Below, in pieces: positions 1 to 64,000 of a DNA stretch of 64,000 nucleotides. The position numbers were made by a program, and so were the translations under genes. Source of the DNA: an uncultured Actinomycetes bacterium (GTDB lineage Bacteria > Actinomycetota > Acidimicrobiia > Acidimicrobiales > Ilumatobacteraceae); NCBI GenBank assembly GCA_937927625.1, contig CALBSD010000097.1, positions 987 through 64,986 on the forward strand. The letters run 5' to 3'. The notes below the pieces were generated by a model, which saw only the letters and a program-made list of their open reading frames with translations, made no database searches and was not told the DNA's origin. Numbering within the stretch: position 1 is the stretch's first letter; each line of letters starts with the position of its first letter.

Positions 1-78
1 GAAGACGTGCGAGTTCACCCGCAAGGCGAGTTTTTCCTGAACCTGAATTCCCTACAACAGAAACTCGTTGCATTGGCA

Positions 79-3009
79 TCACTTAATGGCTGTTAAGGCC
101 TTCTGCACCAACGCACGTGCTTGCATCGTCTTTGTTTGATACGTGGCGAAGTCTGGTGGATTCTTGGCCAACGCTGCATCGGCTTCTGCGAACAAACGAT
201 CTGCTTGTTGCAACATCTGTTTCGCAGTCAAACCAGAACCTGAAGGAACAGTTGTTGTTGGTGAACCTGGAATTGTTGTTGTCGTTGGGCCGCCAGTGCT
301 TCCACCAACGCGGTCGCCAAGATTCGTACTGAATCCAGGGAACAACTGCGCGATGACATCAGTGAGGCTGTTACCAATGACGGACTTGCCGTTATAGCTA
401 GCCAAAACTTTGCGAACAAAGATCTGCTTTGCATCTGCACTGTCTGGCAACACGAACATCGGACGCAAGTAAATGAGTCCACGCCCAACTGGAACTAACT
501 GCAAGTCTCCGTACTTCACGCGTGATCCGCGCTGGTCCAACGGCGTAATCGTTTGAGAAATTGCAGGCTCGCTCTCGAACTCTGCAGCAACTGTTGCTGG
601 TCCCGGTGGCAACGGAGTTTGCACATCAAACACCGTCAACTTGCCGTATGTCTTCGGATCGCTAGAGACCACCATCATCGAACGAAGTTCCTTACGACTG
701 TCATCAGACGAGAACGGAACGAACGGACGAATCATGGAGAACTCACCCACAGCCGACTGTGCACCTGGTGCATGGAAGATGGAGTAGTACGGACTAAAGC
801 GTGTGCCCAGCGAATCAGTGGCGTTGATGGAATCAACAGCACCAGCACCGGTTGTGACGCCCGAAGCAGATGAACTCGTTCCAGAGGTACTGGCCTCTGG
901 CTCTGATGCTGGCGCCTGCGCCACGCTCCATGCTGCATCACGGTTGAAGAACAACGTGGCGTCATCGAACTGATAGCGGCCAAACAAGTTGGTCTGCACA
1001 CGGAAGAGATCTTCGGGGTACCGGAAGTGTGCCGACAATGCTGCTGGCACTTCCTTCTTGCTGGTGAAGAGCTTGGGGAATGCGGCCTTCCACATGCGTG
1101 CGATGGGGTCCTTCGTATCCATGAGATACAGAGTGACCTTGCCGGAGTAGGCATCCACAACAGCCTTCACGCTGTTACGCACGTAGTTAAACGAATGATT
1201 CAGACCGCTGCTGGCACTCAACTGCGAGATGTTTGCAGTCTCTGCATATGGATAACGATTTGTTGTGGTGAATGCATCAATCACCCACTGCACTCCACCA
1301 TCAACAACGACCGGATATGGATCAGAGTCGAGATGAAGGAACGGTGCAATCTTCGCCACACGAGAACGAACATCACGCTGCAAGAGAATTTGGGAATCAT
1401 TGGTAATCAAGTTTGAACCAAACAAGTTGAATTCGCCGAAGTTGATGGCGAGCGCCAACTTGCGAATCAAGCTATTAAAACGAACACCGCCAGTGCCGGC
1501 GTATGCCTTTGATTCAGTATTTGGGCATGCCTGTTCTTTTTGAGAAGTGTTCACAACGGCGTAGCCATCGAGCCTGTCACCAAAATAAATCTGCGGCTTC
1601 GTAACCTTGAGGTCTACATACGACGGACGGCCATCATCTGTAGCAACACTCGCGGGTGCCGCAATCACACCGCAGCCATGTGTGTACAAAAGGTGACGTG
1701 CCAACCATGTGCGGTTTGGAATACCTGCTGCATTGAGCTCACGAGATGCAACAAGTACCTGCTGCACACGACCATCAATTGAATAGCGATCAACGTCGAG
1801 GTCTGTCACGCCATAGAACGATGAGAGACCTTGGTCGAGCGCAAAACGGTCTTTCATCTGCACGGGGTCAAGCTGGCGAACATCTCGCAATGCGGCATCG
1901 TTTGCCGTCACTTCATCGGCCGTTACTTCACCAAAGGTGCTGGAGACTCGTTCGACTTTGTCAATGCCCATTGCGGCCTTGGTGGCTTCAATGTTGCTTT
2001 GGATGTACGGAATTTCGCGAGTGCTCACGTTTGGCTGAACAACGAATCGCTGAATGACTGCGGGATACACGGTGCCGGCGACGAGCGCTACGACAACCCA
2101 CAAGCCAACTGCCATGACAGGCAAGCGCCAGCCACGCTGACGGATGTTCCACAACAGAAGTGCTGTCACTGCGAGCGAAACAAGGATCATCAAGTTGAGC
2201 GCTGGCAACTGTGCCTTTACATCGGTGTACAACGCACCACGCACCACACCACGTTCTGATGACGTGAGGTCGTACTTCGACAACCAGTAGTTGGCGGCAC
2301 GCAATAGAGCAGCGCCGGCGAGAAGAACAGACAAGTGCACCTTGGCCTGTGGCGTCACACGCTGCACGCGGTCTTGCGGACGAATGCTTCCGTTAATGAA
2401 GTGGAATGCGGTGACGACGATGGTGGCGAGCACCAACATGCCGAATGTCCATGCAACTACAAACTGTGCGAATGGCAAGCGGAATACATAGAAGCCAACA
2501 TTTGCCTTGAACAATGGATCACCGACTGCGAATGCTTGACGGTTGCGGAACATCAACCAGTTCTGCCATTCGCCAGATGCTGGAACACCAAGCATGAGAC
2601 CAATCACAAGTGCAATGGCGATGCGTAATTTGCCACGGCTCTTTGCGGTCGCTTCGCGAATGCGCATCACTGTTTGATCTTCGGGAGTATTCGGCAAGGT
2701 CAACGGCGCAACCTTGTCGGCAATCAGCAAGTTCACAAGCACGAATGCAAAACAACCGAATGCAAAGATTGCGGCAAGTTCAAACTTGCTCCGCATGATT
2801 GCCCAATACACATCGCTGTGACCAACGCTGTCAAACCACAGTACGTTTACATAAAAAGACGAAAGACTTTTCGCTGAGAACGCCAAGAGCAATACAACGC
2901 CGATGATGGCGGAGATGATGATTCGCCCTCGTGAAGGCTTCCCAAAATTGGGAACTCGAAACACTGGCCCTCCCGGGCCACGGGGGGGAAGATCAGAACT
3001 GTTACGCAC
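79..3009 (-). CDS. UPF0182 family integral membrane protein
   Basis: 976-aa ORF. N-terminal multi-TM region (IIISAIIGVVLLLAF, FYVNVLWFDSVGH) plus a large extracytoplasmic domain, typical of actinobacterial UPF0182/COG1615. GTG start lies 12 nt downstream of the preceding gene stop. Thr/Pro-rich linker near the C-terminus. Confidence 0.85.
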   Translation of the reverse strand: MRNSSDLPPRGPGGPVFRVPNFGKPSRGRIIISAIIGVVLLLAFSAKSLSSFYVNVLWFDSVGHSDVYWAIMRSKFELAAIFAFGCFAFVLVNLLIADKVAPLTLPNTPEDQTVMRIREATAKSRGKLRIAIALVIGLMLGVPASGEWQNWLMFRNRQAFAVGDPLFKANVGFYVFRLPFAQFVVAWTFGMLVLATIVVTAFHFINGSIRPQDRVQRVTPQAKVHLSVLLAGAALLRAANYWLSKYDLTSSERGVVRGALYTDVKAQLPALNLMILVSLAVTALLLWNIRQRGWRLPVMAVGLWVVVALVAGTVYPAVIQRFVVQPNVSTREIPYIQSNIEATKAAMGIDKVERVSSTFGEVTADEVTANDAALRDVRQLDPVQMKDRFALDQGLSSFYGVTDLDVDRYSIDGRVQQVLVASRELNAAGIPNRTWLARHLLYTHGCGVIAAPASVATDDGRPSYVDLKVTKPQIYFGDRLDGYAVVNTSQKEQACPNTESKAYAGTGGVRFNSLIRKLALAINFGEFNLFGSNLITNDSQILLQRDVRSRVAKIAPFLHLDSDPYPVVVDGGVQWVIDAFTTTNRYPYAETANISQLSASSGLNHSFNYVRNSVKAVVDAYSGKVTLYLMDTKDPIARMWKAAFPKLFTSKKEVPAALSAHFRYPEDLFRVQTNLFGRYQFDDATLFFNRDAAWSVAQAPASEPEASTSGTSSSASGVTTGAGAVDSINATDSLGTRFSPYYSIFHAPGAQSAVGEFSMIRPFVPFSSDDSRKELRSMMVVSSDPKTYGKLTVFDVQTPLPPGPATVAAEFESEPAISQTITPLDQRGSRVKYGDLQLVPVGRGLIYLRPMFVLPDSADAKQIFVRKVLASYNGKSVIGNSLTDVIAQLFPGFSTNLGDRVGGSTGGPTTTTIPGSPTTTVPSGSGLTAKQMLQQADRLFAEADAALAKNPPDFATYQTKTMQARALVQKALTAIK

Positions 3010-3020
3010 GCATCAGGACG

Positions 3021-5006
3021 CTAGTCCTGAACGGGGCAAACAAGACAGCGGCAACCAGGATGTGCTGGTGGTAATGCGTGCCCTGTCGGGAATTCCTCAC
3101 CCTTTGCAACTGCGCCGGAGAGAGAATTGTCCTCACACTCACTGCAGCATTCAGAGGTTGGGTCGACCATCCAGCTGATGCGTGCATTTGGCTCAAGTGC
3201 CAAGAAGCCACCCTTGCTGTACGACGAGCATGCAATGTCGTCTACTTGCTGGTCGATGAGATCGGTCTTCCATTTGCGGTAGACGTCACGCATGAGGCTC
3301 GCGAGAATCTCACGGTCGCCTTCTGCTTCACCGATGGCAATACGGGTGTCCTCACGGAAGCCTGCAATCAGACCAGCAGTAATTGTGTCCTTCACGTGGG
3401 CAGAGATTGCCTTTTGTGTAACACGGCGACTAGATCCGCCTGAGGCCTTCACCGACTTCGCGCCTGCGCCGGCTGCCGACATGGTGTCCTCGGCGACGGA
3501 GACTGCGTAGCGAGTCGCATGTTCATCGATTGTTCCGAGAATCGCGTCCATCTCCAAGGATGAGCGCTTGCCACGAAGGTGTTCAAGAACATTGTTCTGC
3601 TCATCTGCAAGAACACGCTTCAACTTGCGAGCCATGGTGACAACCAGGCTGGACAAGGCCTCATCACGCTCTGCAAAGCGAGCGGGATCAGCAGCAATGA
3701 TTTCCTGCTTTGGCTTCGACTTTTTCTTGCTGGCCTTCTCAGCCTCAGCAACTGGTTCAGCCGCTTCTACTTTTGCAGCCACGTCAGCCGTGCTGCCCGC
3801 GCGTAGTTTTGCGAAGATGTCATCAACACCCGATGGGGCTTTTGTTGGCCTCGCTTCCACCACAGGAACTTCTGACACTGCTGGTTCTTCGATTTCAACG
3901 ACGATTTCTGGAGCAACTTCAGGAACATCGTTTCCACGACGTCCGCGGCCAAACAACGACACAACGTTTGTTTGCGTTGCATCTGACGGTGCAACTTCTA
4001 CTTCAGGAATTTCAACAGGTTCGTCTTCGTAACGCGACATGCCATGCACTGGATGATCTGCAGAGATCACCGCAGTTTCAATAATTTCTTCAACAGCTTC
4101 TGTAATGACATCTTCGATGACATCAACAATTTCTGGTTCTGAAACCTCGATGATTATTTCACCCGTGATGTCGTTATCCATATCGCCGGCAGTTTCAATA
4201 ACTTGAGCAGTCTCGTGATCAAAAATCACAGTTGTTGTTACTGAGGCTTCAACTGTCTCAACAACTTCGGCCGTCTCATGATCGAACATCTTTGCGGTTG
4301 GATGCTCTGGATTGACAATGGGGATAGGGCCAGTTGTTGGCGACAAATCCACAATGAATTCAGGCTCATCGTGCGCATCTTGCAAACCGTTGATGACGTC
4401 TTCACTTGCAAGTCGAGCACGTTCAAATGCATTCAGCAAACGATCGCGGCCATGCAACAGCTGTTCAATTTGTCCACGTGCTGCATCACGACGGCGTGAC
4501 AATTCCGACAAAACTTTTTCACGGTACGCACGGGCTTCGTTGACCATGTCACGACCCTGCTGCTTTGCCATTTCAATTTCAGCTTCGGCATCATGCGCTG
4601 CGTCTTCGTTAATGCGTGCGGCTTCGATCATGGCTGATTCACGAATACGCGCTGCATCTTCTGCTGCATCTTTTACGAGGCGAGTTGCAGACTCTTCTGC
4701 ACGATCACGAATTTGTGTGCTGGCATCGCGTGCAGTCGAAAGAACTCGAGCTGCTTCTTCACCTAAGAGTGTCGTGACTGTCTCTTCGTCGAGGCGTCCA
4801 GGGGCAGACATGCCACTGGTTTGCATCGTGCGCAATTCGTTCTCAAGGAACCTTTCACGCTCCTGGAGACGAGCAAGCTCCGCGGCAACCATGCGCAGAA
4901 AATCGCGCACTTCGCCTTGGTCGAAACCGCGACGGTTAGTGGGGAACGATGCCGAGCCCACCGCTGCCGGTGAGGATGGGTCGGGACGTGAGAAAGAAAT
5001 AGCCAT
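3021..5006 (-). CDS. DivIVA-domain protein with acidic linker and C-terminal Mu-F/SPP1-gp7-like Cys/His module
   Basis: ATG start preceded by GGAGGGG. N-terminus RRGFDQGEVRDFLRMVAAELARLQERERFLENEL matches the DivIVA motif, followed by coiled-coil and a Glu/Val/Ile-rich linker. C-terminus WMVDPTSECCSECEDNS...PPAHPGCRCLVCP resembles the Phage_Mu_F C-terminal signature. Confidence 0.75.
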   Translation of the reverse strand: MAISFSRPDPSSPAAVGSASFPTNRRGFDQGEVRDFLRMVAAELARLQERERFLENELRTMQTSGMSAPGRLDEETVTTLLGEEAARVLSTARDASTQIRDRAEESATRLVKDAAEDAARIRESAMIEAARINEDAAHDAEAEIEMAKQQGRDMVNEARAYREKVLSELSRRRDAARGQIEQLLHGRDRLLNAFERARLASEDVINGLQDAHDEPEFIVDLSPTTGPIPIVNPEHPTAKMFDHETAEVVETVEASVTTTVIFDHETAQVIETAGDMDNDITGEIIIEVSEPEIVDVIEDVITEAVEEIIETAVISADHPVHGMSRYEDEPVEIPEVEVAPSDATQTNVVSLFGRGRRGNDVPEVAPEIVVEIEEPAVSEVPVVEARPTKAPSGVDDIFAKLRAGSTADVAAKVEAAEPVAEAEKASKKKSKPKQEIIAADPARFAERDEALSSLVVTMARKLKRVLADEQNNVLEHLRGKRSSLEMDAILGTIDEHATRYAVSVAEDTMSAAGAGAKSVKASGGSSRRVTQKAISAHVKDTITAGLIAGFREDTRIAIGEAEGDREILASLMRDVYRKWKTDLIDQQVDDIACSSYSKGGFLALEPNARISWMVDPTSECCSECEDNSLSGAVAKGEEFPTGHALPPAHPGCRCLVCPVQD

Positions 5007-5097
5007 GACCCCTCCACAGTACGGTGCCCTAGGGGGTCAAAAGTGGCATTATCCACAGGCCAGCAGAATCGGGCAAGCCTTGTGCTGAAAGGGTGAA

Positions 5098-6264
5098 CTA
5101 CTTTTTCAGGCTCTTCGGCAGCGGCGCGCCGCCGTTCTTTGCCAGTTGCTTCAACGCCTCATCCAACGTGGCCACCTGAACAATGCGCACCCCGGAACCA
5201 GCAGCGGCTCGAGCAGCCTTCATTTCATCAGAAGACTGACCCGCGGGAACCAGGAACAAGGACGCTCCGGAGTCCCTCACTGCAATGGCCTTTTGCTCGA
5301 GGGCACCGATAGCCCCCACATGCTGCAATTCATCCATGGTGCCGGTCGCAGCAACGCGACCCTTCCCCATCAGATTTCCCGGTGTGAGTTCATCAAGCAA
5401 AGCCAATGTGAAGGCAAGACCTGCAGAGGGGCCGCCGATATCGGTTGTGCTGATGTTCACCTCAAACGGCAGTCGTGTCACACGTGTGTCCGCTGGGATG
5501 AAACCGATGATGGCGCGTTCATCATCAGGGTTCGCCATCAAAGTGACCAGAACATTCTTCGGCTTGCGTGTGGCTGGATCATCTTCCGGAGCGAGATACG
5601 GCAACACGGTCAACTTCACCACGTCGCCCACAGAGTGTTTCTTAATTTCCACTGCCAACTTCGACAGCGTTGGTGTGGCCACACCATCCATATGAGTGAT
5701 TTGCTCCCCCACATGAAGATTCACGCACGCTGAGTTCTCTGCGGGAGCACCTTGACACACCAATTCCTCAATGAGAATGGGCCCTTCTTCGAGTTTTGCG
5801 TCAAGGCCCAATTTGCTCATCGCGACGAATTCAGCAATTTGCTTTGCACCAGTCATCGCTTGGAAACCAAGACGGCGAGATGTTGTTGGAGTCTGCTGAC
5901 CGAAGTGATCACGGTACGTATCGACACGGACATGTGGATCAATCCATCCGAGGATGGAGTCCAACACAGAAAGTTGTCCACCGAAAGCCGTGACAAATCG
6001 AATGCCGTTGTCAGCCACATAACGCTGTGGAACTGCTCCACCTTCATGAGCAGGCATGAATCCAATTCGCGGCGACACTTCCATGGCCTCACCTGGTGCA
6101 AGTTCCCACCGTTGGATGCGCACCGTTGCCATCACCAAAATCGTGAGCAAGATGACCCACGACACAGTGATCAAAGGCAGAGCAACACGCAAGGTGCGAA
6201 TGTCCGCAGGTACTGATGGCGGCGGGAGGGGTACGCTTTCCTCGTTCATGAGTTCTTCGGTCAT
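5098..6264 (-). CDS. PDZ-domain / Lon-like (S16) serine protease, SepM/YlbL-type
   Basis: One TM segment, a PDZ-like region, then a Lon C-terminal-like domain (GPSAGLAFTLALLDEL; KAIAVRDSGASLFLVP). The track start is TTG 6411. I prefer ATG 6264 (MTEELMNEE), which has AGGAG about 10 nt upstream. ATG 6363 is an alternative. Confidence 0.8.
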   Translation of the reverse strand: MTEELMNEESVPLPPPSVPADIRTLRVALPLITVSWVILLTILVMATVRIQRWELAPGEAMEVSPRIGFMPAHEGGAVPQRYVADNGIRFVTAFGGQLSVLDSILGWIDPHVRVDTYRDHFGQQTPTTSRRLGFQAMTGAKQIAEFVAMSKLGLDAKLEEGPILIEELVCQGAPAENSACVNLHVGEQITHMDGVATPTLSKLAVEIKKHSVGDVVKLTVLPYLAPEDDPATRKPKNVLVTLMANPDDERAIIGFIPADTRVTRLPFEVNISTTDIGGPSAGLAFTLALLDELTPGNLMGKGRVAATGTMDELQHVGAIGALEQKAIAVRDSGASLFLVPAGQSSDEMKAARAAAGSGVRIVQVATLDEALKQLAKNGGAPLPKSLKK

Positions 6265-6361
6265 TTCTCTGTCACTCCTGTCGGTGTCGTCAACCGGTAC
6301 TGCGGTGCGTGCCGTATGGGTAGTGGCGTTGGCATTGCTCGCATTATGGATTGTCGACCGC

Positions 6362-6571
6362 ATGAAGCCTGCCACGCCGCGACGCCCTATTCCTGTGCGG
6401 GTCGACAACAAATTGACTCCCCTGTACCGCGAACCCGATCAACAGCAGCGCCGCAAGGCCATTCTGAATTTGTCGGCCGGTGCCCTCATTCTCGGTGCAC
6501 TCATTGCATGCATCGTCGGTTTCATGCTCACCATTGCTCTTGAGCTGGTGGGCGGTCTTCTCAAGGCTTAA
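6362..6571 (+). CDS. Small hypothetical membrane protein (69 aa)
   Basis: This is the ATG-initiated 3' part of the 171-aa track ORF. It has a basic N-terminus and one clear TM helix (LSAGALILGALIACIVGFMLTIALELVGGLL). Its stop lies 3 nt before the HEAT-repeat gene ATG. No clear RBS. Confidence 0.35.
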   Translation: MKPATPRRPIPVRVDNKLTPLYREPDQQQRRKAILNLSAGALILGALIACIVGFMLTIALELVGGLLKA

Positions 6572-6574
6572 GTC

Positions 6575-7165
6575 ATGTTGATTGACCAGCGATTCGCTGT
6601 TATCGAAGCTGGTTTCAACGGCGACATTGCAACAGCCACCGCAGGTCTCACATCTGCGGACGACGCAGTCCGTGCCAGCGCTATTCGTTCCTTGCATCGA
6701 CTCAACGCATTGACGTCAGAACATGTTGCACAAGGAATTGCAGACTCTTCCGCTGAAGTCCGACGCACCACCGTCGAATTCGCTGCGCCATTTCATGATG
6801 TTTCCATTCACCACCTGATGAACGACTCTGATGTCTTTGTTTCGGAAATGACCGCCTGGTGCATCGGTGAGCGTGTCCCTGCAAGTGATGAAGAAGTCGA
6901 AGCATTAATTCTTCAGACAACGACACACGACGAAGCAATTGTTCGTGAAGCATGTGCAGCAGCACTCGGTTCGCTCGGCGATGAACGAGGACTACCGGCC
7001 ATCCTTGCTGCGTGCGACGACAAGCCTGCAGTGCGGCGCCGTGCAGTGCTTGCCCTTGCTCCGTTTGAAGGCGACGAAGTTGATGCGGCCCTCACAAAGG
7101 CTTTGGAAGATCGCGACTGGCAAGTACGTCAGAACGCAGAAATCTTGTTGCACCCTCGCGACTAG
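6575..7165 (+). CDS. HEAT-repeat (PBS-lyase-like) protein
   Basis: Repeated D..VR..A..ALG/L.. units (AEVRRTTVEFA, AIVREACAAALGSLGDERGLPAIL, PAVRRRAVLALAP, DWQVRQNAEILL). ATG start. Confidence 0.7.
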   Translation: MLIDQRFAVIEAGFNGDIATATAGLTSADDAVRASAIRSLHRLNALTSEHVAQGIADSSAEVRRTTVEFAAPFHDVSIHHLMNDSDVFVSEMTAWCIGERVPASDEEVEALILQTTTHDEAIVREACAAALGSLGDERGLPAILAACDDKPAVRRRAVLALAPFEGDEVDAALTKALEDRDWQVRQNAEILLHPRD

Positions 7166-7803
7166 CGCCTCATTTTCTTCAGCGCTGCTACTCGTTTTGT
7201 TTCGCATTTGTCATGCACGAAACATTCTTCAAGATGATCGTTAATCATCCCCATCGATTGCATAAATGAATACATCGTGGTGGGGCCGACAAATTTCCAA
7301 CCGCGCTTTTTTAAATCTTTGGACAACGCAATTGCCGAAGGTGACGTTGTTGACAATCCAGAAGGATGCGACGAATTTCCATCGCGACCTTTGGGTGCAT
7401 CCGGCGCAAAACTCCAGAAATGCTTCGCTATTGAACCTGTGTCTTCGATGAGTTCTAATGCGCGAGCAGCATTGTTAATTGTTGCTTCAATTTTTCCACG
7501 ATGACGAACAATTCCCGCATCACCCATCAACCGATTGATGTCTTTCTCCGTAAAACGCGCAACAGCATCCAAGTCAAAGTTGGCGAAAGCCATGCGAAAA
7601 TTTTCACGCTTTCGAAGAATCGTTAACCAACTCAAACCTGATTGAAATCCTTCGAGACAGACCTTCTCGTACAAACGTTGATCATCAGTGACAGCAAAAC
7701 CCCACTCGGTGTCGTGGTACTTCTGATACGGCACATCCTCGCCCGGCCACCAACAGCGCAACTCACCCTTTGATGTCGGACGCAACCATTCAAGAGAAGA
7801 CAT
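7162..7803 (-). CDS. tag: DNA-3-methyladenine glycosylase I
   Basis: YHDTEWGFAVTDDQRLYEKVCLEGFQSGLSWLTILRKRENFRMAFANFD is the classic Tag core. ATG start. 4-nt convergent overlap with the HEAT gene. Confidence 0.9.
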   Translation of the reverse strand: MSSLEWLRPTSKGELRCWWPGEDVPYQKYHDTEWGFAVTDDQRLYEKVCLEGFQSGLSWLTILRKRENFRMAFANFDLDAVARFTEKDINRLMGDAGIVRHRGKIEATINNAARALELIEDTGSIAKHFWSFAPDAPKGRDGNSSHPSGLSTTSPSAIALSKDLKKRGWKFVGPTTMYSFMQSMGMINDHLEECFVHDKCETKRVAALKKMRR

Positions 7804-7820
7804 GTTCTGAATCCGTTCTG

Positions 7821-8138
7821 TTATCTCTCGAAGTGATTCGAGTACGTCACGGAACCAACTTGAATCGAGTACGAGCTATAGAACTCTTCAATGCCTCGTG
7901 CTCGCGCGGCCACATGTTCAGGATGATCGCGCCATGCATTGTGCGACTCTTGATTTGCGAACGTCACGATCGTCACTCGTTCGCCATCGGCAGATGCGAA
8001 GGTCTTGGAATCGACGAAGCCTGGCATTGCTCGAGCAAGTTCGGCGATGTGTGGAGCCAGAGCGCCATATTCCTCCCCGGCTCCATCAACGAGTCGATTT
8101 CGAAAGATGGTGATGATCTCAGGCTCGCGCGATGTCAT
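7821..8138 (-). CDS. Antibiotic-biosynthesis-monooxygenase (ABM) family protein
   Basis: About 105-aa ferredoxin-like ABM pattern (IITIFRNRL...PGFVDSKTFASADGERVTIVTFANQESHNAWRDHPEH). ATG 8138 preferred over the GTG 8186 track start. Confidence 0.7.
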   Translation of the reverse strand: MTSREPEIITIFRNRLVDGAGEEYGALAPHIAELARAMPGFVDSKTFASADGERVTIVTFANQESHNAWRDHPEHVAARARGIEEFYSSYSIQVGSVTYSNHFER

Positions 8139-8177
8139 GGCTCCAGTGTTCCACGGCTCTCTAGGGTTTCTCCGAGT

Positions 8178-8196
8178 TATTTGCACTAGGCAAATA
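8178..8196. promoter_or_regulatory. 7-5-7 inverted repeat TATTTGC-actag-GCAAATA in the ABM/MFS divergent intergenic region
   Basis: Read directly from the sequence. It lies 17 nt upstream of the MFS ATG 8213. No cognate regulator is adjacent. Confidence 0.3.
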
Positions 8197-8212
8197 GGGC
8201 TACGGTGACCTC

Positions 8213-9751
8213 ATGGCGAAAGAATCCTCAGTCCCCGGCTTTACAAAGACACGACTGGGACTAGTTCTCGGCGCTCTCGCGACGGCCACCATGCTGGCGA
8301 ATCTTGAAACGTCCATCATTGCCACGGCGCTTCCCAAAATTGTTGGTGACTTCAACTCTTTTGAAAGTTTTGCGTGGGTCGGCACCGCATACATCGTCAC
8401 CTCCGCCATCTCTACTCCGCTCTTAGGAAAGTTGTCGGACCTCTACGGTCGTCGCCGCATCTTTCAAATGACGATGTTCATCTTCCTCGTTGGATCATTC
8501 CTCTGTGGCGCCGCAGGTTCGATGGGGCAGCTCATTGCAGCACGAGCATTCCAGGGACTTGGAGGCGGAGGTATCCAAGCGCTCTCATTTGCTGTCATCG
8601 GCGACATCATCCCGCCACGTGATCGCGGTCGATACATCGGCTACTTCACACTTGCGTTTGTCGGCTCGGCACTTCTCGGACCACTTGTTGGTGGCTTCAT
8701 CATTGACCACTACTCATGGAAGTGGATCTTCTGGATCAATGTTCCATTCATTCTCATCGTTGGCACGGTTACACATTTCGCTCTCAAGCTTCCGTTTAAG
8801 CGAAAAGAAGCAAAACTCGATTTTGCAGGAGCAGGGCTTCTCTCATTCACCATCGCTTCATTGATGATTGGCTTGGAACAGGGACGCAACGGCTGGACAG
8901 AGACGAATGTTCTCGTTCTGTTTGGACTCGCAATCATTGGTCTTCTCGGCTTTATCTACGTTGAACAACGTGCAACTGAGCCAATGATTCCGTTGCGTTT
9001 GTTCTCCAACAAAGTGGTGTTCCGTAGCGCAATGTTGGGCATGTGTGCCGGAACAATCGTGTACGGATCAGGTTCTTTCTTGTCGTTGTATTTCCAGGAT
9101 TCATTATTTGTGTCTCCCACAAACTCAGGACTTCGAAGCCTTCCGCAGATGATTGGCGTAACTGCTGCAACCTTTGGCGTGGGCCGTCTCATCGCGAAGA
9201 CAGGTCGCTACAAACCATTCCCCATTATCGGATCAGTACTTGCAACGCTTGCGTTACTTGCAATCGCGCAAATTAACGGCAATACGAATTACATGTTCCT
9301 TGTAGTCCCCATGATCTTTATGGGATTCGGATCAGCATCAATTTTCACTTCGACTTCCATTGCAAGCCAGAACGGTGTGGAGTTTCATGACCTCGGCGTT
9401 GCGACAGCAACGGTGATGTTCTTTAGGTCTCTTGGCGGTTCTTTCGGTCTAGCCATCTTTGGCACCATTCTGAACTCCACCATTCGCCATGAAATTCCTG
9501 CACGCGTTGCGAACATTGCTGCAGCCGATGCATCCAAATTGATTCGTTCTCCACAGAAAATTCAGGAGTTGGCAGACATTCCTCGTCATGCCGTCGTCGA
9601 CAGCATTGCATTGGGCGTGAGCCGTATCTATTGGTGCTGTGCGGCAATCATGGTGATTGGTTTCATCCTTGCCCTCTTGCTTCCAGAGATTCCGTTGAAG
9701 CAGCGCGCCGGACTTTCAGATGCTTTAGAGGACACCGCTCCCGCTCACTAA
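8213..9751 (+). CDS. MFS transporter, DHA2 (EmrB/QacA-like, 14-TM) family
   Basis: 512 aa and many TM helices. MFS motif GKLSDLYGRRRIF. Length and topology are typical of DHA2 drug:H+ antiporters. Confidence 0.9.
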   Translation: MAKESSVPGFTKTRLGLVLGALATATMLANLETSIIATALPKIVGDFNSFESFAWVGTAYIVTSAISTPLLGKLSDLYGRRRIFQMTMFIFLVGSFLCGAAGSMGQLIAARAFQGLGGGGIQALSFAVIGDIIPPRDRGRYIGYFTLAFVGSALLGPLVGGFIIDHYSWKWIFWINVPFILIVGTVTHFALKLPFKRKEAKLDFAGAGLLSFTIASLMIGLEQGRNGWTETNVLVLFGLAIIGLLGFIYVEQRATEPMIPLRLFSNKVVFRSAMLGMCAGTIVYGSGSFLSLYFQDSLFVSPTNSGLRSLPQMIGVTAATFGVGRLIAKTGRYKPFPIIGSVLATLALLAIAQINGNTNYMFLVVPMIFMGFGSASIFTSTSIASQNGVEFHDLGVATATVMFFRSLGGSFGLAIFGTILNSTIRHEIPARVANIAAADASKLIRSPQKIQELADIPRHAVVDSIALGVSRIYWCCAAIMVIGFILALLLPEIPLKQRAGLSDALEDTAPAH

Positions 9752-9760
9752 TTGATGTGC

Positions 9761-10255
9761 TTATTTCAGGGCACTCAGTGCGTGATTCACGCGATCCAAC
9801 AATTCTTGAATCTCTTCGTTCGTCAATCTCTTCTCCAACATCGAGACATAGACCTCTGATTCCTTCGTCAGGTGAAGAGTTACGACGGCATGAAGTCCAT
9901 ATAAAGCGGCACGTAATCGATTCGCTTCAAACGTGTTGATTTCATCATTGCTATTCAGAATGTGATGAAGCTTCTCGAGCTCTGTTGTGAGGTGCCGTAT
10001 TTCAACAATGTCGTGCGACATTGTGTTCGTTGCACTCAAAGATCCAAACATTTCCCCCACCACTGGATACAACACTGCGTGCGACACTTCGCAAAACGGA
10101 ATGAGCTCATTCGCGAGGAATCGGATGCAATCGTCAACTCCGTCACGAATATCGCCGAGCGGTGAAATTCCAATTGAATCCGCTGTTGAAGAAAGTGAAT
10201 TCACTTTCGATAGAAGCGTTTTATGCATCTCATCAATTTGTTCAAATTTCGACAT
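9761..10255 (-). CDS. Hemerythrin-like (HHE cation-binding) domain protein
   Basis: His/Glu-spaced helical pattern (VSHAVLYPVV, MSHDIVEIRHL, LHLTKESEVYVSML). The track start is TTG 10321. ATG 10255 (MSKFEQ) is preceded by GAGGG. ATG 10279 is an alternative. Confidence 0.6.
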   Translation of the reverse strand: MSKFEQIDEMHKTLLSKVNSLSSTADSIGISPLGDIRDGVDDCIRFLANELIPFCEVSHAVLYPVVGEMFGSLSATNTMSHDIVEIRHLTTELEKLHHILNSNDEINTFEANRLRAALYGLHAVVTLHLTKESEVYVSMLEKRLTNEEIQELLDRVNHALSALK

Positions 10256-10362
10256 GTGCCCTCGTTTCTTATGACGCATTGCAATGTATGAAGTCGGCCG
10301 TTGAAGTGCGAGAGGAATCAATACTGAATAGTTTCTGGCAAATTTTGAGTAGATTCATCATC

Positions 10363-10779
10363 ATGAGTCGTGTCAGCACCTACATCAACTGCCTCGGAAA
10401 CACCGAGGAAGCGTTCAACTTCTATGCCAAGGCGTTTGGTAACCCAGTTATCAATCTCACCCGTTTCGCAGATGCAGGAATGCCACTTGCCGAAGACGAT
10501 CTCCAGAAACTTCTCCATGTTGAATTGGAAATTCTTGGCGGCCATATGTTGATGGGCACCGACATGTTGGAATCAGCTGGCCATGTTCTCAATCTTGGCA
10601 ACAACATCAGCATCAATCTTGAGCCAGACACCAAGGAAGAAGCAGACCGTATTCACGCTGCTCTCTCGCAAGGCGCACAAGAAGATTCAGGCCTCAGCGA
10701 TATGCCTTGGGGTGCTTACTGGGGAAGCTGGCTCGACAAGTTCGGCATTCGTTGGATGATCAACGTCACGAACTCCTAA
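10363..10779 (+). CDS. VOC/glyoxalase-fold protein (PhnB-like)
   Basis: The ATG at 10363 gives VSTYINCLGNTEEAFNFYAKAFG...LHVELEILGGHMLMGTD...MPWGAYWGSWLDKFGIRWMIN, typical of PhnB/3-demethylubiquinone-methyltransferase-domain VOC proteins. The upstream part of the track ORF overlaps the hemerythrin gene. Confidence 0.8.
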   Translation: MSRVSTYINCLGNTEEAFNFYAKAFGNPVINLTRFADAGMPLAEDDLQKLLHVELEILGGHMLMGTDMLESAGHVLNLGNNISINLEPDTKEEADRIHAALSQGAQEDSGLSDMPWGAYWGSWLDKFGIRWMINVTNS

Positions 10780-10786
10780 GAGTTCG

Positions 10787-11233
10787 TCAAGCTGGCGACG
10801 CAACCAATACTGGGATAACGCGCGCGGTCTTGGCGCGATAGTCGTTGTACTGAGGGAACACTGCAGCAGATCGTTCCCACCATGCATCGCGCTCTTCGCC
10901 GGACACTTCGCGCACGGTGTACGCAAGTGCCTCAGGACCATCTTGAACAAGAACTTCGTTAGGGTTCGCCAACAAGTTGGAATACCAATCGGGATTCTCG
11001 TCTGAACCACCACGTGATGCGACAAGTGCATATTCGCCGTTGTGTTCGACCCGCATCAATGCGATCTTGCGGACATTGCCAGACTTTGCACCGCGCATCG
11101 TCACGATGATGACGGGGATACCCGTATCCAGCAACGTATTGCCTTCCTTGCCACCTGACTTTTCGTACGTCTCAATCTGATTGCGCACCCATTCACTGGT
11201 GCTGGGTACGTATGTTCCTTCAAGATGAGCCAT
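10787..11233 (-). CDS. Deazaflavin (F420H2)-dependent nitroreductase family oxidoreductase (DDN/DUF385)
   Basis: VIIVTMRGAKSGNVRKIALMRVEHNGEYALVASRGGSDENPDWYSNLLANP matches the DDN-family core. ATG start. Confidence 0.85.
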   Translation of the reverse strand: MAHLEGTYVPSTSEWVRNQIETYEKSGGKEGNTLLDTGIPVIIVTMRGAKSGNVRKIALMRVEHNGEYALVASRGGSDENPDWYSNLLANPNEVLVQDGPEALAYTVREVSGEERDAWWERSAAVFPQYNDYRAKTARVIPVLVASPA

Positions 11234-11334
11234 ATATGCAGTGTAGAGGCGCCATATTTACCAAGTGGCAACCCTTTAATCCCCCAACTGACTACCGTGA
11301 CTACGTGAGTTCTGCCCCATCACCTGCAACATTG

Positions 11335-12189
11335 ATGCGTTGCCCCGTGAACACAACCGTGACCGAGTTGACGGAATATGTACGCCGCGATGGTGGTGTG
11401 GTGATTGAGGGCCTATTGACGCCACATGAAACCAGCGTGCTTCATGATCAGTTGCAGGTGCATGTCGAGCGTCGCTCGCCCGGATTTCGTGAAGATGCGG
11501 GCGACGATGAGTTCTATGGTCGCAAGACAGTGCGCATCCAGGGCCTTGCAGCAAAAAGCCGACAGTTCGTTGATTCTGTTCTCCTCAACGAAATTCTGCT
11601 TGGCATTGCTGACAACATCTTGTTGCCCAACTGCGGCAATTACTGGATGAGCCAATCCGAAACGATCTATATTGCGCCCGGCAACCCTGCACAGGCACTG
11701 CACCGCGATGACATCAATTGGTCTTTCGCTGCTCGCCAGGGAATAGATCTTCAGATGTCTGCACTTATTGCATTGGGTGATTACGACGCAGAAGTGGGCG
11801 CAACGATGGTCGTGCCTAATAGCCATCTCGATGGATATGACGCACCAATTGATGTCTCACTCGCGCAACCCGTAGAAATGAATCCTGGCGATGCACTCAT
11901 CTACCTCGGCAGCCTTGCCCATGGTGGCGGCGCGAACAACAGTGCCAACCGCATTCGTAAAGCTCTCTACATCGGGTTTCTACTGGGATGGCTCACCCCC
12001 GAAGAGGCAGTTCCCTTAGCGATCCCACTTGAAGTTGCACAGACTCTTCCGACTCGCGCACGTGCATTACTAGGACTGTCGAGTGTCCGTGGCAATACGG
12101 CGACTGAAGGCGTTGAATCATTCACTCAACTATGGCAATTAGATAAAGACCACCTTGATCAACTTGGTGGCACTTTTATTCAGGATTAG
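11335..12189 (+). CDS. Phytanoyl-CoA dioxygenase (PhyH) family Fe(II)/2-oxoglutarate oxygenase
   Basis: HRDD (H-x-D) plus the distal LAHGGGAN His. PhyH-like length from ATG 11335. The earlier track start would overlap the divergent DDN gene. Confidence 0.8.
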   Translation: MRCPVNTTVTELTEYVRRDGGVVIEGLLTPHETSVLHDQLQVHVERRSPGFREDAGDDEFYGRKTVRIQGLAAKSRQFVDSVLLNEILLGIADNILLPNCGNYWMSQSETIYIAPGNPAQALHRDDINWSFAARQGIDLQMSALIALGDYDAEVGATMVVPNSHLDGYDAPIDVSLAQPVEMNPGDALIYLGSLAHGGGANNSANRIRKALYIGFLLGWLTPEEAVPLAIPLEVAQTLPTRARALLGLSSVRGNTATEGVESFTQLWQLDKDHLDQLGGTFIQD

Positions 12190-12632
12190 CGATTCTCCGT
12201 CGCGACATTGAGAACGCGACCAAGTTTGCGATAACTCGAACGGAATGCCTCCAGAACGTCCGGGTTTCCAATGAACTCTTCAGGAAGACCCTCTTGAGTC
12301 ACCGTGATGAGAGTTCCACCATTCTCTGGCGTGAACGTCTGCGTCGAAAGAAGTTCTGCTCCCATGAAGTCGGGTTCACCGAACACCCAGCGGTGTGGTG
12401 CTTCTAACTCTTTAATGATTCCTTTGTTGGGGTTCACATCACCTGATTCATCAAAGACCATGTTGAACTCAAAGCGTCCACCTACTTCTAACTCCATCAC
12501 GATGGAATCCAGTGGAATGCTCAGGCCTTCCGGTGCGAAGAACTGATGAAAGAGCTCCGGAGTTGTAAAGGCATTCCACACCACTTCAGGAGTTGCTGCG
12601 ACCCAATGGGAAATTTTCAGAACAGCAGACAC
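12186..12632 (-). CDS. SRPBCC (AHSA1/START-like) domain protein
   Basis: ATPEVVWNAFTTPELFHQFFAPEG...GGRFEFNM...GTLITVTQEG pattern. GTG start. Confidence 0.75.
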   Translation of the reverse strand: MSAVLKISHWVAATPEVVWNAFTTPELFHQFFAPEGLSIPLDSIVMELEVGGRFEFNMVFDESGDVNPNKGIIKELEAPHRWVFGEPDFMGAELLSTQTFTPENGGTLITVTQEGLPEEFIGNPDVLEAFRSSYRKLGRVLNVATENR

Positions 12633-12636
12633 CGGA

Positions 12637-13614
12637 TTACTTTCCAGCCGACTTCAACGCTGCGTTTGCCGCTTCCGCAAGCAGACCAATGCGATCGGTC
12701 TTGTGTCCATTGGCAGGAAGACTCAAAGTGAATCCATCAATCCCAAGTTCTAAGAACTCAGACAATTTCTCTCCGACGGTGTCGGAATCGCCACACAAGA
12801 TGAATGCTTTCATCATCTCGAGGACATCACTATTCCAGCCCTTTGCAACAGCAATTTCTTCAAGGTCTTTGTGTGCCTCTTCCATCGTGGGAGCTACACA
12901 CACCATCATCTGCTTCGTCACTTTGATTTCCGAACGATTGCGGCCGAGACGTTCACAATGCGCATCGAGTGCAGCCAACCGCTCCGTGACTTCTTCGATA
13001 GTGCGTGACGTGAGATTGGACTCATCGGCGTACTGCGCGACCATGCGAAGTGTCTTCTTCAAACCACCACCACCAATCATGATGGGGATTCGGGATACAG
13101 GTGCTGGGAAGTTCACCGCATCTGTTGCTTGATAATGCTTGCCCTGAAGTGTGGCTTTCTCGCCGCGCAACATTGGGATGATGATCTGCAACGCCTCTTC
13201 GAGTTTTTCAAAACGATCTGTAAAGGTTCCAAATTCAAATCCAAGTTGCTTGTGTTCCAATTCGAACCAGCCGGCACCGATACCCAATGTCGCTCGGCCA
13301 TTTGAAACAACGTCAAGCGCAGTCACTGTCTTCGCCAACAATGTTGGATTGCGATAGGTATTGCCAGTCACCAATGCGGACAAGCGCACCTTGCTGGTGT
13401 GCTGGGCAATAGCTGACAGCAACGTGTAGCACTCAAACATAGCTTCGTCGGGCGTTCCGAGTCCGGGCAATTGGTAAAAGTGATCCATCACGAACACTCG
13501 GTCGAATCCGGCATCTTCAGCTGCTTTTGACTGAGCAATCACGCTTTGAAAAATTTGATTGCCCGTTGTGTTGGGGTAGGTGAAGTTGGGGATTTGGTAA
13601 CCGAGGCGAGTCAT
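12637..13614 (-). CDS. LLM-class F420-dependent oxidoreductase
   Basis: MTRLGYQIPNFTYP...VFVMDHFYQLPG...YRNPTLLAKTVTALDVVSNGRATLGIGAGW is the luciferase-like monooxygenase F420 subgroup pattern. ATGA overlap with the upstream GNAT gene. Confidence 0.9.
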   Translation of the reverse strand: MTRLGYQIPNFTYPNTTGNQIFQSVIAQSKAAEDAGFDRVFVMDHFYQLPGLGTPDEAMFECYTLLSAIAQHTSKVRLSALVTGNTYRNPTLLAKTVTALDVVSNGRATLGIGAGWFELEHKQLGFEFGTFTDRFEKLEEALQIIIPMLRGEKATLQGKHYQATDAVNFPAPVSRIPIMIGGGGLKKTLRMVAQYADESNLTSRTIEEVTERLAALDAHCERLGRNRSEIKVTKQMMVCVAPTMEEAHKDLEEIAVAKGWNSDVLEMMKAFILCGDSDTVGEKLSEFLELGIDGFTLSLPANGHKTDRIGLLAEAANAALKSAGK

Positions 13615-14099
13615 GATGCTTCCTTAAAGTTGAGATTCTTTTCTACCCACATATTTGGGTATTCAATGCCGTTGTGAGTCTTTATGTATGACTCGCGGAT
13701 GGAATAACCCATCTGAAGAAAAAGTCCTCGAGCCGAAAATGAGACATCTGCAGTGATTTGCGAATAATGACGTCGAACGGCCTCTTGTTCCAGTGCATCA
13801 ACCAACAAGCGTCCAACACCCATTCGTTGTTGACGCGGCGAGACATAAAGGAGATCAATCTCTCCCTCGCCAGATTCTCGTACTGCAAGATTTCCGAATC
13901 CAACAATCGCGTCTTCACGGTGTGCGACCAATGAATAGGTATCGGCGATTACCTCTTGGATTCGCGCGATGGAGAATCCACTCGCCCATCCATTGATTTG
14001 TTCAGATGAGTAATGCCCGCCGACATTTTCTGAGATTCCTGTCCGAATCACTTCAAGAACTCGTGAAGCATCAGCCTCAGTAGCCGGTCGGAGATTCAT
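13611..14099 (-). CDS. GNAT family N-acetyltransferase
   Basis: Acetyl-CoA motif A-like QQRMGVGRLLVDALEQEA. 162 aa. Confidence 0.8.
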   Translation of the reverse strand: MNLRPATEADASRVLEVIRTGISENVGGHYSSEQINGWASGFSIARIQEVIADTYSLVAHREDAIVGFGNLAVRESGEGEIDLLYVSPRQQRMGVGRLLVDALEQEAVRRHYSQITADVSFSARGLFLQMGYSIRESYIKTHNGIEYPNMWVEKNLNFKEAS

Positions 14100-14111
14100 A
14101 CAGCGGTGGGC

Positions 14112-14624
14112 TTAGTAGGGCTCAACCGCAGGTGCGATAGAGGCATCACCCGTAATACGCGTGCGTGCGGTTTGACCGCGCTTTCCTGCGGCGACTAGCC
14201 CGGTAACACCAGCTAATCCCATTGTCGGCATATTGCCGTACACCGTTTCAACGGTCGCATCGGATAACAGAATTGTCTCGTGATAAATACCAACAGAGCC
14301 GTTATCGCGAACATGCTTATTGAAAGAGCGCCAAGCAGGAAGGTGGGCTGCATCTTTCATCTTCGAATACGCATCTAATTTTTCAAAAGATTCCCAGTAC
14401 TGCCATACGAGGATGGTCTTGCCAGAGAGAAATGTTGATGGCTTCCCGACAAGACCTAAATCACGATTCTTCTGAAGTTCAATCAACATTCGTGGCATTG
14501 CCACGAAGACAGGCATCCATTTCCAGAACTGCCACAAACGATTAAATCTCATTCCAATTAGGAAGAGAACCTTCCCGTCCGCACCGACATCCGCAGTGAA
14601 TCTTCCAGGATTGATTTTTGCCAT
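14112..14624 (-). CDS. DUF4188 domain protein
   Basis: LFLIGMRFNRLWQFWKWMPVFVAMPRML...WQYWESFEKLDAY...HLPAWRSFN is the pattern recalled for DUF4188. ATG 14624 preferred over the TTG 14699 track start. No clear RBS. Confidence 0.65.
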   Translation of the reverse strand: MAKINPGRFTADVGADGKVLFLIGMRFNRLWQFWKWMPVFVAMPRMLIELQKNRDLGLVGKPSTFLSGKTILVWQYWESFEKLDAYSKMKDAAHLPAWRSFNKHVRDNGSVGIYHETILLSDATVETVYGNMPTMGLAGVTGLVAAGKRGQTARTRITGDASIAPAVEPY

Positions 14625-14692
14625 GTACGGACAGTAACGGCTACCGAGAATTGAAACAGGAACTTCGATGACGAACTTTCTACGATGGAGAG

Positions 14693-15112
14693 ATGTCAAT
14701 CAAGGAATTCACCACTTCACACTCAAGCGATCTATCTCTTGAAGCCCTGTGGAAGCGAGTGATCCAGATTGAGGAATGGCCCGCATTCACTCCATCCATC
14801 ACTTCGGCACATGTCGCTGGAAATGGTCAACTCGATATTGGTGCTCACGTTGTCATCAACCAACCTGGTGCCCCCGAGGCAACGTGGACCGTTACGGAAT
14901 TCAACGAACAGAAATCGTTTACGTACGAAATGCGCCGGGCAGGTCTCGTCAGTGTTGCCCACCATGCAGTGGAGCCAACCGACACAGGCGGATCAGTTCT
15001 TCACGTGTCGTTTTCCATGCAGGGCCGACTTGCAAAAGTGTGGGGCGCACTGATGGGAAAGAAAATTAAAGAATTCCTTCAACTTGAAGTTGAAGGATTA
15101 ACAAAGTCCTGA
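14693..15112 (+). CDS. SRPBCC family protein (polyketide cyclase/dehydrase-like)
   Basis: 139 aa, W..V..IE.WP.F.PS pattern. ATG start. Confidence 0.7.
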   Translation: MSIKEFTTSHSSDLSLEALWKRVIQIEEWPAFTPSITSAHVAGNGQLDIGAHVVINQPGAPEATWTVTEFNEQKSFTYEMRRAGLVSVAHHAVEPTDTGGSVLHVSFSMQGRLAKVWGALMGKKIKEFLQLEVEGLTKS

Positions 15113-15113
15113 A

Positions 15114-15545
15114 TTACAAGCTGTAGCGATACACATTTGTTTCGCGCTGCACAAAGCCAAGACGTTGATACAAACGATTGGCTGCTTCTCGTGATGGACG
15201 AGACGTGAGATCAACGGTGACTGCGCCGCGTGTACGTGCTTCATCTAGAGCCGCCTTATTGAGCGCTTCACCGACGCCATGACCACGAGCCGAACCGTCC
15301 ACCACAACATCTTCGATCCATGCACGCAATCCGGTGGGTATGCGGAATGTCGCAAGCGTGAGCGAGCCAACAATCTTTCCTTCAACGCGGGCAATGAAAA
15401 GTACCGATGCCTCTGAAGAGACAATTTCCTGCAATTCATTCACGCTCGGAGGTGGGTTTGAAGAAGAAAGTTGAGGAATCAGCATTTCGAATGCAGAAAC
15501 AAGTTCTGGAGTGACTTCGGTGGCCCGTTCAACGACAACTGACAT
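15114..15545 (-). CDS. GNAT family N-acetyltransferase
   Basis: WIEDVVVDGSARGHGVGEALNKAALDEA is motif A. ATG 15545 is preceded by GGAGG. ATG 15611 is an alternative longer start. Confidence 0.75.
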   Translation of the reverse strand: MSVVVERATEVTPELVSAFEMLIPQLSSSNPPPSVNELQEIVSSEASVLFIARVEGKIVGSLTLATFRIPTGLRAWIEDVVVDGSARGHGVGEALNKAALDEARTRGAVTVDLTSRPSREAANRLYQRLGFVQRETNVYRYSL

Positions 15546-15642
15546 GCCCTCCACCCTGCCACAACATGAACAAATTCCACCGTTATCAACAGGGAAATTT
15601 GGGAATTTCATGCGCCAAAAAGGGCGGTAGATTTTGACCTTA

Positions 15643-16554
15643 ATGACGGCATCAGATCACGTCCGCTGGTTATCGAGCCCAAAGCTCCACAACCCCACGG
15701 TCATCGCTGCATTCAGCGGTTGGAACGACGCAGCAGACGCAGCAAGCACCGCAGTGCGCACACTCGTTGATGCATGGCACGCAGAACCTCTTGCCGAAAT
15801 CGACCCTGAAGAGTTCACGGACTTTGCAACCATTCGCCCTTCTGTGCGACTTGAAGATGGCATCACGCGCTCCATTGTGTGGCCGAAGGTGAACCTCTGG
15901 CACGCCAGCACTCCCGGTGCCGATGTCATCCTCGTTCTCGGACCCGAACCAAGCTTGAAGTGGCGACTTTTCTCCGAGCAAATCATCGGAGTCGCTACGC
16001 GTTACGACGCAGCAATGATTCTTTCGCTCGGAGCACTTATCGCAGAGGTTTCACACCGCGGCGAAGTGCAGGTTATGGGCACAGCAAACGACGATGCCAC
16101 TATCGAGCGTTTTGACCTGCGTCGCTCCCGCTACGAAGGCCCCACAGGCATCATCAGCGTTCTGCACGATGGATGCTCACAATCCTCCATCCCATCAGCT
16201 TCGTTGTGGGCTGCAGTTCCTGCCATCGCATCGCAGATTCCTTCACCGAAAGCCGCTAACGCGTTGATTGCACGTGCAGGTGAAATCATCGGAACACCTT
16301 CTCCGCTCGGCGCGCTTCACAACAAGATTGTTGATTACGACAATCGCGTCGAAGCGATGATTGAGGACGACGAAGATCTTCGTGAATATGTGGAGCGCAT
16401 CGAAACGCTCGGCGAAGATGCTTTTGGACTCGATAATCCAAATCAACTTGAGTTTGACTTCAGTGACTCTGATGAAGACGACGATGCTGAAGAGAACATC
16501 GACACCTTGGTTGATGAAGTTGAGCAGTTCTTACGCGACCAAGACGGTCAGTAA
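15643..16554 (+). CDS. PAC2 (proteasome assembly chaperone 2-like) family protein
   Basis: LHNPTVIAAFSGWNDAADAAS...GPEP..KW...GPTGI pattern and an acidic C-terminal tail, as in actinobacterial PAC2 proteins. ATG 15643 (the track start is TTG 15634). Confidence 0.8.
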   Translation: MTASDHVRWLSSPKLHNPTVIAAFSGWNDAADAASTAVRTLVDAWHAEPLAEIDPEEFTDFATIRPSVRLEDGITRSIVWPKVNLWHASTPGADVILVLGPEPSLKWRLFSEQIIGVATRYDAAMILSLGALIAEVSHRGEVQVMGTANDDATIERFDLRRSRYEGPTGIISVLHDGCSQSSIPSASLWAAVPAIASQIPSPKAANALIARAGEIIGTPSPLGALHNKIVDYDNRVEAMIEDDEDLREYVERIETLGEDAFGLDNPNQLEFDFSDSDEDDDAEENIDTLVDEVEQFLRDQDGQ

Positions 16555-16557
16555 GCG

Positions 16558-17262
16558 CTACATCCCTTCTTCGCCGCGCCACATCTGTTCGCGTGGCGCA
16601 TCAAATGTTGCTGGCTTGACAGTTCCGTTAATCGCAGCGAAGGCCATATCGCCCCACCATTGAGCTCCGGCTGTTGGCGTAGGAAGTTCATCGGGGCCAA
16701 ACCAACCAACGTCAGCTGTCTCAAGTGGATGACCATTTAGTTCTCCACCCGTTGCCTTCAAATGGAAGAGCAACATGTACATACCGAAGCGTGAGAAACC
16801 CATACGCATGCCGTCGACGACGCCCAGCAATTGCAAAGGCTCTGCGTGGATACCCGTCTCTTCTTCCACTTCTTTCATCGCAACTTCCGCTGGCGAATAT
16901 CCAACATCAGCCCAACCAGTGGGATACAGCCACACGCCACTGTCTTTTCTTTTGACAAGAAGAATCTTTCCTTCGTCGTTTCCAACGATGGCACCAATCG
17001 CAACTTTGGGAGTGACGTAACCAGGGACGCCCTCACCAATCGATTCCATCCACTCTTGAACAAAGTGATCTTGTTCGCGACGAACTTCTAGCGCCTCATC
17101 TGCGGATGATTTGATATCGCCTGCAACCTTCAGGACTTCTTCATAGCGCTCACGCTCATACAAGCTCTGTGTGAATCCCATGCCTGTCCGCGCAATTGCA
17201 GAAAGTGTCTCACTCCACCGAATGAGATGGCGGGTGAAGTCTTGAGGTGTTGCGTCGCTCAC
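16558..17262 (-). CDS. NUDIX hydrolase with N-terminal Nudix_N-like extension
   Basis: Nudix box GWADVGYSPAEVAMKEVEEETGI. GTG start. Confidence 0.85.
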   Translation of the reverse strand: MSDATPQDFTRHLIRWSETLSAIARTGMGFTQSLYERERYEEVLKVAGDIKSSADEALEVRREQDHFVQEWMESIGEGVPGYVTPKVAIGAIVGNDEGKILLVKRKDSGVWLYPTGWADVGYSPAEVAMKEVEEETGIHAEPLQLLGVVDGMRMGFSRFGMYMLLFHLKATGGELNGHPLETADVGWFGPDELPTPTAGAQWWGDMAFAAINGTVKPATFDAPREQMWRGEEGM

Positions 17263-17288
17263 GAGAAGAACCCTAGCCCTATGAGGAA

Positions 17289-19568
17289 TTACGCGAGAGC
17301 GTGAAGAATCGCTCGGGCAATTTCGTCTTTATATGACTTGTCGGAGATGCGACCTCCACCCGATTCGCGAACATAGAAGGAGTCCACTACTTCATTGCCC
17401 AGCGTCAACACACGTGCGTGTCGAATGTCGAGGCCCAAATCCGCGATGGCCTTCGTGATGCGATGCAGCACACCCACCATGTCTGGTGCACGCACTTCAA
17501 GGAAAGTTGCGTTTGACGATGCTGTGTCATCAAATCGCACCGTGGGTGCAGAGGGTTTTAGTGCTGATGTTGCTCGACGTGGACGAGCATTAGCTGCTCG
17601 ATCTGCAAGTCGAGATTCAAGCGCGAGTCGTCCCGACAACGCACGTTCAAGATTTGAAACGATCGGTTCCCAATCAATGTCTCCATGAGGGCTGATCACA
17701 CGGAATTCCGAAGCAGCCATTCCTTGTTCATCAGAGTGTGCTTCGGCCCCTAAAACGTCGAGGCCACTGAGTGCAAGAACACCTGCAACTTTGCTGAACG
17801 TACCGGGGCGGTCAGGACTCACAACGGTGACGCGATCAGGAAGAGCCCGAATTGCTACATCGCCTGTCGCCATCATTTCCAACACACCTGCATCGGGGAA
17901 GAGACGCCACATCACTTCTTGCACATCGCCGCCACCAAGAACATGGCGCGTGCGATCAACGAGAAGTGCAATCAGTTCTGATTTCCAATCGCTCCATGCA
18001 GAAGGTCCAGTTGCTTTCGAGTCAGCTTCCGTCAACGCATGTAGAAGGTCGAGCACAACAACACTGCCCAACCGCTCCGCAACCATTGTGATGGTTGCGT
18101 CGTCTGAAAGGTCGCGACGTGTTGCAGTGTCGGCCAGCAACAGGTGATGTTCAATGAGCGAACAAACGATGCTCTTATCGGCATCAGAGAGTCCCATACG
18201 CGAGCCAATGACATCGAACATTTCAACGCCCACTTCGGTGTGGTCGCCTGGATATCCCTTACCGATGTCGTGGAAGAGCGCGCCGATCACCAAAAGGTCA
18301 GGTCGCGCAACACGATCAATAACGGCGACAGCATTCGCCACTGTCTGCCATAGATGACGGTCAACGGTGTAGCGATGGAAAGCATTGCGTTGCGGCTTAC
18401 TGCGCACTGGTGCCCATTCGGGAAGAACGCGCACCAACAAGTTGCGTTGGTCCAAAGATTCCAAAACAGGAATCGCAGCTTCACCCTCAAGCAGAAGTGC
18501 GACAAGATCATCACTCGCGCCAGCAGGCCACGGGTCTGGCCACTTCGGAGATTCCTGACCCAAACGGTCTAGTGATGGACGATCAATTCGCACACCTAAA
18601 CGCGCTGCAGCGGTGGCGACACGCAAGAGAAGCGTGGGGTCATCGGAAACATTGACCTCTTCATCAAGATGGACTTCGCCATTGAGCAACTCAACACCTG
18701 GTGCGATTGATTGCGGGATGCTGGATCGATTCGCAGGTGGGTCGAGTCGCGACCATGCCTCGTCAGAAATCCACGCAACGCGACGTCCCACTTCTGCAAT
18801 CGCTGCCATCAACTCATCATCTGAGTCATACCCCGCAAGTGCGGCAACAGGCATTTGATCTTCAAGTCGAAGAATTTCATTGGGGCGACCCGTATGACGA
18901 TGCAAGGCAACACGGACATTGAGTAACACTTCATTGCACCACTCCAATTGGGAGGAATCACCGGGCAATAGTTCAAGTCCCGCTTTTACAGCCCACTGCA
19001 AAGCATGGATGTCACGAAGTCCACCCATTCCTTCTTTCAAGTTCGGTTCAAGAAGAAATGCCACTTCACCATCTTTTGCATAACGCTCAAGAATGCGTGT
19101 GTGTAATTCGATTAACCACTCGCGGCCACGCTTACGCCAACTATCACCGGCTTCCGCAATGACTTGCTTGCCAAGAGTTTCATTTCCTGCAATGACTCGC
19201 GCAGTGACTAACGCTGTTGCCGTATCTAGATCTGTTCCACACAACTGAATGGTTTCTTTTGGTGTGCGCACTGCATGGCCAAGCTTGATGCCTGCGTCCC
19301 ACACCGGATACCAAATACGAGAAGCGATGTCGCTGATGTCTTTGACGTTCTTGTGCACTAACAGAACATCCAGGTCGCTTTGAGGTGCAAGTTCTCGACG
19401 GCCGTATCCACCAACTGCAATTAATGCGATGTCATCACGCTTCTTCACATCGGAAGTTGCCTCATCGAACAATTGCGCCAGCCACGAATCGGTTGCGGCG
19501 GACATTGCCTGACACGCGGTCAAACCACGCAGAGACAAATCACCTGCGATGTCCTGACGGCTAACCAT
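17289..19568 (-). CDS. glnD: [Protein-PII] uridylyltransferase/uridylyl-removing enzyme
   Basis: 759 aa. NTase motif GGYGRRELAPQSDLDVLLVH, HD domain (FHDIGKG) and two C-terminal ACT-like domains. ATG start. Confidence 0.9.
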   Translation of the reverse strand: MVSRQDIAGDLSLRGLTACQAMSAATDSWLAQLFDEATSDVKKRDDIALIAVGGYGRRELAPQSDLDVLLVHKNVKDISDIASRIWYPVWDAGIKLGHAVRTPKETIQLCGTDLDTATALVTARVIAGNETLGKQVIAEAGDSWRKRGREWLIELHTRILERYAKDGEVAFLLEPNLKEGMGGLRDIHALQWAVKAGLELLPGDSSQLEWCNEVLLNVRVALHRHTGRPNEILRLEDQMPVAALAGYDSDDELMAAIAEVGRRVAWISDEAWSRLDPPANRSSIPQSIAPGVELLNGEVHLDEEVNVSDDPTLLLRVATAAARLGVRIDRPSLDRLGQESPKWPDPWPAGASDDLVALLLEGEAAIPVLESLDQRNLLVRVLPEWAPVRSKPQRNAFHRYTVDRHLWQTVANAVAVIDRVARPDLLVIGALFHDIGKGYPGDHTEVGVEMFDVIGSRMGLSDADKSIVCSLIEHHLLLADTATRRDLSDDATITMVAERLGSVVVLDLLHALTEADSKATGPSAWSDWKSELIALLVDRTRHVLGGGDVQEVMWRLFPDAGVLEMMATGDVAIRALPDRVTVVSPDRPGTFSKVAGVLALSGLDVLGAEAHSDEQGMAASEFRVISPHGDIDWEPIVSNLERALSGRLALESRLADRAANARPRRATSALKPSAPTVRFDDTASSNATFLEVRAPDMVGVLHRITKAIADLGLDIRHARVLTLGNEVVDSFYVRESGGGRISDKSYKDEIARAILHALA

Positions 19569-19668
19569 GGTGTGAGCGTACGGTGCCCGCAGAAGCCGGA
19601 AGCCCAGTTCGACGATGGTTCACATGCTTTTTACAATTCGGGCCACCAGCCACGAAGAAGGTGCGAAA

Positions 19669-20145
19669 TTAGGAAATTTTTCCTTCGTCTCGGCGTCGTG
19701 TCAGCACTGTGGCGGCCTTCCAGGCACCCCAACTAATCCCTGCATCATGGACATCATCGGAAAGGTCTCGCCAGGTCAGTGGTCCAAATGCGTAGGTGTC
19801 GTGAGGCATCACTTGAGCGTCAAATGCGTCTCGATGCGGAACGGGCACTTCAGCCGTCATTAACGCTTGGTTTGCAAAGACATTTGCTTCTCGGATGACC
19901 TGCAACGGGTTGAAGCGCTGCTTGTCGACATCTGTAGCGAGAAGTGCCAGCAAGTCACCGGAAACCTGCTCCAGTGTTTGCGTAATGACTTCTTCAATTG
20001 CGCTCATGAGATCGGCGCCAGCATTCACGCCGCCATGCGAAGAGATCTCCAGCATCCGACGGCTGACCCACGAAGGCACCGCAGCAATGACGGCGTCGTA
20101 CAAATCTTGTGGGTACGTGTCCAAATCATTTCGAGACACATTCAT
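19669..20145 (-). CDS. Hypothetical protein
   Basis: Uninterrupted ORF. ATG 20145 (MNVSRNDLDTYPQDLY) avoids overlap with the divergent sulfatase gene. No recognisable motif. Confidence 0.5.
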   Translation of the reverse strand: MNVSRNDLDTYPQDLYDAVIAAVPSWVSRRMLEISSHGGVNAGADLMSAIEEVITQTLEQVSGDLLALLATDVDKQRFNPLQVIREANVFANQALMTAEVPVPHRDAFDAQVMPHDTYAFGPLTWRDLSDDVHDAGISWGAWKAATVLTRRRDEGKIS

Positions 20146-20237
20146 ACCGACCAACTTACCGACCGATAGAACGCACTCGATTATTCCCACGATTACGGGA
20201 CGAAAGTACACTCAAAGAGCAACGCACGGAGGCCTCG

Positions 20238-22496
20238 ATGACGTTTACACCCACCACGCCTGCTGGATTCCCTGGCACTATTGGCAAGACAATCGCAGAG
20301 TCGACTCCGTACTTCCCCGATCACAATCCAGGTGCGGGCAAGCCCAACATTCTCATTGTGTTGCTTGATGACGTCGGCTTTGCCGACTTCGGTTGCTACG
20401 GCGCCGAGAACAACACTCCGACCATTGACGCAATCGCACAACGTGGCTTGCGCTTCTCTGGTTTCCACACCACAGCAATGTGCTCCACAACTCGCGCAGC
20501 ACTTCTCACTGGTCGTAACCACCACTCGGTGGGCGTTGGATGTCTCGCCAACTTTGACAGTGGCTATCCCGGTTACCGCGGCAAGATCACGCACGAAGCC
20601 GGAACATTGGCAGAGATGCTGCGCCCTCACGGGTACCGCAATTACATGGTGGGTAAATGGCATGTCACGCCACTCACCGAGACTGGCCCCACAGGTCCAT
20701 TTGATGGATGGCCACTCGCACGTGGGTTTGATCGTTTCTACGGTTTCCTCGATGCGGAAACAGACCAGTACAGCCCCGAAGTTGTACGCGATAACACACA
20801 CGTCACTGCACCAGGCACGTACTGGACTGGGTATCACCTCACCGAAGACCTCATCGACAATGCAATTACGTACGTTGCCGATCACACGGCAGGAGCACCT
20901 GATGCTCCGTGGATGATGCTTCTTGCACCCGGTGCTTGTCACGCGCCGCACCAAGCACCCGTTGAATACATCGACCGTTGCGAAAAGAATTATCTCGATG
21001 GTTGGGATGCAGCGCGCGAGCGTCGCCTCGCAAATCAGATCAAGTTAGGCATTGTTCCACCTGACACAGAATTGCCACCGCGCAATGAATGGGTCCTTCC
21101 ATGGGAGGACGTACCAGTGGAACAAAAGCCGCTGTCCGTTCGCCTCATGGCTGCATACGCAGCAATGCTCGAACACTTTGATGACCACCTTGCACGCCTC
21201 GTCAAGCAACTTGAAGATTCAGGGCAACTCGATAACACCGTCATCATGGTGATGAGCGATAACGGCGCAAGCCAGGAAGGTGGACCATTCGGTTTCGTCA
21301 ATGCAATGGGCCCTTTCAACCTCATTGCTGAAAGCATCGAAGACAAGATCGCAAAGATTGATGACATCGGTGGACCCGATACGCACAGCAACTTCCCTTG
21401 GGGTTGGGCGATGACGGCCAACACTCCGTTGAAGCGTTATAAGCAGAACACGCACTCTGGCGGCATCCGTGATCCATTCCTTCTTGCTTGGCCCGGAGTT
21501 GTGAAAGACGAAGGTGGCGTGCGCCATAACTTCTGCCATGCAGTTGACCTTGCGCCCACAATTCTTGAAATGTTGGGTCTTGAAGCACCGACAACAATCA
21601 ATGGCATTTCACAGATGCCTATTGAAGGTCAGTCATTCGCATCTGTGCTGAGTGACCCCACCGCAACCATCAAGCGCGGACCGCAATATTTCGAAATGTT
21701 CGGACACCGCGGCATTGTCGTTGATGGTTGGAAAGCAGTGGCGTATCACCAGATGGGCACAGCGTTTGAAGACGATGTGTGGGAGCTGTATCACCTCGCT
21801 GAAGACTTCAATGAGTGCAACGACCTCGCGGCGAAAGAGCCTGAACGACTTGCTGCATTAATTGAACTGTGGTGGCAGGAAGCCGACAAGAACAAAGTTC
21901 TTCCACTTGACGATCGCTTCGCGCCTCGATTTGCAGAGAACGCCGAACGTCATCGCGGAAACCGTTCGCGCTACACCTTCTGGAAAGGCATGGGCCACAT
22001 TCCATCCGACGTCGCACCGGATTTGCGCAGTCGTTCGTACACCATCTCGGCATACATCGATGTTCCTGCAGAAGGCTGCGAGGGTGTCCTCATTTCTCAC
22101 GGTGACTTAACCAGTGGATACAGCCTCTTCATCCGCGACGGTTATCTCGAACATGACCTCAACATTGGTGGCAGCCATCAGATGTTGAAGTCAGATCGAA
22201 AGATCACTCCCGGTGCTCACATCGTTGGTGTTCGCATGAAGCGCAATGGCAATGAGGGAACACTCACGATGTTCATCGATGATGTTGAAGTGGGCACCAT
22301 GACCACCGAAAACATCTTCTGGCTCTTGATCTCATGGTCAGGACTTGACATTGGCCTTGACCGAGGAACGCCTGTGAGCCACTACAACTCACCATTCGTT
22401 TTCACGGGGGACCTCTTCAAAGTGGAAATCAACTTGGACGACGACCAAGTTCTTGACTTCCATGGCGCAAGCCGCGCCACCATGGCACGCGACTAA
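20238..22496 (+). CDS. Arylsulfatase (type I sulfatase with long C-terminal beta-sandwich extension)
   Basis: ATG 20238 is preceded by GGAGG at 6-nt spacing. NILIVLLDDVGFADFGCYG, active-site segment MCSTTRAALLTGRNHH, and MVMSDNG. Length is about 750 aa, as in actinobacterial AtsA-type enzymes. Confidence 0.85.
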   Translation: MTFTPTTPAGFPGTIGKTIAESTPYFPDHNPGAGKPNILIVLLDDVGFADFGCYGAENNTPTIDAIAQRGLRFSGFHTTAMCSTTRAALLTGRNHHSVGVGCLANFDSGYPGYRGKITHEAGTLAEMLRPHGYRNYMVGKWHVTPLTETGPTGPFDGWPLARGFDRFYGFLDAETDQYSPEVVRDNTHVTAPGTYWTGYHLTEDLIDNAITYVADHTAGAPDAPWMMLLAPGACHAPHQAPVEYIDRCEKNYLDGWDAARERRLANQIKLGIVPPDTELPPRNEWVLPWEDVPVEQKPLSVRLMAAYAAMLEHFDDHLARLVKQLEDSGQLDNTVIMVMSDNGASQEGGPFGFVNAMGPFNLIAESIEDKIAKIDDIGGPDTHSNFPWGWAMTANTPLKRYKQNTHSGGIRDPFLLAWPGVVKDEGGVRHNFCHAVDLAPTILEMLGLEAPTTINGISQMPIEGQSFASVLSDPTATIKRGPQYFEMFGHRGIVVDGWKAVAYHQMGTAFEDDVWELYHLAEDFNECNDLAAKEPERLAALIELWWQEADKNKVLPLDDRFAPRFAENAERHRGNRSRYTFWKGMGHIPSDVAPDLRSRSYTISAYIDVPAEGCEGVLISHGDLTSGYSLFIRDGYLEHDLNIGGSHQMLKSDRKITPGAHIVGVRMKRNGNEGTLTMFIDDVEVGTMTTENIFWLLISWSGLDIGLDRGTPVSHYNSPFVFTGDLFKVEINLDDDQVLDFHGASRATMARD

Positions 22497-23687
22497 TTAC
22501 CGCCTGCCGCCAGCCGGCACATCGCGGAAGGGCATGTCCCTGTCCACTTCAGGTTCCTTTGGTAATCCCAAAATGCGCTCGCCGATGATGTTGCGTTGTA
22601 CCTGGTCTGTTCCGCCACCAATGGAAGTGAAATACGCATTCAGTTGTGAATAGTTCGCATCACGTGCTCGTGGATTCTGATCGCCGTCAAGCGTTCCCTC
22701 TGCCCCCAACAATTCGCCTTGGATGTGTCCGGCAAAGTGCAAGAGACCACTCATCGCCAACTTTCCAAAAGATGCCAACGGAGATGAACCGCCACCAGCC
22801 GCCATTGCTTTGGAACGGTCATTGTTCCAATCATTTACCAAGCGCATGCAATGCAACTTCGCCAACTTTTGCCGCATCGCTGGGTCGGTATTTTTCCCAA
22901 CAGATTGCGCAAGCTTTACTAATGACAAATCAGGCAATGGAATATGCCCCATTGCAGTTGCCGTTGCACCACCAGCTGGACCACGCGGTCCACGACGAGA
23001 GATACCCATCATCGCGCGTTCGTATGCGAGTGCACTCTGAAGCACCCACCATCCCTGATTGAGTTCACCCAACATATTGACGGCAGGAATACGTGCGTCG
23101 GTGATGAACACCTCGTTGAAGCGAGAGTCACCAGTTGCTTGTCGCAGTGGTCGTACTTCGACACCAGCCTGCTTCATTGGTAAATAGAAAAAGGAAATTC
23201 CGCGGTGCTTTGGCTGATCCCAATCGGTGCGCGCAATCAACATTCCGAAGTCGGCATCTTTGGCTCCCGAGGTCCACACCTTCTGACCGTTAATAATCCA
23301 TTCGTCGCCATCGCGTACTGCAGTCGTACGAATGCCAGCTAAGTCAGATCCTGCGCCCGGTTCGCTGTACAACAAGCACATTGCGATTTCATCCATCAAC
23401 AACGGACGAATGAATTTTGCCTTCAACTCTGCAGTGCCAAAACCAACAACAGCACCTGCCCACAAGTTGGACTTGTCTTGGCCGGTGCCAGGTGCCCCAG
23501 CTGCAATAAACAGGGCTTCTACTTCCATTGCAGTGTCGTCATCGAGAGCTCGACCCATGCAATCTTCTGGCCACCGCAATGCAGCCCATCGATGATCAAT
23601 GACGAGTTCTTTCCATTTCGCCAAGTCCATCTCTGGCGACCAATGCGTCGCAAGAAATTCACGTGCTTCATCAATTACGTTTGCCAT
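22497..23687 (-). CDS. Acyl-CoA dehydrogenase family protein
   Basis: ACAD fold motifs (YSEPGAGSDLAGIRTTA, INGQKVWTSGA, C-terminal GGGTDQVQRNIIGERILGLP). ATG 23687. Its stop abuts the sulfatase stop. Confidence 0.9.
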   Translation of the reverse strand: MANVIDEAREFLATHWSPEMDLAKWKELVIDHRWAALRWPEDCMGRALDDDTAMEVEALFIAAGAPGTGQDKSNLWAGAVVGFGTAELKAKFIRPLLMDEIAMCLLYSEPGAGSDLAGIRTTAVRDGDEWIINGQKVWTSGAKDADFGMLIARTDWDQPKHRGISFFYLPMKQAGVEVRPLRQATGDSRFNEVFITDARIPAVNMLGELNQGWWVLQSALAYERAMMGISRRGPRGPAGGATATAMGHIPLPDLSLVKLAQSVGKNTDPAMRQKLAKLHCMRLVNDWNNDRSKAMAAGGGSSPLASFGKLAMSGLLHFAGHIQGELLGAEGTLDGDQNPRARDANYSQLNAYFTSIGGGTDQVQRNIIGERILGLPKEPEVDRDMPFRDVPAGGRR

Positions 23688-23748
23688 GCGCCCCACGTTT
23701 CAACAGCCATCAACTTAGACGCACCTCATTGCTGCATCGAAGTTCGAG

Positions 23749-24132
23749 CTAGAGAACTCGAGACTGGCGATACTTGCGAATGAGTCCAACTAATGAGAAC
23801 GAACCAAGGATCGTGAACGCGCCGATGATGATTGCATAGGTCAATGCGGGCATGGACTTTCCCGCCGCCAACATGTAGAGATCTGGCGCAATAAACCCAA
23901 CGACACCCATGACCCCCCACCAAAAGGCCGGTGTCCGACGATGGTCAATCAGGCTCGTCACACAACGGGCAGATCCGATTCCATAAGGAATCGAGGACCC
24001 AATCTCTACAACCGCGAAAATCATCGTGTTGACGCCATATTTCGAAAGCCACGTATCGACCGCGAAAATGCGAAAACATGCCCACCCAGCCACCGCTAAT
24101 AGCCATGCATATTGAAGTATCCGACGGCGCAT
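23749..24132 (-). CDS. Hypothetical 4-TM membrane protein
   Basis: 127 aa, four hydrophobic helices, ATG start. No recognisable family. Confidence 0.5.
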   Translation of the reverse strand: MRRRILQYAWLLAVAGWACFRIFAVDTWLSKYGVNTMIFAVVEIGSSIPYGIGSARCVTSLIDHRRTPAFWWGVMGVVGFIAPDLYMLAAGKSMPALTYAIIIGAFTILGSFSLVGLIRKYRQSRVL

Positions 24133-24256
24133 TCAGACGACCTTAGGTCGGTTCCATCGTTAGCATGGGTACATCAGTAATGCAGACCAAACTTCCTCAG
24201 AGGCGCGTCTCGACCTCTCGATTCACTTACTCACCGTCACTGGTGTTCTTGCCGGC

Positions 24257-24892
24257 ATGGCAGCACTTGTTTCGGTGGTCGACGACTCCCCTCGCCTTGC
24301 AATTGTGTGGCTTCTGGTTGCCCAGGTCATCGATGGCATCGACGGCCCGATCGCTCGACGTTGGCTCAGCGACACCGCGAAGCCCAAGTACGACGGCTAC
24401 ATCTTGGACCTTGTCATTGACTACGTCACGTGTGTCCTGGTGCCAGCCTTCTTCATGTATCGATTTAACGTTGTGCCGCACAATGCCATCGGCATGGCCT
24501 CAATCGCTGCCGTGCTTGGCTCATCAGCTCTGTGGTTCAGCCGCACCACAATCGAAAACGAAGAACACTGGTTCCTTGGCTTCCCCTCTTCGTGGAACAT
24601 GATTATTCCCACACTTTTTATTGTGTCTCCTCGCACGGACATCAACGTCCTTGTATGCGTTGCGCTTTCGATGCTGTCTCTCACCGATGTTCAATTCCCA
24701 CACGTATTGAAAGTGAAGACGTACCGCCGTTGCACAATGACTGCGATGATTCTGTGGAGTCTTCTCATGGTGCTGAACAGTTACACGCTTCCTGACACCA
24801 ACGTTGTTGCGAAGTACGCGATGATTCTCGGACCAGCGTGGCTTGCGTTTGTCGTCGTAACTCGACTCATCAATAACCGCACCGCTGATTAG
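24257..24892 (+). CDS. CDP-alcohol phosphatidyltransferase, phosphatidylcholine synthase (Pcs)-like. The 5' end is problematic (see findings).
   Basis: DGIDGPIARR...YDGYILDLVIDYVTCVLVPAF matches the CDP-OH_P_transf D-G-x2-A-R...D-x3-D motif in the Pcs arrangement, with FLGFPSSWNM downstream. The first in-frame start is ATG 24257, but conserved-looking sequence continues upstream to the stop at 24161. Confidence 0.7.
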   Translation: MAALVSVVDDSPRLAIVWLLVAQVIDGIDGPIARRWLSDTAKPKYDGYILDLVIDYVTCVLVPAFFMYRFNVVPHNAIGMASIAAVLGSSALWFSRTTIENEEHWFLGFPSSWNMIIPTLFIVSPRTDINVLVCVALSMLSLTDVQFPHVLKVKTYRRCTMTAMILWSLLMVLNSYTLPDTNVVAKYAMILGPAWLAFVVVTRLINNRTAD

Positions 24893-24894
24893 TC

Positions 24895-25344
24895 ATGCGT
24901 GCTCTGATTCAGAGAGTTCTTCACGCATCTGTCGATGCAGAAGTAGATGGTCAAACAATTCGCACTGGCGAGATCGAAAAGGGTTTGCTTGTTTTCGTTG
25001 GTGTGACACATACGGACACTGAGCAGAATGCCGTAAAAATGGCCGACAAGATCTGGAATCTTCGCATGATGGAAGACGCCGATGGTGTGATGAATTTGTC
25101 CGTTGCAGACACCACAAAGAATGTCTTAGTAGTCAGTCAATTCACGTTGTACGGCGATGCGAATTCCGGTCGTCGTCCATCTTGGATTTCTGCGGCAAAG
25201 CCCGAAGCGGCTGAACCACTTGTCACCAAAGTTGTCGATGAATTGCGGCGCCTCGGCGCCAACGTTGAGACAGGTCGTTTCCGCACCTACATGCAGGTGT
25301 CGTTGGTGAACGACGGTCCATCCACTTTGATGCTGGAGAACTAA
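24895..25344 (+). CDS. dtd: D-aminoacyl-tRNA deacylase
   Basis: MRALIQRV...GLLVFVGV...SQFTLYGD...GRRPSW...NDGPSTL is the canonical Dtd pattern. 149 aa. Confidence 0.92.
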   Translation: MRALIQRVLHASVDAEVDGQTIRTGEIEKGLLVFVGVTHTDTEQNAVKMADKIWNLRMMEDADGVMNLSVADTTKNVLVVSQFTLYGDANSGRRPSWISAAKPEAAEPLVTKVVDELRRLGANVETGRFRTYMQVSLVNDGPSTLMLEN

Positions 25345-25405
25345 TAATTCCTTTGCCAATTGACATTTGAGCGCCACACATGGCGTCATGTCACAGAAAT
25401 CCAAG

Positions 25406-25423
25406 TATCAACTTAAGTTGATA
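25406..25423. promoter_or_regulatory. Perfect 18-bp palindrome TATCAACTTAAGTTGATA abutting the start codon of the toxin-like gene
   Basis: Read directly from the sequence. The last base is the A of ATG 25423. This is the typical position for an autoregulatory TA operator. Confidence 0.45.
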
Positions 25424-25653
25424 TGCTAAGTCCAGAGATTCTGCCAACTGCTCGGAAACACGGAATCTCCGATGAAGACATGTTGCATGCACTCCGTAAT
25501 CCAATCGGGTCATTTGATTTAGACGAAATCATGATGACCATAGGTTCGTCTACCTCTGGTCAGTTGTTAGAAGTTGGCTTTGTCCCCACGAATTCACATG
25601 TGTTGATCATCCATGCAATGTTCGCCCGACAAAAATTTTTGAGGAATTTATGA
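25423..25653 (+). CDS. Small toxin-like protein (76 aa, BrnT-like layout; family uncertain)
   Basis: ARKHGISDEDMLHALRNP...LLEVGF...VLIIHAMFARQKF resembles the KHG-x-S/F...ISxRxA layout of BrnT/DUF497-type toxins. 4-nt ATGA overlap with the next gene. Confidence 0.45.
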   Translation: MLSPEILPTARKHGISDEDMLHALRNPIGSFDLDEIMMTIGSSTSGQLLEVGFVPTNSHVLIIHAMFARQKFLRNL

Positions 25654-25937
25654 AGAAGAAAAATCCGAAATCTGGTCGCCGCGCATTGGAGGATATTGAG
25701 GCCTTCCTAAAAGACGTAGAGACGTGGGACGATCTCAATGAGCGAAAGCTCAGCAAAGAGGAGATGGCGATTACTTCTGCATTGCTGGAACGAAGCATTT
25801 GGGATCGTGAACTATGTCGAACAATTTCCATTGCAAGAACTTCTGGTACGACATGGGAGCGAATCGGCCAATTACTGGGGATTTCTCCGCAAGCAGCTCA
25901 CAAGAAATATGCACCGCTTATGAAAGACGCGAGTTAG
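25650..25937 (+). CDS. HTH-containing antitoxin-like protein (95 aa)
   Basis: GAGGA RBS 4 nt upstream. C-terminal helix-turn-helix TWERIGQLLGISPQAAHKKY. Translationally coupled to the upstream small gene. Confidence 0.5.
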   Translation: MKKKNPKSGRRALEDIEAFLKDVETWDDLNERKLSKEEMAITSALLERSIWDRELCRTISIARTSGTTWERIGQLLGISPQAAHKKYAPLMKDAS

Positions 25938-26572
25938 CGAGAAGTCGCGGGGCGACCGGCCAACACGGCCAACAAACCAAGGCCGATGAACAACACGCCG
26001 GACACATACCGGCGAATGAAGTACAAGGACTTTCCACGCAATAACAAGTCGCGCAAACTACTAGCCATAAACGACAGCGTTCCGTTGAAGATGCTTGCGA
26101 GTACTACGAACACGGCACCGAGTACTAGTGACTGAGACTTTGCGTTGGGAGCATTTGCATCCACGAACTGCGGGAAGATCGACAAGAAGAACAAGCCCGT
26201 CTTTGGGTTCAGCGCATTCACCAAAATGCCCTGTCGGAACGCTTGCTTCAAGGAAACATGGCTTGACTCCGCTGCGACCTCTGATGGCCGAGACATCAAT
26301 GTGCGGATGCCTGTGAATACGAGGTACACAACACCCGCCCACTTCACCACATTGAACATTTCCGCGGAGGTTGCGAGCACTGCACTCACGCCGAGCGCAG
26401 CAAAAAGTGCCTGAATGGAATCGCCCACTTCAAGACCAGCAACTGCCGCCAGACCGACTTTGCGACCATCTGAAATGCTGCGATTCAAGATGTAAATCAC
26501 GGCTGGGCCAGGGATAAACAACAACGCAATCGTTGCGCCCATAAATGCAATCAGCGTGGACATCTCGGGCAT
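25934..26572 (-). CDS. LysE/RhtB family amino-acid exporter
   Basis: 212 aa, 6 TM. N-terminal FMGATIALLFIPGPAVIYILNRS and NPKTGLFFLSIFPQF match the LysE family. Confidence 0.85.
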   Translation of the reverse strand: MPEMSTLIAFMGATIALLFIPGPAVIYILNRSISDGRKVGLAAVAGLEVGDSIQALFAALGVSAVLATSAEMFNVVKWAGVVYLVFTGIRTLMSRPSEVAAESSHVSLKQAFRQGILVNALNPKTGLFFLSIFPQFVDANAPNAKSQSLVLGAVFVVLASIFNGTLSFMASSLRDLLLRGKSLYFIRRYVSGVLFIGLGLLAVLAGRPATSR

Positions 26573-26620
26573 CTGCCAAGACTACTCAGGGCGCCGCAAC
26601 GCCTCCCGTAACATTGACCT

Positions 26621-26989
26621 ATGGCTCCTCGACGTACACCAGGTGAAAAAGTAGTGGATGAGTTTCTTGCTGCCGTACCAGAGCCGCAACGCACCACGTT
26701 GCAAGAACTTCGCACGATGTTGAAGAAGATTCTTCCCGCCGGCGAGGAGAAGATTCACTACGGCGTGCCGGCGATACAGATCGACGGCAAGTCAATTGCG
26801 GGTTACGCCAGTGCAAAGAAACATTGCAGTTATTTTCCGCATAGCGGCGCGTTGTTGGAACCTTTGGCAGATTCACTCACAAAGTACGACTACAGCAAAG
26901 GCACGCTGCACTTTCCCGTTGACAAATGCTTGCCCATCACGCTCGTACGCAAGCTTGTCACTGCTCGGATGAGTCAACTCGGCTTGTAA
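26621..26989 (+). CDS. DUF1801 (YdhG-like) domain protein
   Basis: FLAAVPEPQRTTLQELR...IHYGVPAIQIDGKSIAGYASAKKHCSYFPHSG pattern. Confidence 0.7.
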   Translation: MAPRRTPGEKVVDEFLAAVPEPQRTTLQELRTMLKKILPAGEEKIHYGVPAIQIDGKSIAGYASAKKHCSYFPHSGALLEPLADSLTKYDYSKGTLHFPVDKCLPITLVRKLVTARMSQLGL

Positions 26990-27734
26990 GAAACGCAACT
27001 ATTCCCAGGATTGCTAAGAGAAAAACAACACTCGTGGTTGTAGTGCCAAGCCCTAGGCCACCATCTGCTTTTGCTTGAGAGAGATAGTCCCCTACAGAAC
27101 CGCCCAATGGACGCGTGAGAATATATGCAGCCCAAAAAGCAACAATTGCATTGAGTTTGAATACGTAATGTCCGATCACCACCACTGCAATCGCCAATGC
27201 AAAGAGTCCAACGGCAACGGCATAGCCGAGATTGAATTGCTCGGAAATCAAGTCTCCAGCAGCCGTGCCTAACGCAAAGGTGCACAGGATGGACAGCCAG
27301 TAGAACGACTCGCGGCGACTAGTACGAATGGAGTGAATTGACATCGTTCCTTCCACCTTCAACCAGAGTGCGAAAATGCCGATCAGAAGTGCCGAGAAAA
27401 TTCCCGTGCTCAATTTCAAACTCACGTTGAATCGATCGGTGAGATTGTCTGTTACTAATGTGCCCACAACGCTCACGAGTACAACAACAAGCCAGTAGAC
27501 AAACGGAAAATACTTCTTGACTTTAAATTGCCAAATAAGCGCACCGACTAAACCAATTGACATCACCAGAGTCGTACCCGTCAAACCAAAGCCAAGTGTT
27601 TCGTTGATGTAATCCGCGAAGGTTTCACCCACCGTTGTGCATAGGACCTTGATAATCCAAAACCAAATGGTGATTTCTGGAACCTTGTTCAAAAGATGGG
27701 ACAAATTTGAATCGTGGTTCTTGAGTTCGTTCAT
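26958..27734 (-). CDS. Conserved integral membrane protein (COG4705-like)
   Basis: ITIWFWIIKVLCTTVGETFADY near the N-terminus and a second ILTRPLGGSVGDYL half-repeat. ATG 27734 (track start TTG 27767). 32-nt convergent overlap with the DUF1801 gene. Confidence 0.6.
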   Translation of the reverse strand: MNELKNHDSNLSHLLNKVPEITIWFWIIKVLCTTVGETFADYINETLGFGLTGTTLVMSIGLVGALIWQFKVKKYFPFVYWLVVVLVSVVGTLVTDNLTDRFNVSLKLSTGIFSALLIGIFALWLKVEGTMSIHSIRTSRRESFYWLSILCTFALGTAAGDLISEQFNLGYAVAVGLFALAIAVVVIGHYVFKLNAIVAFWAAYILTRPLGGSVGDYLSQAKADGGLGLGTTTTSVVFLLAILGIVAFLTSRVDSSEQ

Positions 27735-27802
27735 GCGCAACGAAGAGTACGACCAAATATTGGTCAATCTTGAATGGCAATGTCCAAGATTTAGTAAAGA
27801 AA

Positions 27803-28477
27803 TTAGATCTGGTGAATCAGTTCTTCGACCGGCGTGACCATGCCGACGTAGAACGCACCGAACTCTGCATAAATCGCAGACGCTTCGTCGTAACGCATCG
27901 TGTACACGACTTCTTTCAAGTCGTCAGGGTGTACACCAAACAAGGTGACGCCCCACTCGAAATCGTCGAGACCCGTGGAGCCAGTGACTAACTGAATCAC
28001 TCGGCCGGCGAAAGCACGACCGCTCTTGCCGTGCTCTTCCATGAGTTCTTTGCGCTTGTCGAACTCAAGTGTGAACCAGTTGTCCTTGTGCTCGCGACGC
28101 TTTGACATTGGATAGAAACACCATGCGTTCTTGCCCGCTGGCGGAAGCGTTGGATACAAACGTGCATTCAACATTTCCTGTGGCATGCCCTTGGCGTATT
28201 CAGACACTTCAGTGAGCGACACGTAGCTGTCAACAATCTCAAGACCTGCATGCTGGACGCCGGTCTGCAATGCCTTCAGTGCGCGCATATCCGCAGCGAG
28301 ACCCATTACAGCAAGGTCAGCCTTGTGACCCAACATCGAAACCGTGACGACAGTGACGCCATTTGCCTCCGCAGCCTTCACAGCGGCAACAAGGTCTTCA
28401 CCTTTGAAGTCTGGGAATGGCTTGCAGAACAAGTGGACGACCGCCAGGCCGACCGAGGGGGACATCGGTTCGCTCAT
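27803..28477 (-). CDS. hemQ: Coproheme decarboxylase / hydrogen-peroxide-dependent heme synthase (chlorite-dismutase family)
   Basis: YPMSKRR...NWFTLEFDKRKELMEEHGKSGRAFAGRVIQLVTGSTGLDDFEWGVTLF...MRYDEASAIYAEFG is the classical actinobacterial HemQ/ChdC pattern. Confidence 0.85.
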   Translation of the reverse strand: MSEPMSPSVGLAVVHLFCKPFPDFKGEDLVAAVKAAEANGVTVVTVSMLGHKADLAVMGLAADMRALKALQTGVQHAGLEIVDSYVSLTEVSEYAKGMPQEMLNARLYPTLPPAGKNAWCFYPMSKRREHKDNWFTLEFDKRKELMEEHGKSGRAFAGRVIQLVTGSTGLDDFEWGVTLFGVHPDDLKEVVYTMRYDEASAIYAEFGAFYVGMVTPVEELIHQI

Positions 28478-28490
28478 GTTTCTAACCTAC

Positions 28491-29378
28491 CTATTTACGA
28501 GTAACGGTGACGACGGCGGACGCAAAGCGAGTCGCTGCATCACGTTCCATATGGAGATACAGAGATGGCTCGGCCAATTCGAGTTCCATCAGCACGGGGA
28601 CACCTGCCGAGCCACGCACGACATCAACGCGCGCATACAACGGTGCATATCCAAACTTGTCAACGATGAAGTCCATGACCTCTTCGCCCAATTCACGTTC
28701 TTGCGAAGACGCTTCACGCGAGGAGATGTCTTCTTCGGTGTAGAGACCGTTCTTCACATTGTCGCCAGTTGCCAAAATGGCGCCCTTGCGGAAAGCATGG
28801 CTGTACTCGCCGTTGAAGTACAACATCCCGGTCTCACCACGTTCATCAATGAAGCGCTGGTACGGCTGCACCATCGCAACCTTGCCGGAGTCAATGAGTT
28901 GTCCAAGATGTGCAGCAGCTTTGACAGGCGACTCAATATGACGCTCTGTGTTGTTCGATCCTGCACTGACAGTTGGCTTCACCACAATGTCGCGATCGAG
29001 CATGCCGTCATTGGTGATGAGAACAAGATCTTCTGCACCGCGAACATATGTCGTGGGAATCACAGGAATGCCTGCATCAATCAACTCACCGAGATAGGTC
29101 TTGTCGGTATTCCACTTCACAATGTCTGCACTGTTGAACAACGTTGTCTTTGTGGAAACGTCATCAAGCCACTGCACAAATTCTTCGTAGCGGCGGTGGT
29201 AATCCCACGGAGAACGAATAATCGCCGCGGAGAACCGTGACCAGTCCTCGGCGGCGTTATCCCAATCTGTAATTTCGGCAACTATTCCGCGGTCTTGCAA
29301 CGCGCGAATAATCATCGAAAGATCTGTGTCGTGATGTCGCGCCTCCGCACAACTAACGAGCGCTATTGGACGCGACAT
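28491..29378 (-). CDS. ATP-grasp domain protein
   Basis: RimK/glutathione-synthetase-like layout (DIVVKPTVSAGSNNT, VMVQPYQ, ELELAEPSLY). 295 aa. 25 nt downstream of groEL. Confidence 0.7.
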   Translation of the reverse strand: MSRPIALVSCAEARHHDTDLSMIIRALQDRGIVAEITDWDNAAEDWSRFSAAIIRSPWDYHRRYEEFVQWLDDVSTKTTLFNSADIVKWNTDKTYLGELIDAGIPVIPTTYVRGAEDLVLITNDGMLDRDIVVKPTVSAGSNNTERHIESPVKAAAHLGQLIDSGKVAMVQPYQRFIDERGETGMLYFNGEYSHAFRKGAILATGDNVKNGLYTEEDISSREASSQERELGEEVMDFIVDKFGYAPLYARVDVVRGSAGVPVLMELELAEPSLYLHMERDAATRFASAVVTVTRK

Positions 29379-29403
29379 CGACGATCAGAAATGTATGAAC
29401 GAC

Positions 29404-31086
<1,683 letters not shown>

Positions 31087-31113
31087 CTAGCACTCTATCG
31101 GTGAGACTGCTAA
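31087..31113. promoter_or_regulatory. CIRCE (HrcA operator) element
   Basis: CTAGCACTC-N9-GACTGCTAA versus the consensus TTAGCACTC-N9-GAGTGCTAA (8/9 in each arm), located 61-87 nt upstream of the groEL ATG. Confidence 0.75.
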
Positions 31114-31187
31114 CGCCACACCTACCAGAGGGGTGGAAAACCTGCCCGAGCGGGGCTTGAGCCCCCACTCATCGAGCCTGGGACCCT

Positions 31188-32375
31188 TCAGGAAGTGACC
31201 AGCGGCAGCAATTCCATGCCGAGGGCTTCTCGATAGGTGTTGTGGTAGTGGTGCAGAGCTGGTTCGTTGCGACCAAACACCACGTGGCTGAGAGCTCCGC
31301 TATTTGCCGTCGTCTGCTGGCTGGCGCTCATTACATAATCCTCATCGCGAATGATCGAAGTGAACATCTGGCCCTGCATGCGATTCATCTCAGCTCGAGC
31401 CTCTGCTTCCTCCGGGCTGTGCGCATCGCTGTTTCGACTGCACAGCGAGATCTGGCTTATGTGTCGACCTGGATTAGCGGGATCTGGATAGACACGGACG
31501 AGAAGCGCACCGTCTGGTGTTGGCAGAAGCTGCACATTCGGAAAGAGCCAATAAGCGGGAAGTGTTGCCGTTGTAATGCTCCACTCTTCTCTTGGCAACT
31601 TTCTCATCTCGTCAATTGCGCGCTTGCACAACAAGAAACGATGGTTACGTCCGAAGGTTTCGTAACACGAAACATTTCCATGAAATCCGAGGTTGATCGT
31701 GTTCTGGTGCAAGGCCGGGAAGTGATACGTCTCGCCAAAAGTGTCAATAGCGAGTTTCCAATTGCACGCAGTGTCGTATGTGAGACGGCTGTGCGTGTAC
31801 AACTCTTCGAATTTCCAGTTCGCTATTTCGGCAGCAAACTCAGGCGTTAAGAGCGCATCAACATCAATCACGCCATCGGCGTCAGGGTGCACCCACAGCA
31901 ATCCGTACTTCTCCACTGCAGGAAGCTTCACGAGACCATTGCAACTTGCATCAATCTCACCAAAGTGATCGCGCTTAGGAATTCCGGCGAGTGACCCATC
32001 GGTGTCGTAGGACCAATTGTGGAATCGGCACGTAAAACGACGCGCAGTGCCTCGTTCCTCTTCGACAACAAGTGCGCCGCGATGTCGACACGCGTTCACC
32101 ATTGCGGTGAAATTTCCATCGGCGTCTCGACTTGCGATGATGGGCACACCGAAGTCATTGATCGTCATAAATGAGCCAGGTTCTGGAAGGTCTCCAGAAA
32201 TTCCGATGATCTGTGGATGATGACGGAAGAAAGCTTCCCACTCTTTTGCAGCAAGTTCGGGGTCGACGTACACCGATGTCGGGTTGTGTCTGTGTCCACC
32301 CGCATCGACATTCGTTCCGTTATCGAGACGTTCCAGCATCTCTTCAATCAAACGCACTTGCACGTCGTGCTTCAT
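31188..32375 (-). CDS. Rieske [2Fe-2S] aromatic-ring-hydroxylating oxygenase, alpha subunit
   Basis: Rieske motif CRHRGALV...CRFHNWSY. Catalytic-domain non-heme iron site DTFGETYHFPALH. ATG 32375 (track start TTG 32393). Confidence 0.85.
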   Translation of the reverse strand: MKHDVQVRLIEEMLERLDNGTNVDAGGHRHNPTSVYVDPELAAKEWEAFFRHHPQIIGISGDLPEPGSFMTINDFGVPIIASRDADGNFTAMVNACRHRGALVVEEERGTARRFTCRFHNWSYDTDGSLAGIPKRDHFGEIDASCNGLVKLPAVEKYGLLWVHPDADGVIDVDALLTPEFAAEIANWKFEELYTHSRLTYDTACNWKLAIDTFGETYHFPALHQNTINLGFHGNVSCYETFGRNHRFLLCKRAIDEMRKLPREEWSITTATLPAYWLFPNVQLLPTPDGALLVRVYPDPANPGRHISQISLCSRNSDAHSPEEAEARAEMNRMQGQMFTSIIRDEDYVMSASQQTTANSGALSHVVFGRNEPALHHYHNTYREALGMELLPLVTS

Positions 32376-32404
32376 GACTTTCCCCCAACACAATTGAATG
32401 AATT

Positions 32405-32432
32405 ACAAACTTAGAGTACTCTCTAAGTTTGT
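32405..32432. promoter_or_regulatory. Perfect 12-4-12 inverted repeat ACAAACTTAGAG-tact-CTCTAAGTTTGT, a likely TetR operator
   Basis: Read directly from the sequence. It lies between the divergent Rieske oxygenase (ATG 32375) and tetR genes. Confidence 0.6.
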
Positions 32433-33135
32433 GAAAACACAAGCCCTCAACCCCATCAAGCCTCTGGGTTTGAGAGAGCGCAACAAAGCCAAACGACGTG
32501 ATGCCATCCTCGACAGTGTCTTGCGCATTCTTCGCACATCAAGCATCTCCGACCTTTCCGTTGAACGCATTGCTGAACTTGCAAAGGTCTCCCCCGCCAC
32601 CGTGTACAACCTTGTCGGCACACGTGACGCGTTGTTTATTGCGTGCATCGATCGAGTGATTGAAAATCTCGCTGCAGACCTCGCCGACGTTTACTCAAAC
32701 GACGACCCCATTGCTGCCGCACTTGCAATCGTCGAGACGTCGACACAAGCGTTCATCAATAACGGTGACGCATTCCGCCAAATCTTGAGAGCAGTGAACT
32801 CGGCATCACATTCGGGTCAGTCCCTATCGATGGACCCCGGTCTATTGCAGATTCGTGCAATGAAGATGGCGCAGGCACAAGGGTTCTTATCGGCAGATGT
32901 CGATGCCACTGCGCTTGGTCGACAGGTGTATCTGTCGTACAACGGTGCAATGTTTGCGTGGTCTGCTGGGCAACTCGATAACAACGGATTTCTTTCCGCA
33001 GTGAGGCATGGTTTGTGGACTGCACTTGCCGCAGCGGCAAGCGAAGAACATCGACCTGAGTTTGTTCAGCGCATGATGAAAGCGTCTAAACAACTTTCAC
33101 GCGCGGGCTACGGGCAATCCTCGAAGCGCAACTAA
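32431..33135 (+). CDS. TetR/AcrR family transcriptional regulator
   Basis: HTH segment ISDLSVERIAELAKVSPATVYNLVGTRDALF. The track ATG 32398 would put the palindrome inside the CDS. In-frame GTG 32431 and TTG 32470 (MRERNKAKRRDAIL) are more plausible starts. Confidence 0.85.
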   Translation: MKTQALNPIKPLGLRERNKAKRRDAILDSVLRILRTSSISDLSVERIAELAKVSPATVYNLVGTRDALFIACIDRVIENLAADLADVYSNDDPIAAALAIVETSTQAFINNGDAFRQILRAVNSASHSGQSLSMDPGLLQIRAMKMAQAQGFLSADVDATALGRQVYLSYNGAMFAWSAGQLDNNGFLSAVRHGLWTALAAAASEEHRPEFVQRMMKASKQLSRAGYGQSSKRN

Positions 33136-33144
33136 AACTGGGCT

Positions 33145-33423
33145 TTAGAACCCACCGGCTACCGCAGGAATGATCGAGACGGTGTCGCCGTCCTTCACAG
33201 GGGTTTCAAGGCCCTGGAGGTAACGCACGTCGTCGTCAGACACGAAGATGTTCACGAACTTGTGCAGCTCGCCCGCACCGTCGAACAAACGCTCGCCAAA
33301 GCCATTGTGAGCCGCATCGAGCGACTTCAACACGTCACCCAGGGTGCCAGCAGGAACTTCAACAGTGGATGCTCCACCGGAGATGGGACGCATGGTGGTG
33401 GGGATTCGTACGGTAACGGCCAT
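33145..33423 (-). CDS. MoaD/ThiS-family ubiquitin-like sulfur carrier (CysO-like) ending ...AVAGGF
   Basis: 92 aa. MAVTVRIPT..RP..GG...VEV...HKFVNIFVSDDDVRYLQGLETPVKDGDTVSIIPAVAGG plus one extra Phe. 20 nt downstream of the amidase gene. Confidence 0.8.
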   Translation of the reverse strand: MAVTVRIPTTMRPISGGASTVEVPAGTLGDVLKSLDAAHNGFGERLFDGAGELHKFVNIFVSDDDVRYLQGLETPVKDGDTVSIIPAVAGGF

Positions 33424-33443
33424 GGCAAAACCCTACCGAGTGA

Positions 33444-34892
33444 CTAGGGAATAGACACCAGTGGCGCCACGCGGTCGTGCCATGGCATTGCCACTTCCAA
33501 CTGCGCAGCCAAGCGCACCAATACGTCCTCGCGGAATGGCGCACCAACAAACTGCACACCCATCGGCAAGCCAGTGGTGGACCAATGCAATGGAAGGCTG
33601 ATGGCAGGTTGACCCGTGAGGTTGAACTGCGCCGTATAAGCAAGCACCTCAAGAAGATGACGAGTGCCATCGGTGCCGGCGAGATAACCAATCTTCGGCG
33701 GTGGGCCGGCGATTGTCGGTGTCACCAAGATGTCGAAACCACGAGAGCCGTCAATAGGTTCCCACCACTGCACGACTTCACGACACCATGCGTGCAACCA
33801 CATCATGTTGTCGAGATACATGCCAGTCGTGACATTGCGACCCAGTTCGCGCATCAACAAGTTGTCGGGCTCAAGATCACCTTCACCAATATCGCGGCCA
33901 AGAATTTTCTCGAATGTTGAAACGTCGGCGTGTGTCCATGCAGCAACAATTGCGGTGAACTTGCCGGAGCTATCTGGATTTTCCAGAGCCGTTGGCCACG
34001 CAACAGACACGTCGTGCCCAAGAGATGTCAACACCTCGGCGGTTTTGCGAATTGATTCGCGCGACTCTGCATGATCTGTTTGATACGCAAACAACGGATG
34101 ATCCAGGATTCCTATGCGCAAACGACCTGGGTCTGCACCCACTTCTTGCACCAACGGACGCGCATACGGAGGCGCGGTGTACGGATCACCAGGTTCGTAG
34201 CCGGAAATAACGTCAAGCACTGCTGCGGTGTCGCGCACAGTTCTCGTGACGCAACCATCAATCGTTGAGCCCATCCAACTTTCGCCAAGATCAGGGCCCT
34301 TACTCACACGACCGCGTGATGGCTTTAATCCAACAAGTCCGCACTCGGCTGCAGGAACGCGAATGGAACCGCCACCATCGTTTGCATGACCAACCGCAAC
34401 AATGTGCGACGCAACACTTGCTGCTGATCCACCTGATGAACCACCTGTCGAATGTTCAAGATTCCACGGGTTACGTGTTGGTCCGTAACTCAATGGTTCC
34501 GTTGTAATCGTGTTGCCGAACTCTGGTGTGTTCGTGCGACCAATAACGACAAAACCTGCATTGCGAAAACGTCGCGTGAGATAACTATCTGTCTGTGCGA
34601 TGTAGTTCTCATTCTTCAAGAAGCGCGTACCCATGTGGTGCGGCTCCCCTGCCATTGATGCGCCAAGATCTTTCAGCACCATTGGCACACCAGTGAATGG
34701 ACCGGTGGGAAGTCCTGCTGTTACTTCATCGCGTGCGCGATCAAAACGCGGATGAATGATGGCGTTGATGTCGCCGTTCACTGCTTCGGCTTGCGCAATC
34801 GCTGCGTCCACCATTTCGCGTGGCGACACTTCACCTTTCGCGATCAGAGCAGCTTGTGCTGTTGCGTCCAGTGCGTTCAAAGATTCGCTCAT
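33444..34892 (-). CDS. Amidase (amidase-signature family)
   Basis: AS motif GGSSGGSAASVA and catalytic-Lys region. ATG 34892 (MSESLNALDATAQAALIAKGEVSP). The 71 upstream codons in the track ORF are an open-frame artefact overlapping the glycerate kinase gene. Confidence 0.9.
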   Translation of the reverse strand: MSESLNALDATAQAALIAKGEVSPREMVDAAIAQAEAVNGDINAIIHPRFDRARDEVTAGLPTGPFTGVPMVLKDLGASMAGEPHHMGTRFLKNENYIAQTDSYLTRRFRNAGFVVIGRTNTPEFGNTITTEPLSYGPTRNPWNLEHSTGGSSGGSAASVASHIVAVGHANDGGGSIRVPAAECGLVGLKPSRGRVSKGPDLGESWMGSTIDGCVTRTVRDTAAVLDVISGYEPGDPYTAPPYARPLVQEVGADPGRLRIGILDHPLFAYQTDHAESRESIRKTAEVLTSLGHDVSVAWPTALENPDSSGKFTAIVAAWTHADVSTFEKILGRDIGEGDLEPDNLLMRELGRNVTTGMYLDNMMWLHAWCREVVQWWEPIDGSRGFDILVTPTIAGPPPKIGYLAGTDGTRHLLEVLAYTAQFNLTGQPAISLPLHWSTTGLPMGVQFVGAPFREDVLVRLAAQLEVAMPWHDRVAPLVSIP

Positions 34893-34926
34893 GTGAGAAA
34901 CCTTATGTCCGCCGTAAGGTGACAAT

Positions 34927-35931
34927 GTGCGTGTACTTGCAGCGGCTGACAAATTCAAGGGAACTGCCACCGCCGCACAGGTCTGCGCCGCGATTGGCCA
35001 CGCCTGTTGGTCCCTGAATATCGACTGCACCGAGATTCCAATGGCCGATGGCGGCGAAGGGACTCTCGACGTACTCGGAGGCGCCAACCGCACCACCCGT
35101 GTCACCGGCCCACTGGGTCAACCCGTGGAAGCCGCCTGGCGCTTGCATCGTGGCGTTGCAGTCATTGAGATGGCACGCGCATCAGGGCTCACGCTTGCTG
35201 GCGGACCCGACAACAACGATGCGCTGAATGCAACCACACAAGGCGTTGGTGAGTTGATTGACAGCGCTCTCAATGAAGGCGCAAAGAAAATCATCGTGTG
35301 TCTTGGTGGTTCTGCAACAACCGATGGCGGACTCGGCGCATTACGTGCCATCAGCACACCCGCACGATTGCTCGCCGTCGAGTTTCTCGTTGCGTGTGAT
35401 GTCGACACGTTGTTTGTTGATGCAGCAAAGGTCTTTGCACCGCAGAAAGGTGCAACGCCCGCGCAGGTCAACATGCTCACCGGGCGACTCGAGCAACTCG
35501 CGCAGCGTTACGAAAATGAATTCGGCATCAACGTTTCGCGCATTCCGGGTAGCGGGGCCGCGGGCGGACTTGCTGGGGGTCTCGCAGCACTCGGCGCGAA
35601 ATTAATTCCGGGGTTTGACATCGTCGCTGAAGAAAACGGATTCGACGAAGCGATCAAAGAACACGATCTCGTGATTACTGGCGAGGGCCTTTTCGACGAC
35701 ACCAGTTTTGACGGGAAAGTTGTTGGTTCTGTTCTTGACTACGCCAATGAAGCGGGAACAAAAGCAATCGCGATTGTGGGAGACATTGATGACGCAATGG
35801 ACATCGCACTTCGCACGGAGATTGAAACCGTCAGCATCACTGAGATGTTTGGTAACGACATGGCACTGCAACAAGTGTTGCGCTGTATCGAAGATGCGGC
35901 TTTAGACGTCTTAAAAAAACTGATTCAGTAA
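34927..35931 (+). CDS. Glycerate kinase
   Basis: VLAAADKFKGTATAAQV...MADGGEGT...GGSATTDGGLG...GEGLFDDTSFDGKV pattern. GTG start. Confidence 0.85.
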   Translation: MRVLAAADKFKGTATAAQVCAAIGHACWSLNIDCTEIPMADGGEGTLDVLGGANRTTRVTGPLGQPVEAAWRLHRGVAVIEMARASGLTLAGGPDNNDALNATTQGVGELIDSALNEGAKKIIVCLGGSATTDGGLGALRAISTPARLLAVEFLVACDVDTLFVDAAKVFAPQKGATPAQVNMLTGRLEQLAQRYENEFGINVSRIPGSGAAGGLAGGLAALGAKLIPGFDIVAEENGFDEAIKEHDLVITGEGLFDDTSFDGKVVGSVLDYANEAGTKAIAIVGDIDDAMDIALRTEIETVSITEMFGNDMALQQVLRCIEDAALDVLKKLIQ

Positions 35932-35956
35932 ATCTCGCTGCGACAGCAGCTGATGT

Positions 35957-36556
35957 TTACGGAAGAGTTGTGGTGGCGGCGATGCCGTTCGGCCCGCCTT
36001 CAGCACCAGCAAGTGGCTTGTTCGAAAGATCTGTTCCCAACAAGATGAGAACACATGCTTCGCCAAGGCTTCCGTCTGCCAACGGAACAGGGTTTGGCAT
36101 TGGACCGACGTCCACATTTCCACCAAGAACAGCAGCAACATTTTGCGCATTGGCTTCGCAACCCACCGTGTAATACACACCGGTCTTCAGACGCTTTGCA
36201 GTACCTGGTGCCACGTTCTTTGCTTCAGGTACGACGTAGCCGAGTACCTGCAAGCGGTCGGTCATATCACCAGCACTGCCGGCGATGCCCGATGCGTTCG
36301 CCACCTGAATCTTGAATCCCATGATGTTGAAAGGAGCAGTGGTGGACGAAGCCTTGGGGTCGATAGTGCCGCCATCGGGAGTCGTGGCCACCGGAGCCTT
36401 GGTACCTGGGTTATCACTGGTACCGCCATCGGCGCGGACATCACGAAGAATGAGGAATCCGAGGAGCAGAGCGACCACAGCAACAGCTGCGCCGAGGCTG
36501 CCGTTCGAGGCTGTTGGAAGTGATGGGCGGGATCCGCGAGGGCGTTGCTGGCTCAT
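35957..36556 (-). CDS. LytR_C (LytR cell-envelope-related C-terminal) domain protein
   Basis: One TM segment, then FKIQVANASGIAGSAGDMTDRLQVLGYVV...GVYYTVGCEANAQNVAAVLGG. ATG 36556 is preceded by GGAGGA at about 9-nt spacing. Confidence 0.7.
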   Translation of the reverse strand: MSQQRPRGSRPSLPTASNGSLGAAVAVVALLLGFLILRDVRADGGTSDNPGTKAPVATTPDGGTIDPKASSTTAPFNIMGFKIQVANASGIAGSAGDMTDRLQVLGYVVPEAKNVAPGTAKRLKTGVYYTVGCEANAQNVAAVLGGNVDVGPMPNPVPLADGSLGEACVLILLGTDLSNKPLAGAEGGPNGIAATTTLP

Positions 36557-36655
36557 AAGAAATGGTCCTCCGTATTGGAAAAGGAGATGGCACCACCGTA
36601 GTGGGCAGGTGTGCGGGGCGTGTGCCACCCCGAAAACCCTTGAATATCAAGCAAA

Positions 36656-36730
36656 TGGAGCCGGGTGTGGGGGTTGAACCCACGGCCTACGCATTACAAG
36701 TGCGTTGCTCTACCACTGAGCTAACCCGGC
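36656..36730 (-). tRNA. tRNA-Thr (anticodon TGT), CCA encoded
   Basis: The reverse complement reads GCCGGGTTAGCTCAGTGGTAGAGCAACGCACTTGTAATGCGTAGGCCGTGGGTTCAACCCCCACACCCGGCTCCA. Cloverleaf checked by hand: acceptor GCCGGGT/ACCCGGC, anticodon loop CTTGTAA, T-loop GGTTCAACC. Confidence 0.9.
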
Positions 36731-36743
36731 GAGGACTCTCAGC

Positions 36744-37811
36744 CTAGGCGCGTCCCGCCATTCGCACACGGGTGACTTCATAAGTTGCCAGCGCGGCGGC
36801 GGCCGAGACGTTGAGAGAGGAGACCTGCCCCAGCATCGGGATGCCCACGATGGTGTCGCAGCGGTCCTTCACAAGGCGGGACAAGCCCGTGCCTTCTGAA
36901 CCCAGAACGATGCAGATGCCATCGTTGGCCAACTTGCCGATGTCGAACAAGGTCTCGGTGCTGGAGTCGTCGAGACCGACCACCCAGATGCCCTTGTCCT
37001 TCATCTGCTGGATAGCGGTGGGAAGGCCCGACACGAGGGTCATCGGCACGTGCTCGACAGCGCCAGCGGCGGACTTTGCCACGGTGGGCGTGACATGCAC
37101 AGCGCGGTGCTTTGGCAATACGACACCGGTGACTCCGGCGCCATCACAGCAACGCAAGAGCGCGCCAAGGTTGCCCGGATCAGTCACGCCATCGACAGCC
37201 ACCAAGAACGGTGCAACGCCGTTGTGCGTCTTCAACATGTCTGCGAACGATGCTTCTTCTAATTGAGCAGCAAACGCGATGATGCCTTGCGGTGCTTCGC
37301 TTCGTGCAGTGTCTTCCAACGTGCGACGAGCAACTTCAAGAATTGGTACGCGATGTGCATGTGCAATTTGTTCGATGTCATCAAGGATTGGTGCTGCATC
37401 AATGTCAGATGCCATCCAGATTTCGCGAATCTTTCGCTTCTGACCAATCAACAATTCACGAACAGCCTGACGACCTTCGATTTGTTCGCCACCAAGACCC
37501 TTTGCAACGGGTGCGTTGCGACGTGGTGCTTCACCGCGTCGACCACCAGGAAGTGGTGCAGAGCGACGAGCCTTTGGACGAGGTGCATCATCACGTGAGA
37601 ACGATGCCGCACTGCGTGATGCACCACCGGCACCTGCGCCCTTGCTGCGCGAAACAACACCACGTGATGCTGCGGCACCACTTCGAGGTGATGCAGCCTT
37701 TGGTGCGGCCTTACTTCCGGCGCGGCTATTTGTGTTGCGTCCACCTGCAGGGCGACCTGGAGGCCCCAAGTTGACCTTTGCTTTGGGCTTGCTCGATTTG
37801 CGTGCGGCCAT
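36744..37811 (-). CDS. rlmB: 23S rRNA (guanosine-2'-O)-methyltransferase RlmB (SpoU/TrmH family) with basic Ala/Arg-rich N-terminus
   Basis: SpoU motifs VVGLDD, CIVLGSEGTGLSRLV, IPMLGQVSSLNVSAAAALATYE. ATG 37811 lies 2 nt after the ispF stop. Confidence 0.85.
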   Translation of the reverse strand: MAARKSSKPKAKVNLGPPGRPAGGRNTNSRAGSKAAPKAASPRSGAAASRGVVSRSKGAGAGGASRSAASFSRDDAPRPKARRSAPLPGGRRGEAPRRNAPVAKGLGGEQIEGRQAVRELLIGQKRKIREIWMASDIDAAPILDDIEQIAHAHRVPILEVARRTLEDTARSEAPQGIIAFAAQLEEASFADMLKTHNGVAPFLVAVDGVTDPGNLGALLRCCDGAGVTGVVLPKHRAVHVTPTVAKSAAGAVEHVPMTLVSGLPTAIQQMKDKGIWVVGLDDSSTETLFDIGKLANDGICIVLGSEGTGLSRLVKDRCDTIVGIPMLGQVSSLNVSAAAALATYEVTRVRMAGRA

Positions 37812-37813
37812 GA

Positions 37814-38302
37814 CTATGACTCCTTGATGATGACGGCTGATGCGAAGCAAGCGATTCCTTCGCTGCGTCCGATTGCCCCGAGACCTTCAGCGCGTCGTCC
37901 CTTGACAGAGACAGGTGCACCAGCGGCTTCGGAAAGCAGGCTCACCATTGTGTCGCGAGATGGAGCAATTCGTGGCGATTCGCACACAACACTGCAGTCA
38001 ACATTGCCAATTCTCCAGCCCTGGGCGGTCACTTTGGCTGCCACATCGCGCAAAATGGCCAATGAGTCGGCCCCCTTCCACGCAGGGTCGGTATCTGGAT
38101 AGTGCTGGCCAATGTCGCCAAGACCCGCAGCCCCCAGCAATGCATCGGCTGCGGCATGCGCAATCACGTCGGCATCGCTATGCCCGATCAGCACTGGCTC
38201 ACCGGGAAACTGCACGCCACCGAGGATGAGCACACGGCCTTCGATTGGTGCATCAGCAAACTTGTGAATATCGAAACCTTGTCCGACACGAACATCAATC
38301 AT
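37814..38302 (-). CDS. ispF: 2-C-methyl-D-erythritol 2,4-cyclodiphosphate synthase
   Basis: RVGQGFDIHKF...GHSDADVIAHAAADALLGAAGLGDIGQHYPDTDP is the canonical IspF pattern. The start overlaps the ispD stop (ATGA). Confidence 0.93.
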   Translation of the reverse strand: MIDVRVGQGFDIHKFADAPIEGRVLILGGVQFPGEPVLIGHSDADVIAHAAADALLGAAGLGDIGQHYPDTDPAWKGADSLAILRDVAAKVTAQGWRIGNVDCSVVCESPRIAPSRDTMVSLLSEAAGAPVSVKGRRAEGLGAIGRSEGIACFASAVIIKES

Positions 38303-38952
38303 CAGACTTCACCCCGCAACAAATGATTGGCATGAGCAACAGCCCATTCAAGATCCTCGCGTGTGGTGATCTTGCGATTCACCACTTCCCCATCGACAAC
38401 GACGACTTCTCCGGCGATCTTCTCAACGAGAGTTGCATCGTCAGTTCCTTCACCACCATTTGCATGTGCTTTGCGAAGAGCTTCTGCACGGAACGCTTGA
38501 GGAGTCTGAATGGCTCGCAAAGTCTCCCGATGAAGTGTGCTGGTGACAACATTCGATGCATTGATCTGCTTGATGGTGTCAACAACAGGGATGCCTGGCA
38601 CTGCGCCTGCTGCGCCATCGACAATGGCAGAAATAACGTGTTGGTAGACCGCCGGACTAGCGAAGGGTCGCGCAGCGTCGTGCACCAAAACAATGGTGGC
38701 GTCTGCAGGGACGGCTGCAAGGCCTCTCCGCACTGATTCACTGCGCGTCTTGCCGCCTTCCACTTGGTTCTCACCATCGGCTTGACCCTCTGGCAACACA
38801 GTGATGACACCAACAGAATGTTTGAGGGCCTCTTCAACAGCCCAGTCGACGATTTTCTTCCCGCCAAGGAGCTCAAATTGTTTCGCACTCCCGAAGCGAA
38901 GGCCCGAACCTGCCGCAACGACGATTGTCCACACAGTTTCATTTTCAGCCAT
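38302..38952 (-). CDS. ispD: 2-C-methyl-D-erythritol 4-phosphate cytidylyltransferase
   Basis: VVAAGSGLRFG..KQF...VLVHDAARPF...QTPQAF motifs. Confidence 0.9.
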   Translation of the reverse strand: MAENETVWTIVVAAGSGLRFGSAKQFELLGGKKIVDWAVEEALKHSVGVITVLPEGQADGENQVEGGKTRSESVRRGLAAVPADATIVLVHDAARPFASPAVYQHVISAIVDGAAGAVPGIPVVDTIKQINASNVVTSTLHRETLRAIQTPQAFRAEALRKAHANGGEGTDDATLVEKIAGEVVVVDGEVVNRKITTREDLEWAVAHANHLLRGEV

Positions 38953-38981
38953 GACCGAAGGGTAGTACGGTCAGAATTGCT

Positions 38982-39647
38982 ATGGCACACGAACAAGTTC
39001 TCGCAGATACCGAATTCTTCGCAGAGGCACCTCTCGAATTACTCGCCCCCATTGCCGCTGCAGGCAAAGTACGCGAACTTGTTCGCGGTGACGTCCTCTT
39101 TGAAGTGGGCGATGAGCCCGACAGTATTTATGTCGTTCTTTCTGGTCGTATTGCAATTGCAATCGGCAACCGTCCGTTTGATCATCGCGAGAGTGTGATT
39201 GCACTCATGGATGAAGGCGACTTGTTCGGCGACATGGGAATGCTCGACAAGAGCCCACGCTCCGCAGGCGCACGAGCACTTGAAACATCATCTGTTCTTG
39301 AAATTCCGTACGCAGCAGTAATCGAACAACTCGACAAGTCATCTGCACTTTTGTGGAATGTGATTCGCATGCTCAGCCGTCGCCTTCGCGCGATGGACCA
39401 GGCACTTGCAGACAGCGTGTTCCTCGATGTCACAGGTCGTACTGCAAAGCGCCTTCTTGAATTGTCCGCAGGCAAGGATGAATTCACATTGCCTGTGACT
39501 CAAGAAGAACTCGCCGGCATGGTGGGCGCTTCACGTGAGCGCGTGAACAAGGCAATCGCAAGCTTCATCAAGCTTCATTGGCTTGTGCAGAGCGATCGCA
39601 CGTACCACATCATTGATCGTGCAAAGTTGGAACAACGCGCTATTTAG
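38982..39647 (+). CDS. crp: Crp/Fnr family transcriptional regulator (cNMP-binding plus HTH)
   Basis: cNMP-binding domain (LFGDMGMLD..PRSAGARA) and C-terminal HTH (TQEELAGMVGASRERVNKAIASF). Confidence 0.85.
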   Translation: MAHEQVLADTEFFAEAPLELLAPIAAAGKVRELVRGDVLFEVGDEPDSIYVVLSGRIAIAIGNRPFDHRESVIALMDEGDLFGDMGMLDKSPRSAGARALETSSVLEIPYAAVIEQLDKSSALLWNVIRMLSRRLRAMDQALADSVFLDVTGRTAKRLLELSAGKDEFTLPVTQEELAGMVGASRERVNKAIASFIKLHWLVQSDRTYHIIDRAKLEQRAI

Positions 39648-39652
39648 CCCGT

Positions 39653-39680
39653 AGACATTGCGTTTTTGCAATGTCTGTTT
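39653..39680. terminator. Bidirectional intrinsic terminator hairpin (9-bp stem AGACATTGC / GCAATGTCT, loop GTTTTT, 3' GTTT)
   Basis: Read directly from the sequence. It lies between the convergent crp stop (39647) and the dienelactone hydrolase stop (39684). Confidence 0.6.
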
Positions 39681-39683
39681 CAG

Positions 39684-40346
39684 TCAACTCAGTGCGCTGA
39701 GCAACCACGCTTTCGTCTTCGCGTACGCATCGTCAGCATCTTCTTTTCGGTACGAAGGCCGAGATACATCATGTGCAAATGCATGATTCGCTTCTGGGTA
39801 GAACGCAATTTGTGCACCCGTCGCTCGCAGTTGTGCAATATCTGCTTCTGGTGTGTACGGATCTTCACCGCCAAGAATTGCAAGCACGTTGTCGGCGTAT
39901 CCGTTGATGAGACATGCAAGTGGTTCTGCATGTCCTGGGCCCTTCCATGCTGGCGGCATCACAATCATTCCGTAGAACGACGCAATGCGAACGAAGCGTT
40001 CGTTGATAGCCGACTTAAAGCAATACATGCCACCCATGCAGTATCCGATGAGTCCAGTTGTTTCTGTGCCGAGCGCATCGGCACCTTCTAAAAGGTCGCG
40101 CAAATTTTCGTCGTCGTTCAGTTCAGGCATCACTGCAACACGACTTTCGATGGTGGCATCAACGTCTTTGCCAGGGAATGGCTCCACTGCAATGACCGAC
40201 ATTTCCCATTCACGTGAAAGACGTTCCACCATTTCGTCATATAACGGCCGCAGTCCAAAAATGTCCGGCGCGATGACAAGGCCCATCTTCGGATTCGGGT
40301 GTTTCACCATGATCGCTTCGGTTCCGGAGGGCAATGTGATGCGCAT
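39684..40346 (-). CDS. Dienelactone hydrolase family protein
   Basis: GLVIAPDIFGLRP, nucleophile elbow GYCMGG, C-terminal YPEANHAFAHD. ATG 40346 (MRITLPSGTEA). Confidence 0.8.
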   Translation of the reverse strand: MRITLPSGTEAIMVKHPNPKMGLVIAPDIFGLRPLYDEMVERLSREWEMSVIAVEPFPGKDVDATIESRVAVMPELNDDENLRDLLEGADALGTETTGLIGYCMGGMYCFKSAINERFVRIASFYGMIVMPPAWKGPGHAEPLACLINGYADNVLAILGGEDPYTPEADIAQLRATGAQIAFYPEANHAFAHDVSRPSYRKEDADDAYAKTKAWLLSALS

Positions 40347-40430
40347 CTGGCAAGTATTGCCCAGCGGTGAGACCCTGGGTGAGACCTCGGAGCCCCTTGT
40401 AGGTAAAGGGTTCTCCGCACTGTGCCGGCC

Positions 40431-41228
40431 ATGGCACACACACCACATTCCATTGAATTATCCGCCTCAACTCCCACCCCCACGCCCCCTGGCGACAATC
40501 TGGTGTGGACAACCGTGGGCTCGGGACCCAGCCGTCAGATTGTGGACGAATGGGCCCGCTACTCACGCCGTCCTGCCGTTCTGCGCCATGTGAATGCCTG
40601 GGCCTTCATGCCACGCCGTGTGGAGCATCTCGACGAGGTTCTCGAGTTATCTGGCTTTGGTCGCGCAATTGATGATGTCGAAGGAGATCAGTTTCTGTGG
40701 CACCTGGTGCGCGAAGCGGAACACGATGACATCGCAGCGCGCATTGTTCTTCATCGCATGATGCCTTCCATCATGAACATGGCTCGCCGGCGTGGACCTG
40801 TCGTTCATGGCGGAATCGAAATGGCAATGAACGATGCCATCGGAACTGCGTGGATGATCATCCGCACATTCCCCCATGACCGACGCCCACGAAAGATTGC
40901 GGCAAACATTGCGCGCGATACGGAAAACTATGCCTTTGTGCGACCACACCGCCTTCGTCGCGTGCAAGAAATGCAAATTGGCGATGAAATGTTGCGCGAT
41001 GTATTCGAGTATCGCTACTCACCCGACACTGGAAACAGTTTTGATGATGTGATGGCAGAAGCACAAGAGAATGGCGTACGTGCGCATCACATTGAATTGC
41101 TACAACGACTCGCGAGTGGCGAGCACAGTCGCAAAATTGCAGAAGAGACTGGTATTTCGCCACGTACGGTGCGTCAGCATCGCAAGGATGCAGTGGAAGA
41201 GGTGCGTCGAGTGTTGCTAAAGAACTAG
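40431..41228 (+). CDS. Divergent sigma-70/ECF-like or LuxR-type HTH regulator
   Basis: C-terminal region-4-like HTH LLQRLASGEHSRKIAEETGISPRTVRQHRKDAVEEVRRVL. The central part is weakly region-2-like. The N-terminal 70 aa are unassignable. Confidence 0.5.
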   Translation: MAHTPHSIELSASTPTPTPPGDNLVWTTVGSGPSRQIVDEWARYSRRPAVLRHVNAWAFMPRRVEHLDEVLELSGFGRAIDDVEGDQFLWHLVREAEHDDIAARIVLHRMMPSIMNMARRRGPVVHGGIEMAMNDAIGTAWMIIRTFPHDRRPRKIAANIARDTENYAFVRPHRLRRVQEMQIGDEMLRDVFEYRYSPDTGNSFDDVMAEAQENGVRAHHIELLQRLASGEHSRKIAEETGISPRTVRQHRKDAVEEVRRVLLKN

Positions 41229-41234
41229 TTCGGT

Positions 41235-43481
41235 TTAGCGTGCAAGTTTGACGCGACGTAGACGCAAACTATTCGTCACCACGAAGACAGACGACGAAGC
41301 CATGGCTAGACCAGCCCACATGGGGTTCATACGTCCCGTGGCAGCAAGCGGAATTGCAGCAACGTTGTAGGCGAAAGCCCAGAACACATTGGTACGAATC
41401 GTGCGCAGCGTTGCACGCGACAAACGGATTGCATCGGGCACGGAACGTAGATCGCCATTGACGATAGTGAGGTCACTTGCCTGCATCGCAACATCGGTGC
41501 CACCACCCATTGCAATTCCGACATCGGCTTGTGTAAGGGCTGCGGCATCATTCACGCCATCGCCCACCATGGCAACGGCGTATCCACGGTCTTGCAAGTC
41601 CTTCACCACAGCAACCTTGTCGGCGGGCATCACGCCTGCATATAAGTGGTGTTCGTCGATATCGATTCCAACAGAGATGGCAATGGCTTCTGCCGTTGCT
41701 TTGTTGTCGCCAGTGAGGAGTACCGGTGCAAGACCCATCAGTTTGAGCGACGCAATTGCTTCGGCACTTGTGGGTTTGGGTTGGTCCGCCACACACAGAA
41801 CTGCATTCGCGCGACCATCCCAGCTGGCAAGAACAGCAGTGTGACCTTCTGCACGTGCTGAAGCCAATGCATCCTTTAATGATGCAGGAATGATGACGAG
41901 ACGATTCGTGAACATCTCTTCACGACCGACCAATACGATGACGCCACCAATCCGACCTGCAGCCCCAACACCTGGCATTGATTCGAACTCATCAAGTTTT
42001 GGAAGCTCTCCGAGTTCTGCTTCTGCCGCAGAGACGATTGCGCGGGCAATCGGGTGCTCGCTTCCCTTTTCGATTGCTGCCGCGTAACGCAATGCAGATT
42101 CACGAGTGACACCTTCGGCACACACGATGTTCGCAAGCGTCATCTCGCCGGTTGTGACGGTGCCTGTCTTATCGAGCACCACAGTGTCAATACGACGAGT
42201 GCTCTGGAGAACATCAATGCCCTTGATGACGATGCCCATCTGCGCTGCACGACCACTGCCCACCATCAGTGCTGTTGGCGTTGCGAGACCCAATGCACAG
42301 GGGCAGGCGATGATGAGTACAGCGACAGCGGCGGTGAATGCTTTCTGCACATCGCCGTCAATAACCAACCAAGCGGCCAATGTGCAGGCGCTGATCGCGA
42401 AAACGACAGGGACAAAAATTGATGCCACTTTGTCGGCCACTTTTTGCACTGGCGCCTTCGTAGCTTGTGCTTCGCGCACCAATTTGGCCATACGAGCAAA
42501 GGTGGTTTCGCCGCCAACGCGTGTTGCCTTCACCAACAATCGGCCGTTCATGTTCACGGTGGCAGAGGTGACATTGTCACCAACTGTGACGTCAACCGGA
42601 ACACTCTCGCCAGTGATCATGCTGGCATCAACACTGGAAGAACCTTCTTCTACGACACCGTCTGCTGCGATCTTTTCGCCTGGACGCACTACCAAGATGT
42701 CGCCTTCACGCACCACCGAGGCAGGGATAGAAACCTCTTCACCGTTGCGCAACACAGTGGCGTACTTTGCACCCATTGCCAAGAGCGAACGCAACGCATC
42801 GCCTGCGGAATTCTTCGCACGCATCTCGAGATAGCGACCTAACAAGATGAATGCAGTCACAGTTGCGCCGACTTCGAAGTACACGTGCGTTGTGCCCTTG
42901 TGGGTCATCGACACTCCATCGTGGACCATTGTTGAATCAAGTGCATTGCCCCAGATAAGAGCCCACACACTCCACAAAGTTGCGGCGATCACACCAACAG
43001 AAATCAGAGTGTCCATTGTTGTGGTGCCATGGCGAGCGTTCTTTAGTGCCGTCTTATGGAATGGCCATGCACCCCACGTTGCGACGGGAAGCGAAAAAGC
43101 CATCGCCCACCATTGCCATCCGCTGAACTGCCATGGCATCACCATGCTGAGAACAACAACGGGGGCAGACATCACTGCTGAGAAGATCAAGCGAATGCGC
43201 GCCTGGCGCAGACGTGCTTCAAGGTCGTCGTCATAGGGGTTGTCGTCGACAACACGCGCGCCATATCCAGCATCTACGACGGCCTGAATCAATGTGGCCG
43301 GTTCAACTGAGGCGCCATCGAAAGCCACCATCGCGGATTCGGTTGCGTAGTTCACGGCGGCTTCAACGCCATCGATGCCATTGAGCTTCTTCTCAATGCG
43401 AGCAGCACATGCCGCACATGTCATGCCTTGTACAGCAAGCTCAACTTCGACAATGGATTCGGGGGGAACCACAACGCTCAT
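41235..43481 (-). CDS. copA: Copper-translocating P1B-type ATPase
   Basis: N-terminal HMA domain [21 protein letters not shown] motif ([10 protein letters not shown]), DKTGTVT phosphorylation site, and [10 protein letters not shown] hinge. Confidence 0.93.
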
Positions 43482-43487
43482 ATCTAA

Positions 43488-44258
43488 TTACCTACCACCA
43501 AAGTCGGGGTGACGCTTCTCAAGAAACGCAGCAATGCCCTCTTGTGCCACATCTGACACCACAGCGCTTGCCATCACGGCTGATGCAAACACATACGCAT
43601 CTGCTTCATTCATACCTACTTGTTGGTAGTACGCCTTCTTGCCCATCGCTTTGCTTTCACGCGAGCCACGACATGCACGTTCCAACAATGACTGAGTTGC
43701 GTTTTCCAGTTCCTCATCAGATGCAACCTCGTTGATGAAGCCCCACTCCAATGCGGTCTGCGCTGTGATGACATCACCGGTCATCGCCATCTCTAATGCG
43801 CGCTTCGGTGAAAGTGATCGTGCGACCGCAACGAGCGGCGTATGACAGAACAAGCCACCTTTGCCACCAGGAATCGCGAACCCTGCAGAAGATGCTGCAA
43901 CAGCAAGATCACATGTTGCGACTAATTGGCAACCAGCGGCAGTTGCCAATGCATGTACCCGCGCCACGATGGGCTGCGGGATGGAATGCATCATTTGCAT
44001 CAAGTTTGAGCAGACAGTAAAGAGGTGTAGTGCATCTGCTTCTGATGCGCCCTTCATTTCTCCAAAGTTGTGCCCGGCGGAAAACACGGGACCTTCGGCA
44101 GCAAGGATGACGCCGAGAGCATCAGACGACCCAATTTTTTCAAACACCTTGGTGAGTTCAACAAGAACATCCAGCGACAAGGCATTGCGCTTGGCCGGAT
44201 TACACAACGTCACAGTGATGTAATCACCGTGACGTTGCGAACGAACTGAAGTTGTCAT
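43488..44258 (-). CDS. Enoyl-CoA hydratase/isomerase (crotonase) family protein
   Basis: ITVTLCNPAKRNALS...FSAGHNF...ARVHALATAAGCQLVATCDLAVA. ATG 44258 is preceded by AGGAGG at 6-nt spacing. Its stop lies 6 nt before the copA start. Confidence 0.85.
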   Translation of the reverse strand: MTTSVRSQRHGDYITVTLCNPAKRNALSLDVLVELTKVFEKIGSSDALGVILAAEGPVFSAGHNFGEMKGASEADALHLFTVCSNLMQMMHSIPQPIVARVHALATAAGCQLVATCDLAVAASSAGFAIPGGKGGLFCHTPLVAVARSLSPKRALEMAMTGDVITAQTALEWGFINEVASDEELENATQSLLERACRGSRESKAMGKKAYYQQVGMNEADAYVFASAVMASAVVSDVAQEGIAAFLEKRHPDFGGR

Positions 44259-44300
44259 GGCGTGCCTCCTGATCACTACACAGAGTACGCCAGCAAGGAA

Positions 44301-44376
44301 TGGTGCGCCCTCTGGGGCTCGAACCCAGGACCTGCGGATTAAAAGTCCGTTGCTCTACCGACTGAGCTAAAGGCGC
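44301..44376 (-). tRNA. tRNA-Lys (anticodon TTT), CCA encoded
   Basis: The reverse complement reads GCGCCTTTAGCTCAGTCGGTAGAGCAACGGACTTTTAATCCGCAGGTCCTGGGTTCGAGCCCCAGAGGGCGCACCA. Acceptor GCGCCTT/AGGGCGC, anticodon loop CTTTTAA, T-loop GGTTCGAGC. The 27:43 A-C pair is a mismatch. Confidence 0.88.
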
Positions 44377-44402
44377 CAATGCACCTATAAGGCTAGTTCG
44401 GA

Positions 44403-45035
44403 CTACCGCAAACCGAACACTCGACTGAAGCGCTTCAGTGCAGCTTTTGAACCATTTACAACCACATCGCCCCGCTCAATTGCCTTTTCCAGAGAGATGA
44501 ACTCCTTGCGAATACGGAACAACACCGCGGGAGATACTTCCAGCTTGAGAACAGTCGACTGATCTGTTTTCACGGTGCCCCGAGATGAGAGTGTGAACTC
44601 TTCATCCCCGCATTGCACCGAGTAGTTCTCCGAGATTCCCTCAGCAGCTTCTGGGTCGTAATACGCGACGAGACAGGTCTGCACGGCCGACCACGGACGG
44701 TTCGCCTTTTTGTCATTCGGCGCATCGAGAAGTGGCATGCCAAATCGAGAAAGTGCACGCATCACAGGAAGCGTCTCTTTTCCACGTTCGGTGATCACAT
44801 AACGCGGACGACTTTCACTTCCCTCCGCTGCGATCAAATCTTCGTCCATCAATGTACGAATACGGGCAGTGAGAACGCCTGGGGCAATTCCTGGAAGATT
44901 CGAGCGAATGTCATTGAACCGCTCTTGACCGGCCATGACCTCGCGAAGTACCAAGAGTGTCCATCTGTCGCCCAGCACATCGAGTGCGCGTGCCACTGGG
45001 CAGTACTGCTCGTCGTATCGAACTGTGGCGGGCAT
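44403..45035 (-). CDS. HxlR-family winged-helix regulator with C-terminal extension
   Basis: YCPVARALDVLGDRWTLLVLREVMAGQERFNDIRSNLPGIAPGVLTARIRTL is the canonical HxlR N-domain. ATG start. Confidence 0.8.
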   Translation of the reverse strand: MPATVRYDEQYCPVARALDVLGDRWTLLVLREVMAGQERFNDIRSNLPGIAPGVLTARIRTLMDEDLIAAEGSESRPRYVITERGKETLPVMRALSRFGMPLLDAPNDKKANRPWSAVQTCLVAYYDPEAAEGISENYSVQCGDEEFTLSSRGTVKTDQSTVLKLEVSPAVLFRIRKEFISLEKAIERGDVVVNGSKAALKRFSRVFGLR

Positions 45036-45073
45036 GGAGTCTCCGTAATGTGCTGGCGGCTATCCACCAATAT

Positions 45074-45090
45074 AGTACTTTAAAAGTACT
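45074..45090. promoter_or_regulatory. 8-1-8 inverted repeat AGTACTTT-a-AAAGTACT in the hxlR/MFS divergent intergenic region
   Basis: Read directly from the sequence. It lies 38 nt from the hxlR ATG and 12-27 nt from the MFS start candidates. Confidence 0.45.
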
Positions 45091-45101
45091 TACAGGGTTC
45101 A

Positions 45102-46499
45102 ATGAAAGGACCTCTTATGTCAGACACACAGACTCTCGCTGCTGCGCGCAAACGAGAACGAATCATTCTGTTGGCAACTGGTCTTGCGGTGTTTGCCGTG
45201 TTCCTTGACACCACCATCGGCTTCGTCACATTCCAAGCCATTGGAAAGACGTTCCCCACATCACCTTCTACTTTGTCGTGGGTGCTCAATGCATACACAT
45301 TGGTATTTGGCTCTTTGCTCATTCCGGCTGGTCGTCTTGCCGACCGCATTGGTCGACGTCGCGTGTTCCTCATGGGTGTCATTGTCTTCACCATTGGATC
45401 CATGGCATGTGGACTTGCACCCAACCTCAACTGGTTAATTGCGGCAGAAGCACTTGAAGCTGCAGGCGCAGCGCTTCTTGTTCCCGCATCGCTTGCACTC
45501 TTGTTGCGCTCGTTTGATCCAACGCGTATTCCTGTTGTCGTCGCCATCTGGGGTGCCATTAGCGCAGCGGCAGGCGCAGCAGGTCCACCAATTGGCGCAT
45601 TGCTTGTTAGTCACTTGTCGTGGCGATGGGCATTCTTCTTGAACCTGCCCGTTGGCATTTTCAGTTTCTTCTTGGCTCGCAAAGTTCTCAATGAAAGCAA
45701 AGAGTCTGAAGCGGGACCAATGCCCGATGCACTCACTGTTGCGCTACTTGCTTTCGGCATGGGCTGCGTCACGTTGGCCATTGTCCAAAGCAACAAGTGG
45801 GGCTGGGTCGATAGTCGCACCATTGGAGCCTTCGCATTTGGTATCGCACTACTCGTCACCTTCGTATTGCGCGCACGAGTTATTTCGAACCCCGTGCTTC
45901 AGCTTGGTCTGTTCAGCAACCGAGACTTCCGTTGGGCCAACGTTGCAGCGTTCGTCTTCGCAATCGGTTTCAATGCGATGTTTATGAGCAACGTGTTGTT
46001 CCTCACCAACGTATGGGGTTATTCCATTCTTCGTGCCGGTATTGCCATCGGGCTCGGACCCGCAATCGTCGCCATAACCGCAGCGCGATTCGGCAAACTT
46101 GCCGGCCGTATCGGTCAACGTGCCGTACTTATTCCTGGTGGAATTCTCTATGCAATTGGCGGAACAATGTTGCTTCTGCTTGTTGATACAAAGCCTGCAT
46201 ACCTCACCCATTATTTGCCCACCGTGATCTTCACGGCGTTGGGTGTCTCTATGTGTTTGCCACAGTTCTCGTCTGCAGCTGCAGCGACACTTCCTGCAGA
46301 TCAATACGCATCAGGCAGTGCAGTGACTCAAGCAACTCGTTACCTCGGTGGATCATTCGGCGTTGCAGCCGTAATTGCATTCACCAGTGGTCACGCTGGT
46401 TTGAAGGGTTTTCAGCACGGTTGGATGTTGATTGCCACTGTTGGCGTGGTGGTCGCGTTCGCAAGTTCACGACTCACCCGTCGTCAGGTAACTGCTTAA
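45102..46499 (+). CDS. MFS transporter, DHA2-like (14 TM)
   Basis: Motif GRLADRIGRRRVF and 14 hydrophobic segments. ATG 45102. ATG 45117 (MSDTQTL, with AAAGGA 6 nt upstream) is an equally good start. Confidence 0.85.
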   Translation: MKGPLMSDTQTLAAARKRERIILLATGLAVFAVFLDTTIGFVTFQAIGKTFPTSPSTLSWVLNAYTLVFGSLLIPAGRLADRIGRRRVFLMGVIVFTIGSMACGLAPNLNWLIAAEALEAAGAALLVPASLALLLRSFDPTRIPVVVAIWGAISAAAGAAGPPIGALLVSHLSWRWAFFLNLPVGIFSFFLARKVLNESKESEAGPMPDALTVALLAFGMGCVTLAIVQSNKWGWVDSRTIGAFAFGIALLVTFVLRARVISNPVLQLGLFSNRDFRWANVAAFVFAIGFNAMFMSNVLFLTNVWGYSILRAGIAIGLGPAIVAITAARFGKLAGRIGQRAVLIPGGILYAIGGTMLLLLVDTKPAYLTHYLPTVIFTALGVSMCLPQFSSAAAATLPADQYASGSAVTQATRYLGGSFGVAAVIAFTSGHAGLKGFQHGWMLIATVGVVVAFASSRLTRRQVTA

Positions 46500-46529
46500 C
46501 CTTCGAAGAAATGCCCTTACGCTGTAGGC

Positions 46530-46682
46530 GTGGCTCGCACTGCTCAGAATAAGAACGGTCATGCGCCAAAGGTCTGCGTTACCTGTGGCCTGCCCTTCGA
46601 GTGGCGTCGCAAATGGGCTCGGGATTGGGAGAACGTGAAGTACTGCAGTGACCGCTGCAGGAAAGCAGAATCTGCTCGTTAA
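46530..46682 (+). CDS. DUF2256 zinc-ribbon-like small protein (50 aa; below the ORF-track length cutoff)
   Basis: Hand translation from GTG 46530: [50 protein letters not shown]. The K.C..CG.PF.WRKKW...W..VKYCS.RCR signature is the DUF2256 consensus as I recall it. Confidence 0.75.
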
Positions 46683-46691
46683 GTCGTTTGG

Positions 46692-47654
46692 CTATTTATT
46701 AATGCGCTGATCACACCATTGCCAGATGGCATCACGGGCTTCAGGAGTGTCTGAATTCTTCGTTCGTGGCAATCGGTGAATCGGTCGTTCTGCACGATCG
46801 CTCCAGAACTTTCCAGAGTGGTTCGCCATGGCTTCATCGGAGCACAGCCAGCACATTGTGTCAGCACCTTGACTCGCACTTCTCAACAACGGCTTGGTCA
46901 CCATCCGGAATACGGGAAGCGAATCTTGAACACCAGGCGTATCGGCCCAGCCTGGGTGCATCGATGCAAAAGAGACCTCGGCCTCACTCAGTGCCCACAT
47001 TTCATTCAGGGTCACTTGGATACGTTTTGCAATCGCATATTGCTTCGTTCCGTCGTAATACGCAGGCGTCATTTCTGGCAACTCATCTACAAGAACATTC
47101 GGAAGTGATGCTGCATACATTCCTCCCGACGAAACGGTGATGACTCGCCCATGTGATGCGCGTAGCAACGGCAAAAGTCCTGTGGTCATCTGATGTGGTC
47201 CAAGAACATGGGTTGCGATAGTTGTCTCGAAACCTTGTGGAGTGGTGGAACGTTCCTTCAGCAACGCACCTGCATTATGAATGACCGCATGCAGGGAGTC
47301 ATGAGATTCAAAAATCTGTTGAGTCGCTGCTGAAACTGAATCGAGGTCGCCCATATCAGCGATAACCGTGCTGAACACTTGGTCGTCCGAATCTCGAACT
47401 AATTCATCCAACAGCTGCTGAAGTTTTTCAGTAGACCGACCAATGAGAATGAGATTGGCCCCCAGGGCAGCTAACTGAAGCGCTGCGGCTTTCCCCAGCC
47501 CGGAGGTGGGGCCGCTGATTGCGACAGTCTTCCCACGAAGGGCGTTGTGATCTAACGGCGTGAACTGGGAAGCTCGCACGAGATATCCGATGCGAGAGAA
47601 GCCCGGAACTACCAGTGCATCTAATGCGGAATCAATGATCTTCGGCAATGCCAT
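46692..47654 (-). CDS. SDR family oxidoreductase
   Basis: Rossmann motif GPTSGLGKAAA, NNAG-like HNAG, and catalytic Y-x3-K (YDGTKQYAIAK). ATG 47654 avoids overlap with the divergent gene. ATG 47726 is the alternative. Confidence 0.8.
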   Translation of the reverse strand: MALPKIIDSALDALVVPGFSRIGYLVRASQFTPLDHNALRGKTVAISGPTSGLGKAAALQLAALGANLILIGRSTEKLQQLLDELVRDSDDQVFSTVIADMGDLDSVSAATQQIFESHDSLHAVIHNAGALLKERSTTPQGFETTIATHVLGPHQMTTGLLPLLRASHGRVITVSSGGMYAASLPNVLVDELPEMTPAYYDGTKQYAIAKRIQVTLNEMWALSEAEVSFASMHPGWADTPGVQDSLPVFRMVTKPLLRSASQGADTMCWLCSDEAMANHSGKFWSDRAERPIHRLPRTKNSDTPEARDAIWQWCDQRINK

Positions 47655-47700
47655 ACCCGCACCGTACAGGGGCAATGTAAAAGGTAGATACCGTGTTCCT

Positions 47701-48072
47701 ATGACTTCTAACGTCTCAGAATTCATTGGGGTCTACGACGCCGACTCCACATTGTTCGGCGAGATTTCATACTGGATTGGCGCTCGTCTGGGCGTAGCTC
47801 ACTGCTCGTTGTGCGAACTCACCCATGGCTTGTTCACGGAGAAAGCTGAATGGAAACTGTGTTCAGAGTCCCTCGGTGTTCCTTTCCGAACATTCCATCG
47901 AGATGATGCACCTGACGATGTCAGCAATGCATTAGCGGACCACTACCCCGCTGTGCTGCAACGCACGAGCGAAGGTTTGTCGGTCATCTTGACAAAGGAA
48001 CAACTTGAGAGTTTCGACGGCCGCACAGCAAACTTCGCACAATGGTTGTCCGCCTACTTGATTAATTCTTGA
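47701..48072 (+). CDS. Hypothetical protein with H-C-x-L-C-x2-T-H motif
   Basis: The ATG 47701 product is MTSNVSEFIGVYDADSTLFGEISYWIGARLGVAHCSLCELTHG... I cannot name a family. The upstream part of the track ORF is antisense to the SDR gene. Confidence 0.5.
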   Translation: MTSNVSEFIGVYDADSTLFGEISYWIGARLGVAHCSLCELTHGLFTEKAEWKLCSESLGVPFRTFHRDDAPDDVSNALADHYPAVLQRTSEGLSVILTKEQLESFDGRTANFAQWLSAYLINS

Positions 48073-48547
48073 GAGCGGCGCGGGCTTCTTCGGGGTCCGG
48101 TGTGAAACCAGGAGTGTCTCGACAGAACTCGACCATGATTCCGTTGGGATCGATGTAATAAATGGAATGACACCAGCCATGGTCCACGTCCATCAACGGT
48201 TCAACACCACCGGCTGAAAGTGATGCCTTGGCTTGCTGTTGACGTTCCTCATCAGCCGCAAATGCAATGTGATTCACCCACACGGGCAGGCCGACCGATT
48301 CGGACACATCTGATTTCCAATCGGGCTTTTCCCCCACGCCGTGCACGTCAAAGAATGCAATGCACGAACCATCACCAAGGTCGAAGAACAAGTGGCGAAA
48401 GAAAGCCTCCGAGTCCGGAACTCGCGTGACTTCTGTGTGTACTAGTGGAAAGCCACACAAGTCCTCATAGAAATGCCGAGTCGCTTCAGGGTCTTTGCAC
48501 GCATATGCAACGTGATGTACACCTACTGATCGATTTGATCCAGTCAT
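48062..48547 (-). CDS. VOC (glyoxalase/dioxygenase) family protein
   Basis: VHHVAYACKDPEATRHFYEDLCGFPL...NHIAFA...DPNGIMVEF pattern. ATGA overlap with the upstream CMD gene. Confidence 0.8.
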   Translation of the reverse strand: MTGSNRSVGVHHVAYACKDPEATRHFYEDLCGFPLVHTEVTRVPDSEAFFRHLFFDLGDGSCIAFFDVHGVGEKPDWKSDVSESVGLPVWVNHIAFAADEERQQQAKASLSAGGVEPLMDVDHGWCHSIYYIDPNGIMVEFCRDTPGFTPDPEEARAALKN

Positions 48548-49167
48548 CGCACTCTCAATTTCATTCCGGGACCATCAGGTCCATCTACTTCGGTCATTGG
48601 TTCTTCTTTGTTATCAAACTCAAGCTTTAATGCCTTCGTCATCACTGCATGCATGTCATACATCGCAGTGATGTACGTGAATTCAAGAATCTCTTCATCG
48701 CTGAGATGTTCTTTCAAAGTAGCGAACACACCATCAGCAACTCGACCACCGTCGTAAACAAGAGCATCGGTGTACGCGAGAACAGCACGTTCAATGGGCG
48801 AAAAACAATCCGCTGTTTGCCAATGAGGAATTGCCGTAATCTTTTCTTCACTCACTCCGGCAGAACGTGCCGACTTAATGTGTTGCGAATAAACGAACTG
48901 ACTTGAGCGAGCCCAGCCAACTCGCGTTTGTCCCAACTCGCGTAGTTGAGGATCCAGCATGCGATCGCGGCTGCGGTAGAGAACGAAGCCACGCATGGCG
49001 TGATCGAAAATCTCAGGTACCAGCGCGAACACTGTCCACCAATCACCTGGTGTTCCCGTAGCAGTACCTGGCTCCGCGACCGGATCGCGATCACCGAAGA
49101 GAAGGTCGTAGGTCGGCAACACACTTTCGTGTGCTTCGGCCCGCGATACCTGACGTAGTCGTGACAT
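48544..49167 (-). CDS. Carboxymuconolactone decarboxylase (AhpD-like) family protein
   Basis: LRELGQTRVGWARSSQFVYSQH...ERAVLAYTDAL...LSDEEILEFTYITAMY layout, typical of CMD-family proteins. Confidence 0.75.
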   Translation of the reverse strand: MSRLRQVSRAEAHESVLPTYDLLFGDRDPVAEPGTATGTPGDWWTVFALVPEIFDHAMRGFVLYRSRDRMLDPQLRELGQTRVGWARSSQFVYSQHIKSARSAGVSEEKITAIPHWQTADCFSPIERAVLAYTDALVYDGGRVADGVFATLKEHLSDEEILEFTYITAMYDMHAVMTKALKLEFDNKEEPMTEVDGPDGPGMKLRVR

Positions 49168-49353
49168 ATGAACCCCCTATCGACATTCTGCCACCTCTAG
49201 AAAGCAGCTCGGGACAACTGTGCGAACAGATGTACCCATTCCCTGGAATACATCACCCAGGTACCAAAGGTCATTTATTTCGAATGTTGTGAATTGCACA
49301 CTCCCTAGTACCAAGAGTCGCTTGTCGTGGCGCTCTTCGAGCAAGGAGTTCCC

Positions 49354-52059
49354 ATGCATAACACCGGACAACCACTGCACACTCGATTTCACAAGTCGGC
49401 TGCGTACTTTGCATCAGCAATTCTTCTCGCAGCAGTTCTCATTATGCGAGTGAACGAATCTACGACTAAAGCAATTGCGCTGAGTACAGGCATCATCAGT
49501 GCCAAAGTCAGTGATCATGTGGGCGTCGACAGTGTTGGTCATCCCGATGGCACGGGAACGTCGAATTGTGTTCGGTATCAGCCGACTTCAAGCGCAACAT
49601 CATCTGGATGGGTGACATCCACAAGTTCTCCGAATGAAGCGCAAACCGCGCACGGGCAATCAGGCTCTTCATGTCCATCATCTCTCGATATCAGTCAACA
49701 AAGTGCCGTCGGTATACGGCCTGCAGGGGCGGCAACTTTCACCAGTGGCACTCCCTTTCTTCTCGCCCGTGCAATTCACTACAACAATCCCATTCGTGGA
49801 GCAGCTGAATACTGGAATGGAAAGTTCACAATCCAGATGGCTGGCTTTGATGGTTCACCCCAAGTAGGGCTCAATTGGTGGATGTGGGAAACACCTAATA
49901 ATGCAAATCCTTGCGCCGGTGGCTCCGATTCCAATGGATGCTTTGATGAAATCAAATTCACGTCACAAATTGGTGATCAAATTGTGACGCAATCTGGTTA
50001 CGACTATCGCCTAGTTATTACAGGTTTCGTACCGGTCAGTTCATCTACGACATGTCCAAGCACTCCGAGTGGCGCAACGATTAATGACTTCTGGACACAT
50101 GAAGGCGCCACCACCCATGCATGCCTCTATGCAGCGTTATCTCAAGTCCGCAAGGTAGTCATCACAAAATCCATTGTGGGAAATGGAAACGGAGTTGATG
50201 CCCCTTCCGCACAATTTGATTTCACGACAACTGGAAACATTTCGGGCTCACCGTGGACAAACGGCTCATTCACACTTACTCCACCAACAAACGGCAATGC
50301 ATCAACTACAGCAAAGGAGATTGTTTCTACTGACACCATCTCTGTCACTGAAACATCTCCACCCAATAGCAATTGGTCACTAACAAACATTGCATGTACT
50401 GATTACGCCGCTAACGGCAATCCAAGGCCTTTGCCAAGTGGCGCTACCTATAACACGGCTACTCGTCGTCTGGAACTGACGCAAATTCCTGCACCACCGG
50501 ATGTCACACATCCAAACATCACATGCGTGTTCCAAAATACATACACACCACATGCGACGCTTACATTGGTCAAGCATGTAACTGGCGGAAATGCAGCAAT
50601 CTCCGATTTCACGTTGACAGCTACTGGCGCAGATGTTGCACCAACTGCCGACCACACCATCTCCGGAACAAGCGGCCATCAAAATGTCACGTCTCGAAGT
50701 GTCCCCGCAGGCGCATACACACTCAGTGAAAATGGCCCTTCTGGATATGTCTCAAATCAAGGATGGTCTTGCCCTGGCGCCTCGATTGTTGACAATGTGG
50801 TGACCTTGGTTGATGGCGCAAATATCACATGCACCATCACAAATCGATTTCAATCCGGCAGCCTTCGCATCAATGTAGTGATTTCAGCTCCACCAGGATC
50901 TGTCACGGCTCCGGGTCGAAACTTCACCGGCACCTACACATGCGGGGCAGATCCTGTTGCACCATTCACCGCGACAGAGTCGTCACCATTTGGTGCGGCA
51001 AATCTTCCCTCGGGAACTTCCTGCTCGGTCGTTGCAACACAACCGACAGGGGACCTTGCTAACGCATCATTTGCGTGGGCAACACCCACATATTCGACAC
51101 AACCTGTCGTCATCGGTGACGAGACCGAGTCAACGATCACTGTGACCTATCGCGTGATTCAGCGCTTCGGTTCATTCAGCGTGACGAAATCAATCTCTGA
51201 CCAGAGTGGATATACCGGTGCAGCAGGACGAATCTTCCCGATCAACTACTCCTGCCGTATTGGTGAAGACGTTGTAGCAAACGGAACACTCAACGCAATC
51301 GCCGGAGTGGCCATCTCTCCAGAGGAACAAATTCCGGCAACTGCAACATGCCAGCTTGCTGAAACTCTGAACCTTTTGGAAGGAGATTTTGTGGACAGTT
51401 CTTACGAATGGAACACACCACTCTTCAGCGATGCAACGCCGGTGATACCTGCTGATCAAGTTCTCAATATCAGCGTGACCAATCGATTTAACCGAATCTT
51501 TGGATCCTTGCTCATAAGCAAAACTCTGTCTGGCTCTACAATTGGTTTTGTAGAAGGTACAAAGTTCAACTTCACAGTCTCCTGTGGTGAGGTGTTTAAC
51601 ACGACAGTCATTGCAGGAATTGGTGAACCAGCGACAACAGCAAACATCCCGCGCGGCACCCAATGCACTGTGGCTGAAGTGGCACCAACAGGCGGCCTCA
51701 GCACTACTGAGTATTCGTGGGGTCCGACCCCTTCCCCTCAGGGCGTGACAGTGGAGCGGTTGAACCAACCAGTGGTCTTCAACAACAGCATCACCTTTGT
51801 GGCAAGCACAACCACTTCCACCACCCTGCCTGCGACAACGACTACCGTTCCCGCGACAACGACCACAGTTCCAGGCACGACAACCACCGTCGCACCAACC
51901 ACAACAACGACCATTCCTACCGAGTTAGATGTTCTTGTTCCCGATGAATTACAAGTACTCCCCGCAACTGGTCATACATCGAATGGTGCCCTATTCGCAG
52001 GAATTCTGATGATTCTTATCGGAGGAATCTTTATCCTTCGCAAGAGGATCGTTCGATAA
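49354..52059 (+). CDS. LPXTG-anchored surface protein: unknown N-terminal domain, prealbumin-like (SpaA-type) domain, three DUF5979-like domains, Thr/Pro stalk
   Basis: ATG 49354 is preceded by AGGAG at 5-nt spacing. Signal-peptide-like N-terminus (KSAAYFASAILLAAVLIM). Three GS(L/F)x(I/V)xK...C...C...W...(T)NRF units. (TTTTVP)n linker. C-terminus LPATG plus a hydrophobic helix plus RKRIVR. Confidence 0.85.
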   Translation: MHNTGQPLHTRFHKSAAYFASAILLAAVLIMRVNESTTKAIALSTGIISAKVSDHVGVDSVGHPDGTGTSNCVRYQPTSSATSSGWVTSTSSPNEAQTAHGQSGSSCPSSLDISQQSAVGIRPAGAATFTSGTPFLLARAIHYNNPIRGAAEYWNGKFTIQMAGFDGSPQVGLNWWMWETPNNANPCAGGSDSNGCFDEIKFTSQIGDQIVTQSGYDYRLVITGFVPVSSSTTCPSTPSGATINDFWTHEGATTHACLYAALSQVRKVVITKSIVGNGNGVDAPSAQFDFTTTGNISGSPWTNGSFTLTPPTNGNASTTAKEIVSTDTISVTETSPPNSNWSLTNIACTDYAANGNPRPLPSGATYNTATRRLELTQIPAPPDVTHPNITCVFQNTYTPHATLTLVKHVTGGNAAISDFTLTATGADVAPTADHTISGTSGHQNVTSRSVPAGAYTLSENGPSGYVSNQGWSCPGASIVDNVVTLVDGANITCTITNRFQSGSLRINVVISAPPGSVTAPGRNFTGTYTCGADPVAPFTATESSPFGAANLPSGTSCSVVATQPTGDLANASFAWATPTYSTQPVVIGDETESTITVTYRVIQRFGSFSVTKSISDQSGYTGAAGRIFPINYSCRIGEDVVANGTLNAIAGVAISPEEQIPATATCQLAETLNLLEGDFVDSSYEWNTPLFSDATPVIPADQVLNISVTNRFNRIFGSLLISKTLSGSTIGFVEGTKFNFTVSCGEVFNTTVIAGIGEPATTANIPRGTQCTVAEVAPTGGLSTTEYSWGPTPSPQGVTVERLNQPVVFNNSITFVASTTTSTTLPATTTTVPATTTTVPGTTTTVAPTTTTTIPTELDVLVPDELQVLPATGHTSNGALFAGILMILIGGIFILRKRIVR
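51958..51972 (+). other. Sortase recognition motif LPATG of the 901-aa surface protein
   Basis: The codons ctc ccc gca act ggt are in frame with ATG 49354, followed by HTSNGALFAGILMILIGGIFIL and RKRIVR. Confidence 0.85.
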
Positions 52060-52062
52060 AGA

Positions 52063-55000
52063 CTAGGCGCGACGCTGTACCAGGCGCTTACTGCGATTCA
52101 CCGCAACGCCGATGCCAATCATCATGAGCGCTGCAAGTAGCAGTGGCTCGGTGTTGTTGGCACCTGTCATGGGCAACTGTGGCTTTGCAGGGATGATCGG
52201 AGTGAGCTTTGACTGCACTGTTTGACCAGCAACGTCTGTCACTTGGTAGGTGATGGACAAGCCCTTACCGGTCTTCGCATTGCGGCTGGCGGTGAAGGTC
52301 ACAACACCTGTTGTCTTGTTCAACTTGAAACGTCCAAGATGAGGAACAACCACAATGCCATCGGCATCACACACTGATACATCAGCTGCGACAACCGGAG
52401 CCGGATCAATCAAACAGGTCACGGACTTATTGAGACCGAGCTTTGAAGTAGCCAGGCCTTGATTGCCAGTGATGGTGGTGAACTGTACGGTCTCGCCACG
52501 ATTCACTTCAAGAGTCTGTGGCTTTGCAACTGGCATCGACGGTGGTGGTGCAACGACAACGGTGATGGTTGCCATGGCAACTTGACCAGCGCCATCTGCA
52601 ACGGAGTACTTAATGGCTGTTGCATTCCCCCAGAAGGTTGGAAGCGGCACGAAACGAACGCTGCCATTGGCCTGAACGAGATAAGTGCCTTCACCAGGAA
52701 CAGTCAGTGATGTGAGAGAACATGACGACGGAACAGTTGTTGAGGCATCGCACAACTTGAGAGTGTTGCCAATGAGGGAGGTACCAGTTCCGGCAACATC
52801 ATTCGTGAGAGGACTGATTGTTTGCGCAGTATTCCATGGACCCGTTGATGTGTCATTCACAATCGTTGGCATTGGAGGAATGACTGGCGTCAGAGTCGAT
52901 GCCACTGTCTGACCGAAGATGTCAGTGATCTGATACGTAACTGAGGTGCGATGGCCAATCGGGGCATTAGCCAGCGAGGTGTAGGACACCACCCCGGTGA
53001 GTACATCGATTCTGTATGTTCCTTCGCCAGCGATGGTCACATCGGTGACGCCACACACGTTTGTAGATGGGTCGACGATGCAGAAGCTAGTTGGGTTGAG
53101 GGCAGCTCCGCCCGCAGCAGAAGCAGCAAGTGCTCCAGAGCCCACGATGGGCAAGAAGGTTACGGTTGACGCAGGAGCAAGCGCACGAAGATCAGGCGTC
53201 GCCACTGGAGGTGGCGGCATTGACACTGTTGGTGTGATGGTTGCACTGGCAACGCGACCATTGATGTCTGCCACCACATATTTCACAGGCGATGCTGTAC
53301 CCACAAAAGTTGGCAACGGATCAAATGTCACAGTGCCATTTGCATTCACTGTGTAGGTGCCCTCATTTGACACCGTCAATGTCGTGAGGTTGCACGATGC
53401 ATTAGCAGTTGAAGTTGTTGCACACAGCTTCACACTGCTTGGCACCAAGGTTGCAGGAGCAACTGCAGAGTCATTTGTCAGTGGCGAGATCACCTGATTC
53501 GTATCAAATGGCCCTGTGTTGGTGTCATTGACGGCTGTTGGAGGCGCAGGGATGATCGGCGTGAGGGTCGAAATAGCTGTCTGGCCAAAGATGTCGGTGA
53601 CTCGGTACGACAGTGGCGTCTTAGTTCCAGCCGCAGCATTGCCGTCCGCAACGAATGTGACTACACCTGTCGATGAGTTCAGGGTGTACGTGCCTTCACC
53701 AGCGATTGTGACAACACCATCAGCATCGCAATTGGTTGTACCAGGCGTCAGGAGACATGTTGCTGAGGTATTGAATCCAACCGTCGAAGTTGCGAGACCA
53801 CTTGCACCAGTCAAAGTCGTGAAGTTCACGGTTCCACCTGGAATCACTGTCTTCGTTTGTGGTGTTGCAACTGGGACGGGAGGTAATCCAACTGTAGGCG
53901 TGATGGTGGCATTTGCCAGCTGACCAGTGCTGTCAGCAACGATGTACTTCACCGGTGATGCAGTACCCGTAAATGTTGGTAATGGATCAAAGGTGACCGT
54001 GCCATTTGCATTCACTGTGTAGGTGCCTTGGCCAGCAACGGTCAACGTTGTGAGGTTGCAGGAGGCATTTGCAGTAGAGGTGGACGCGCATAACTTCACG
54101 CTGCTTGCAATCAACGTTGCTGGATTTGCAGCAGAGTCATTGGGCAGAATCGAGATTGTTTGATTCGTGTCAAATGCGCCGCTGGAGGTGTCATTTGTTG
54201 CAACCGGAGGTGCAGGAATAATCGGAGTAAGGGTTGCAGTATCAGTCTGCCCAAAGACATCTGTTACTTGATACGTCAATGCAGTCTTTGTGCCTTGCGT
54301 GGCATTCACATCGGCCACAAATGTGACAACACCAGTTGCTGTATTCAGCGTGTATGTGCCTTCACCAGCAATCGTGACAACACCATCTGCATCACACGTA
54401 GAAGTTCCTGGCGTGATCAGACACGTGGCAGAGGTGTTGAACCCCACTGTCGATGTTGCCAGTCCACTGACGCCAGTCAAAGTTGTGAAGTTCACGCTGC
54501 CTCCAGGAATCACAGCCTTCGTCTGTGGATTCGCAAATGGGGCCGCTGGCATCAACACTGTTGGGGTAATGAGGGCATTTGTGATCTGACCAGTGGAGTC
54601 AGAAACGATGTACTTCACCGGTGATGCGGTACCAGTAAACGTTGGAAGAGGATTGAACGTCACTGTGCCATCTGAGTTGACCGTGTACGTACCTTCGTTT
54701 GGAACTGTCAGTGTCGTGAGGTTGCAGCTTGCGTTCGCTGTCGAGGTCGTTGCACACAACTTCACCGAGCTTGCAACCAACGTGGCAGGGGAAGTAACAG
54801 AATCATTCGCGAGAATCGAAATGACCTGATTTGTGTCGTACGGACCAGTGGACGTGTCATCTGTAGCGGCTGGTGGTACTGGGATGATCGGCGTCAACGT
54901 TGAAGTTGCAGTCTGACCAGTGATATCCGTGACGACATACGTAATCGGAGTCTTCGTACCAGATGTCGCATTCGCATCGGCTACGTAGGTGACAACACCC

Positions 55001-58000
55001 GTTGATGGGTTGAGTGTGTACGTGCCTTCACCAGGAATAGTGATGACTCCATCAGCATCACAAGTAGTGGTGTTGGGTGTGTAGAGGCATGTTGCTGCTG
55101 TATTGAATCCAACGCTTGACGTTGCAAGTCCACTAGCACCAGTAAGTGTCGTGAAAGTCGCAGTTGCGCCAGGGATGACAGCCTTTGACTGCGGAGTCGC
55201 AGTTGGTGCTGCAGGTGCTGACACCGTCGGCGTAATCGTGGCATTCGTGATCTGACCAGTGCTGTCAGCCACGATGTACTTCACCGGCGATGCAGTGCCA
55301 GTGAACGTTGACAATGGATCGAATGTGACGGTGCCGTTCGCATTGACCGTATACGTACCCTGGTTTGCAACCGTCAGCGTTGTGAGATTGCAACTTGCAT
55401 TTACTGTTGAAGTTGTGGCGCATAACTTGACCGTGCTTGCAATCAACGTCGCAGGCGAGGTCGCAGAGTCGTTTGTCAAAATCGAAATGACCTGATTTGT
55501 GTCATAGGCGCCAGTAGACGTATCGTTTGCGCCAACAGGAGGAGCCGGGATAACCGGCGTCAATGTAGACGTTGCTGTCTGGCCGAAGGTGTCGGTCACA
55601 CGGTATGAAAGTGGTGTCTTTGTTCCTTGTGTCGCATTGATATCGGCAACAAAAGTGACAACACCAGTTGAAGTGTTCAGCGTGTACGTGCCTTCACCTG
55701 CGATTGTCACTACCCCATCAGCATCACAGGTAGTGGTGCTAGGTGTGAGAAGACATGTCGAAGCATTCACGAGCCCGACGCCTGAAGTTGCAAGACCACC
55801 TGTTCCCGTCAAGGTTGTAAATGTGGCGGTTCCACCAGGGATGACAGCTTTCGACTCTGGCGTTGCAACTGGTGCAGCAGGCATCGAGACAGTCGGTGTG
55901 ATGGTGGCGCCGGTGAATTGACCAGTGGAATCTTGCACTGCGTACTTCACAGGTGAAGCAGTACCAGTGAATGTTGGAAGAGGATCAAATGTGACTGTGC
56001 CGTTCGGGTTGACCGTATATGTGCCCTGGTTTGCAATTGTCAATGTTGTGAGGTTGCAGCTTGTGCTAGCCGTAGCAGTCGTTGCACACAACTTCACGGT
56101 GCTCGCATTCAATGTCGCAGGAGAAGTAACTGAGTCATTGGTCAAGATTGAGATGGTTTGATTCGTGTCATATGCGCCAGTTGAAGTGTCATTCGTTGCA
56201 ACTGGTGGTGCTGGAATGACTGGCGTCAGAGTTGACGTCGCTGTCTGACCAGTGATGTCCGTGACGCGATATGTCAATGGTGTCTTAGTACCTGCAGTGG
56301 CATTGACATCCGCAACGAAGGTGACGACACCAGTAGTTGGGTTCAATGTGTAGGTGCCTTCACCTGCGATTGTCACTACCCCATCAGCATCACAGGTAGT
56401 GGTGCTCGGTGTGAGAAGACACGTCGAAGTATTTACGAGTCCGACACCTGAAGTGGCAAGTGCACCCGTACCGGTCAGTGTGGTGAACGTCGCAGTAGCA
56501 CCAGGGATGACAGCCTTCGTTTCTGGGGTCGCTACTGGAGCGGCAGGCGGGGTGACAGTCGGGGTCAGGGTCGCGGAGGTGAGCTGAGTAGTGCTGTCGG
56601 CAACGACATACTTCACAGGTGATGCTGTGCCCTTGAATGTTGGCAACGGATCAAATGTGATTGTTCCGTTTGCATTGACCGTGTAGGTGCCTTCGTTCGG
56701 AACCGTCAAGGTTGTGAGATTGCAGCTTGTGTTTGCTGTACCGGTCGTTGCGCACAATTTCACTGTGGTCGCATTCAACGTTGCGCCTGCACCTGGGTTG
56801 TCGTTTGTCAGAACGGAGATTGTCTGATTTGTGTCGTAGGCTCCTGTCGAAGTGTCGTTCGCTGCGACAGGAGCCAACGAAAGAATTGGTGTCAGTGTCG
56901 ATGTTGCTGTTTGACCGAAGGTGTCTGTGACCTTGTATGTAATTGCTGTCTTTGTTCCCGATGTTGCATTTGCATCGGCCACATACGTCACGACTCCGGT
57001 CGATTGGTTCAAGGTGTACGTACCTTCACCAGCAATCGTGACAACTCCGTCTGCATCACATGTAGTGGTGTTTGGCGTGTAGAGACACGTCACTGTCGTA
57101 TTAAAGCCAACACCTGAGGTTGCGAGTCCATTTGTCCCCGTCAAAGTGGTGAATGTTGCAGTTCCACCAGCAATCAGTGTTTTCTGGTCTGGTGTTGCAG
57201 TTGGTGCAGCAGGCATCGCCACTGTTGGGGTAATCGTTGCTCCTGTTAGTTGACCATTGCTATCCGCCACCACATACTTCACAGGCGAAGCTGTTCCCGT
57301 AAAGGTTGACAACGGATCAAAGGTCACTGTTCCATTCGCATTGACCGTGTAGGTGCCCTGGTTGGCCACTGTCAACGTTGTGAGATTACAACTGGCGTTC
57401 GCAGTTGCAGTTGTTGCACACAACTTCACCGAACTACCAACCAGCGTGGCAGGTGATGTCACGGTGTCGTTCGACAAAATAGTGATGGTTTGATTCGTGT
57501 CATACGCACCACTGGAAGTGTCGTTCGTTGCTACAGGTGCAGGCGGAATCAAGGGTGTCAACGTTGAAGTTGTGGATTGACCGGTTGCGTCAACGACCTT
57601 GTACGTAATTGCAGTCTTTGTACCAACTGTGGCAGCAGGGTCTGCGACGTATGTGACAACGCCAGTCGACTGATTTAACGTGTACGTACCTTGACCAGCG
57701 ATAGTCACGATGCCATCAGCATCACAAGTAGTAGTGCTTGGGGTGTAAAGACACGTTGCCATCGTGTTGAAACCAGCAGTCGCAGTGGCAAGGCCACCAG
57801 TGCCTGTCACTGTCGTAAACGTTGCAGTTCCGCCAGGAATCACAGTCTTTGTCTCAGGTGTTGCAACAGGAACAGGAGGCGCCGTCACAGTAGGCGTGAT
57901 ATTCGCACCAGCAAGCTGGCCGGTGGAATCTGCCACCACATACTTCACTGGGGTTGCGGTCCCCTTAAATGATGGCAGCGGATCAAACGACACCGTGCCA

Positions 58001-61000
58001 TCAGCATTGACCGTGTACGTACCCTCATTCGCAACCGTCAACGTTGTGAGATTACAAGAAGCATTCGCAGTCGCAGTCGTTGCGCACAACTTCACAGAAC
58101 TTGCAACCAATGTTGCACCAGTGCCCGGCGTGTCATTGGCTGTCACAGAAATGGTCTGCACTGTGTCCCATGCGCCAGTCGAAGTGTTCGCCGTTGCACT
58201 TGGCGCAGGAGGCACAATCGGAGTCAACGTTGACGTAACCGACTGACCAAAGATGTCCACAACCTTGTACGTAATTGCAGTCTTTGTTCCAGGGGTCGCC
58301 GTGGAAAGAGCCACGTAAGTGACGATGCCTGTCGTTGAATCAAGCGTGTATGTGCCTTGACCAGCGACGGTCACGATGCCATCGGCATCACAGGTACTTG
58401 TGCCAGGTGTATAGAGACACGTTGCCACGGTGTTGAAACCAGGTCCCGAAGTTGCGAGTCCGCCGGTCCCAGTCGTCGTCGTAAATGTCGCAGTTCCGCC
58501 AGGAATCACTTGCTTCGTTTCTGGAGAAGCAACAGGGATTGGGGGAAGTGAAACCGTGGGAGTAATCGTTGCTCCAGCGATCTGACCATTGGAGTCTGTG
58601 ACTGCGTACTTCACCGCAGATGCAGTGCCAGAGAAGGTAGGCAACGGATCAAACGTGACCGTGCCGTTGGCATTGACTGTGTAAGTTCCCTGGTTCGCAA
58701 CTGTCAATGTTGTGAGATTGCAACTTGCATTAGCGGTGGAAGTAGTTGCGCACAGCTTCACGCTGGAGGCAACAAGAGTTGCTGGCGCTGTGGCCGAATC
58801 ATTAGTGAGAATTGTGATGGTCTGGTTGGTATCCCATGCACCTGTTGATGTGTCGTTGACTGCCACGGGAGCAGGAGGGATTGTTGGCGTCAATGTTGAC
58901 GTAGCAGTTTGTCCAAAAGTGTCAGTCACACGGTACGTAATCGCTGTCTTGGTGCCGGCAGTCGCTGCAGGATCTGCAACGTAGGTGACAATGCCAGTAG
59001 AAGCATTCAGCGTGTACGTGCCTTGACCGGCAATCGTGACAATTCCGTCAGCGTCACATGTTGCTGGCGATGACGCTGGTGTGATCAGACATGTCGAAGC
59101 CGCAACAAGTCCAACACCTGAAGTGGCAAGACCACCTGTGCCAGTAATGGTGGTGAACGTTGCGGTTCCACCGGGGATGACAAGTTTGGTTTCCGGAGTT
59201 GCCACAGGAGCCGCAGGCATTGCAACGGTCGGAGTAATCGTTGCGCTCGTCACTTGAGTGGTGGAATCAGCAACGATGTACTTCACTGGAGATGCGTTTC
59301 CTGTGAATGTTGACAGTGGGTCGAACGTGACAGTGCCATTGGCATTCACTGTGTACGTACCCTCATTGGCAACTGTCAACGTTGTGAGATTGCAACTTGC
59401 ATTCGCGGTAGCGGTGGTCGCACACAACTTCACGCTCGTTGCATCGAGAGTTGCACCAGCCCCAGCAGCGTCGTTGGTCAATGGAGAAATCGTCTGATTC
59501 GTGTCATACGCACCAGAGGACGTGTCATTCGTGGCAGTCGGTGCGGGCGAGACAATCGGAGTCAATGTTGAAGTTGCAGTTTGTCCGGTGATGTCCGTGA
59601 CCTGATAGGTCAATGCGGTCTTGGTACCGGGCGTGATATTCGAGACTGAAACAAAAGTGACAACTCCTGTTGAAGTATTCAACGTGTAAGTGCCTTCGTT
59701 GGCAATCGTGACAACACCGTCGGAATCACAAGTAGCCGGGACTGAACCAGGAGTAATAAGACATGTTGATGCTGTATTAAATCCTGCAGCCGAAGTTGCT
59801 AGGCCATTCGTTCCAGTCAATGTGGTGAACGTTGCGGTCGCACCGGGAATCAATGTCTTCGTTTGTGCCGTAGCTACAGGGGCAGACGGTGCAACCACCG
59901 TTGGCGTAATGGTTGCGGAAGTGGCCTGCTGAATTCCATCCTGCACCACATATTGAATTGGCGTTGCAGTTCCACGGAAAGTTGGCAACGGGTCAAATGT
60001 GACAACGCCGTTCGCGTTGACGGTGTACGTGCCCTCATTCGGAATTGTCAGCGTTGTCCCTGTGCAAGATGCAATAACTGTTCCCGTTGTACAGATACGG
60101 ACTGTGCTTGGGTCAATTGGCGAGAGTGTTCCAGAAATATCATTCGTCAAAGGCGAAATGATTTGGTTCGTGTCATATGAACCGCTTGAAGTGTCATTGA
60201 TCGCAACCGGCGAAGTTGTTGTTACAGATGGCGTATACGTACTCGTTCCAATGTTTCCATTCACATCGGCAACTTGGTAACTCAACGGTGTTGCAGTTCC
60301 CGTAAAAGTACTCAGCGGAGTAAACGTGACAACACCCGTATTGCTGACGGTGTAGGTGCCTTGATTCGGGACTACAACGGATCCGCCGGGCCCCACGGTG
60401 CAGTTTGGCGCCACTTGATTTGTTGCCGGATTACACAACTTGACGGATGCAGGGTCCAATGCCACGGTCGTGCCGGCCGCATTCATCGCATTCGTATCGT
60501 TGGTAACGACATTGATGGATTGTGGTGTGTTGACAGGACCGACTGTCGCATCAGGGAATGCAGTTGGCTTGGGAGTGCTATGGCACATTGCGCCATCCGT
60601 TGGAACTGTTGGAACCTGGTACATCAAGGTAAATGCCGAACTTGCTGACGCAGTTGCTGGTGTCGATGTGCGGAAATACTGACGGTACCCATCAGTCACA
60701 ATGACTTCACCAAAACCATCTGCGTAGATCGCGCCACCCGCTGCATAGTTCGAAGGCATGATTGACCGAGATGTAGATACCCATGAATAGTCAGGCGCTG
60801 CATCCTGGGTCGCCATGTACAAAGCAGAACCAGATGATGAATAGATCTTGCCGGCCGAATACGCAAGGTCATCTCCTGTCATTGCAACGCTGACTGTCAC
60901 CGTTGTTGCGACTCGACTCGAGAGATTGATGGAGTACAAGGTCGTAGTCGAGCCAGTCTTTTTGACAATCAGATTTCCCGTCGCATCAACGTCGCCACCC

Positions 61001-64000
61001 TTTATCGCTGTCATGTCTGCGACTGTGACACCAGAAATGGCACCGAGGTCAGTCGGCGTTCCATTGCTTCCAATTCGAATGAGATCGCCAGCCGTCAGTC
61101 CATCCCCGCCTGTTGTTGCGATGCCATACAGATATCCATCTGATTGATTGAAGCCAATCGCGTCAATCACTGCAGTTGTCAATTTCGGACCAATCTCATA
61201 TGACAATGCTGGGTTCTGAGTTGGACTGAGGCGATACAGCTGGCCGCCTGTGTAGTGGTACATGTAGGCATTGCAGACAAAAGAGCCAGCATTTGCTGGC
61301 GTCGTCGCAACGAGCACATCTTGCGTGTTCTTGGTGAATCCTGTTGTCACCACATTGCCCGCACCATTTGTGTACGTACCCGCAGCTGTAGCAACAACAG
61401 CGACGCTGTATTCACATGTGGCAACACCCGCTGTCATTGACGCACCGGTAACGGTCACAGAGTTCGTCATTGTTGACATTGCTGCTGGATCAATGGTCGG
61501 GTTGTAGCCAGCGCGAACCCCGTCAGGGCACGTCGTCATCAAGTTGTTATTTGCTGCAACTTCAAGACCAGACGGGAGCGTGTCGACAAACCCCAAGCCA
61601 GTCTTTGCAGTATTACCCGGAGCATTCGTGAATGTAAATGTCAACGTGGCCACTTCACCCACAGCAACAGTTGCTGGAACGAATTTCTTTGTCAATGTCG
61701 GCATCACGGTGTATTCACCATCAATGACACCAGTTGTACCTATTGCGATAGTGCTGACTTTTGAAAGAAGAGATGTGATTGCCGTCGTTGTTTCAGTAGT
61801 AGTTCTGTTTGCGAGTGTCGCGGTATTTCCAGCGGTCACAACGGTTTTTGTAACTGCTGCCGTTGATACGTCATTGAACTTCACTGTGTAATCACCAGGT
61901 GAAAGATTGGGGAACGAATATGTTCCGTTTGCCCCAGTGACAGTCGTAATTGGCTGACCACGCATTGAAGAGTTTCCATACGTATCGGGATACGTCAATG
62001 GATTACCTGCGGAGTCACACAAGGTCACAGTCGCACCTGAAATTGCATTGGATGCAGTGTCTCTTGCTGTGCCCGACAAACTCGTTGAACACAACAACGG
62101 ATCAGCTGCACCAATGTTCACTGTTGCCGTTGCTCGGGTCAACGGAGTGACAGTCGAACCATCAGTTGCGCTTCCGTCTGCAGTCACTGTTGTTGTCGTT
62201 GCATTGAACTGCGAGCCAGTGAAGGTTGGTCCGGCAGGACAAAGAATTGCAGTGGGACGCAAGCAAAGTTGAGGGGCACCACCAACAGCAGTAATGCGAG
62301 CTCCTACTTCACCATTGAGTGTTCGGCCAGTAAAAGACACCGTGAATGAAGGGTTTTGTCCAGAGTCTCCGATCGCCAGTGATGATAAATCAACTGTGTT
62401 ATTCCCCGGAATCGAGATATTTGTCCATCCGGTAATGGCAGATCCTGCAGCAGTCTTCACTGTCAATGTTGCGGTTGTAAACGGAGTAGTCGTGTTAAGA
62501 ACAAACGAACGCCACCCTTGAATTGCATCAGCTGATGAACACGCCATTCGGGGCACAAGTAGCCCTGCCTCAAAAACGACTGTTGGTGGCGGTACTGCAC
62601 AGTTACCTGCCGCACCTGTGTAAGCGTCATAGGTCTGAATGATTCCGTCGTTAGAGTTTGACCAGATGCAATATGCATTCGTTGGGTCAATTCTCAATTG
62701 ATAGTTGGTATCGGGAATTCCAGTAGCTGCCCAGTTCTTACACCAAGTATCTGTTGCAAAGTCCCAGCAATAAATCTTTCCTTGACCAACTGCCCAGTTG
62801 CCATCTCCCCAATACATTCGGGTTCCCGACGTATCCCAGTTCTGCGTGTACGCGTCATAACTAGCGACATAGGTTGCGATGTACTTCGTCGTGAAGTTTG
62901 TTGTCAATGAACTTGAGATATCAGTTCCGGCGGCATTGAAACATTGGAAGAAGCCACCATTTGCGCCAGCACCCAATGCAGAGAAGCATGCACCTGCAAC
63001 TCCACCTTGCGCAGTCGGGAGTTTTGACCAGTGAACTGCGGCTTTAGTAATAGTGCGAGGGTTCGACCAACCAGTACAAGCGTTTCCAGTCATCGCATCA
63101 ATGCACACTGCCTTTGTTGCGACACCAGCGCTCGCGTAAATACGACCGCCCCATTCACCCACTGTTGGACGCCAACGGTAAACACCTGATTTTGCAGTGA
63201 GAAGGTTCGCGCCAAAATCAATGATACCGCCGGTGCTACATGGAGCACCCGCACCACTATTCAAACGAATATCGACACAAACGAGGTCACCTGTATTGAC
63301 TGCCCACGTGAAAAGTCGACCGTTGTACTGCGCAAAACCACCGCTGCAGTCATAGATCTGACCGGACTGCCCACAGGCATAACCTGAGGAAGGAACATTG
63401 GTCGAAGATCCACCCGATACGAACGAGGAATCTGCAGTTCCACCGCACCACTTATTCGTGAGCGAGATGTCTCCCGCCTTGATGCAACCGAATCCAACTT
63501 GATTGACTCCGTTATACGTGTAAACCGTTGGAAACCAAATCTCATCATCAACAGTGTCAAACCAACCCGTTGATTGCTCGTTTGAGTGCATGTTGAACAG
63601 TGGTGCTGTTGTCAGAGATTCAATTTTGAATGGCCACGAAGGTCCACACGTTTCACCGGTACGTAAATGGCAGTCAATACTTTGATTACTTGAGCCCACA
63701 TTCGATCCGCCTGAACCGTTGTGGTGCCAGATGTTGAAGATGTGACCCGCATCATCAAAGAACACGTCCCAACCATCTCCACTGGATCCGGTCGTTGTTG
63801 GAAATTGACCTGTGGTGGGTTGGGCTGCATTTGCATCGGTTGATGCAATTTGTCGTCCAATGTTGTCTGCACCTTGGCTGACGAGTTGACCTCTTGCCTT
63901 CACTTTGATGATTGCGTTCCAGCCAGCAGTAGTGGTGGGCGCAGTTGTAGTCCACGTTGTTCCATCAGTTGAATACGAAATTGTCCAACCAGCTGGAGCA
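52063..64000 (-). CDS. Giant LPXTG-anchored mosaic adhesin-like surface protein (5'-partial; more than 3,978 codons in the window)
   Basis: The frame is open from the stop at 52063-52065 to the window edge. I checked codons 63904-63999 by hand and found no stop. The GTG 63903 in the track is only the first start-like codon. C-terminus LPMTG plus a TM helix plus RSKRLVQRRA. Contains 25 tandem Ig-like modules and several adhesin-type domains (see findings). Confidence 0.9.
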   Translation of the reverse strand, partial: APAGWTISYSTDGTTWTTTAPTTTAGWNAIIKVKARGQLVSQGADNIGRQIASTDANAAQPTTGQFPTTTGSSGDGWDVFFDDAGHIFNIWHHNGSGGSNVGSSNQSIDCHLRTGETCGPSWPFKIESLTTAPLFNMHSNEQSTGWFDTVDDEIWFPTVYTYNGVNQVGFGCIKAGDISLTNKWCGGTADSSFVSGGSSTNVPSSGYACGQSGQIYDCSGGFAQYNGRLFTWAVNTGDLVCVDIRLNSGAGAPCSTGGIIDFGANLLTAKSGVYRWRPTVGEWGGRIYASAGVATKAVCIDAMTGNACTGWSNPRTITKAAVHWSKLPTAQGGVAGACFSALGAGANGGFFQCFNAAGTDISSSLTTNFTTKYIATYVASYDAYTQNWDTSGTRMYWGDGNWAVGQGKIYCWDFATDTWCKNWAATGIPDTNYQLRIDPTNAYCIWSNSNDGIIQTYDAYTGAAGNCAVPPPTVVFEAGLLVPRMACSSADAIQGWRSFVLNTTTPFTTATLTVKTAAGSAITGWTNISIPGNNTVDLSSLAIGDSGQNPSFTVSFTGRTLNGEVGARITAVGGAPQLCLRPTAILCPAGPTFTGSQFNATTTTVTADGSATDGSTVTPLTRATATVNIGAADPLLCSTSLSGTARDTASNAISGATVTLCDSAGNPLTYPDTYGNSSMRGQPITTVTGANGTYSFPNLSPGDYTVKFNDVSTAAVTKTVVTAGNTATLANRTTTETTTAITSLLSKVSTIAIGTTGVIDGEYTVMPTLTKKFVPATVAVGEVATLTFTFTNAPGNTAKTGLGFVDTLPSGLEVAANNNLMTTCPDGVRAGYNPTIDPAAMSTMTNSVTVTGASMTAGVATCEYSVAVVATAAGTYTNGAGNVVTTGFTKNTQDVLVATTPANAGSFVCNAYMYHYTGGQLYRLSPTQNPALSYEIGPKLTTAVIDAIGFNQSDGYLYGIATTGGDGLTAGDLIRIGSNGTPTDLGAISGVTVADMTAIKGGDVDATGNLIVKKTGSTTTLYSINLSSRVATTVTVSVAMTGDDLAYSAGKIYSSSGSALYMATQDAAPDYSWVSTSRSIMPSNYAAGGAIYADGFGEVIVTDGYRQYFRTSTPATASASSAFTLMYQVPTVPTDGAMCHSTPKPTAFPDATVGPVNTPQSINVVTNDTNAMNAAGTTVALDPASVKLCNPATNQVAPNCTVGPGGSVVVPNQGTYTVSNTGVVTFTPLSTFTGTATPLSYQVADVNGNIGTSTYTPSVTTTSPVAINDTSSGSYDTNQIISPLTNDISGTLSPIDPSTVRICTTGTVIASCTGTTLTIPNEGTYTVNANGVVTFDPLPTFRGTATPIQYVVQDGIQQATSATITPTVVAPSAPVATAQTKTLIPGATATFTTLTGTNGLATSAAGFNTASTCLITPGSVPATCDSDGVVTIANEGTYTLNTSTGVVTFVSVSNITPGTKTALTYQVTDITGQTATSTLTPIVSPAPTATNDTSSGAYDTNQTISPLTNDAAGAGATLDATSVKLCATTATANASCNLTTLTVANEGTYTVNANGTVTFDPLSTFTGNASPVKYIVADSTTQVTSATITPTVAMPAAPVATPETKLVIPGGTATFTTITGTGGLATSGVGLVAASTCLITPASSPATCDADGIVTIAGQGTYTLNASTGIVTYVADPAATAGTKTAITYRVTDTFGQTATSTLTPTIPPAPVAVNDTSTGAWDTNQTITILTNDSATAPATLVASSVKLCATTSTANASCNLTTLTVANQGTYTVNANGTVTFDPLPTFSGTASAVKYAVTDSNGQIAGATITPTVSLPPIPVASPETKQVIPGGTATFTTTTGTGGLATSGPGFNTVATCLYTPGTSTCDADGIVTVAGQGTYTLDSTTGIVTYVALSTATPGTKTAITYKVVDIFGQSVTSTLTPIVPPAPSATANTSTGAWDTVQTISVTANDTPGTGATLVASSVKLCATTATANASCNLTTLTVANEGTYTVNADGTVSFDPLPSFKGTATPVKYVVADSTGQLAGANITPTVTAPPVPVATPETKTVIPGGTATFTTVTGTGGLATATAGFNTMATCLYTPSTTTCDADGIVTIAGQGTYTLNQSTGVVTYVADPAATVGTKTAITYKVVDATGQSTTSTLTPLIPPAPVATNDTSSGAYDTNQTITILSNDTVTSPATLVGSSVKLCATTATANASCNLTTLTVANQGTYTVNANGTVTFDPLSTFTGTASPVKYVVADSNGQLTGATITPTVAMPAAPTATPDQKTLIAGGTATFTTLTGTNGLATSGVGFNTTVTCLYTPNTTTCDADGVVTIAGEGTYTLNQSTGVVTYVADANATSGTKTAITYKVTDTFGQTATSTLTPILSLAPVAANDTSTGAYDTNQTISVLTNDNPGAGATLNATTVKLCATTGTANTSCNLTTLTVPNEGTYTVNANGTITFDPLPTFKGTASPVKYVVADSTTQLTSATLTPTVTPPAAPVATPETKAVIPGATATFTTLTGTGALATSGVGLVNTSTCLLTPSTTTCDADGVVTIAGEGTYTLNPTTGVVTFVADVNATAGTKTPLTYRVTDITGQTATSTLTPVIPAPPVATNDTSTGAYDTNQTISILTNDSVTSPATLNASTVKLCATTATASTSCNLTTLTIANQGTYTVNPNGTVTFDPLPTFTGTASPVKYAVQDSTGQFTGATITPTVSMPAAPVATPESKAVIPGGTATFTTLTGTGGLATSGVGLVNASTCLLTPSTTTCDADGVVTIAGEGTYTLNTSTGVVTFVADINATQGTKTPLSYRVTDTFGQTATSTLTPVIPAPPVGANDTSTGAYDTNQVISILTNDSATSPATLIASTVKLCATTSTVNASCNLTTLTVANQGTYTVNANGTVTFDPLSTFTGTASPVKYIVADSTGQITNATITPTVSAPAAPTATPQSKAVIPGATATFTTLTGASGLATSSVGFNTAATCLYTPNTTTCDADGVITIPGEGTYTLNPSTGVVTYVADANATSGTKTPITYVVTDITGQTATSTLTPIIPVPPAATDDTSTGPYDTNQVISILANDSVTSPATLVASSVKLCATTSTANASCNLTTLTVPNEGTYTVNSDGTVTFNPLPTFTGTASPVKYIVSDSTGQITNALITPTVLMPAAPFANPQTKAVIPGGSVNFTTLTGVSGLATSTVGFNTSATCLITPGTSTCDADGVVTIAGEGTYTLNTATGVVTFVADVNATQGTKTALTYQVTDVFGQTDTATLTPIIPAPPVATNDTSSGAFDTNQTISILPNDSAANPATLIASSVKLCASTSTANASCNLTTLTVAGQGTYTVNANGTVTFDPLPTFTGTASPVKYIVADSTGQLANATITPTVGLPPVPVATPQTKTVIPGGTVNFTTLTGASGLATSTVGFNTSATCLLTPGTTNCDADGVVTIAGEGTYTLNSSTGVVTFVADGNAAAGTKTPLSYRVTDIFGQTAISTLTPIIPAPPTAVNDTNTGPFDTNQVISPLTNDSAVAPATLVPSSVKLCATTSTANASCNLTTLTVSNEGTYTVNANGTVTFDPLPTFVGTASPVKYVVADINGRVASATITPTVSMPPPPVATPDLRALAPASTVTFLPIVGSGALAASAAGGAALNPTSFCIVDPSTNVCGVTDVTIAGEGTYRIDVLTGVVSYTSLANAPIGHRTSVTYQITDIFGQTVASTLTPVIPPMPTIVNDTSTGPWNTAQTISPLTNDVAGTGTSLIGNTLKLCDASTTVPSSCSLTSLTVPGEGTYLVQANGSVRFVPLPTFWGNATAIKYSVADGAGQVAMATITVVVAPPPSMPVAKPQTLEVNRGETVQFTTITGNQGLATSKLGLNKSVTCLIDPAPVVAADVSVCDADGIVVVPHLGRFKLNKTTGVVTFTASRNAKTGKGLSITYQVTDVAGQTVQSKLTPIIPAKPQLPMTGANNTEPLLLAALMMIGIGVAVNRSKRLVQRRA
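52162..52176 (-). other. Sortase recognition motif LPMTG of the giant protein
   Basis: The reverse complement of acc tgt cat ggg caa reads ttg ccc atg aca ggt, followed by ANNTEPLLLAALMMIGIGVAV and NRSKRLVQRRA. Confidence 0.85.
52180..60560 (-). repeat. Intragenic tandem array: 25 modules of about 111 aa (about 333 bp) of two alternating types, 666-bp di-module period
   Basis: Module boundaries were read from the translation (order A-A-(B-A)x11-B). The DNA periodicity shows in by-product antisense ORFs starting at 54593, 55259 and 55925. Array boundaries are approximate to about 30 nt. Confidence 0.85.

Follow-up and report, generated by a model that had tools for sequence, protein, structure and literature searches.

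Fibrillar adhesins usually carry an N-terminal adhesive domain and a C-terminal sortase motif (PMC8286594). In Actinobacteria, their standard plan associates an N-terminal binding region, a stalk made of CshA-like or SdrD_B-like repeats and an LPXTG motif (PMC8286594, PMC10952558). CshA from Streptococcus gordonii is a single-chain LPXTG fibre in which a non-repeat N-terminus precedes CshA-type modules of about 100 aa, and the NR2 domain is always partnered with GEVED (PMC10952558). CshA is also counted among the Periscope proteins, whose repeats are highly identical; this class is defined by high DNA repeat identity and by length variation from strain to strain, and its members (for example SasG, Rib and Sgo_0707) display an N-terminal functional domain on a rod of tandem domains that ends with a C-terminal wall anchor (PMC8201768). 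Another group, the Sdr/MSCRAMM adhesins (SdrD, UafA), combines an LPXTG anchor with a prealbumin-fold B-type domain located between the head and the stalk.

The protein described here shares this general layout. Its gene is found in a window of 64,000 nt (the whole stretch of DNA that was analysed), which belongs to a metagenome-assembled contig of 108,973 nt. The host is an environmental actinobacterium, unlike that of CshA, and probably a freshwater member of the Ilumatobacteraceae from the acIV lineage, an affiliation drawn only from the names borne by 90%-identity clusters of neighbouring proteins. The visible part of the gene (52063..63999, minus strand, as for all the features of the gene given below) is a single open frame of 3,978 sense codons devoid of any internal stop, which ends at the stop codon 52063-52065. 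As about 3 stops are expected per 64 codons, a frame of 3,978 codons is not explicable by chance. The gene occupies 11,937 of the 64,000 nt, i.e. 18.7% of the window, in agreement with the 19% of the initial annotation, which had also described the frame as open from 52063 to 63999. The visible fragment amounts to 400 kDa, with a pI of 4.4. The core of that annotation, i.e. a giant mosaic surface protein that extends beyond the window and bears a sortase-type sorting signal, stands, and so does the order proposed for its domains. In our opinion, the product is likely a very long, single-chain, sortase-anchored fibrillar adhesin with an unclassified head.

The N-terminus had been placed outside the window, and comparison with relatives bears this out. 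The start given in the list of open reading frames, GTG 63903, only reflects the fact that the frame runs up to the edge of the window. The 32 codons located 5' of this GTG (APAGWTISYSTDGTTW...) encode P2, G4 and W5, residues whose conservation among 150 members of the head family is 92-100%. Furthermore, two orthologues (L041 and P0001, 81% identity) begin 97 residues before the first residue of the window, which would place the true N-terminus about 290 nt past the window edge. Both start with a signal peptide, MRLLSW(L/F)RFKPRIIFVPFLVIGM..PPASA/LDN. Judging from these orthologues, the window probably lacks about 97 codons, among them those of a Sec signal peptide, and the full-length protein would be an acidic protein of about 4,075 aa (as many codons) and about 410 kDa, with 20% Thr. 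Exact-protein look-ups and an exact 45-mer search of JGI metagenomes retrieved no extension of the contig. The residue numbers given below are counted from the window edge and not from the true start.

Neither Pfam nor NCBIfam has a model matching the first 590 residues, nor does any PDB sequence match them, so that no recognised distal adhesive domain such as those used to define fibrillar adhesins is found there. The AlphaFold2 model of this part relies on 65 sequences (pLDDT 85.6, pTM 0.78), whereas a run with 15 sequences gave a pLDDT of 73. It places a propeller between two sandwiches. The first of them is represented in the window by its C-terminal half (63814..63999, aa 1-62), with predicted strands at 6-10, 32-36, 41-44 and 50-58 and with the family motif AP-x-GW...Y..DG; its first half lies outside. 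The stretch 63904-64000 had been compared to a discoidin/F5_F8_type_C module. No such profile matches the window fragment or any of 12 heads, of which most have a complete N-terminus, even at E<=5, a threshold at which no Pfam family at all matches these 12 heads, and the stretch is better described as the end of the N-terminal beta-sandwich proper to the family.

The following segment (62596..63780, aa 74-468), initially described as a propeller-like region at about 62600-63850, is modelled as a seven-bladed beta-propeller, and Foldseek agrees. Each blade carries one conserved Cys pair (110-118, 172-185, 241-254, 299-308, 338-353, 411-420 and 444-467), predicted to form a disulfide. G74-D75-G76, N89, H92, H93, D413, Y433 and D438 are invariant polar positions among 150 members. 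The third part (62236..62592, aa 470-588), annotated from the start as Ig-like at about 62260-62600, is indeed modelled as an Ig-like beta-sandwich, with strands between 473 and 573 and a pLDDT around 90. In the model, it is closed by Cys487-Cys579, two residues that are 97% conserved among the 150 members. Globally, the head would thus be a unit of about 690 aa that combines a beta-sandwich, a disulfide-stapled seven-bladed propeller and an Ig-like domain.

The best geometric matches of the propeller are BtuG from Bacteroides, YncE from Escherichia coli and Lp49 from Leptospira (target-normalised TM 0.55-0.58; 0.58 for BtuG2 and 0.55 for YncE), which are surface or periplasmic binding proteins. 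This likeness is limited to the fold of generic propellers: identity does not exceed 12%, no profile matches, and the head is distinguished by its seven conserved intra-blade Cys pairs and its two flanking sandwiches. Over both models, the Foldseek matches range from TM 0.2 to 0.58, always with an identity of at most 12%, and include enzymes. As these generic matches include GH43 enzymes, a sialidase and a tetrathionate hydrolase, the fold by itself does not separate binding from catalysis. The propeller could be catalytic (glycan hydrolase, lyase or metal-dependent enzyme), in which case the stalk would hold an enzyme about 100 nm out to process polymers instead of an adhesive tip. The top Foldseek E-values do belong to enzymes (GH43 arabinanase 8ic1, sialidase 2ber, PL42 lyase 7esl, tetrathionate hydrolase 6l8a), seven of the invariant polar residues (D75, N89, H92, H93, D413, Y433 and D438) fit this proposal, and no part of the protein is better conserved than the head, as an active site would predict. 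However, the TM-scores are low as are the identities, the matched enzymes have 5, 6 or 8 blades, and the closest structures in geometry (BtuG2, YncE, WD40) are seven-bladed binders or scaffolds, not enzymes. Furthermore, no enzyme family is matched by sequence in Pfam, NCBIfam or PDB, and the conserved residues of blades 1, 6 and 7 could have a role in closing the ring or in binding calcium. A stalk-borne enzyme is thus unlikely, and the position of the head and its predicted fold suit a binding tip.

Three domains separate the head from the stalk. The first one (61771..62082, aa 640-743) is a prealbumin-fold domain related to SdrD_B and CarboxypepD_reg. The proposal of an SdrD/Cna-B-like unit at about 61865-62040 holds for the fold, since CarboxypepD_reg passes its cut-off (E 2.8e-9, 37.6 bits for 32.3), but not strictly for the family, SdrD_B itself remaining just under the Pfam cut-off (E 3.7e-6, 27.5 bits for 29.7). 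SpaA also matches this domain (E 2.5e-4), and the head-family profile that includes this region matches the B-domain of Uro-adherence factor A (3irp, E 6e-5), which is the only PDB sequence match within aa 591-1149. This arrangement recalls the Sdr/MSCRAMM adhesins, from which the protein differs by the lack of N2-N3 IgG-like domains and Ser-Asp repeats and by a single B-like domain that scores below the SdrD_B cut-off.

The second domain (61321..61701, aa 767-893) is a beta-sandwich of the DUF7933 family (PF25564, E 1.1e-20), which is associated with DUF11. It had been annotated as a DUF11-type unit at about 61330-61700, an assignment that has to be corrected: DUF7933 is the best match, BatD 'DUF11-like' does not go beyond E 0.028, and TIGR01451 does not match. 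In relatives, PF25564 is paired with DUF11 (PF01345) and the proteins are named 'TIGR01451 family'. The third one (60610..61245, aa 919-1130) is a DUF6923 repeat region (PF21959, E 9.7e-23, alignment spanning profile positions 11-220 of 234), as had been suspected for about 60700-61290. Literature searches on DUF6923 and on adhesins from Ilumatobacteraceae or acIV retrieved nothing specific.

The stalk (52192..60555, aa 1149-3936) represents 70% of the protein. A sample of 800 aa matches the CshA-type repeat models PF19076 (E 1.7e-76) and TIGR04225 (E 1.9e-88), and 25 EGTY-type cores are found with a spacing of 109-118 aa (period of about 111 aa), i.e. exactly the number of modules initially counted upstream of the LPXTG motif; CshA has 17. 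The solved CshA repeat 6szc gives a weak match (E 1.3e-3). Module 1 is unique whereas modules 2-25 alternate between a type A and a type B, adjacent A and B modules sharing only about 34% identity, and each module carries two Cys. This alternation recalls that of G5 and E in SasG. The protein thus displays a stalk of tandem folded domains, as fibrillar adhesins do, built from repeats of the type found in CshA and CshB. Orthology with CshA was considered and rejected: Pfam detects no NR1, NR2, NR3 or GEVED over aa 1-1133, so that the N-terminal NR2-GEVED (NR3) signature is lacking and an unrelated propeller head is found instead, together with DUF6923, DUF7933 and SdrD_B-like domains that CshA does not have.

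At the DNA level, same-type modules share 65-66% identity on average and 80% at most; exact repeats do not exceed 53 nt. Tandem Repeats Finder detected no array in the gene, because the A+B period (666 nt) exceeds its limit and because the units are too diverged. Nonsynonymous differences between same-type modules are scarce relative to synonymous ones (pN 0.15-0.22, pS 0.67-0.69, pN/pS 0.22-0.33). The repeats are therefore old, with synonymous sites near saturation. Interior modules are nevertheless closer to their own paralogues than to the modules of the orthologue, which suggests past module turnover.

Such a stalk could also work by itself, as a passive coat or spacer: a dense, acidic and Thr-rich brush would shield the cell from phages, grazers or aggregation, as has been proposed for Periscope proteins, and the head would be secondary. 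The size of the stalk, the pI and the Thr content would suit this role, as would a host that is probably planktonic and whose need for attachment is not obvious; moreover, Periscope proteins are able to block other surface interactions (PMC8201768). However, the defining feature of this class, i.e. repeats nearly identical at the DNA level, through which length can change rapidly, is absent here, and the protein is not assigned to the Periscope class, its repeats being far too diverged. Furthermore, a steric role would leave unexplained a constrained head of 690 aa that is shared with proteins of 1 kaa bearing 2-3 stalk modules. A purely passive role appears even less probable than a catalytic one, and a long stalk that carries an adhesive head is preferred.

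A third proposal concerns the gene itself, as the contig was assembled from a metagenome and repeat arrays mis-assemble easily: the array could result from collapsed or chimeric repeats, or the gene could be a decaying pseudogene. The repeats are too old and too diverged to have collapsed, which makes an assembly artefact unlikely, and the length of the open frame and the purifying selection on the modules argue against decay. Furthermore, orthologues in two independent metagenome-assembled genomes (MAGs) are collinear with the gene and keep its domain order. Although both are cut off at the end of the locus, L041 exceeds 4,085 codons and has 25 modules or more, L009 exceeds 4,075 codons and has 23 or more, and the spacing between the head and the first module is identical in the three genes. 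An artefact or a pseudogene is therefore very improbable; this is a genuine gene under selection, which would encode the adhesin proposed above.

The C-terminus (52066..52176) is a tripartite sorting signal of the kind carried by sortase substrates: LPMTG (52162-52176), a hydrophobic segment (ANNT-EPLLLAALMMIGIGVAV) and a positively charged tail (NRSKRLVQRRA), all read directly in the sequence and already recognised in the initial annotation as LPMTG, a hydrophobic helix and RSKRLVQRRA. The anchor model TIGR01167 passes its cut-off (17.2 bits for 15.9), whereas PF00746 remains under its own (16.9 bits for 20). This signal provides the cell-surface anchor expected from fibrillar adhesins (PMC8286594). 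No TLxTC sortase motif was found in any ORF of more than 150 aa within the 64-kb window. In another locus (L012), a gene encoding a head-family protein of 1,202 aa is immediately preceded by a gene matching Pfam Sortase (E 2e-29); a sortase gene is also found directly upstream of short members of the family in two other loci (L013 and L025). The convergent neighbour of the giant gene (49327-52059) also encodes an LPXTG protein, which combines prealbumin domains of the SpaA type with DUF5979. A subunit or tip of a sortase-polymerised pilus, for which this neighbour, the LPXTG signal and a weak TIGR04226 match (RrgB D2, E 0.069) could be invoked, is the least probable reading, because no pilus-type sortase is found nearby, no pilin family scores above threshold, the sortases adjacent to short relatives resemble single housekeeping-type genes, and a chain of 4,000 aa whose stalk comprises 25 modules already is a fibre.

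For the fibrillar adhesin that we favour, the following pathway can be proposed. The chain would be exported thanks to the Sec signal peptide known from the orthologues, then retained in the membrane by the LPMTG motif, the hydrophobic segment and the basic tail. A housekeeping sortase, as suggested by the sortase genes adjacent to short relatives, would cut after the Thr and link the chain to peptidoglycan. The 25 CshA-type modules would build the long stalk, for which CshA, taken as a model, suggests a length of roughly 90 nm; arrays of alternating types are thought to prevent misfolding between neighbouring domains. This stalk would project about 1,230 distal residues, which comprise the DUF6923, DUF7933 and SdrD_B-like domains and the head. 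The latter is most likely a putative ligand-binding tip, whose target would probably be a glycan or another polymer exposed on particles or on other cells.

One feature counts against an adhesin. Adhesive tips usually evolve fast, whereas here the head evolves more slowly than the rest of the protein: it shares 82% identity with that of the L041 orthologue, for 55-70% in the other distal domains, the DUF6923 region being the least conserved (55%). The invariant H92-H93, D75, D413 and D438 would also be compatible with a metal site or a catalytic site.

The head is by no means restricted to this giant protein. An exhaustive HMM search retrieved 1,019 representatives at 50% identity, including 508 with E<=1e-30, whereas a word-indexed homologue search recovers only 14-21 relatives. 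They are surface proteins from freshwater Actinomycetota and Myxococcota, and most of them carry the head at their N-terminus. Their anchors are diverse: LPXTG or LAXTG motifs are found in 34 of 169 proteins and OmpA-like ends in 18 of them, the proteins from Myxococcota carry Cys-TM-basic tails, and further types exist too. The head could thus be a portable tip module with interchangeable anchors. Short relatives (P0011, P0007 and the 1,202-aa protein encoded by L012 9710-13318) follow the same plan with a head, an SdrD_B-like domain, CshA modules and an LPXTG or LAXTG motif, the last one being organized as head-SdrD_B-CshA x3-LAYTG. Their length is only 0.9-1.2 kaa; they have between 0 and 3 stalk modules and neither DUF7933 nor DUF6923. 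The giant protein is their plan lengthened about four-fold.

The combination of domains had been considered as undescribed. This is true for the head only: the stalk and the anchor belong to a well-known type, that of actinobacterial fibrillar adhesins, and the novelty is confined to the head. With more than 500 diverse members, clear boundaries, a diagnostic pattern of Cys pairs and a confident model, the head is a clean seed for a domain family. Surveys of fibrillar adhesins based on known adhesive domains would overlook the proteins that carry it. A bolder proposal, which we consider as rather doubtful, is that the head, with its invariant GDG...N..HH site, is a new functional module, a lectin or an enzyme directed against polysaccharides from phytoplankton or particles, that abundant freshwater Actinomycetota and also Myxococcota display on stalks of adjustable length. 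If so, planktonic acIV-type cells would carry a tool of about 100 nm for tethering to algal surfaces or harvesting from them. More generally, a lineage that is probably planktonic in freshwater devotes about 12 kb to a single surface fibre with a strongly constrained tip, which suggests that attaching to or capturing a specific target matters for these supposedly free-living cells.

As the initial annotation had claimed, the giant gene (52063–63999, minus strand) forms an open frame that runs off the window edge. Indeed, 3,978 sense codons precede a single stop at 52063–52065 and the frame reaches the edge without closing, which is why the ORF listing begins the gene at GTG 63903. The visible protein fragment has a mass of 400 kDa and a pI of 4.4. 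The G+C content of the gene is 51.8% versus 52.6% for the window, and the strong switch in GC skew over the gene is consistent with its coding, on the minus strand, for a protein rich in Thr (20%). The LPMTG sorting signal could likewise be read at 52162–52176 (minus strand), followed by ANNTEPLLLAALMMIGIGVAV and then by NRSKRLVQRRA, and the C-terminus scores 17.2 bits with the LPXTG anchor model TIGR01167 (cut-off 15.9).

Domain searches and the count of module cores show that the domain list drawn up from the sequence alone was largely right, except for its DUF11 and discoidin calls. Counting residues from the window edge, a CarboxypepD_reg/SdrD_B-like domain (aa 640–743; CarboxypepD_reg E 2.8e-9, above cut-off; SdrD_B E 3.7e-6, just under cut-off) is followed by DUF7933 (aa 767–893; E 1.1e-20), DUF6923 (aa 919–1130; E 9.7e-23) and a CshA_repeat/TIGR04225 array (aa 1149–3936), for which E-values of 1.7e-76 (PF19076) and 1.9e-88 (TIGR04225) were computed on an 800-aa sample of the array. 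The unit first named DUF11 is this DUF7933, a domain that travels with DUF11 in relatives. Residues 1–640 had no match in the Pfam/NCBIfam domain searches. A discoidin module in the head, the N-terminal propeller-bearing region, is not supported, since Pfam gave no match for the window fragment or, at E ≤ 5, for any of 12 heads; NCBIfam and PDB sequence searches gave none for the head either.

The missing N-terminus was approached through relatives. A word-indexed search with aa 1–640 retrieved 14 of them, whose alignment places the window's first residue about 90–115 residues into the protein, and a genome scan for head relatives found 45 loci. The best locus, L041 from the freshwater MAG Kiruna3_bin-4227, encodes a head 81–82% identical to that of the window; its protein, preceded by stop codons, starts with MRLLSWLRFKPRIIFVPFLVIGMLASNIEVPPASA followed by LDN, exactly 97 residues ahead of the window's first residue. 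The two proteins agree in domain order and in the spacing between the head and the first CshA core, and identity falls from 82% in the head to 70% in DUF7933, 64% in the SdrD_B-like domain and 55% in DUF6923. L041 carries at least 25 modules over more than 4,085 codons up to the end of the fetched locus, and L009 is similar (at least 23 modules, more than 4,075 codons). From the L041 start and the matching layout, the full giant gene is predicted to have about 4,075 codons and to start some 290 nt outside the window. Upstream of the orthologous gene (5267–6458 and 7245–9603), L041 also carries a HEPN/nucleotidyltransferase (AbiEi-like) pair, a 559-aa 'animal haem peroxidase' family gene and, directly ahead of the adhesin gene, a TetR regulator. 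Two loci of the MAG Loclat_bin-05774, L001 and L002, harbour paralogous head genes, whose heads share 80% and 61% identity with that of the window. Both genes run into CshA-type modules and then off the end of a short contig; more than one giant adhesin with this head may thus be encoded in genomes of this kind.

The head belongs to a real and sizeable family: when 1.84 billion cluster representatives were searched exhaustively with its profile, 1,019 matched at E ≤ 1e-3, of which 508 reached E ≤ 1e-30. These matches mostly lie at positions ~10–650 of proteins of 640–3,400 aa, a minority being internal. Among 150 aligned members, an AP-x-GW motif, G74-D75-G76, N89, H92, H93, D413, Y433, D438 and W446 are conserved. 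Blade motifs follow the recurring pattern (V/I)-x-C-x-D...G..C-x-G-W, with seven Cys pairs at blade-like spacing (110–118, 172–185, 241–254, 299–308, 338–353, 411–420 and 444–467); the head has an eighth Cys pair at 487–579. An AlphaFold2 model built from 65 sequences (pLDDT 85.6, pTM 0.78; an earlier AlphaFold model from 15 sequences had a pLDDT of 73) is all-beta throughout and comprises the remainder of a sandwich (aa 1–60), a propeller (aa ~74–468) and an Ig-like sandwich (aa 470–585). Foldseek against the PDB returned generic propellers only, at 12% identity or less. The best geometric matches were the seven-bladed BtuG2 (TMt 0.58), YncE (0.55) and WD40 proteins, and the best E-values were those of enzymes (GH43, sialidase and tetrathionate hydrolase) whose TM-scores were poor. 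With this model and these seven-bladed matches, the propeller guessed at the outset is upheld, and the modelled fold class, a seven-bladed propeller, can be regarded as settled.

The best-supported reading of the giant protein is a single-chain, sortase-anchored fibrillar adhesin. Its export would be Sec-dependent, judging from the orthologues, and a putative sortase would anchor it to the wall through the LPMTG signal read in the sequence. The 25-module stalk would presumably be roughly 90 nm long, by analogy with CshA, and the distal block would end in the conserved propeller head as a putative ligand-binding tip. The main rival, still alive, is that the head is catalytic, for which the invariant His-His and Asp residues, the enzymes among the Foldseek matches and the unusually strong head conservation speak. 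Specific tests disfavour both a steric 'coat' role and a pilus subunit. Stalk, anchor and overall plan are already known: CshA-like and SdrD_B-like stalks are reported to be usual in Actinobacteria (PMC10952558), the normal layout pairs a tip at the N-terminus with a sortase motif at the C-terminus (PMC8286594), and a length of about 4,075 aa, though large, is far from exceptional for a surface protein (compare bioRxiv 10.1101/2023.11.21.568195). The novelty lies in an unclassified, well-delimited head family whose predicted propeller has a distinctive one-disulfide-per-blade arrangement.

The motif count gives exactly 25 module cores, the number initially proposed, spaced by 109–118 aa with two Cys per module. 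Module 1 is unique and modules 2–25 strictly alternate between types A and B. Within a type, identity averages 65–70% for protein (maximum 88%) and 65–66% for DNA (maximum 80%), versus ~34% and ~54% between adjacent A and B modules; divergence is highest in the three modules nearest the wall (23–25) and in modules 1 and 2. Exact DNA repeats in the gene reach at most 53 nt, and Tandem Repeats Finder did not find the array. Same-type pairs have pS values of 0.67–0.69 (near saturation) and pN values of 0.15–0.22; with the low DNA identity, this indicates that the repeats are old, coding and under purifying selection. An assembly artefact is therefore disfavoured, collapse or invention of such old and diverged repeats by an assembler being unlikely. 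Periscope proteins are the reverse case, being defined by DNA repeats that are nearly identical (PMC8201768). For modules 1 and 2, orthologues sit at the matching positions of L041, and interior modules are 78–88% identical in protein to their own paralogues versus 69–81% to any L041 module, suggesting that the array underwent turnover or homogenisation in the past. Across 52192–60555 (minus strand), interior paralogues are similar in protein yet nearly saturated at synonymous sites, reflecting either ancient homogenisation or selection holding the protein while the DNA diverges.

The 90%-identity clusters that contain the window's proteins have members named Ilumatobacteraceae or freshwater metagenome, and a number of the head loci belong to lake MAGs of Ilumatobacteraceae and Acidimicrobiaceae; the host is therefore likely a freshwater Acidimicrobiia (acIV-type) bacterium. 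A second LPXTG protein (49327–52059, plus strand; 910 aa), convergent to the giant gene, comprises an unannotated N-terminal region of ~280 aa, SpaA_4, SpaA_2 and four DUF5979 domains, and ends with LPATG, a hydrophobic segment and RKRIVR. Its stop ends 3 nt before that of the giant gene, leaving no room for an intergenic terminator. The sole terminator-like hairpin found (52351–52371, minus strand) falls within the coding region of the giant gene, ahead of the stop, and a count of one is what shuffled sequence yields. No sortase motif was found within the 64-kb window, the rest of which carries housekeeping genes including UPF0182, DivIVA, GlnD, GroEL and IspD. Amid these lies a 795-aa sulfatase (20109–22496, plus strand; Pfam Sulfatase and SGSH_C), which may matter should the host make use of sulfated algal polysaccharides.

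Typical head-family members have 0.9–1.2 kaa. One from a Micrococcales MAG (L012; head–SdrD_B–CshA x3–LAYTG, 1,202 aa) is encoded directly downstream of a sortase gene (8839–9489; Pfam Sortase, E 2e-29). A TLTTC sortase motif immediately upstream of a short LAYTG-ending head gene is found in L012, L013 (~9384) and L025 (~9405), the sortase gene being preceded by a response-regulator/sigma-70 region 4 gene. Whereas these short proteins carry 0–3 stalk modules, the window protein carries 25 plus DUF7933 and DUF6923; it is thus the same plan stretched.

Among 169 head-family proteins, 34 have LPXTG/LAXTG C-terminal signals, 18 OmpA-like NRRV tails and 16 abrupt (V/F/A)TG ends, while about 11, from Myxococcota such as Archangium and Cystobacter, have Cys-hydrophobic-Arg tails that look like MYXO-CTERM from their pattern. 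The abrupt ends (P0006, P0008, P0087, P0088, P0097, P0100, P0102 and others) follow a final DUF11-like domain, read exactly (P/A/G)(V/F/A)TG-stop and are devoid of hydrophobic segment or basic tail; similar endings occur in L014 (LPATR), L016 (LPVTK) and L017 (LPTTR). In L010 (5829–5866), the PVTG codons and the stop make up one of the two arms of a perfect hairpin, CCGTCACGGG-CTAGT-CCCGTGACGG; therefore, this recurrent tail could be a DNA-level element (for example a terminator) instead of a signal for protein sorting, or it could serve as both. Myxococcota heads (L024, L028–L034, L038 and L040, from Archangium, Cystobacter and Myxococcaceae) are found with G-C-(S/T)...hydrophobic...RRRR tails, and the L028 ORF, devoid of CshA modules, exceeds 4,030 codons. 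The head therefore crosses phyla with different anchoring systems, and would represent a candidate new domain family, common to freshwater Actinomycetota and Myxococcota, in which anchors are swapped.

Follow-up and report, generated by a model that had tools for sequence, protein, structure and literature searches.

The minus strand of the 64,000-nt window (the whole stretch of DNA analysed here) likely encodes a giant sortase-anchored, fibrillar-adhesin-like surface protein whose stalk is an old array of two alternating module types, kept alike by selection at the protein level. The host is a freshwater actinobacterium, Ilumatobacteraceae-like, and the function of the protein is presumably adhesive.

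Architecture of the surface protein

The array is housed in an ORF listed at 52063..63903, whose reading frame remains open to the window end at 64000, so that at least 3,978 amino acids are encoded within the window over 11.9 kb of open frame. A non-repeat head region of approximately 1,120 amino acids with other domain types precedes 25 tandem domains. The parts are as follows.

52063..64000, minus strand: coding sequence of the giant surface protein, N-terminus beyond the window (ORF list, open frame to 64000, translation)
62104..64000, minus strand: N-terminal head, residues 1-600 of the listed ORF and the open frame upstream of it (AlphaFold2, Foldseek)
61813..62082, minus strand: prealbumin-like domain (CarboxypepD_reg / SdrD_B-like), residues 608-697 (Pfam PF13620, 2.8e-09; PF17210, 3.9e-06)
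61321..61701, minus strand: DUF7933 (DUF11-like), residues 735-861 (Pfam PF25564, 1.1e-20)
60583..61245, minus strand: DUF6923 repeat region, residues 887-1107, directly N-terminal to the stalk (Pfam PF21959, 1.5e-23)
59881..60546, minus strand: modules M01A and M02A, the diverged A pair adjoining the head (identities, orthologues)
53209..59880, minus strand: central array M03B-M22A, made of ten 666-nt B-A pairs (67-90% amino acid and 65-80% nucleotide identity within type)
52180..53208, minus strand: M23B, M24A and M25B, wall-proximal specialised modules (identities, orthologues, charges)
52063..52179, minus strand: sortase sorting signal including the stop codon, 52063-52065 (translation, motif scan)

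The head region is rich in Cys, Trp and Gly. Its AlphaFold2 model (pLDDT 73.7, pTM 0.67) found β-propeller matches in Foldseek, among them BtuG (TMt 0.52) along with sialidase, WD40 and NHL proteins; the model thus predicts a β-propeller-like fold for what is presumed to be a ligand-binding tip. Scanning the head against Pfam (E ≤ 1) returned only DUF6923, DUF7933 and CarboxypepD_reg, the propeller-like part (62104..64000) having no Pfam match, and a PDB sequence search with the head gave no match at E ≤ 0.1; no characterised homologue of the head was found in these Pfam and PDB sequence searches.

At the opposite end, the C-terminus (LPMTGANNTEPLLLAALMMIGIGVAVNRSKRLVQRRA, followed by the stop) contains an LPXTG motif, a hydrophobic span and a positively charged tail, in the order LPMTG (52162-52176), hydrophobic span, basic tail RSKRLVQRRA and stop codon. 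In the orthologues the C-terminal motif is LPTTG, LPVTG or LPSTG, with a tail of like kind after it. A simple motif scan detected no sortase gene within the window. A basic-then-hydrophobic N-terminal leader is present in the orthologues P0014, P0002 and P0005; the N-terminus of the window protein lies beyond the window. In the arrangement that we propose, the β-propeller-like head and three accessory domains would be carried on 25 Ig-like CshA-type domains separated by short Pro-rich linkers, and the resulting rod, if extended, would have a length of the order of 100 nm, assuming some 4 nm for each domain.

The alternating module array

The stalk consists of 25 tandem CshA_repeat domains (52180-60546, minus strand), 13 of type A and 12 of type B, arranged as A-A-(B-A)x11-B, with M01A at 60220-60546 and M25B at 52180-52536. 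There are 25 copies of the core motif G-T-Y-T-[VL], 109-118 amino acids apart and in most cases 111. Pfam CshA_repeat (PF19076) and TIGR04225 score the whole protein at 829.9 bits (cutoff 27) and 971.5 bits (cutoff 60), respectively, each over 25 stretches, and the stalk modules match the CshA chain 6szc in sequence. These results, together with the Ig-like model described below, confirm the initial annotation, which had described CshA-type Ig-like repeats in this same order and number at 52180-60560 without giving a strand; the computed coordinates agree with that extent within 14 nt.

A is the canonical CshA repeat, while B is a diverged CshA subtype in which the N-terminal third is replaced and a TG-GGLATS loop is conserved. 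Against the Pfam profile (cutoff 27), one A module alone reaches 63.1 bits and one B module alone 35.0 bits, the latter aligning to profile positions 28-102. Central A modules (M04-M22) are 68-85% identical to each other in amino acid sequence, and the value of about 85% previously given for M14A and M16A was reproduced at 85%; central B modules (M03-M21) are 67-90% identical to each other, and A and B share 20-38% in the multiple alignment and 0.39 in pairwise alignments. Amino acid identity is 0.39 at a lag of one module and 0.72 at a lag of two, and the DNA has a period of 666 nt: identity is 0.59 at that lag, compared with 0.34 at half of it (333) and ~0.30 for the remaining in-frame lags. 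Tandem Repeats Finder reported no repeat in the array, as it considers periods up to 500 only and A and B differ too much.

The first two and the last two or three modules had been described as diverged, and their identities to their own type are indeed low compared with the 67-90% of the centre: 42-48% for M01A, 56-65% for M02A, 45-54% for M23B, 48-57% for M24A and 49-56% for M25B. M25B contains an insertion and is the sole basic module (net charge +5, pI 9.5). Orthologues of these terminal modules occupy the matching positions in proteins of other metagenomic actinobacteria, with identities of 61% between M01A and module 1 of both L002 and P0001 and of 66-69% between M02A and module 2 of the same two proteins. 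M23B, M24A and M25B are 79%, 68% and 85-88% identical, respectively, to their positional orthologues in P0014 and P0283. Their conservation by position indicates that the end modules are specialised rather than escaped copies. Positionally orthologous stalk modules of the window protein and P0014 are 79-88% identical and the heads 51%; the search retrieved no relative of the window gene at strain level, its best C-terminal match being 81% identical.

An AlphaFold2 model of an A-B-A fragment, proposed earlier as a check, was all-β (pLDDT 88), with seven to eight strands per 111-residue module and an identical strand pattern in A and B. By this model A and B share one fold, each being predicted as a complete β-sandwich. 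In Foldseek the model matched tandem Ig and cadherin rods, including titin I-band fragments, the best match being 6xi1 at 18-19% sequence identity. Exactly two cysteines are present in each of the 25 modules, as had been claimed, at a spacing of 9-11 positions (15 in M25B), slightly off the 10-14 given before. In a survey of related modules the cysteine count was even in 1,755 of 1,762 (99.6%), and 0, 2 or 4 in all except 7; exported proteins of aerobic Actinobacteria have even-biased cysteine counts (PMC2823432). The even counts support the suggestion of one disulfide per domain, which would probably close a loop of 9-10 residues.

Origin and maintenance of the copies

The orthologous arrays all alternate and differ in length by whole pairs, with module counts of 15, 25, at least 29 and at least 30. 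In two related MAGs, the L005 array equals that of L002 minus exactly one 666-nt unit, and the deletion junction lies in a chimeric B module (maximum chi-square 22.1, p 1e-4), indicating that unequal recombination acts on the A+B unit, but rarely. A test of A/B co-duplication showed the A-A and B-B similarity matrices to be correlated (Mantel r 0.38-0.47, p 0.01-0.03), in agreement, along with the whole-pair differences and the one-unit deletion, with the earlier proposal that A+B is the unit of expansion. Period-2 arrays are common in the CshA_repeat family, and the present one is a further example of this already known kind.

The initial annotation had further read the array as undergoing concerted evolution, with the centre being homogenised at present, through unequal crossing-over or gene conversion that acts on the 666-bp unit, and the ends escaping. 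Modules in the centre do resemble each other more than those at the ends, identity declines weakly with distance along the array (r -0.16 to -0.44), and the closest pair, M13B and M15B, shares a 53-nt exact match, the only inter-module nucleotide match longer than 29 nt. Compared with L002 and L005, the central modules of the window group together, the nearest neighbour being another window module for 19 of 20, and unequal recombination on the A+B unit is documented in relatives. However, a per-module comparison gave nucleotide identities of only 65-80% between central modules of the same type, lower than their protein identities, and pS is 0.69 for central A and 0.67 for central B modules (0.55 for the closest pair, 0.55-0.82 over same-type pairs); this combination of lower nucleotide than amino acid identity and near-saturated synonymous sites argues that no recent homogenisation took place. 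Codon sharing hardly exceeds chance (the same codon in 43% of same-amino-acid columns versus 35% expected), and the best paralogue of a central module lies only 1-9 points above the best module of other species (P0014 or P0020); within P0014, pS among paralogous modules is 0.46-0.78, and for orthologous pairs it is 0.54-0.80. The closely related L002 and L005 display strict positional orthology with no homogenisation, and the end modules, as positional orthologues at 68-88% identity, are constrained rather than drifting. Ongoing homogenisation of the centre is therefore strongly disfavoured and highly improbable. With dN/dS of ~0.1 between same-type modules, the sequence comparisons instead point to purifying selection on the protein as what keeps the copies alike. 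The 19 of 20 neighbours within the window leave room for lineage-specific duplication or slow conversion, which may have acted to some degree, synonymous-site saturation placing the order of duplications and speciation beyond resolution. Far less credible still is an assembly or annotation artefact made of collapsed or mis-joined metagenome repeats: the source is evidently a metagenome-assembled genome and long repeats are known to cause problems in assembly (PMC9704523), but the 20-35% DNA difference between modules makes short reads placeable, the 11.9-kb open frame ends in an intact anchor signal, and independent assemblies from other lakes have the same layout, with module counts from 15 to at least 30.

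The A+B unit, upheld as the unit of expansion, had also been suggested to pack as a structural pair. In its strong form, A and B would be obligate partners with a specific interface, and the dimodule would be the folding and mechanical unit, as in the cooperatively folding G5-E repeats of SasG/Aap. Alternation is strict over 23 modules and kept in orthologues, protein-level co-variation is present in the B-then-A register (r 0.38-0.45) but absent in A-then-B (r 0.10), B-to-A linkers are modelled with pLDDT ~90 versus ~79 for A-to-B, and the conserved TG-GGLATS loop of B is of low confidence in the model, as a loop in need of a partner might be. We nevertheless consider obligate pairing unlikely: each module is modelled as a full β-sandwich of one family, the linkers are short (8-10 residues), Pro-rich and without secondary structure, and the A-B-A model reaches a pTM of only 0.65. 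In relatives, moreover, B is found in AAAB, BB and B-only arrays, and most arrays consist of A alone.

The data have led us to favour a model in which old duplications of a unit of two modules would have produced a stalk that is a super-repeat, its two subtypes sharing one fold. Purifying selection would have preserved the likeness of the proteins while the DNA drifted to ~70% identity. Since only every second module is homologous, rare unequal recombination would add or remove whole A+B units and so preserve the alternation. The end modules, each conserved in its own right, would be specialised, at the head junction and as the basic wall-proximal module. In large proteins, adjacent domains are usually less than 50% identical, and it has been suggested that this limits misfolding (PMC8201768, PMC9704523); for this rule of low adjacent-domain identity Wright et al. 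2005 is cited in PMC9704523. Alternation would keep neighbours below ~40% identity, a regime thought to limit misfolding between domains. It is tempting, though doubtful, to view the alternation as adaptive rather than a frozen accident, combining protection from misfolding and rare, register-keeping recombination in a stable stalk that carries exchangeable, fast-evolving heads. A platform for head exchange is suggested by L002 and L005, with 93.6% DNA identity between their stalks against ~50% protein identity between their heads; the misfolding argument is weakened by related CshA arrays with neighbouring modules 94-97% identical, which indicate that alternation is dispensable for the function of the fold. 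If the adaptive reading held, alternation and synonymous divergence would together restrict homologous recombination, and a very long stalk would be inherited stably, a strategy opposite to that of the periscope proteins.

Comparison with known stalk proteins

Periscope proteins (Rib, SasG, Sgo_0707 and streptococcal CshA) have length-variable stalks, and CshA_repeat is among the periscope folds (PMC8201768, PMC9704523). The window protein resembles them as a single-chain rod of tandem folded domains projecting a head from a wall anchor. Theirs, in contrast, are highly identical DNA repeats with frequent length variation, whereas the window array has DNA identities of 65-80%, saturated synonymous sites and neighbours only ~30-39% identical, and length in proteins of its type differs between deeply diverged lineages, plus the one single-unit event of L002/L005. 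Classification as a periscope protein was rejected on the DNA repeats (65-80% nucleotide identity, pS 0.55-0.82).

SasG/Aap G5-E of staphylococci also has two strictly alternating module types and a two-module unit that is gained or lost. SasG units are near-identical in DNA, and E is shorter and folds only together with G5. In the window protein, by contrast, A and B are full-size variants of one fold with diverged DNA. (The G5/E repeats of SasG are listed in PMC8201768.) The Ig/Fn3 super-repeats of titin offer another parallel in that neighbouring domains are far less similar (0.39 here) than domains at lag two (0.72); unlike titin, the window protein is bacterial, extracellular and sortase-anchored, with a predicted disulfide in its domains. 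The Ig-like extenders of RTX adhesins (Aeromonas 6xi1, Marinomonas MpIBP) likewise form tandem Ig-like rods, 6xi1 being the top Foldseek match, and the N-terminal ND...ND motif of A modules resembles the acidic motifs found in cadherin-like domains of bacteria and in Big_9 domains (Pfam matches). RTX adhesins, however, are Gram-negative and type I secreted, their repeats are near-identical and calcium-rigidified, and sequence identity is 18-19%.

Streptococcus gordonii CshA has 17 CshA repeat domains, an LPxTG anchor and a non-repeat N-terminal head (PMC10952558), and shares with the window protein the repeat family (PF19076 / TIGR04225, with the 6szc match) and the plan of head, stalk and sortase signal. 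A search for the CshA non-repeat head (NR1/NR2, a fibronectin-binding fold) gave no match in Pfam (E ≤ 1) or PDB (E ≤ 0.1), libraries that may lack NR2, and assignment as a streptococcal CshA/CshB orthologue was rejected on the lack of a CshA-type non-repeat head. The window head is instead predicted to be β-propeller-like and is followed by DUF7933 and DUF6923, the repeats of the window protein contain a cysteine pair and fall into two alternating subtypes, and the host is a freshwater actinobacterium. The window also encodes a GroEL that is 96-98% identical to GroEL from Ilumatobacteraceae MAGs.

Architecture of the giant surface protein

The surface protein comprises at least 3,978 residues within the window, and its N-terminus lies outside since the frame is still open at base 64000. 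Translation and a motif scan revealed, in order at the C-terminus, LPMTG, a hydrophobic span, RSKRLVQRRA and the stop codon. This segment is a sortase sorting signal; a motif scan found no sortase gene within the window. The protein contains 25 stretches each matching Pfam CshA_repeat (PF19076) and NCBIfam TIGR04225. Module boundaries were set at the G-T-Y-T core, of which there are 25 copies spaced mostly 111 residues apart, and the modules were numbered from head to wall with a suffix for the subtype, A or B.

52063-63903, minus strand: giant surface-protein ORF as listed, with the frame open up to base 64000
60220-60546, minus strand: M01A, cut at G-T-Y-T
52180-52536, minus strand: M25B, cut at G-T-Y-T

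Cutting at this core confirmed the order A-A-(B-A)x11-B, while domain matches and identity checks showed that the array of 25 alternating modules of two types, well described in the initial annotation, is real. All 25 modules contain exactly two cysteines, spaced 9-11 positions apart (15 in M25B). The DNA has a period of 666 nt, with identity of 0.59 at lag 666 versus 0.34 at lag 333; Tandem Repeats Finder reported no repeat inside the array. The identity of M14A to M16A, put at about 85% by manual alignment in the initial annotation, was recomputed as 85%.

Identity among stalk modules (central modules, M03-M22)
Central A modules among themselves: 68-85% amino-acid identity
Central B modules among themselves: 67-90% amino-acid identity
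A versus B, multiple alignment: 20-38% amino-acid identity
A versus B, pairwise alignment: 0.39 identity
End modules M01A, M02A, M23B, M24A and M25B versus their own type: 42-65% amino-acid identity

Age of the module copies and the unit of length change

The likeness of the modules at the protein level reflects purifying selection acting on old copies. Modules of the same type share 65-80% nucleotide identity, which is below their amino-acid identity, and synonymous sites are near saturation (pS 0.69 for A and 0.67 for B), with dN/dS of approximately 0.1 by Nei-Gojobori counting; the closest pair, M13B and M15B, nonetheless has a pS of 0.55. The initial annotation had proposed a centre homogenised by concerted evolution. 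Had unequal crossing-over or gene conversion acted recently, long stretches of identical DNA should remain; the array has none, only one exact inter-module match exceeding 29 nt (53 nt). Selection on old copies is therefore the preferred reading, and that of concerted evolution is for the most part wrong. A further idea, active selection for scrambled codons, was rejected, as central modules use the same codon at shared residues in 43% of cases versus 35% predicted from array codon usage, above chance rather than below it. Protein-level likeness among repeats can thus mimic homogenisation while the DNA says otherwise, and claims about repeat arrays therefore need a check at synonymous sites.

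The diverged ends had been read as copies lying outside the homogenisation, which was not borne out by comparison with positional orthologues in four related CshA-repeat proteins (P0014, P0020, P0283 and P0284).

Amino-acid identity of window modules to positional orthologues
M03B: 81%
M04A: 83%
M22A: 86-88%
M23B: 74-79%
M24A: 63-68%
M25B: 80-88%

Being matched by clear positional orthologues across relatives, the end modules are specialised modules conserved from before the split of these lineages, not escapees from homogenisation. Central modules are without clear positional partners, the best paralogue scoring 1-9 points above the best module of another species. M25B is the sole basic module (net +5, pI 9.5), the other 24 being acidic (net −2 to −5), and it carries an insertion of 6-8 residues between its two cysteines; its charge would fit a site adjoining the cell wall. 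Conservation is higher in the stalk modules than in the head, which shares 51% identity with that of P0014. In the DNA of P0014 (L001), pS between paralogous modules is 0.46-0.78, and between window modules and their P0014 positional orthologues it is 0.54-0.80. The duplications and the species split are both old, and their relative order is not resolvable from pS.

The proposal that the A+B dimodule is the unit of the array is supported by three lines of evidence: the A-A and B-B similarity matrices are correlated (Mantel r 0.38-0.47, p 0.01-0.03), array lengths among relatives differ in whole A+B pairs, and two metagenome-assembled genome (MAG) contigs with related arrays, L002 and L005, differ by one such unit. 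Aligned module against module with a two-module offset, their stalks share 87-100% nucleotide identity, and L005 is without exactly one A+B unit relative to L002. Module 3B of L005 is chimeric, its 5' part resembling L002 module 3B and its 3' part L002 module 5B (maximum chi-square 22.1, permutation p 1e-4, 71 informative sites), just as unequal homologous recombination between two B modules would produce. Throughout that period the remaining modules kept strict positional orthology. Unequal recombination on the A+B unit, as proposed initially, does take place among these proteins, as a rare change of length and not as a homogenising process.

Across this locus (L002 7472-21257, L005 1754-15493), the two contigs, from MAGs registered as representatives of separate species, have stalk DNA that is 93.6% identical over 8.7 kb. 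The upstream flank and leader match at 87%, while the intervening heads share 36-68% identity in protein; the locus looks mosaic, as though heads or stalks had been swapped by recombination.

Predicted fold and cysteine pairing

An AlphaFold2 model of M10A-M11B-M12A (pLDDT 88, pTM 0.65; alignment of 11 window fragments) predicts both A and B to be all-beta with strands at corresponding positions, connected through 8-10-residue linkers rich in Pro. Foldseek matched the model to rod-like tandems of Ig-like or cadherin-like domains. Together, the matching strands and the Foldseek matches argue that A and B share one fold, B being a CshA subtype so diverged that the CshA profile does not extend into its N-terminal third. 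A specific structural pairing of A with B remains conjectural. The sole stretch of the model with pLDDT below 50 is a B-specific loop that ranks, across three species, with the best-conserved parts of B.

Residues 25-34 of each B module, e.g. M11B within 56878-57210: TG-GGLATS motif

The reading of one disulfide per domain is supported by even cysteine counts among 1,762 modules of 162 related proteins, where 964 have none, 745 have two, 46 have four and only 7 have an odd number. A disulfide would predict just such a both-or-neither pattern, which also agrees with the even-biased cysteine usage seen among exported proteins of aerobic Actinobacteria, those of Firmicutes showing cysteine exclusion (PMC2823432).

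The head is predicted, with moderate confidence, to be beta-propeller-like (structure model and Foldseek), and is followed by prealbumin-like, DUF7933 and DUF6923 domains in that order. The head part within the window (60547-63903) contains 25 cysteines, 17 of them in invariant columns of an alignment of the first 600 residues, which suggests a propeller-like tip with many disulfides.

Relatives, known systems and genomic surroundings

Alternation of A and B is a recurrent architecture, not unique to the window gene. The head matches metagenomic actinobacterial proteins at 46-57% identity whose arrays likewise open A-A-B-A-B. A profile of the B-A pair matched 5,329 proteins in the representative library, whose modules were typed with A and B profiles built in this analysis. 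Strict alternation was seen in P0014 (complete, 2,970 aa, 15 modules), P0015, P0019, P0020, P0028 and others; some relatives have scattered B modules (e.g. AAAB), the majority of typed arrays are A only, and by lag analysis the CshA-repeat family also has many period-2 arrays built from other subtypes. The single head sequence found no match among genome contigs, while the head alignment as query yielded the longer alternating arrays of L002 (at least 30 modules) and L005 (at least 29). The C-terminal 494 aa as query gave no relative above 81% identity, and look-ups of two window proteins by exact sequence found no strain-level relatives. An assembly artefact was rejected, as the same architecture is present in independent assemblies.

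In literature searches, no account of A/B alternation in a CshA-type stalk came up. Earlier work does describe the repeat family, the plan of head, stalk and anchor, and CshA-like stalks in Actinobacteria (PMC10952558, PMC8286594), and an alternating two-module stalk is known from SasG. Periscope proteins of the same domain family keep near-identical DNA repeats of variable length (PMC8201768, PMC9704523), whereas the window stalk alternates two subtypes of one fold; its same-type DNA identity of 65-80% is too low for membership of that class. Three CshA-repeat proteins from the same search (P0103, P0116 and P0156) have arrays of 11-26 modules with neighbours 94-97% identical and look periscope-like, so both strategies occur in one domain family. 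Large multidomain proteins as a rule have low identity between adjacent domains (PMC8201768), and this stalk is a clean natural example with at least 25 domains, achieved through two alternating subtypes. It stands as a counter-example to periscope proteins and does not amount to a new type of system.

GroEL, GlnD, RlmB and two tRNA genes mark the window as part of a normal chromosome.

17289-19568: GlnD
29404-31026: GroEL
36659-36730, minus strand: tRNA gene
36744-37850: RlmB
44304-44376, minus strand: tRNA gene
49327-52059, plus strand: second cell-wall-anchored protein, 910 aa, with SpaA-like prealbumin domains and four DUF5979 stretches

GroEL is 96-98% identical to that of freshwater Ilumatobacteraceae MAGs. 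For such actinobacteria, the giant protein would imply that much is invested, and conserved, in a surface fibril. The 910-aa protein ends in LPATG, a membrane span and a basic tail; its gene is convergent with the giant gene, their stop codons lying 3 nt apart, and contains a 21-nt tandem repeat at 51832-51872 (Tandem Repeats Finder). Plus-strand GC skew is +0.10 to +0.12 exactly over the array (52001-60000), in keeping with a coding strand rich in Thr, Ala and Pro (22.5% Thr) and not with a feature of replication.
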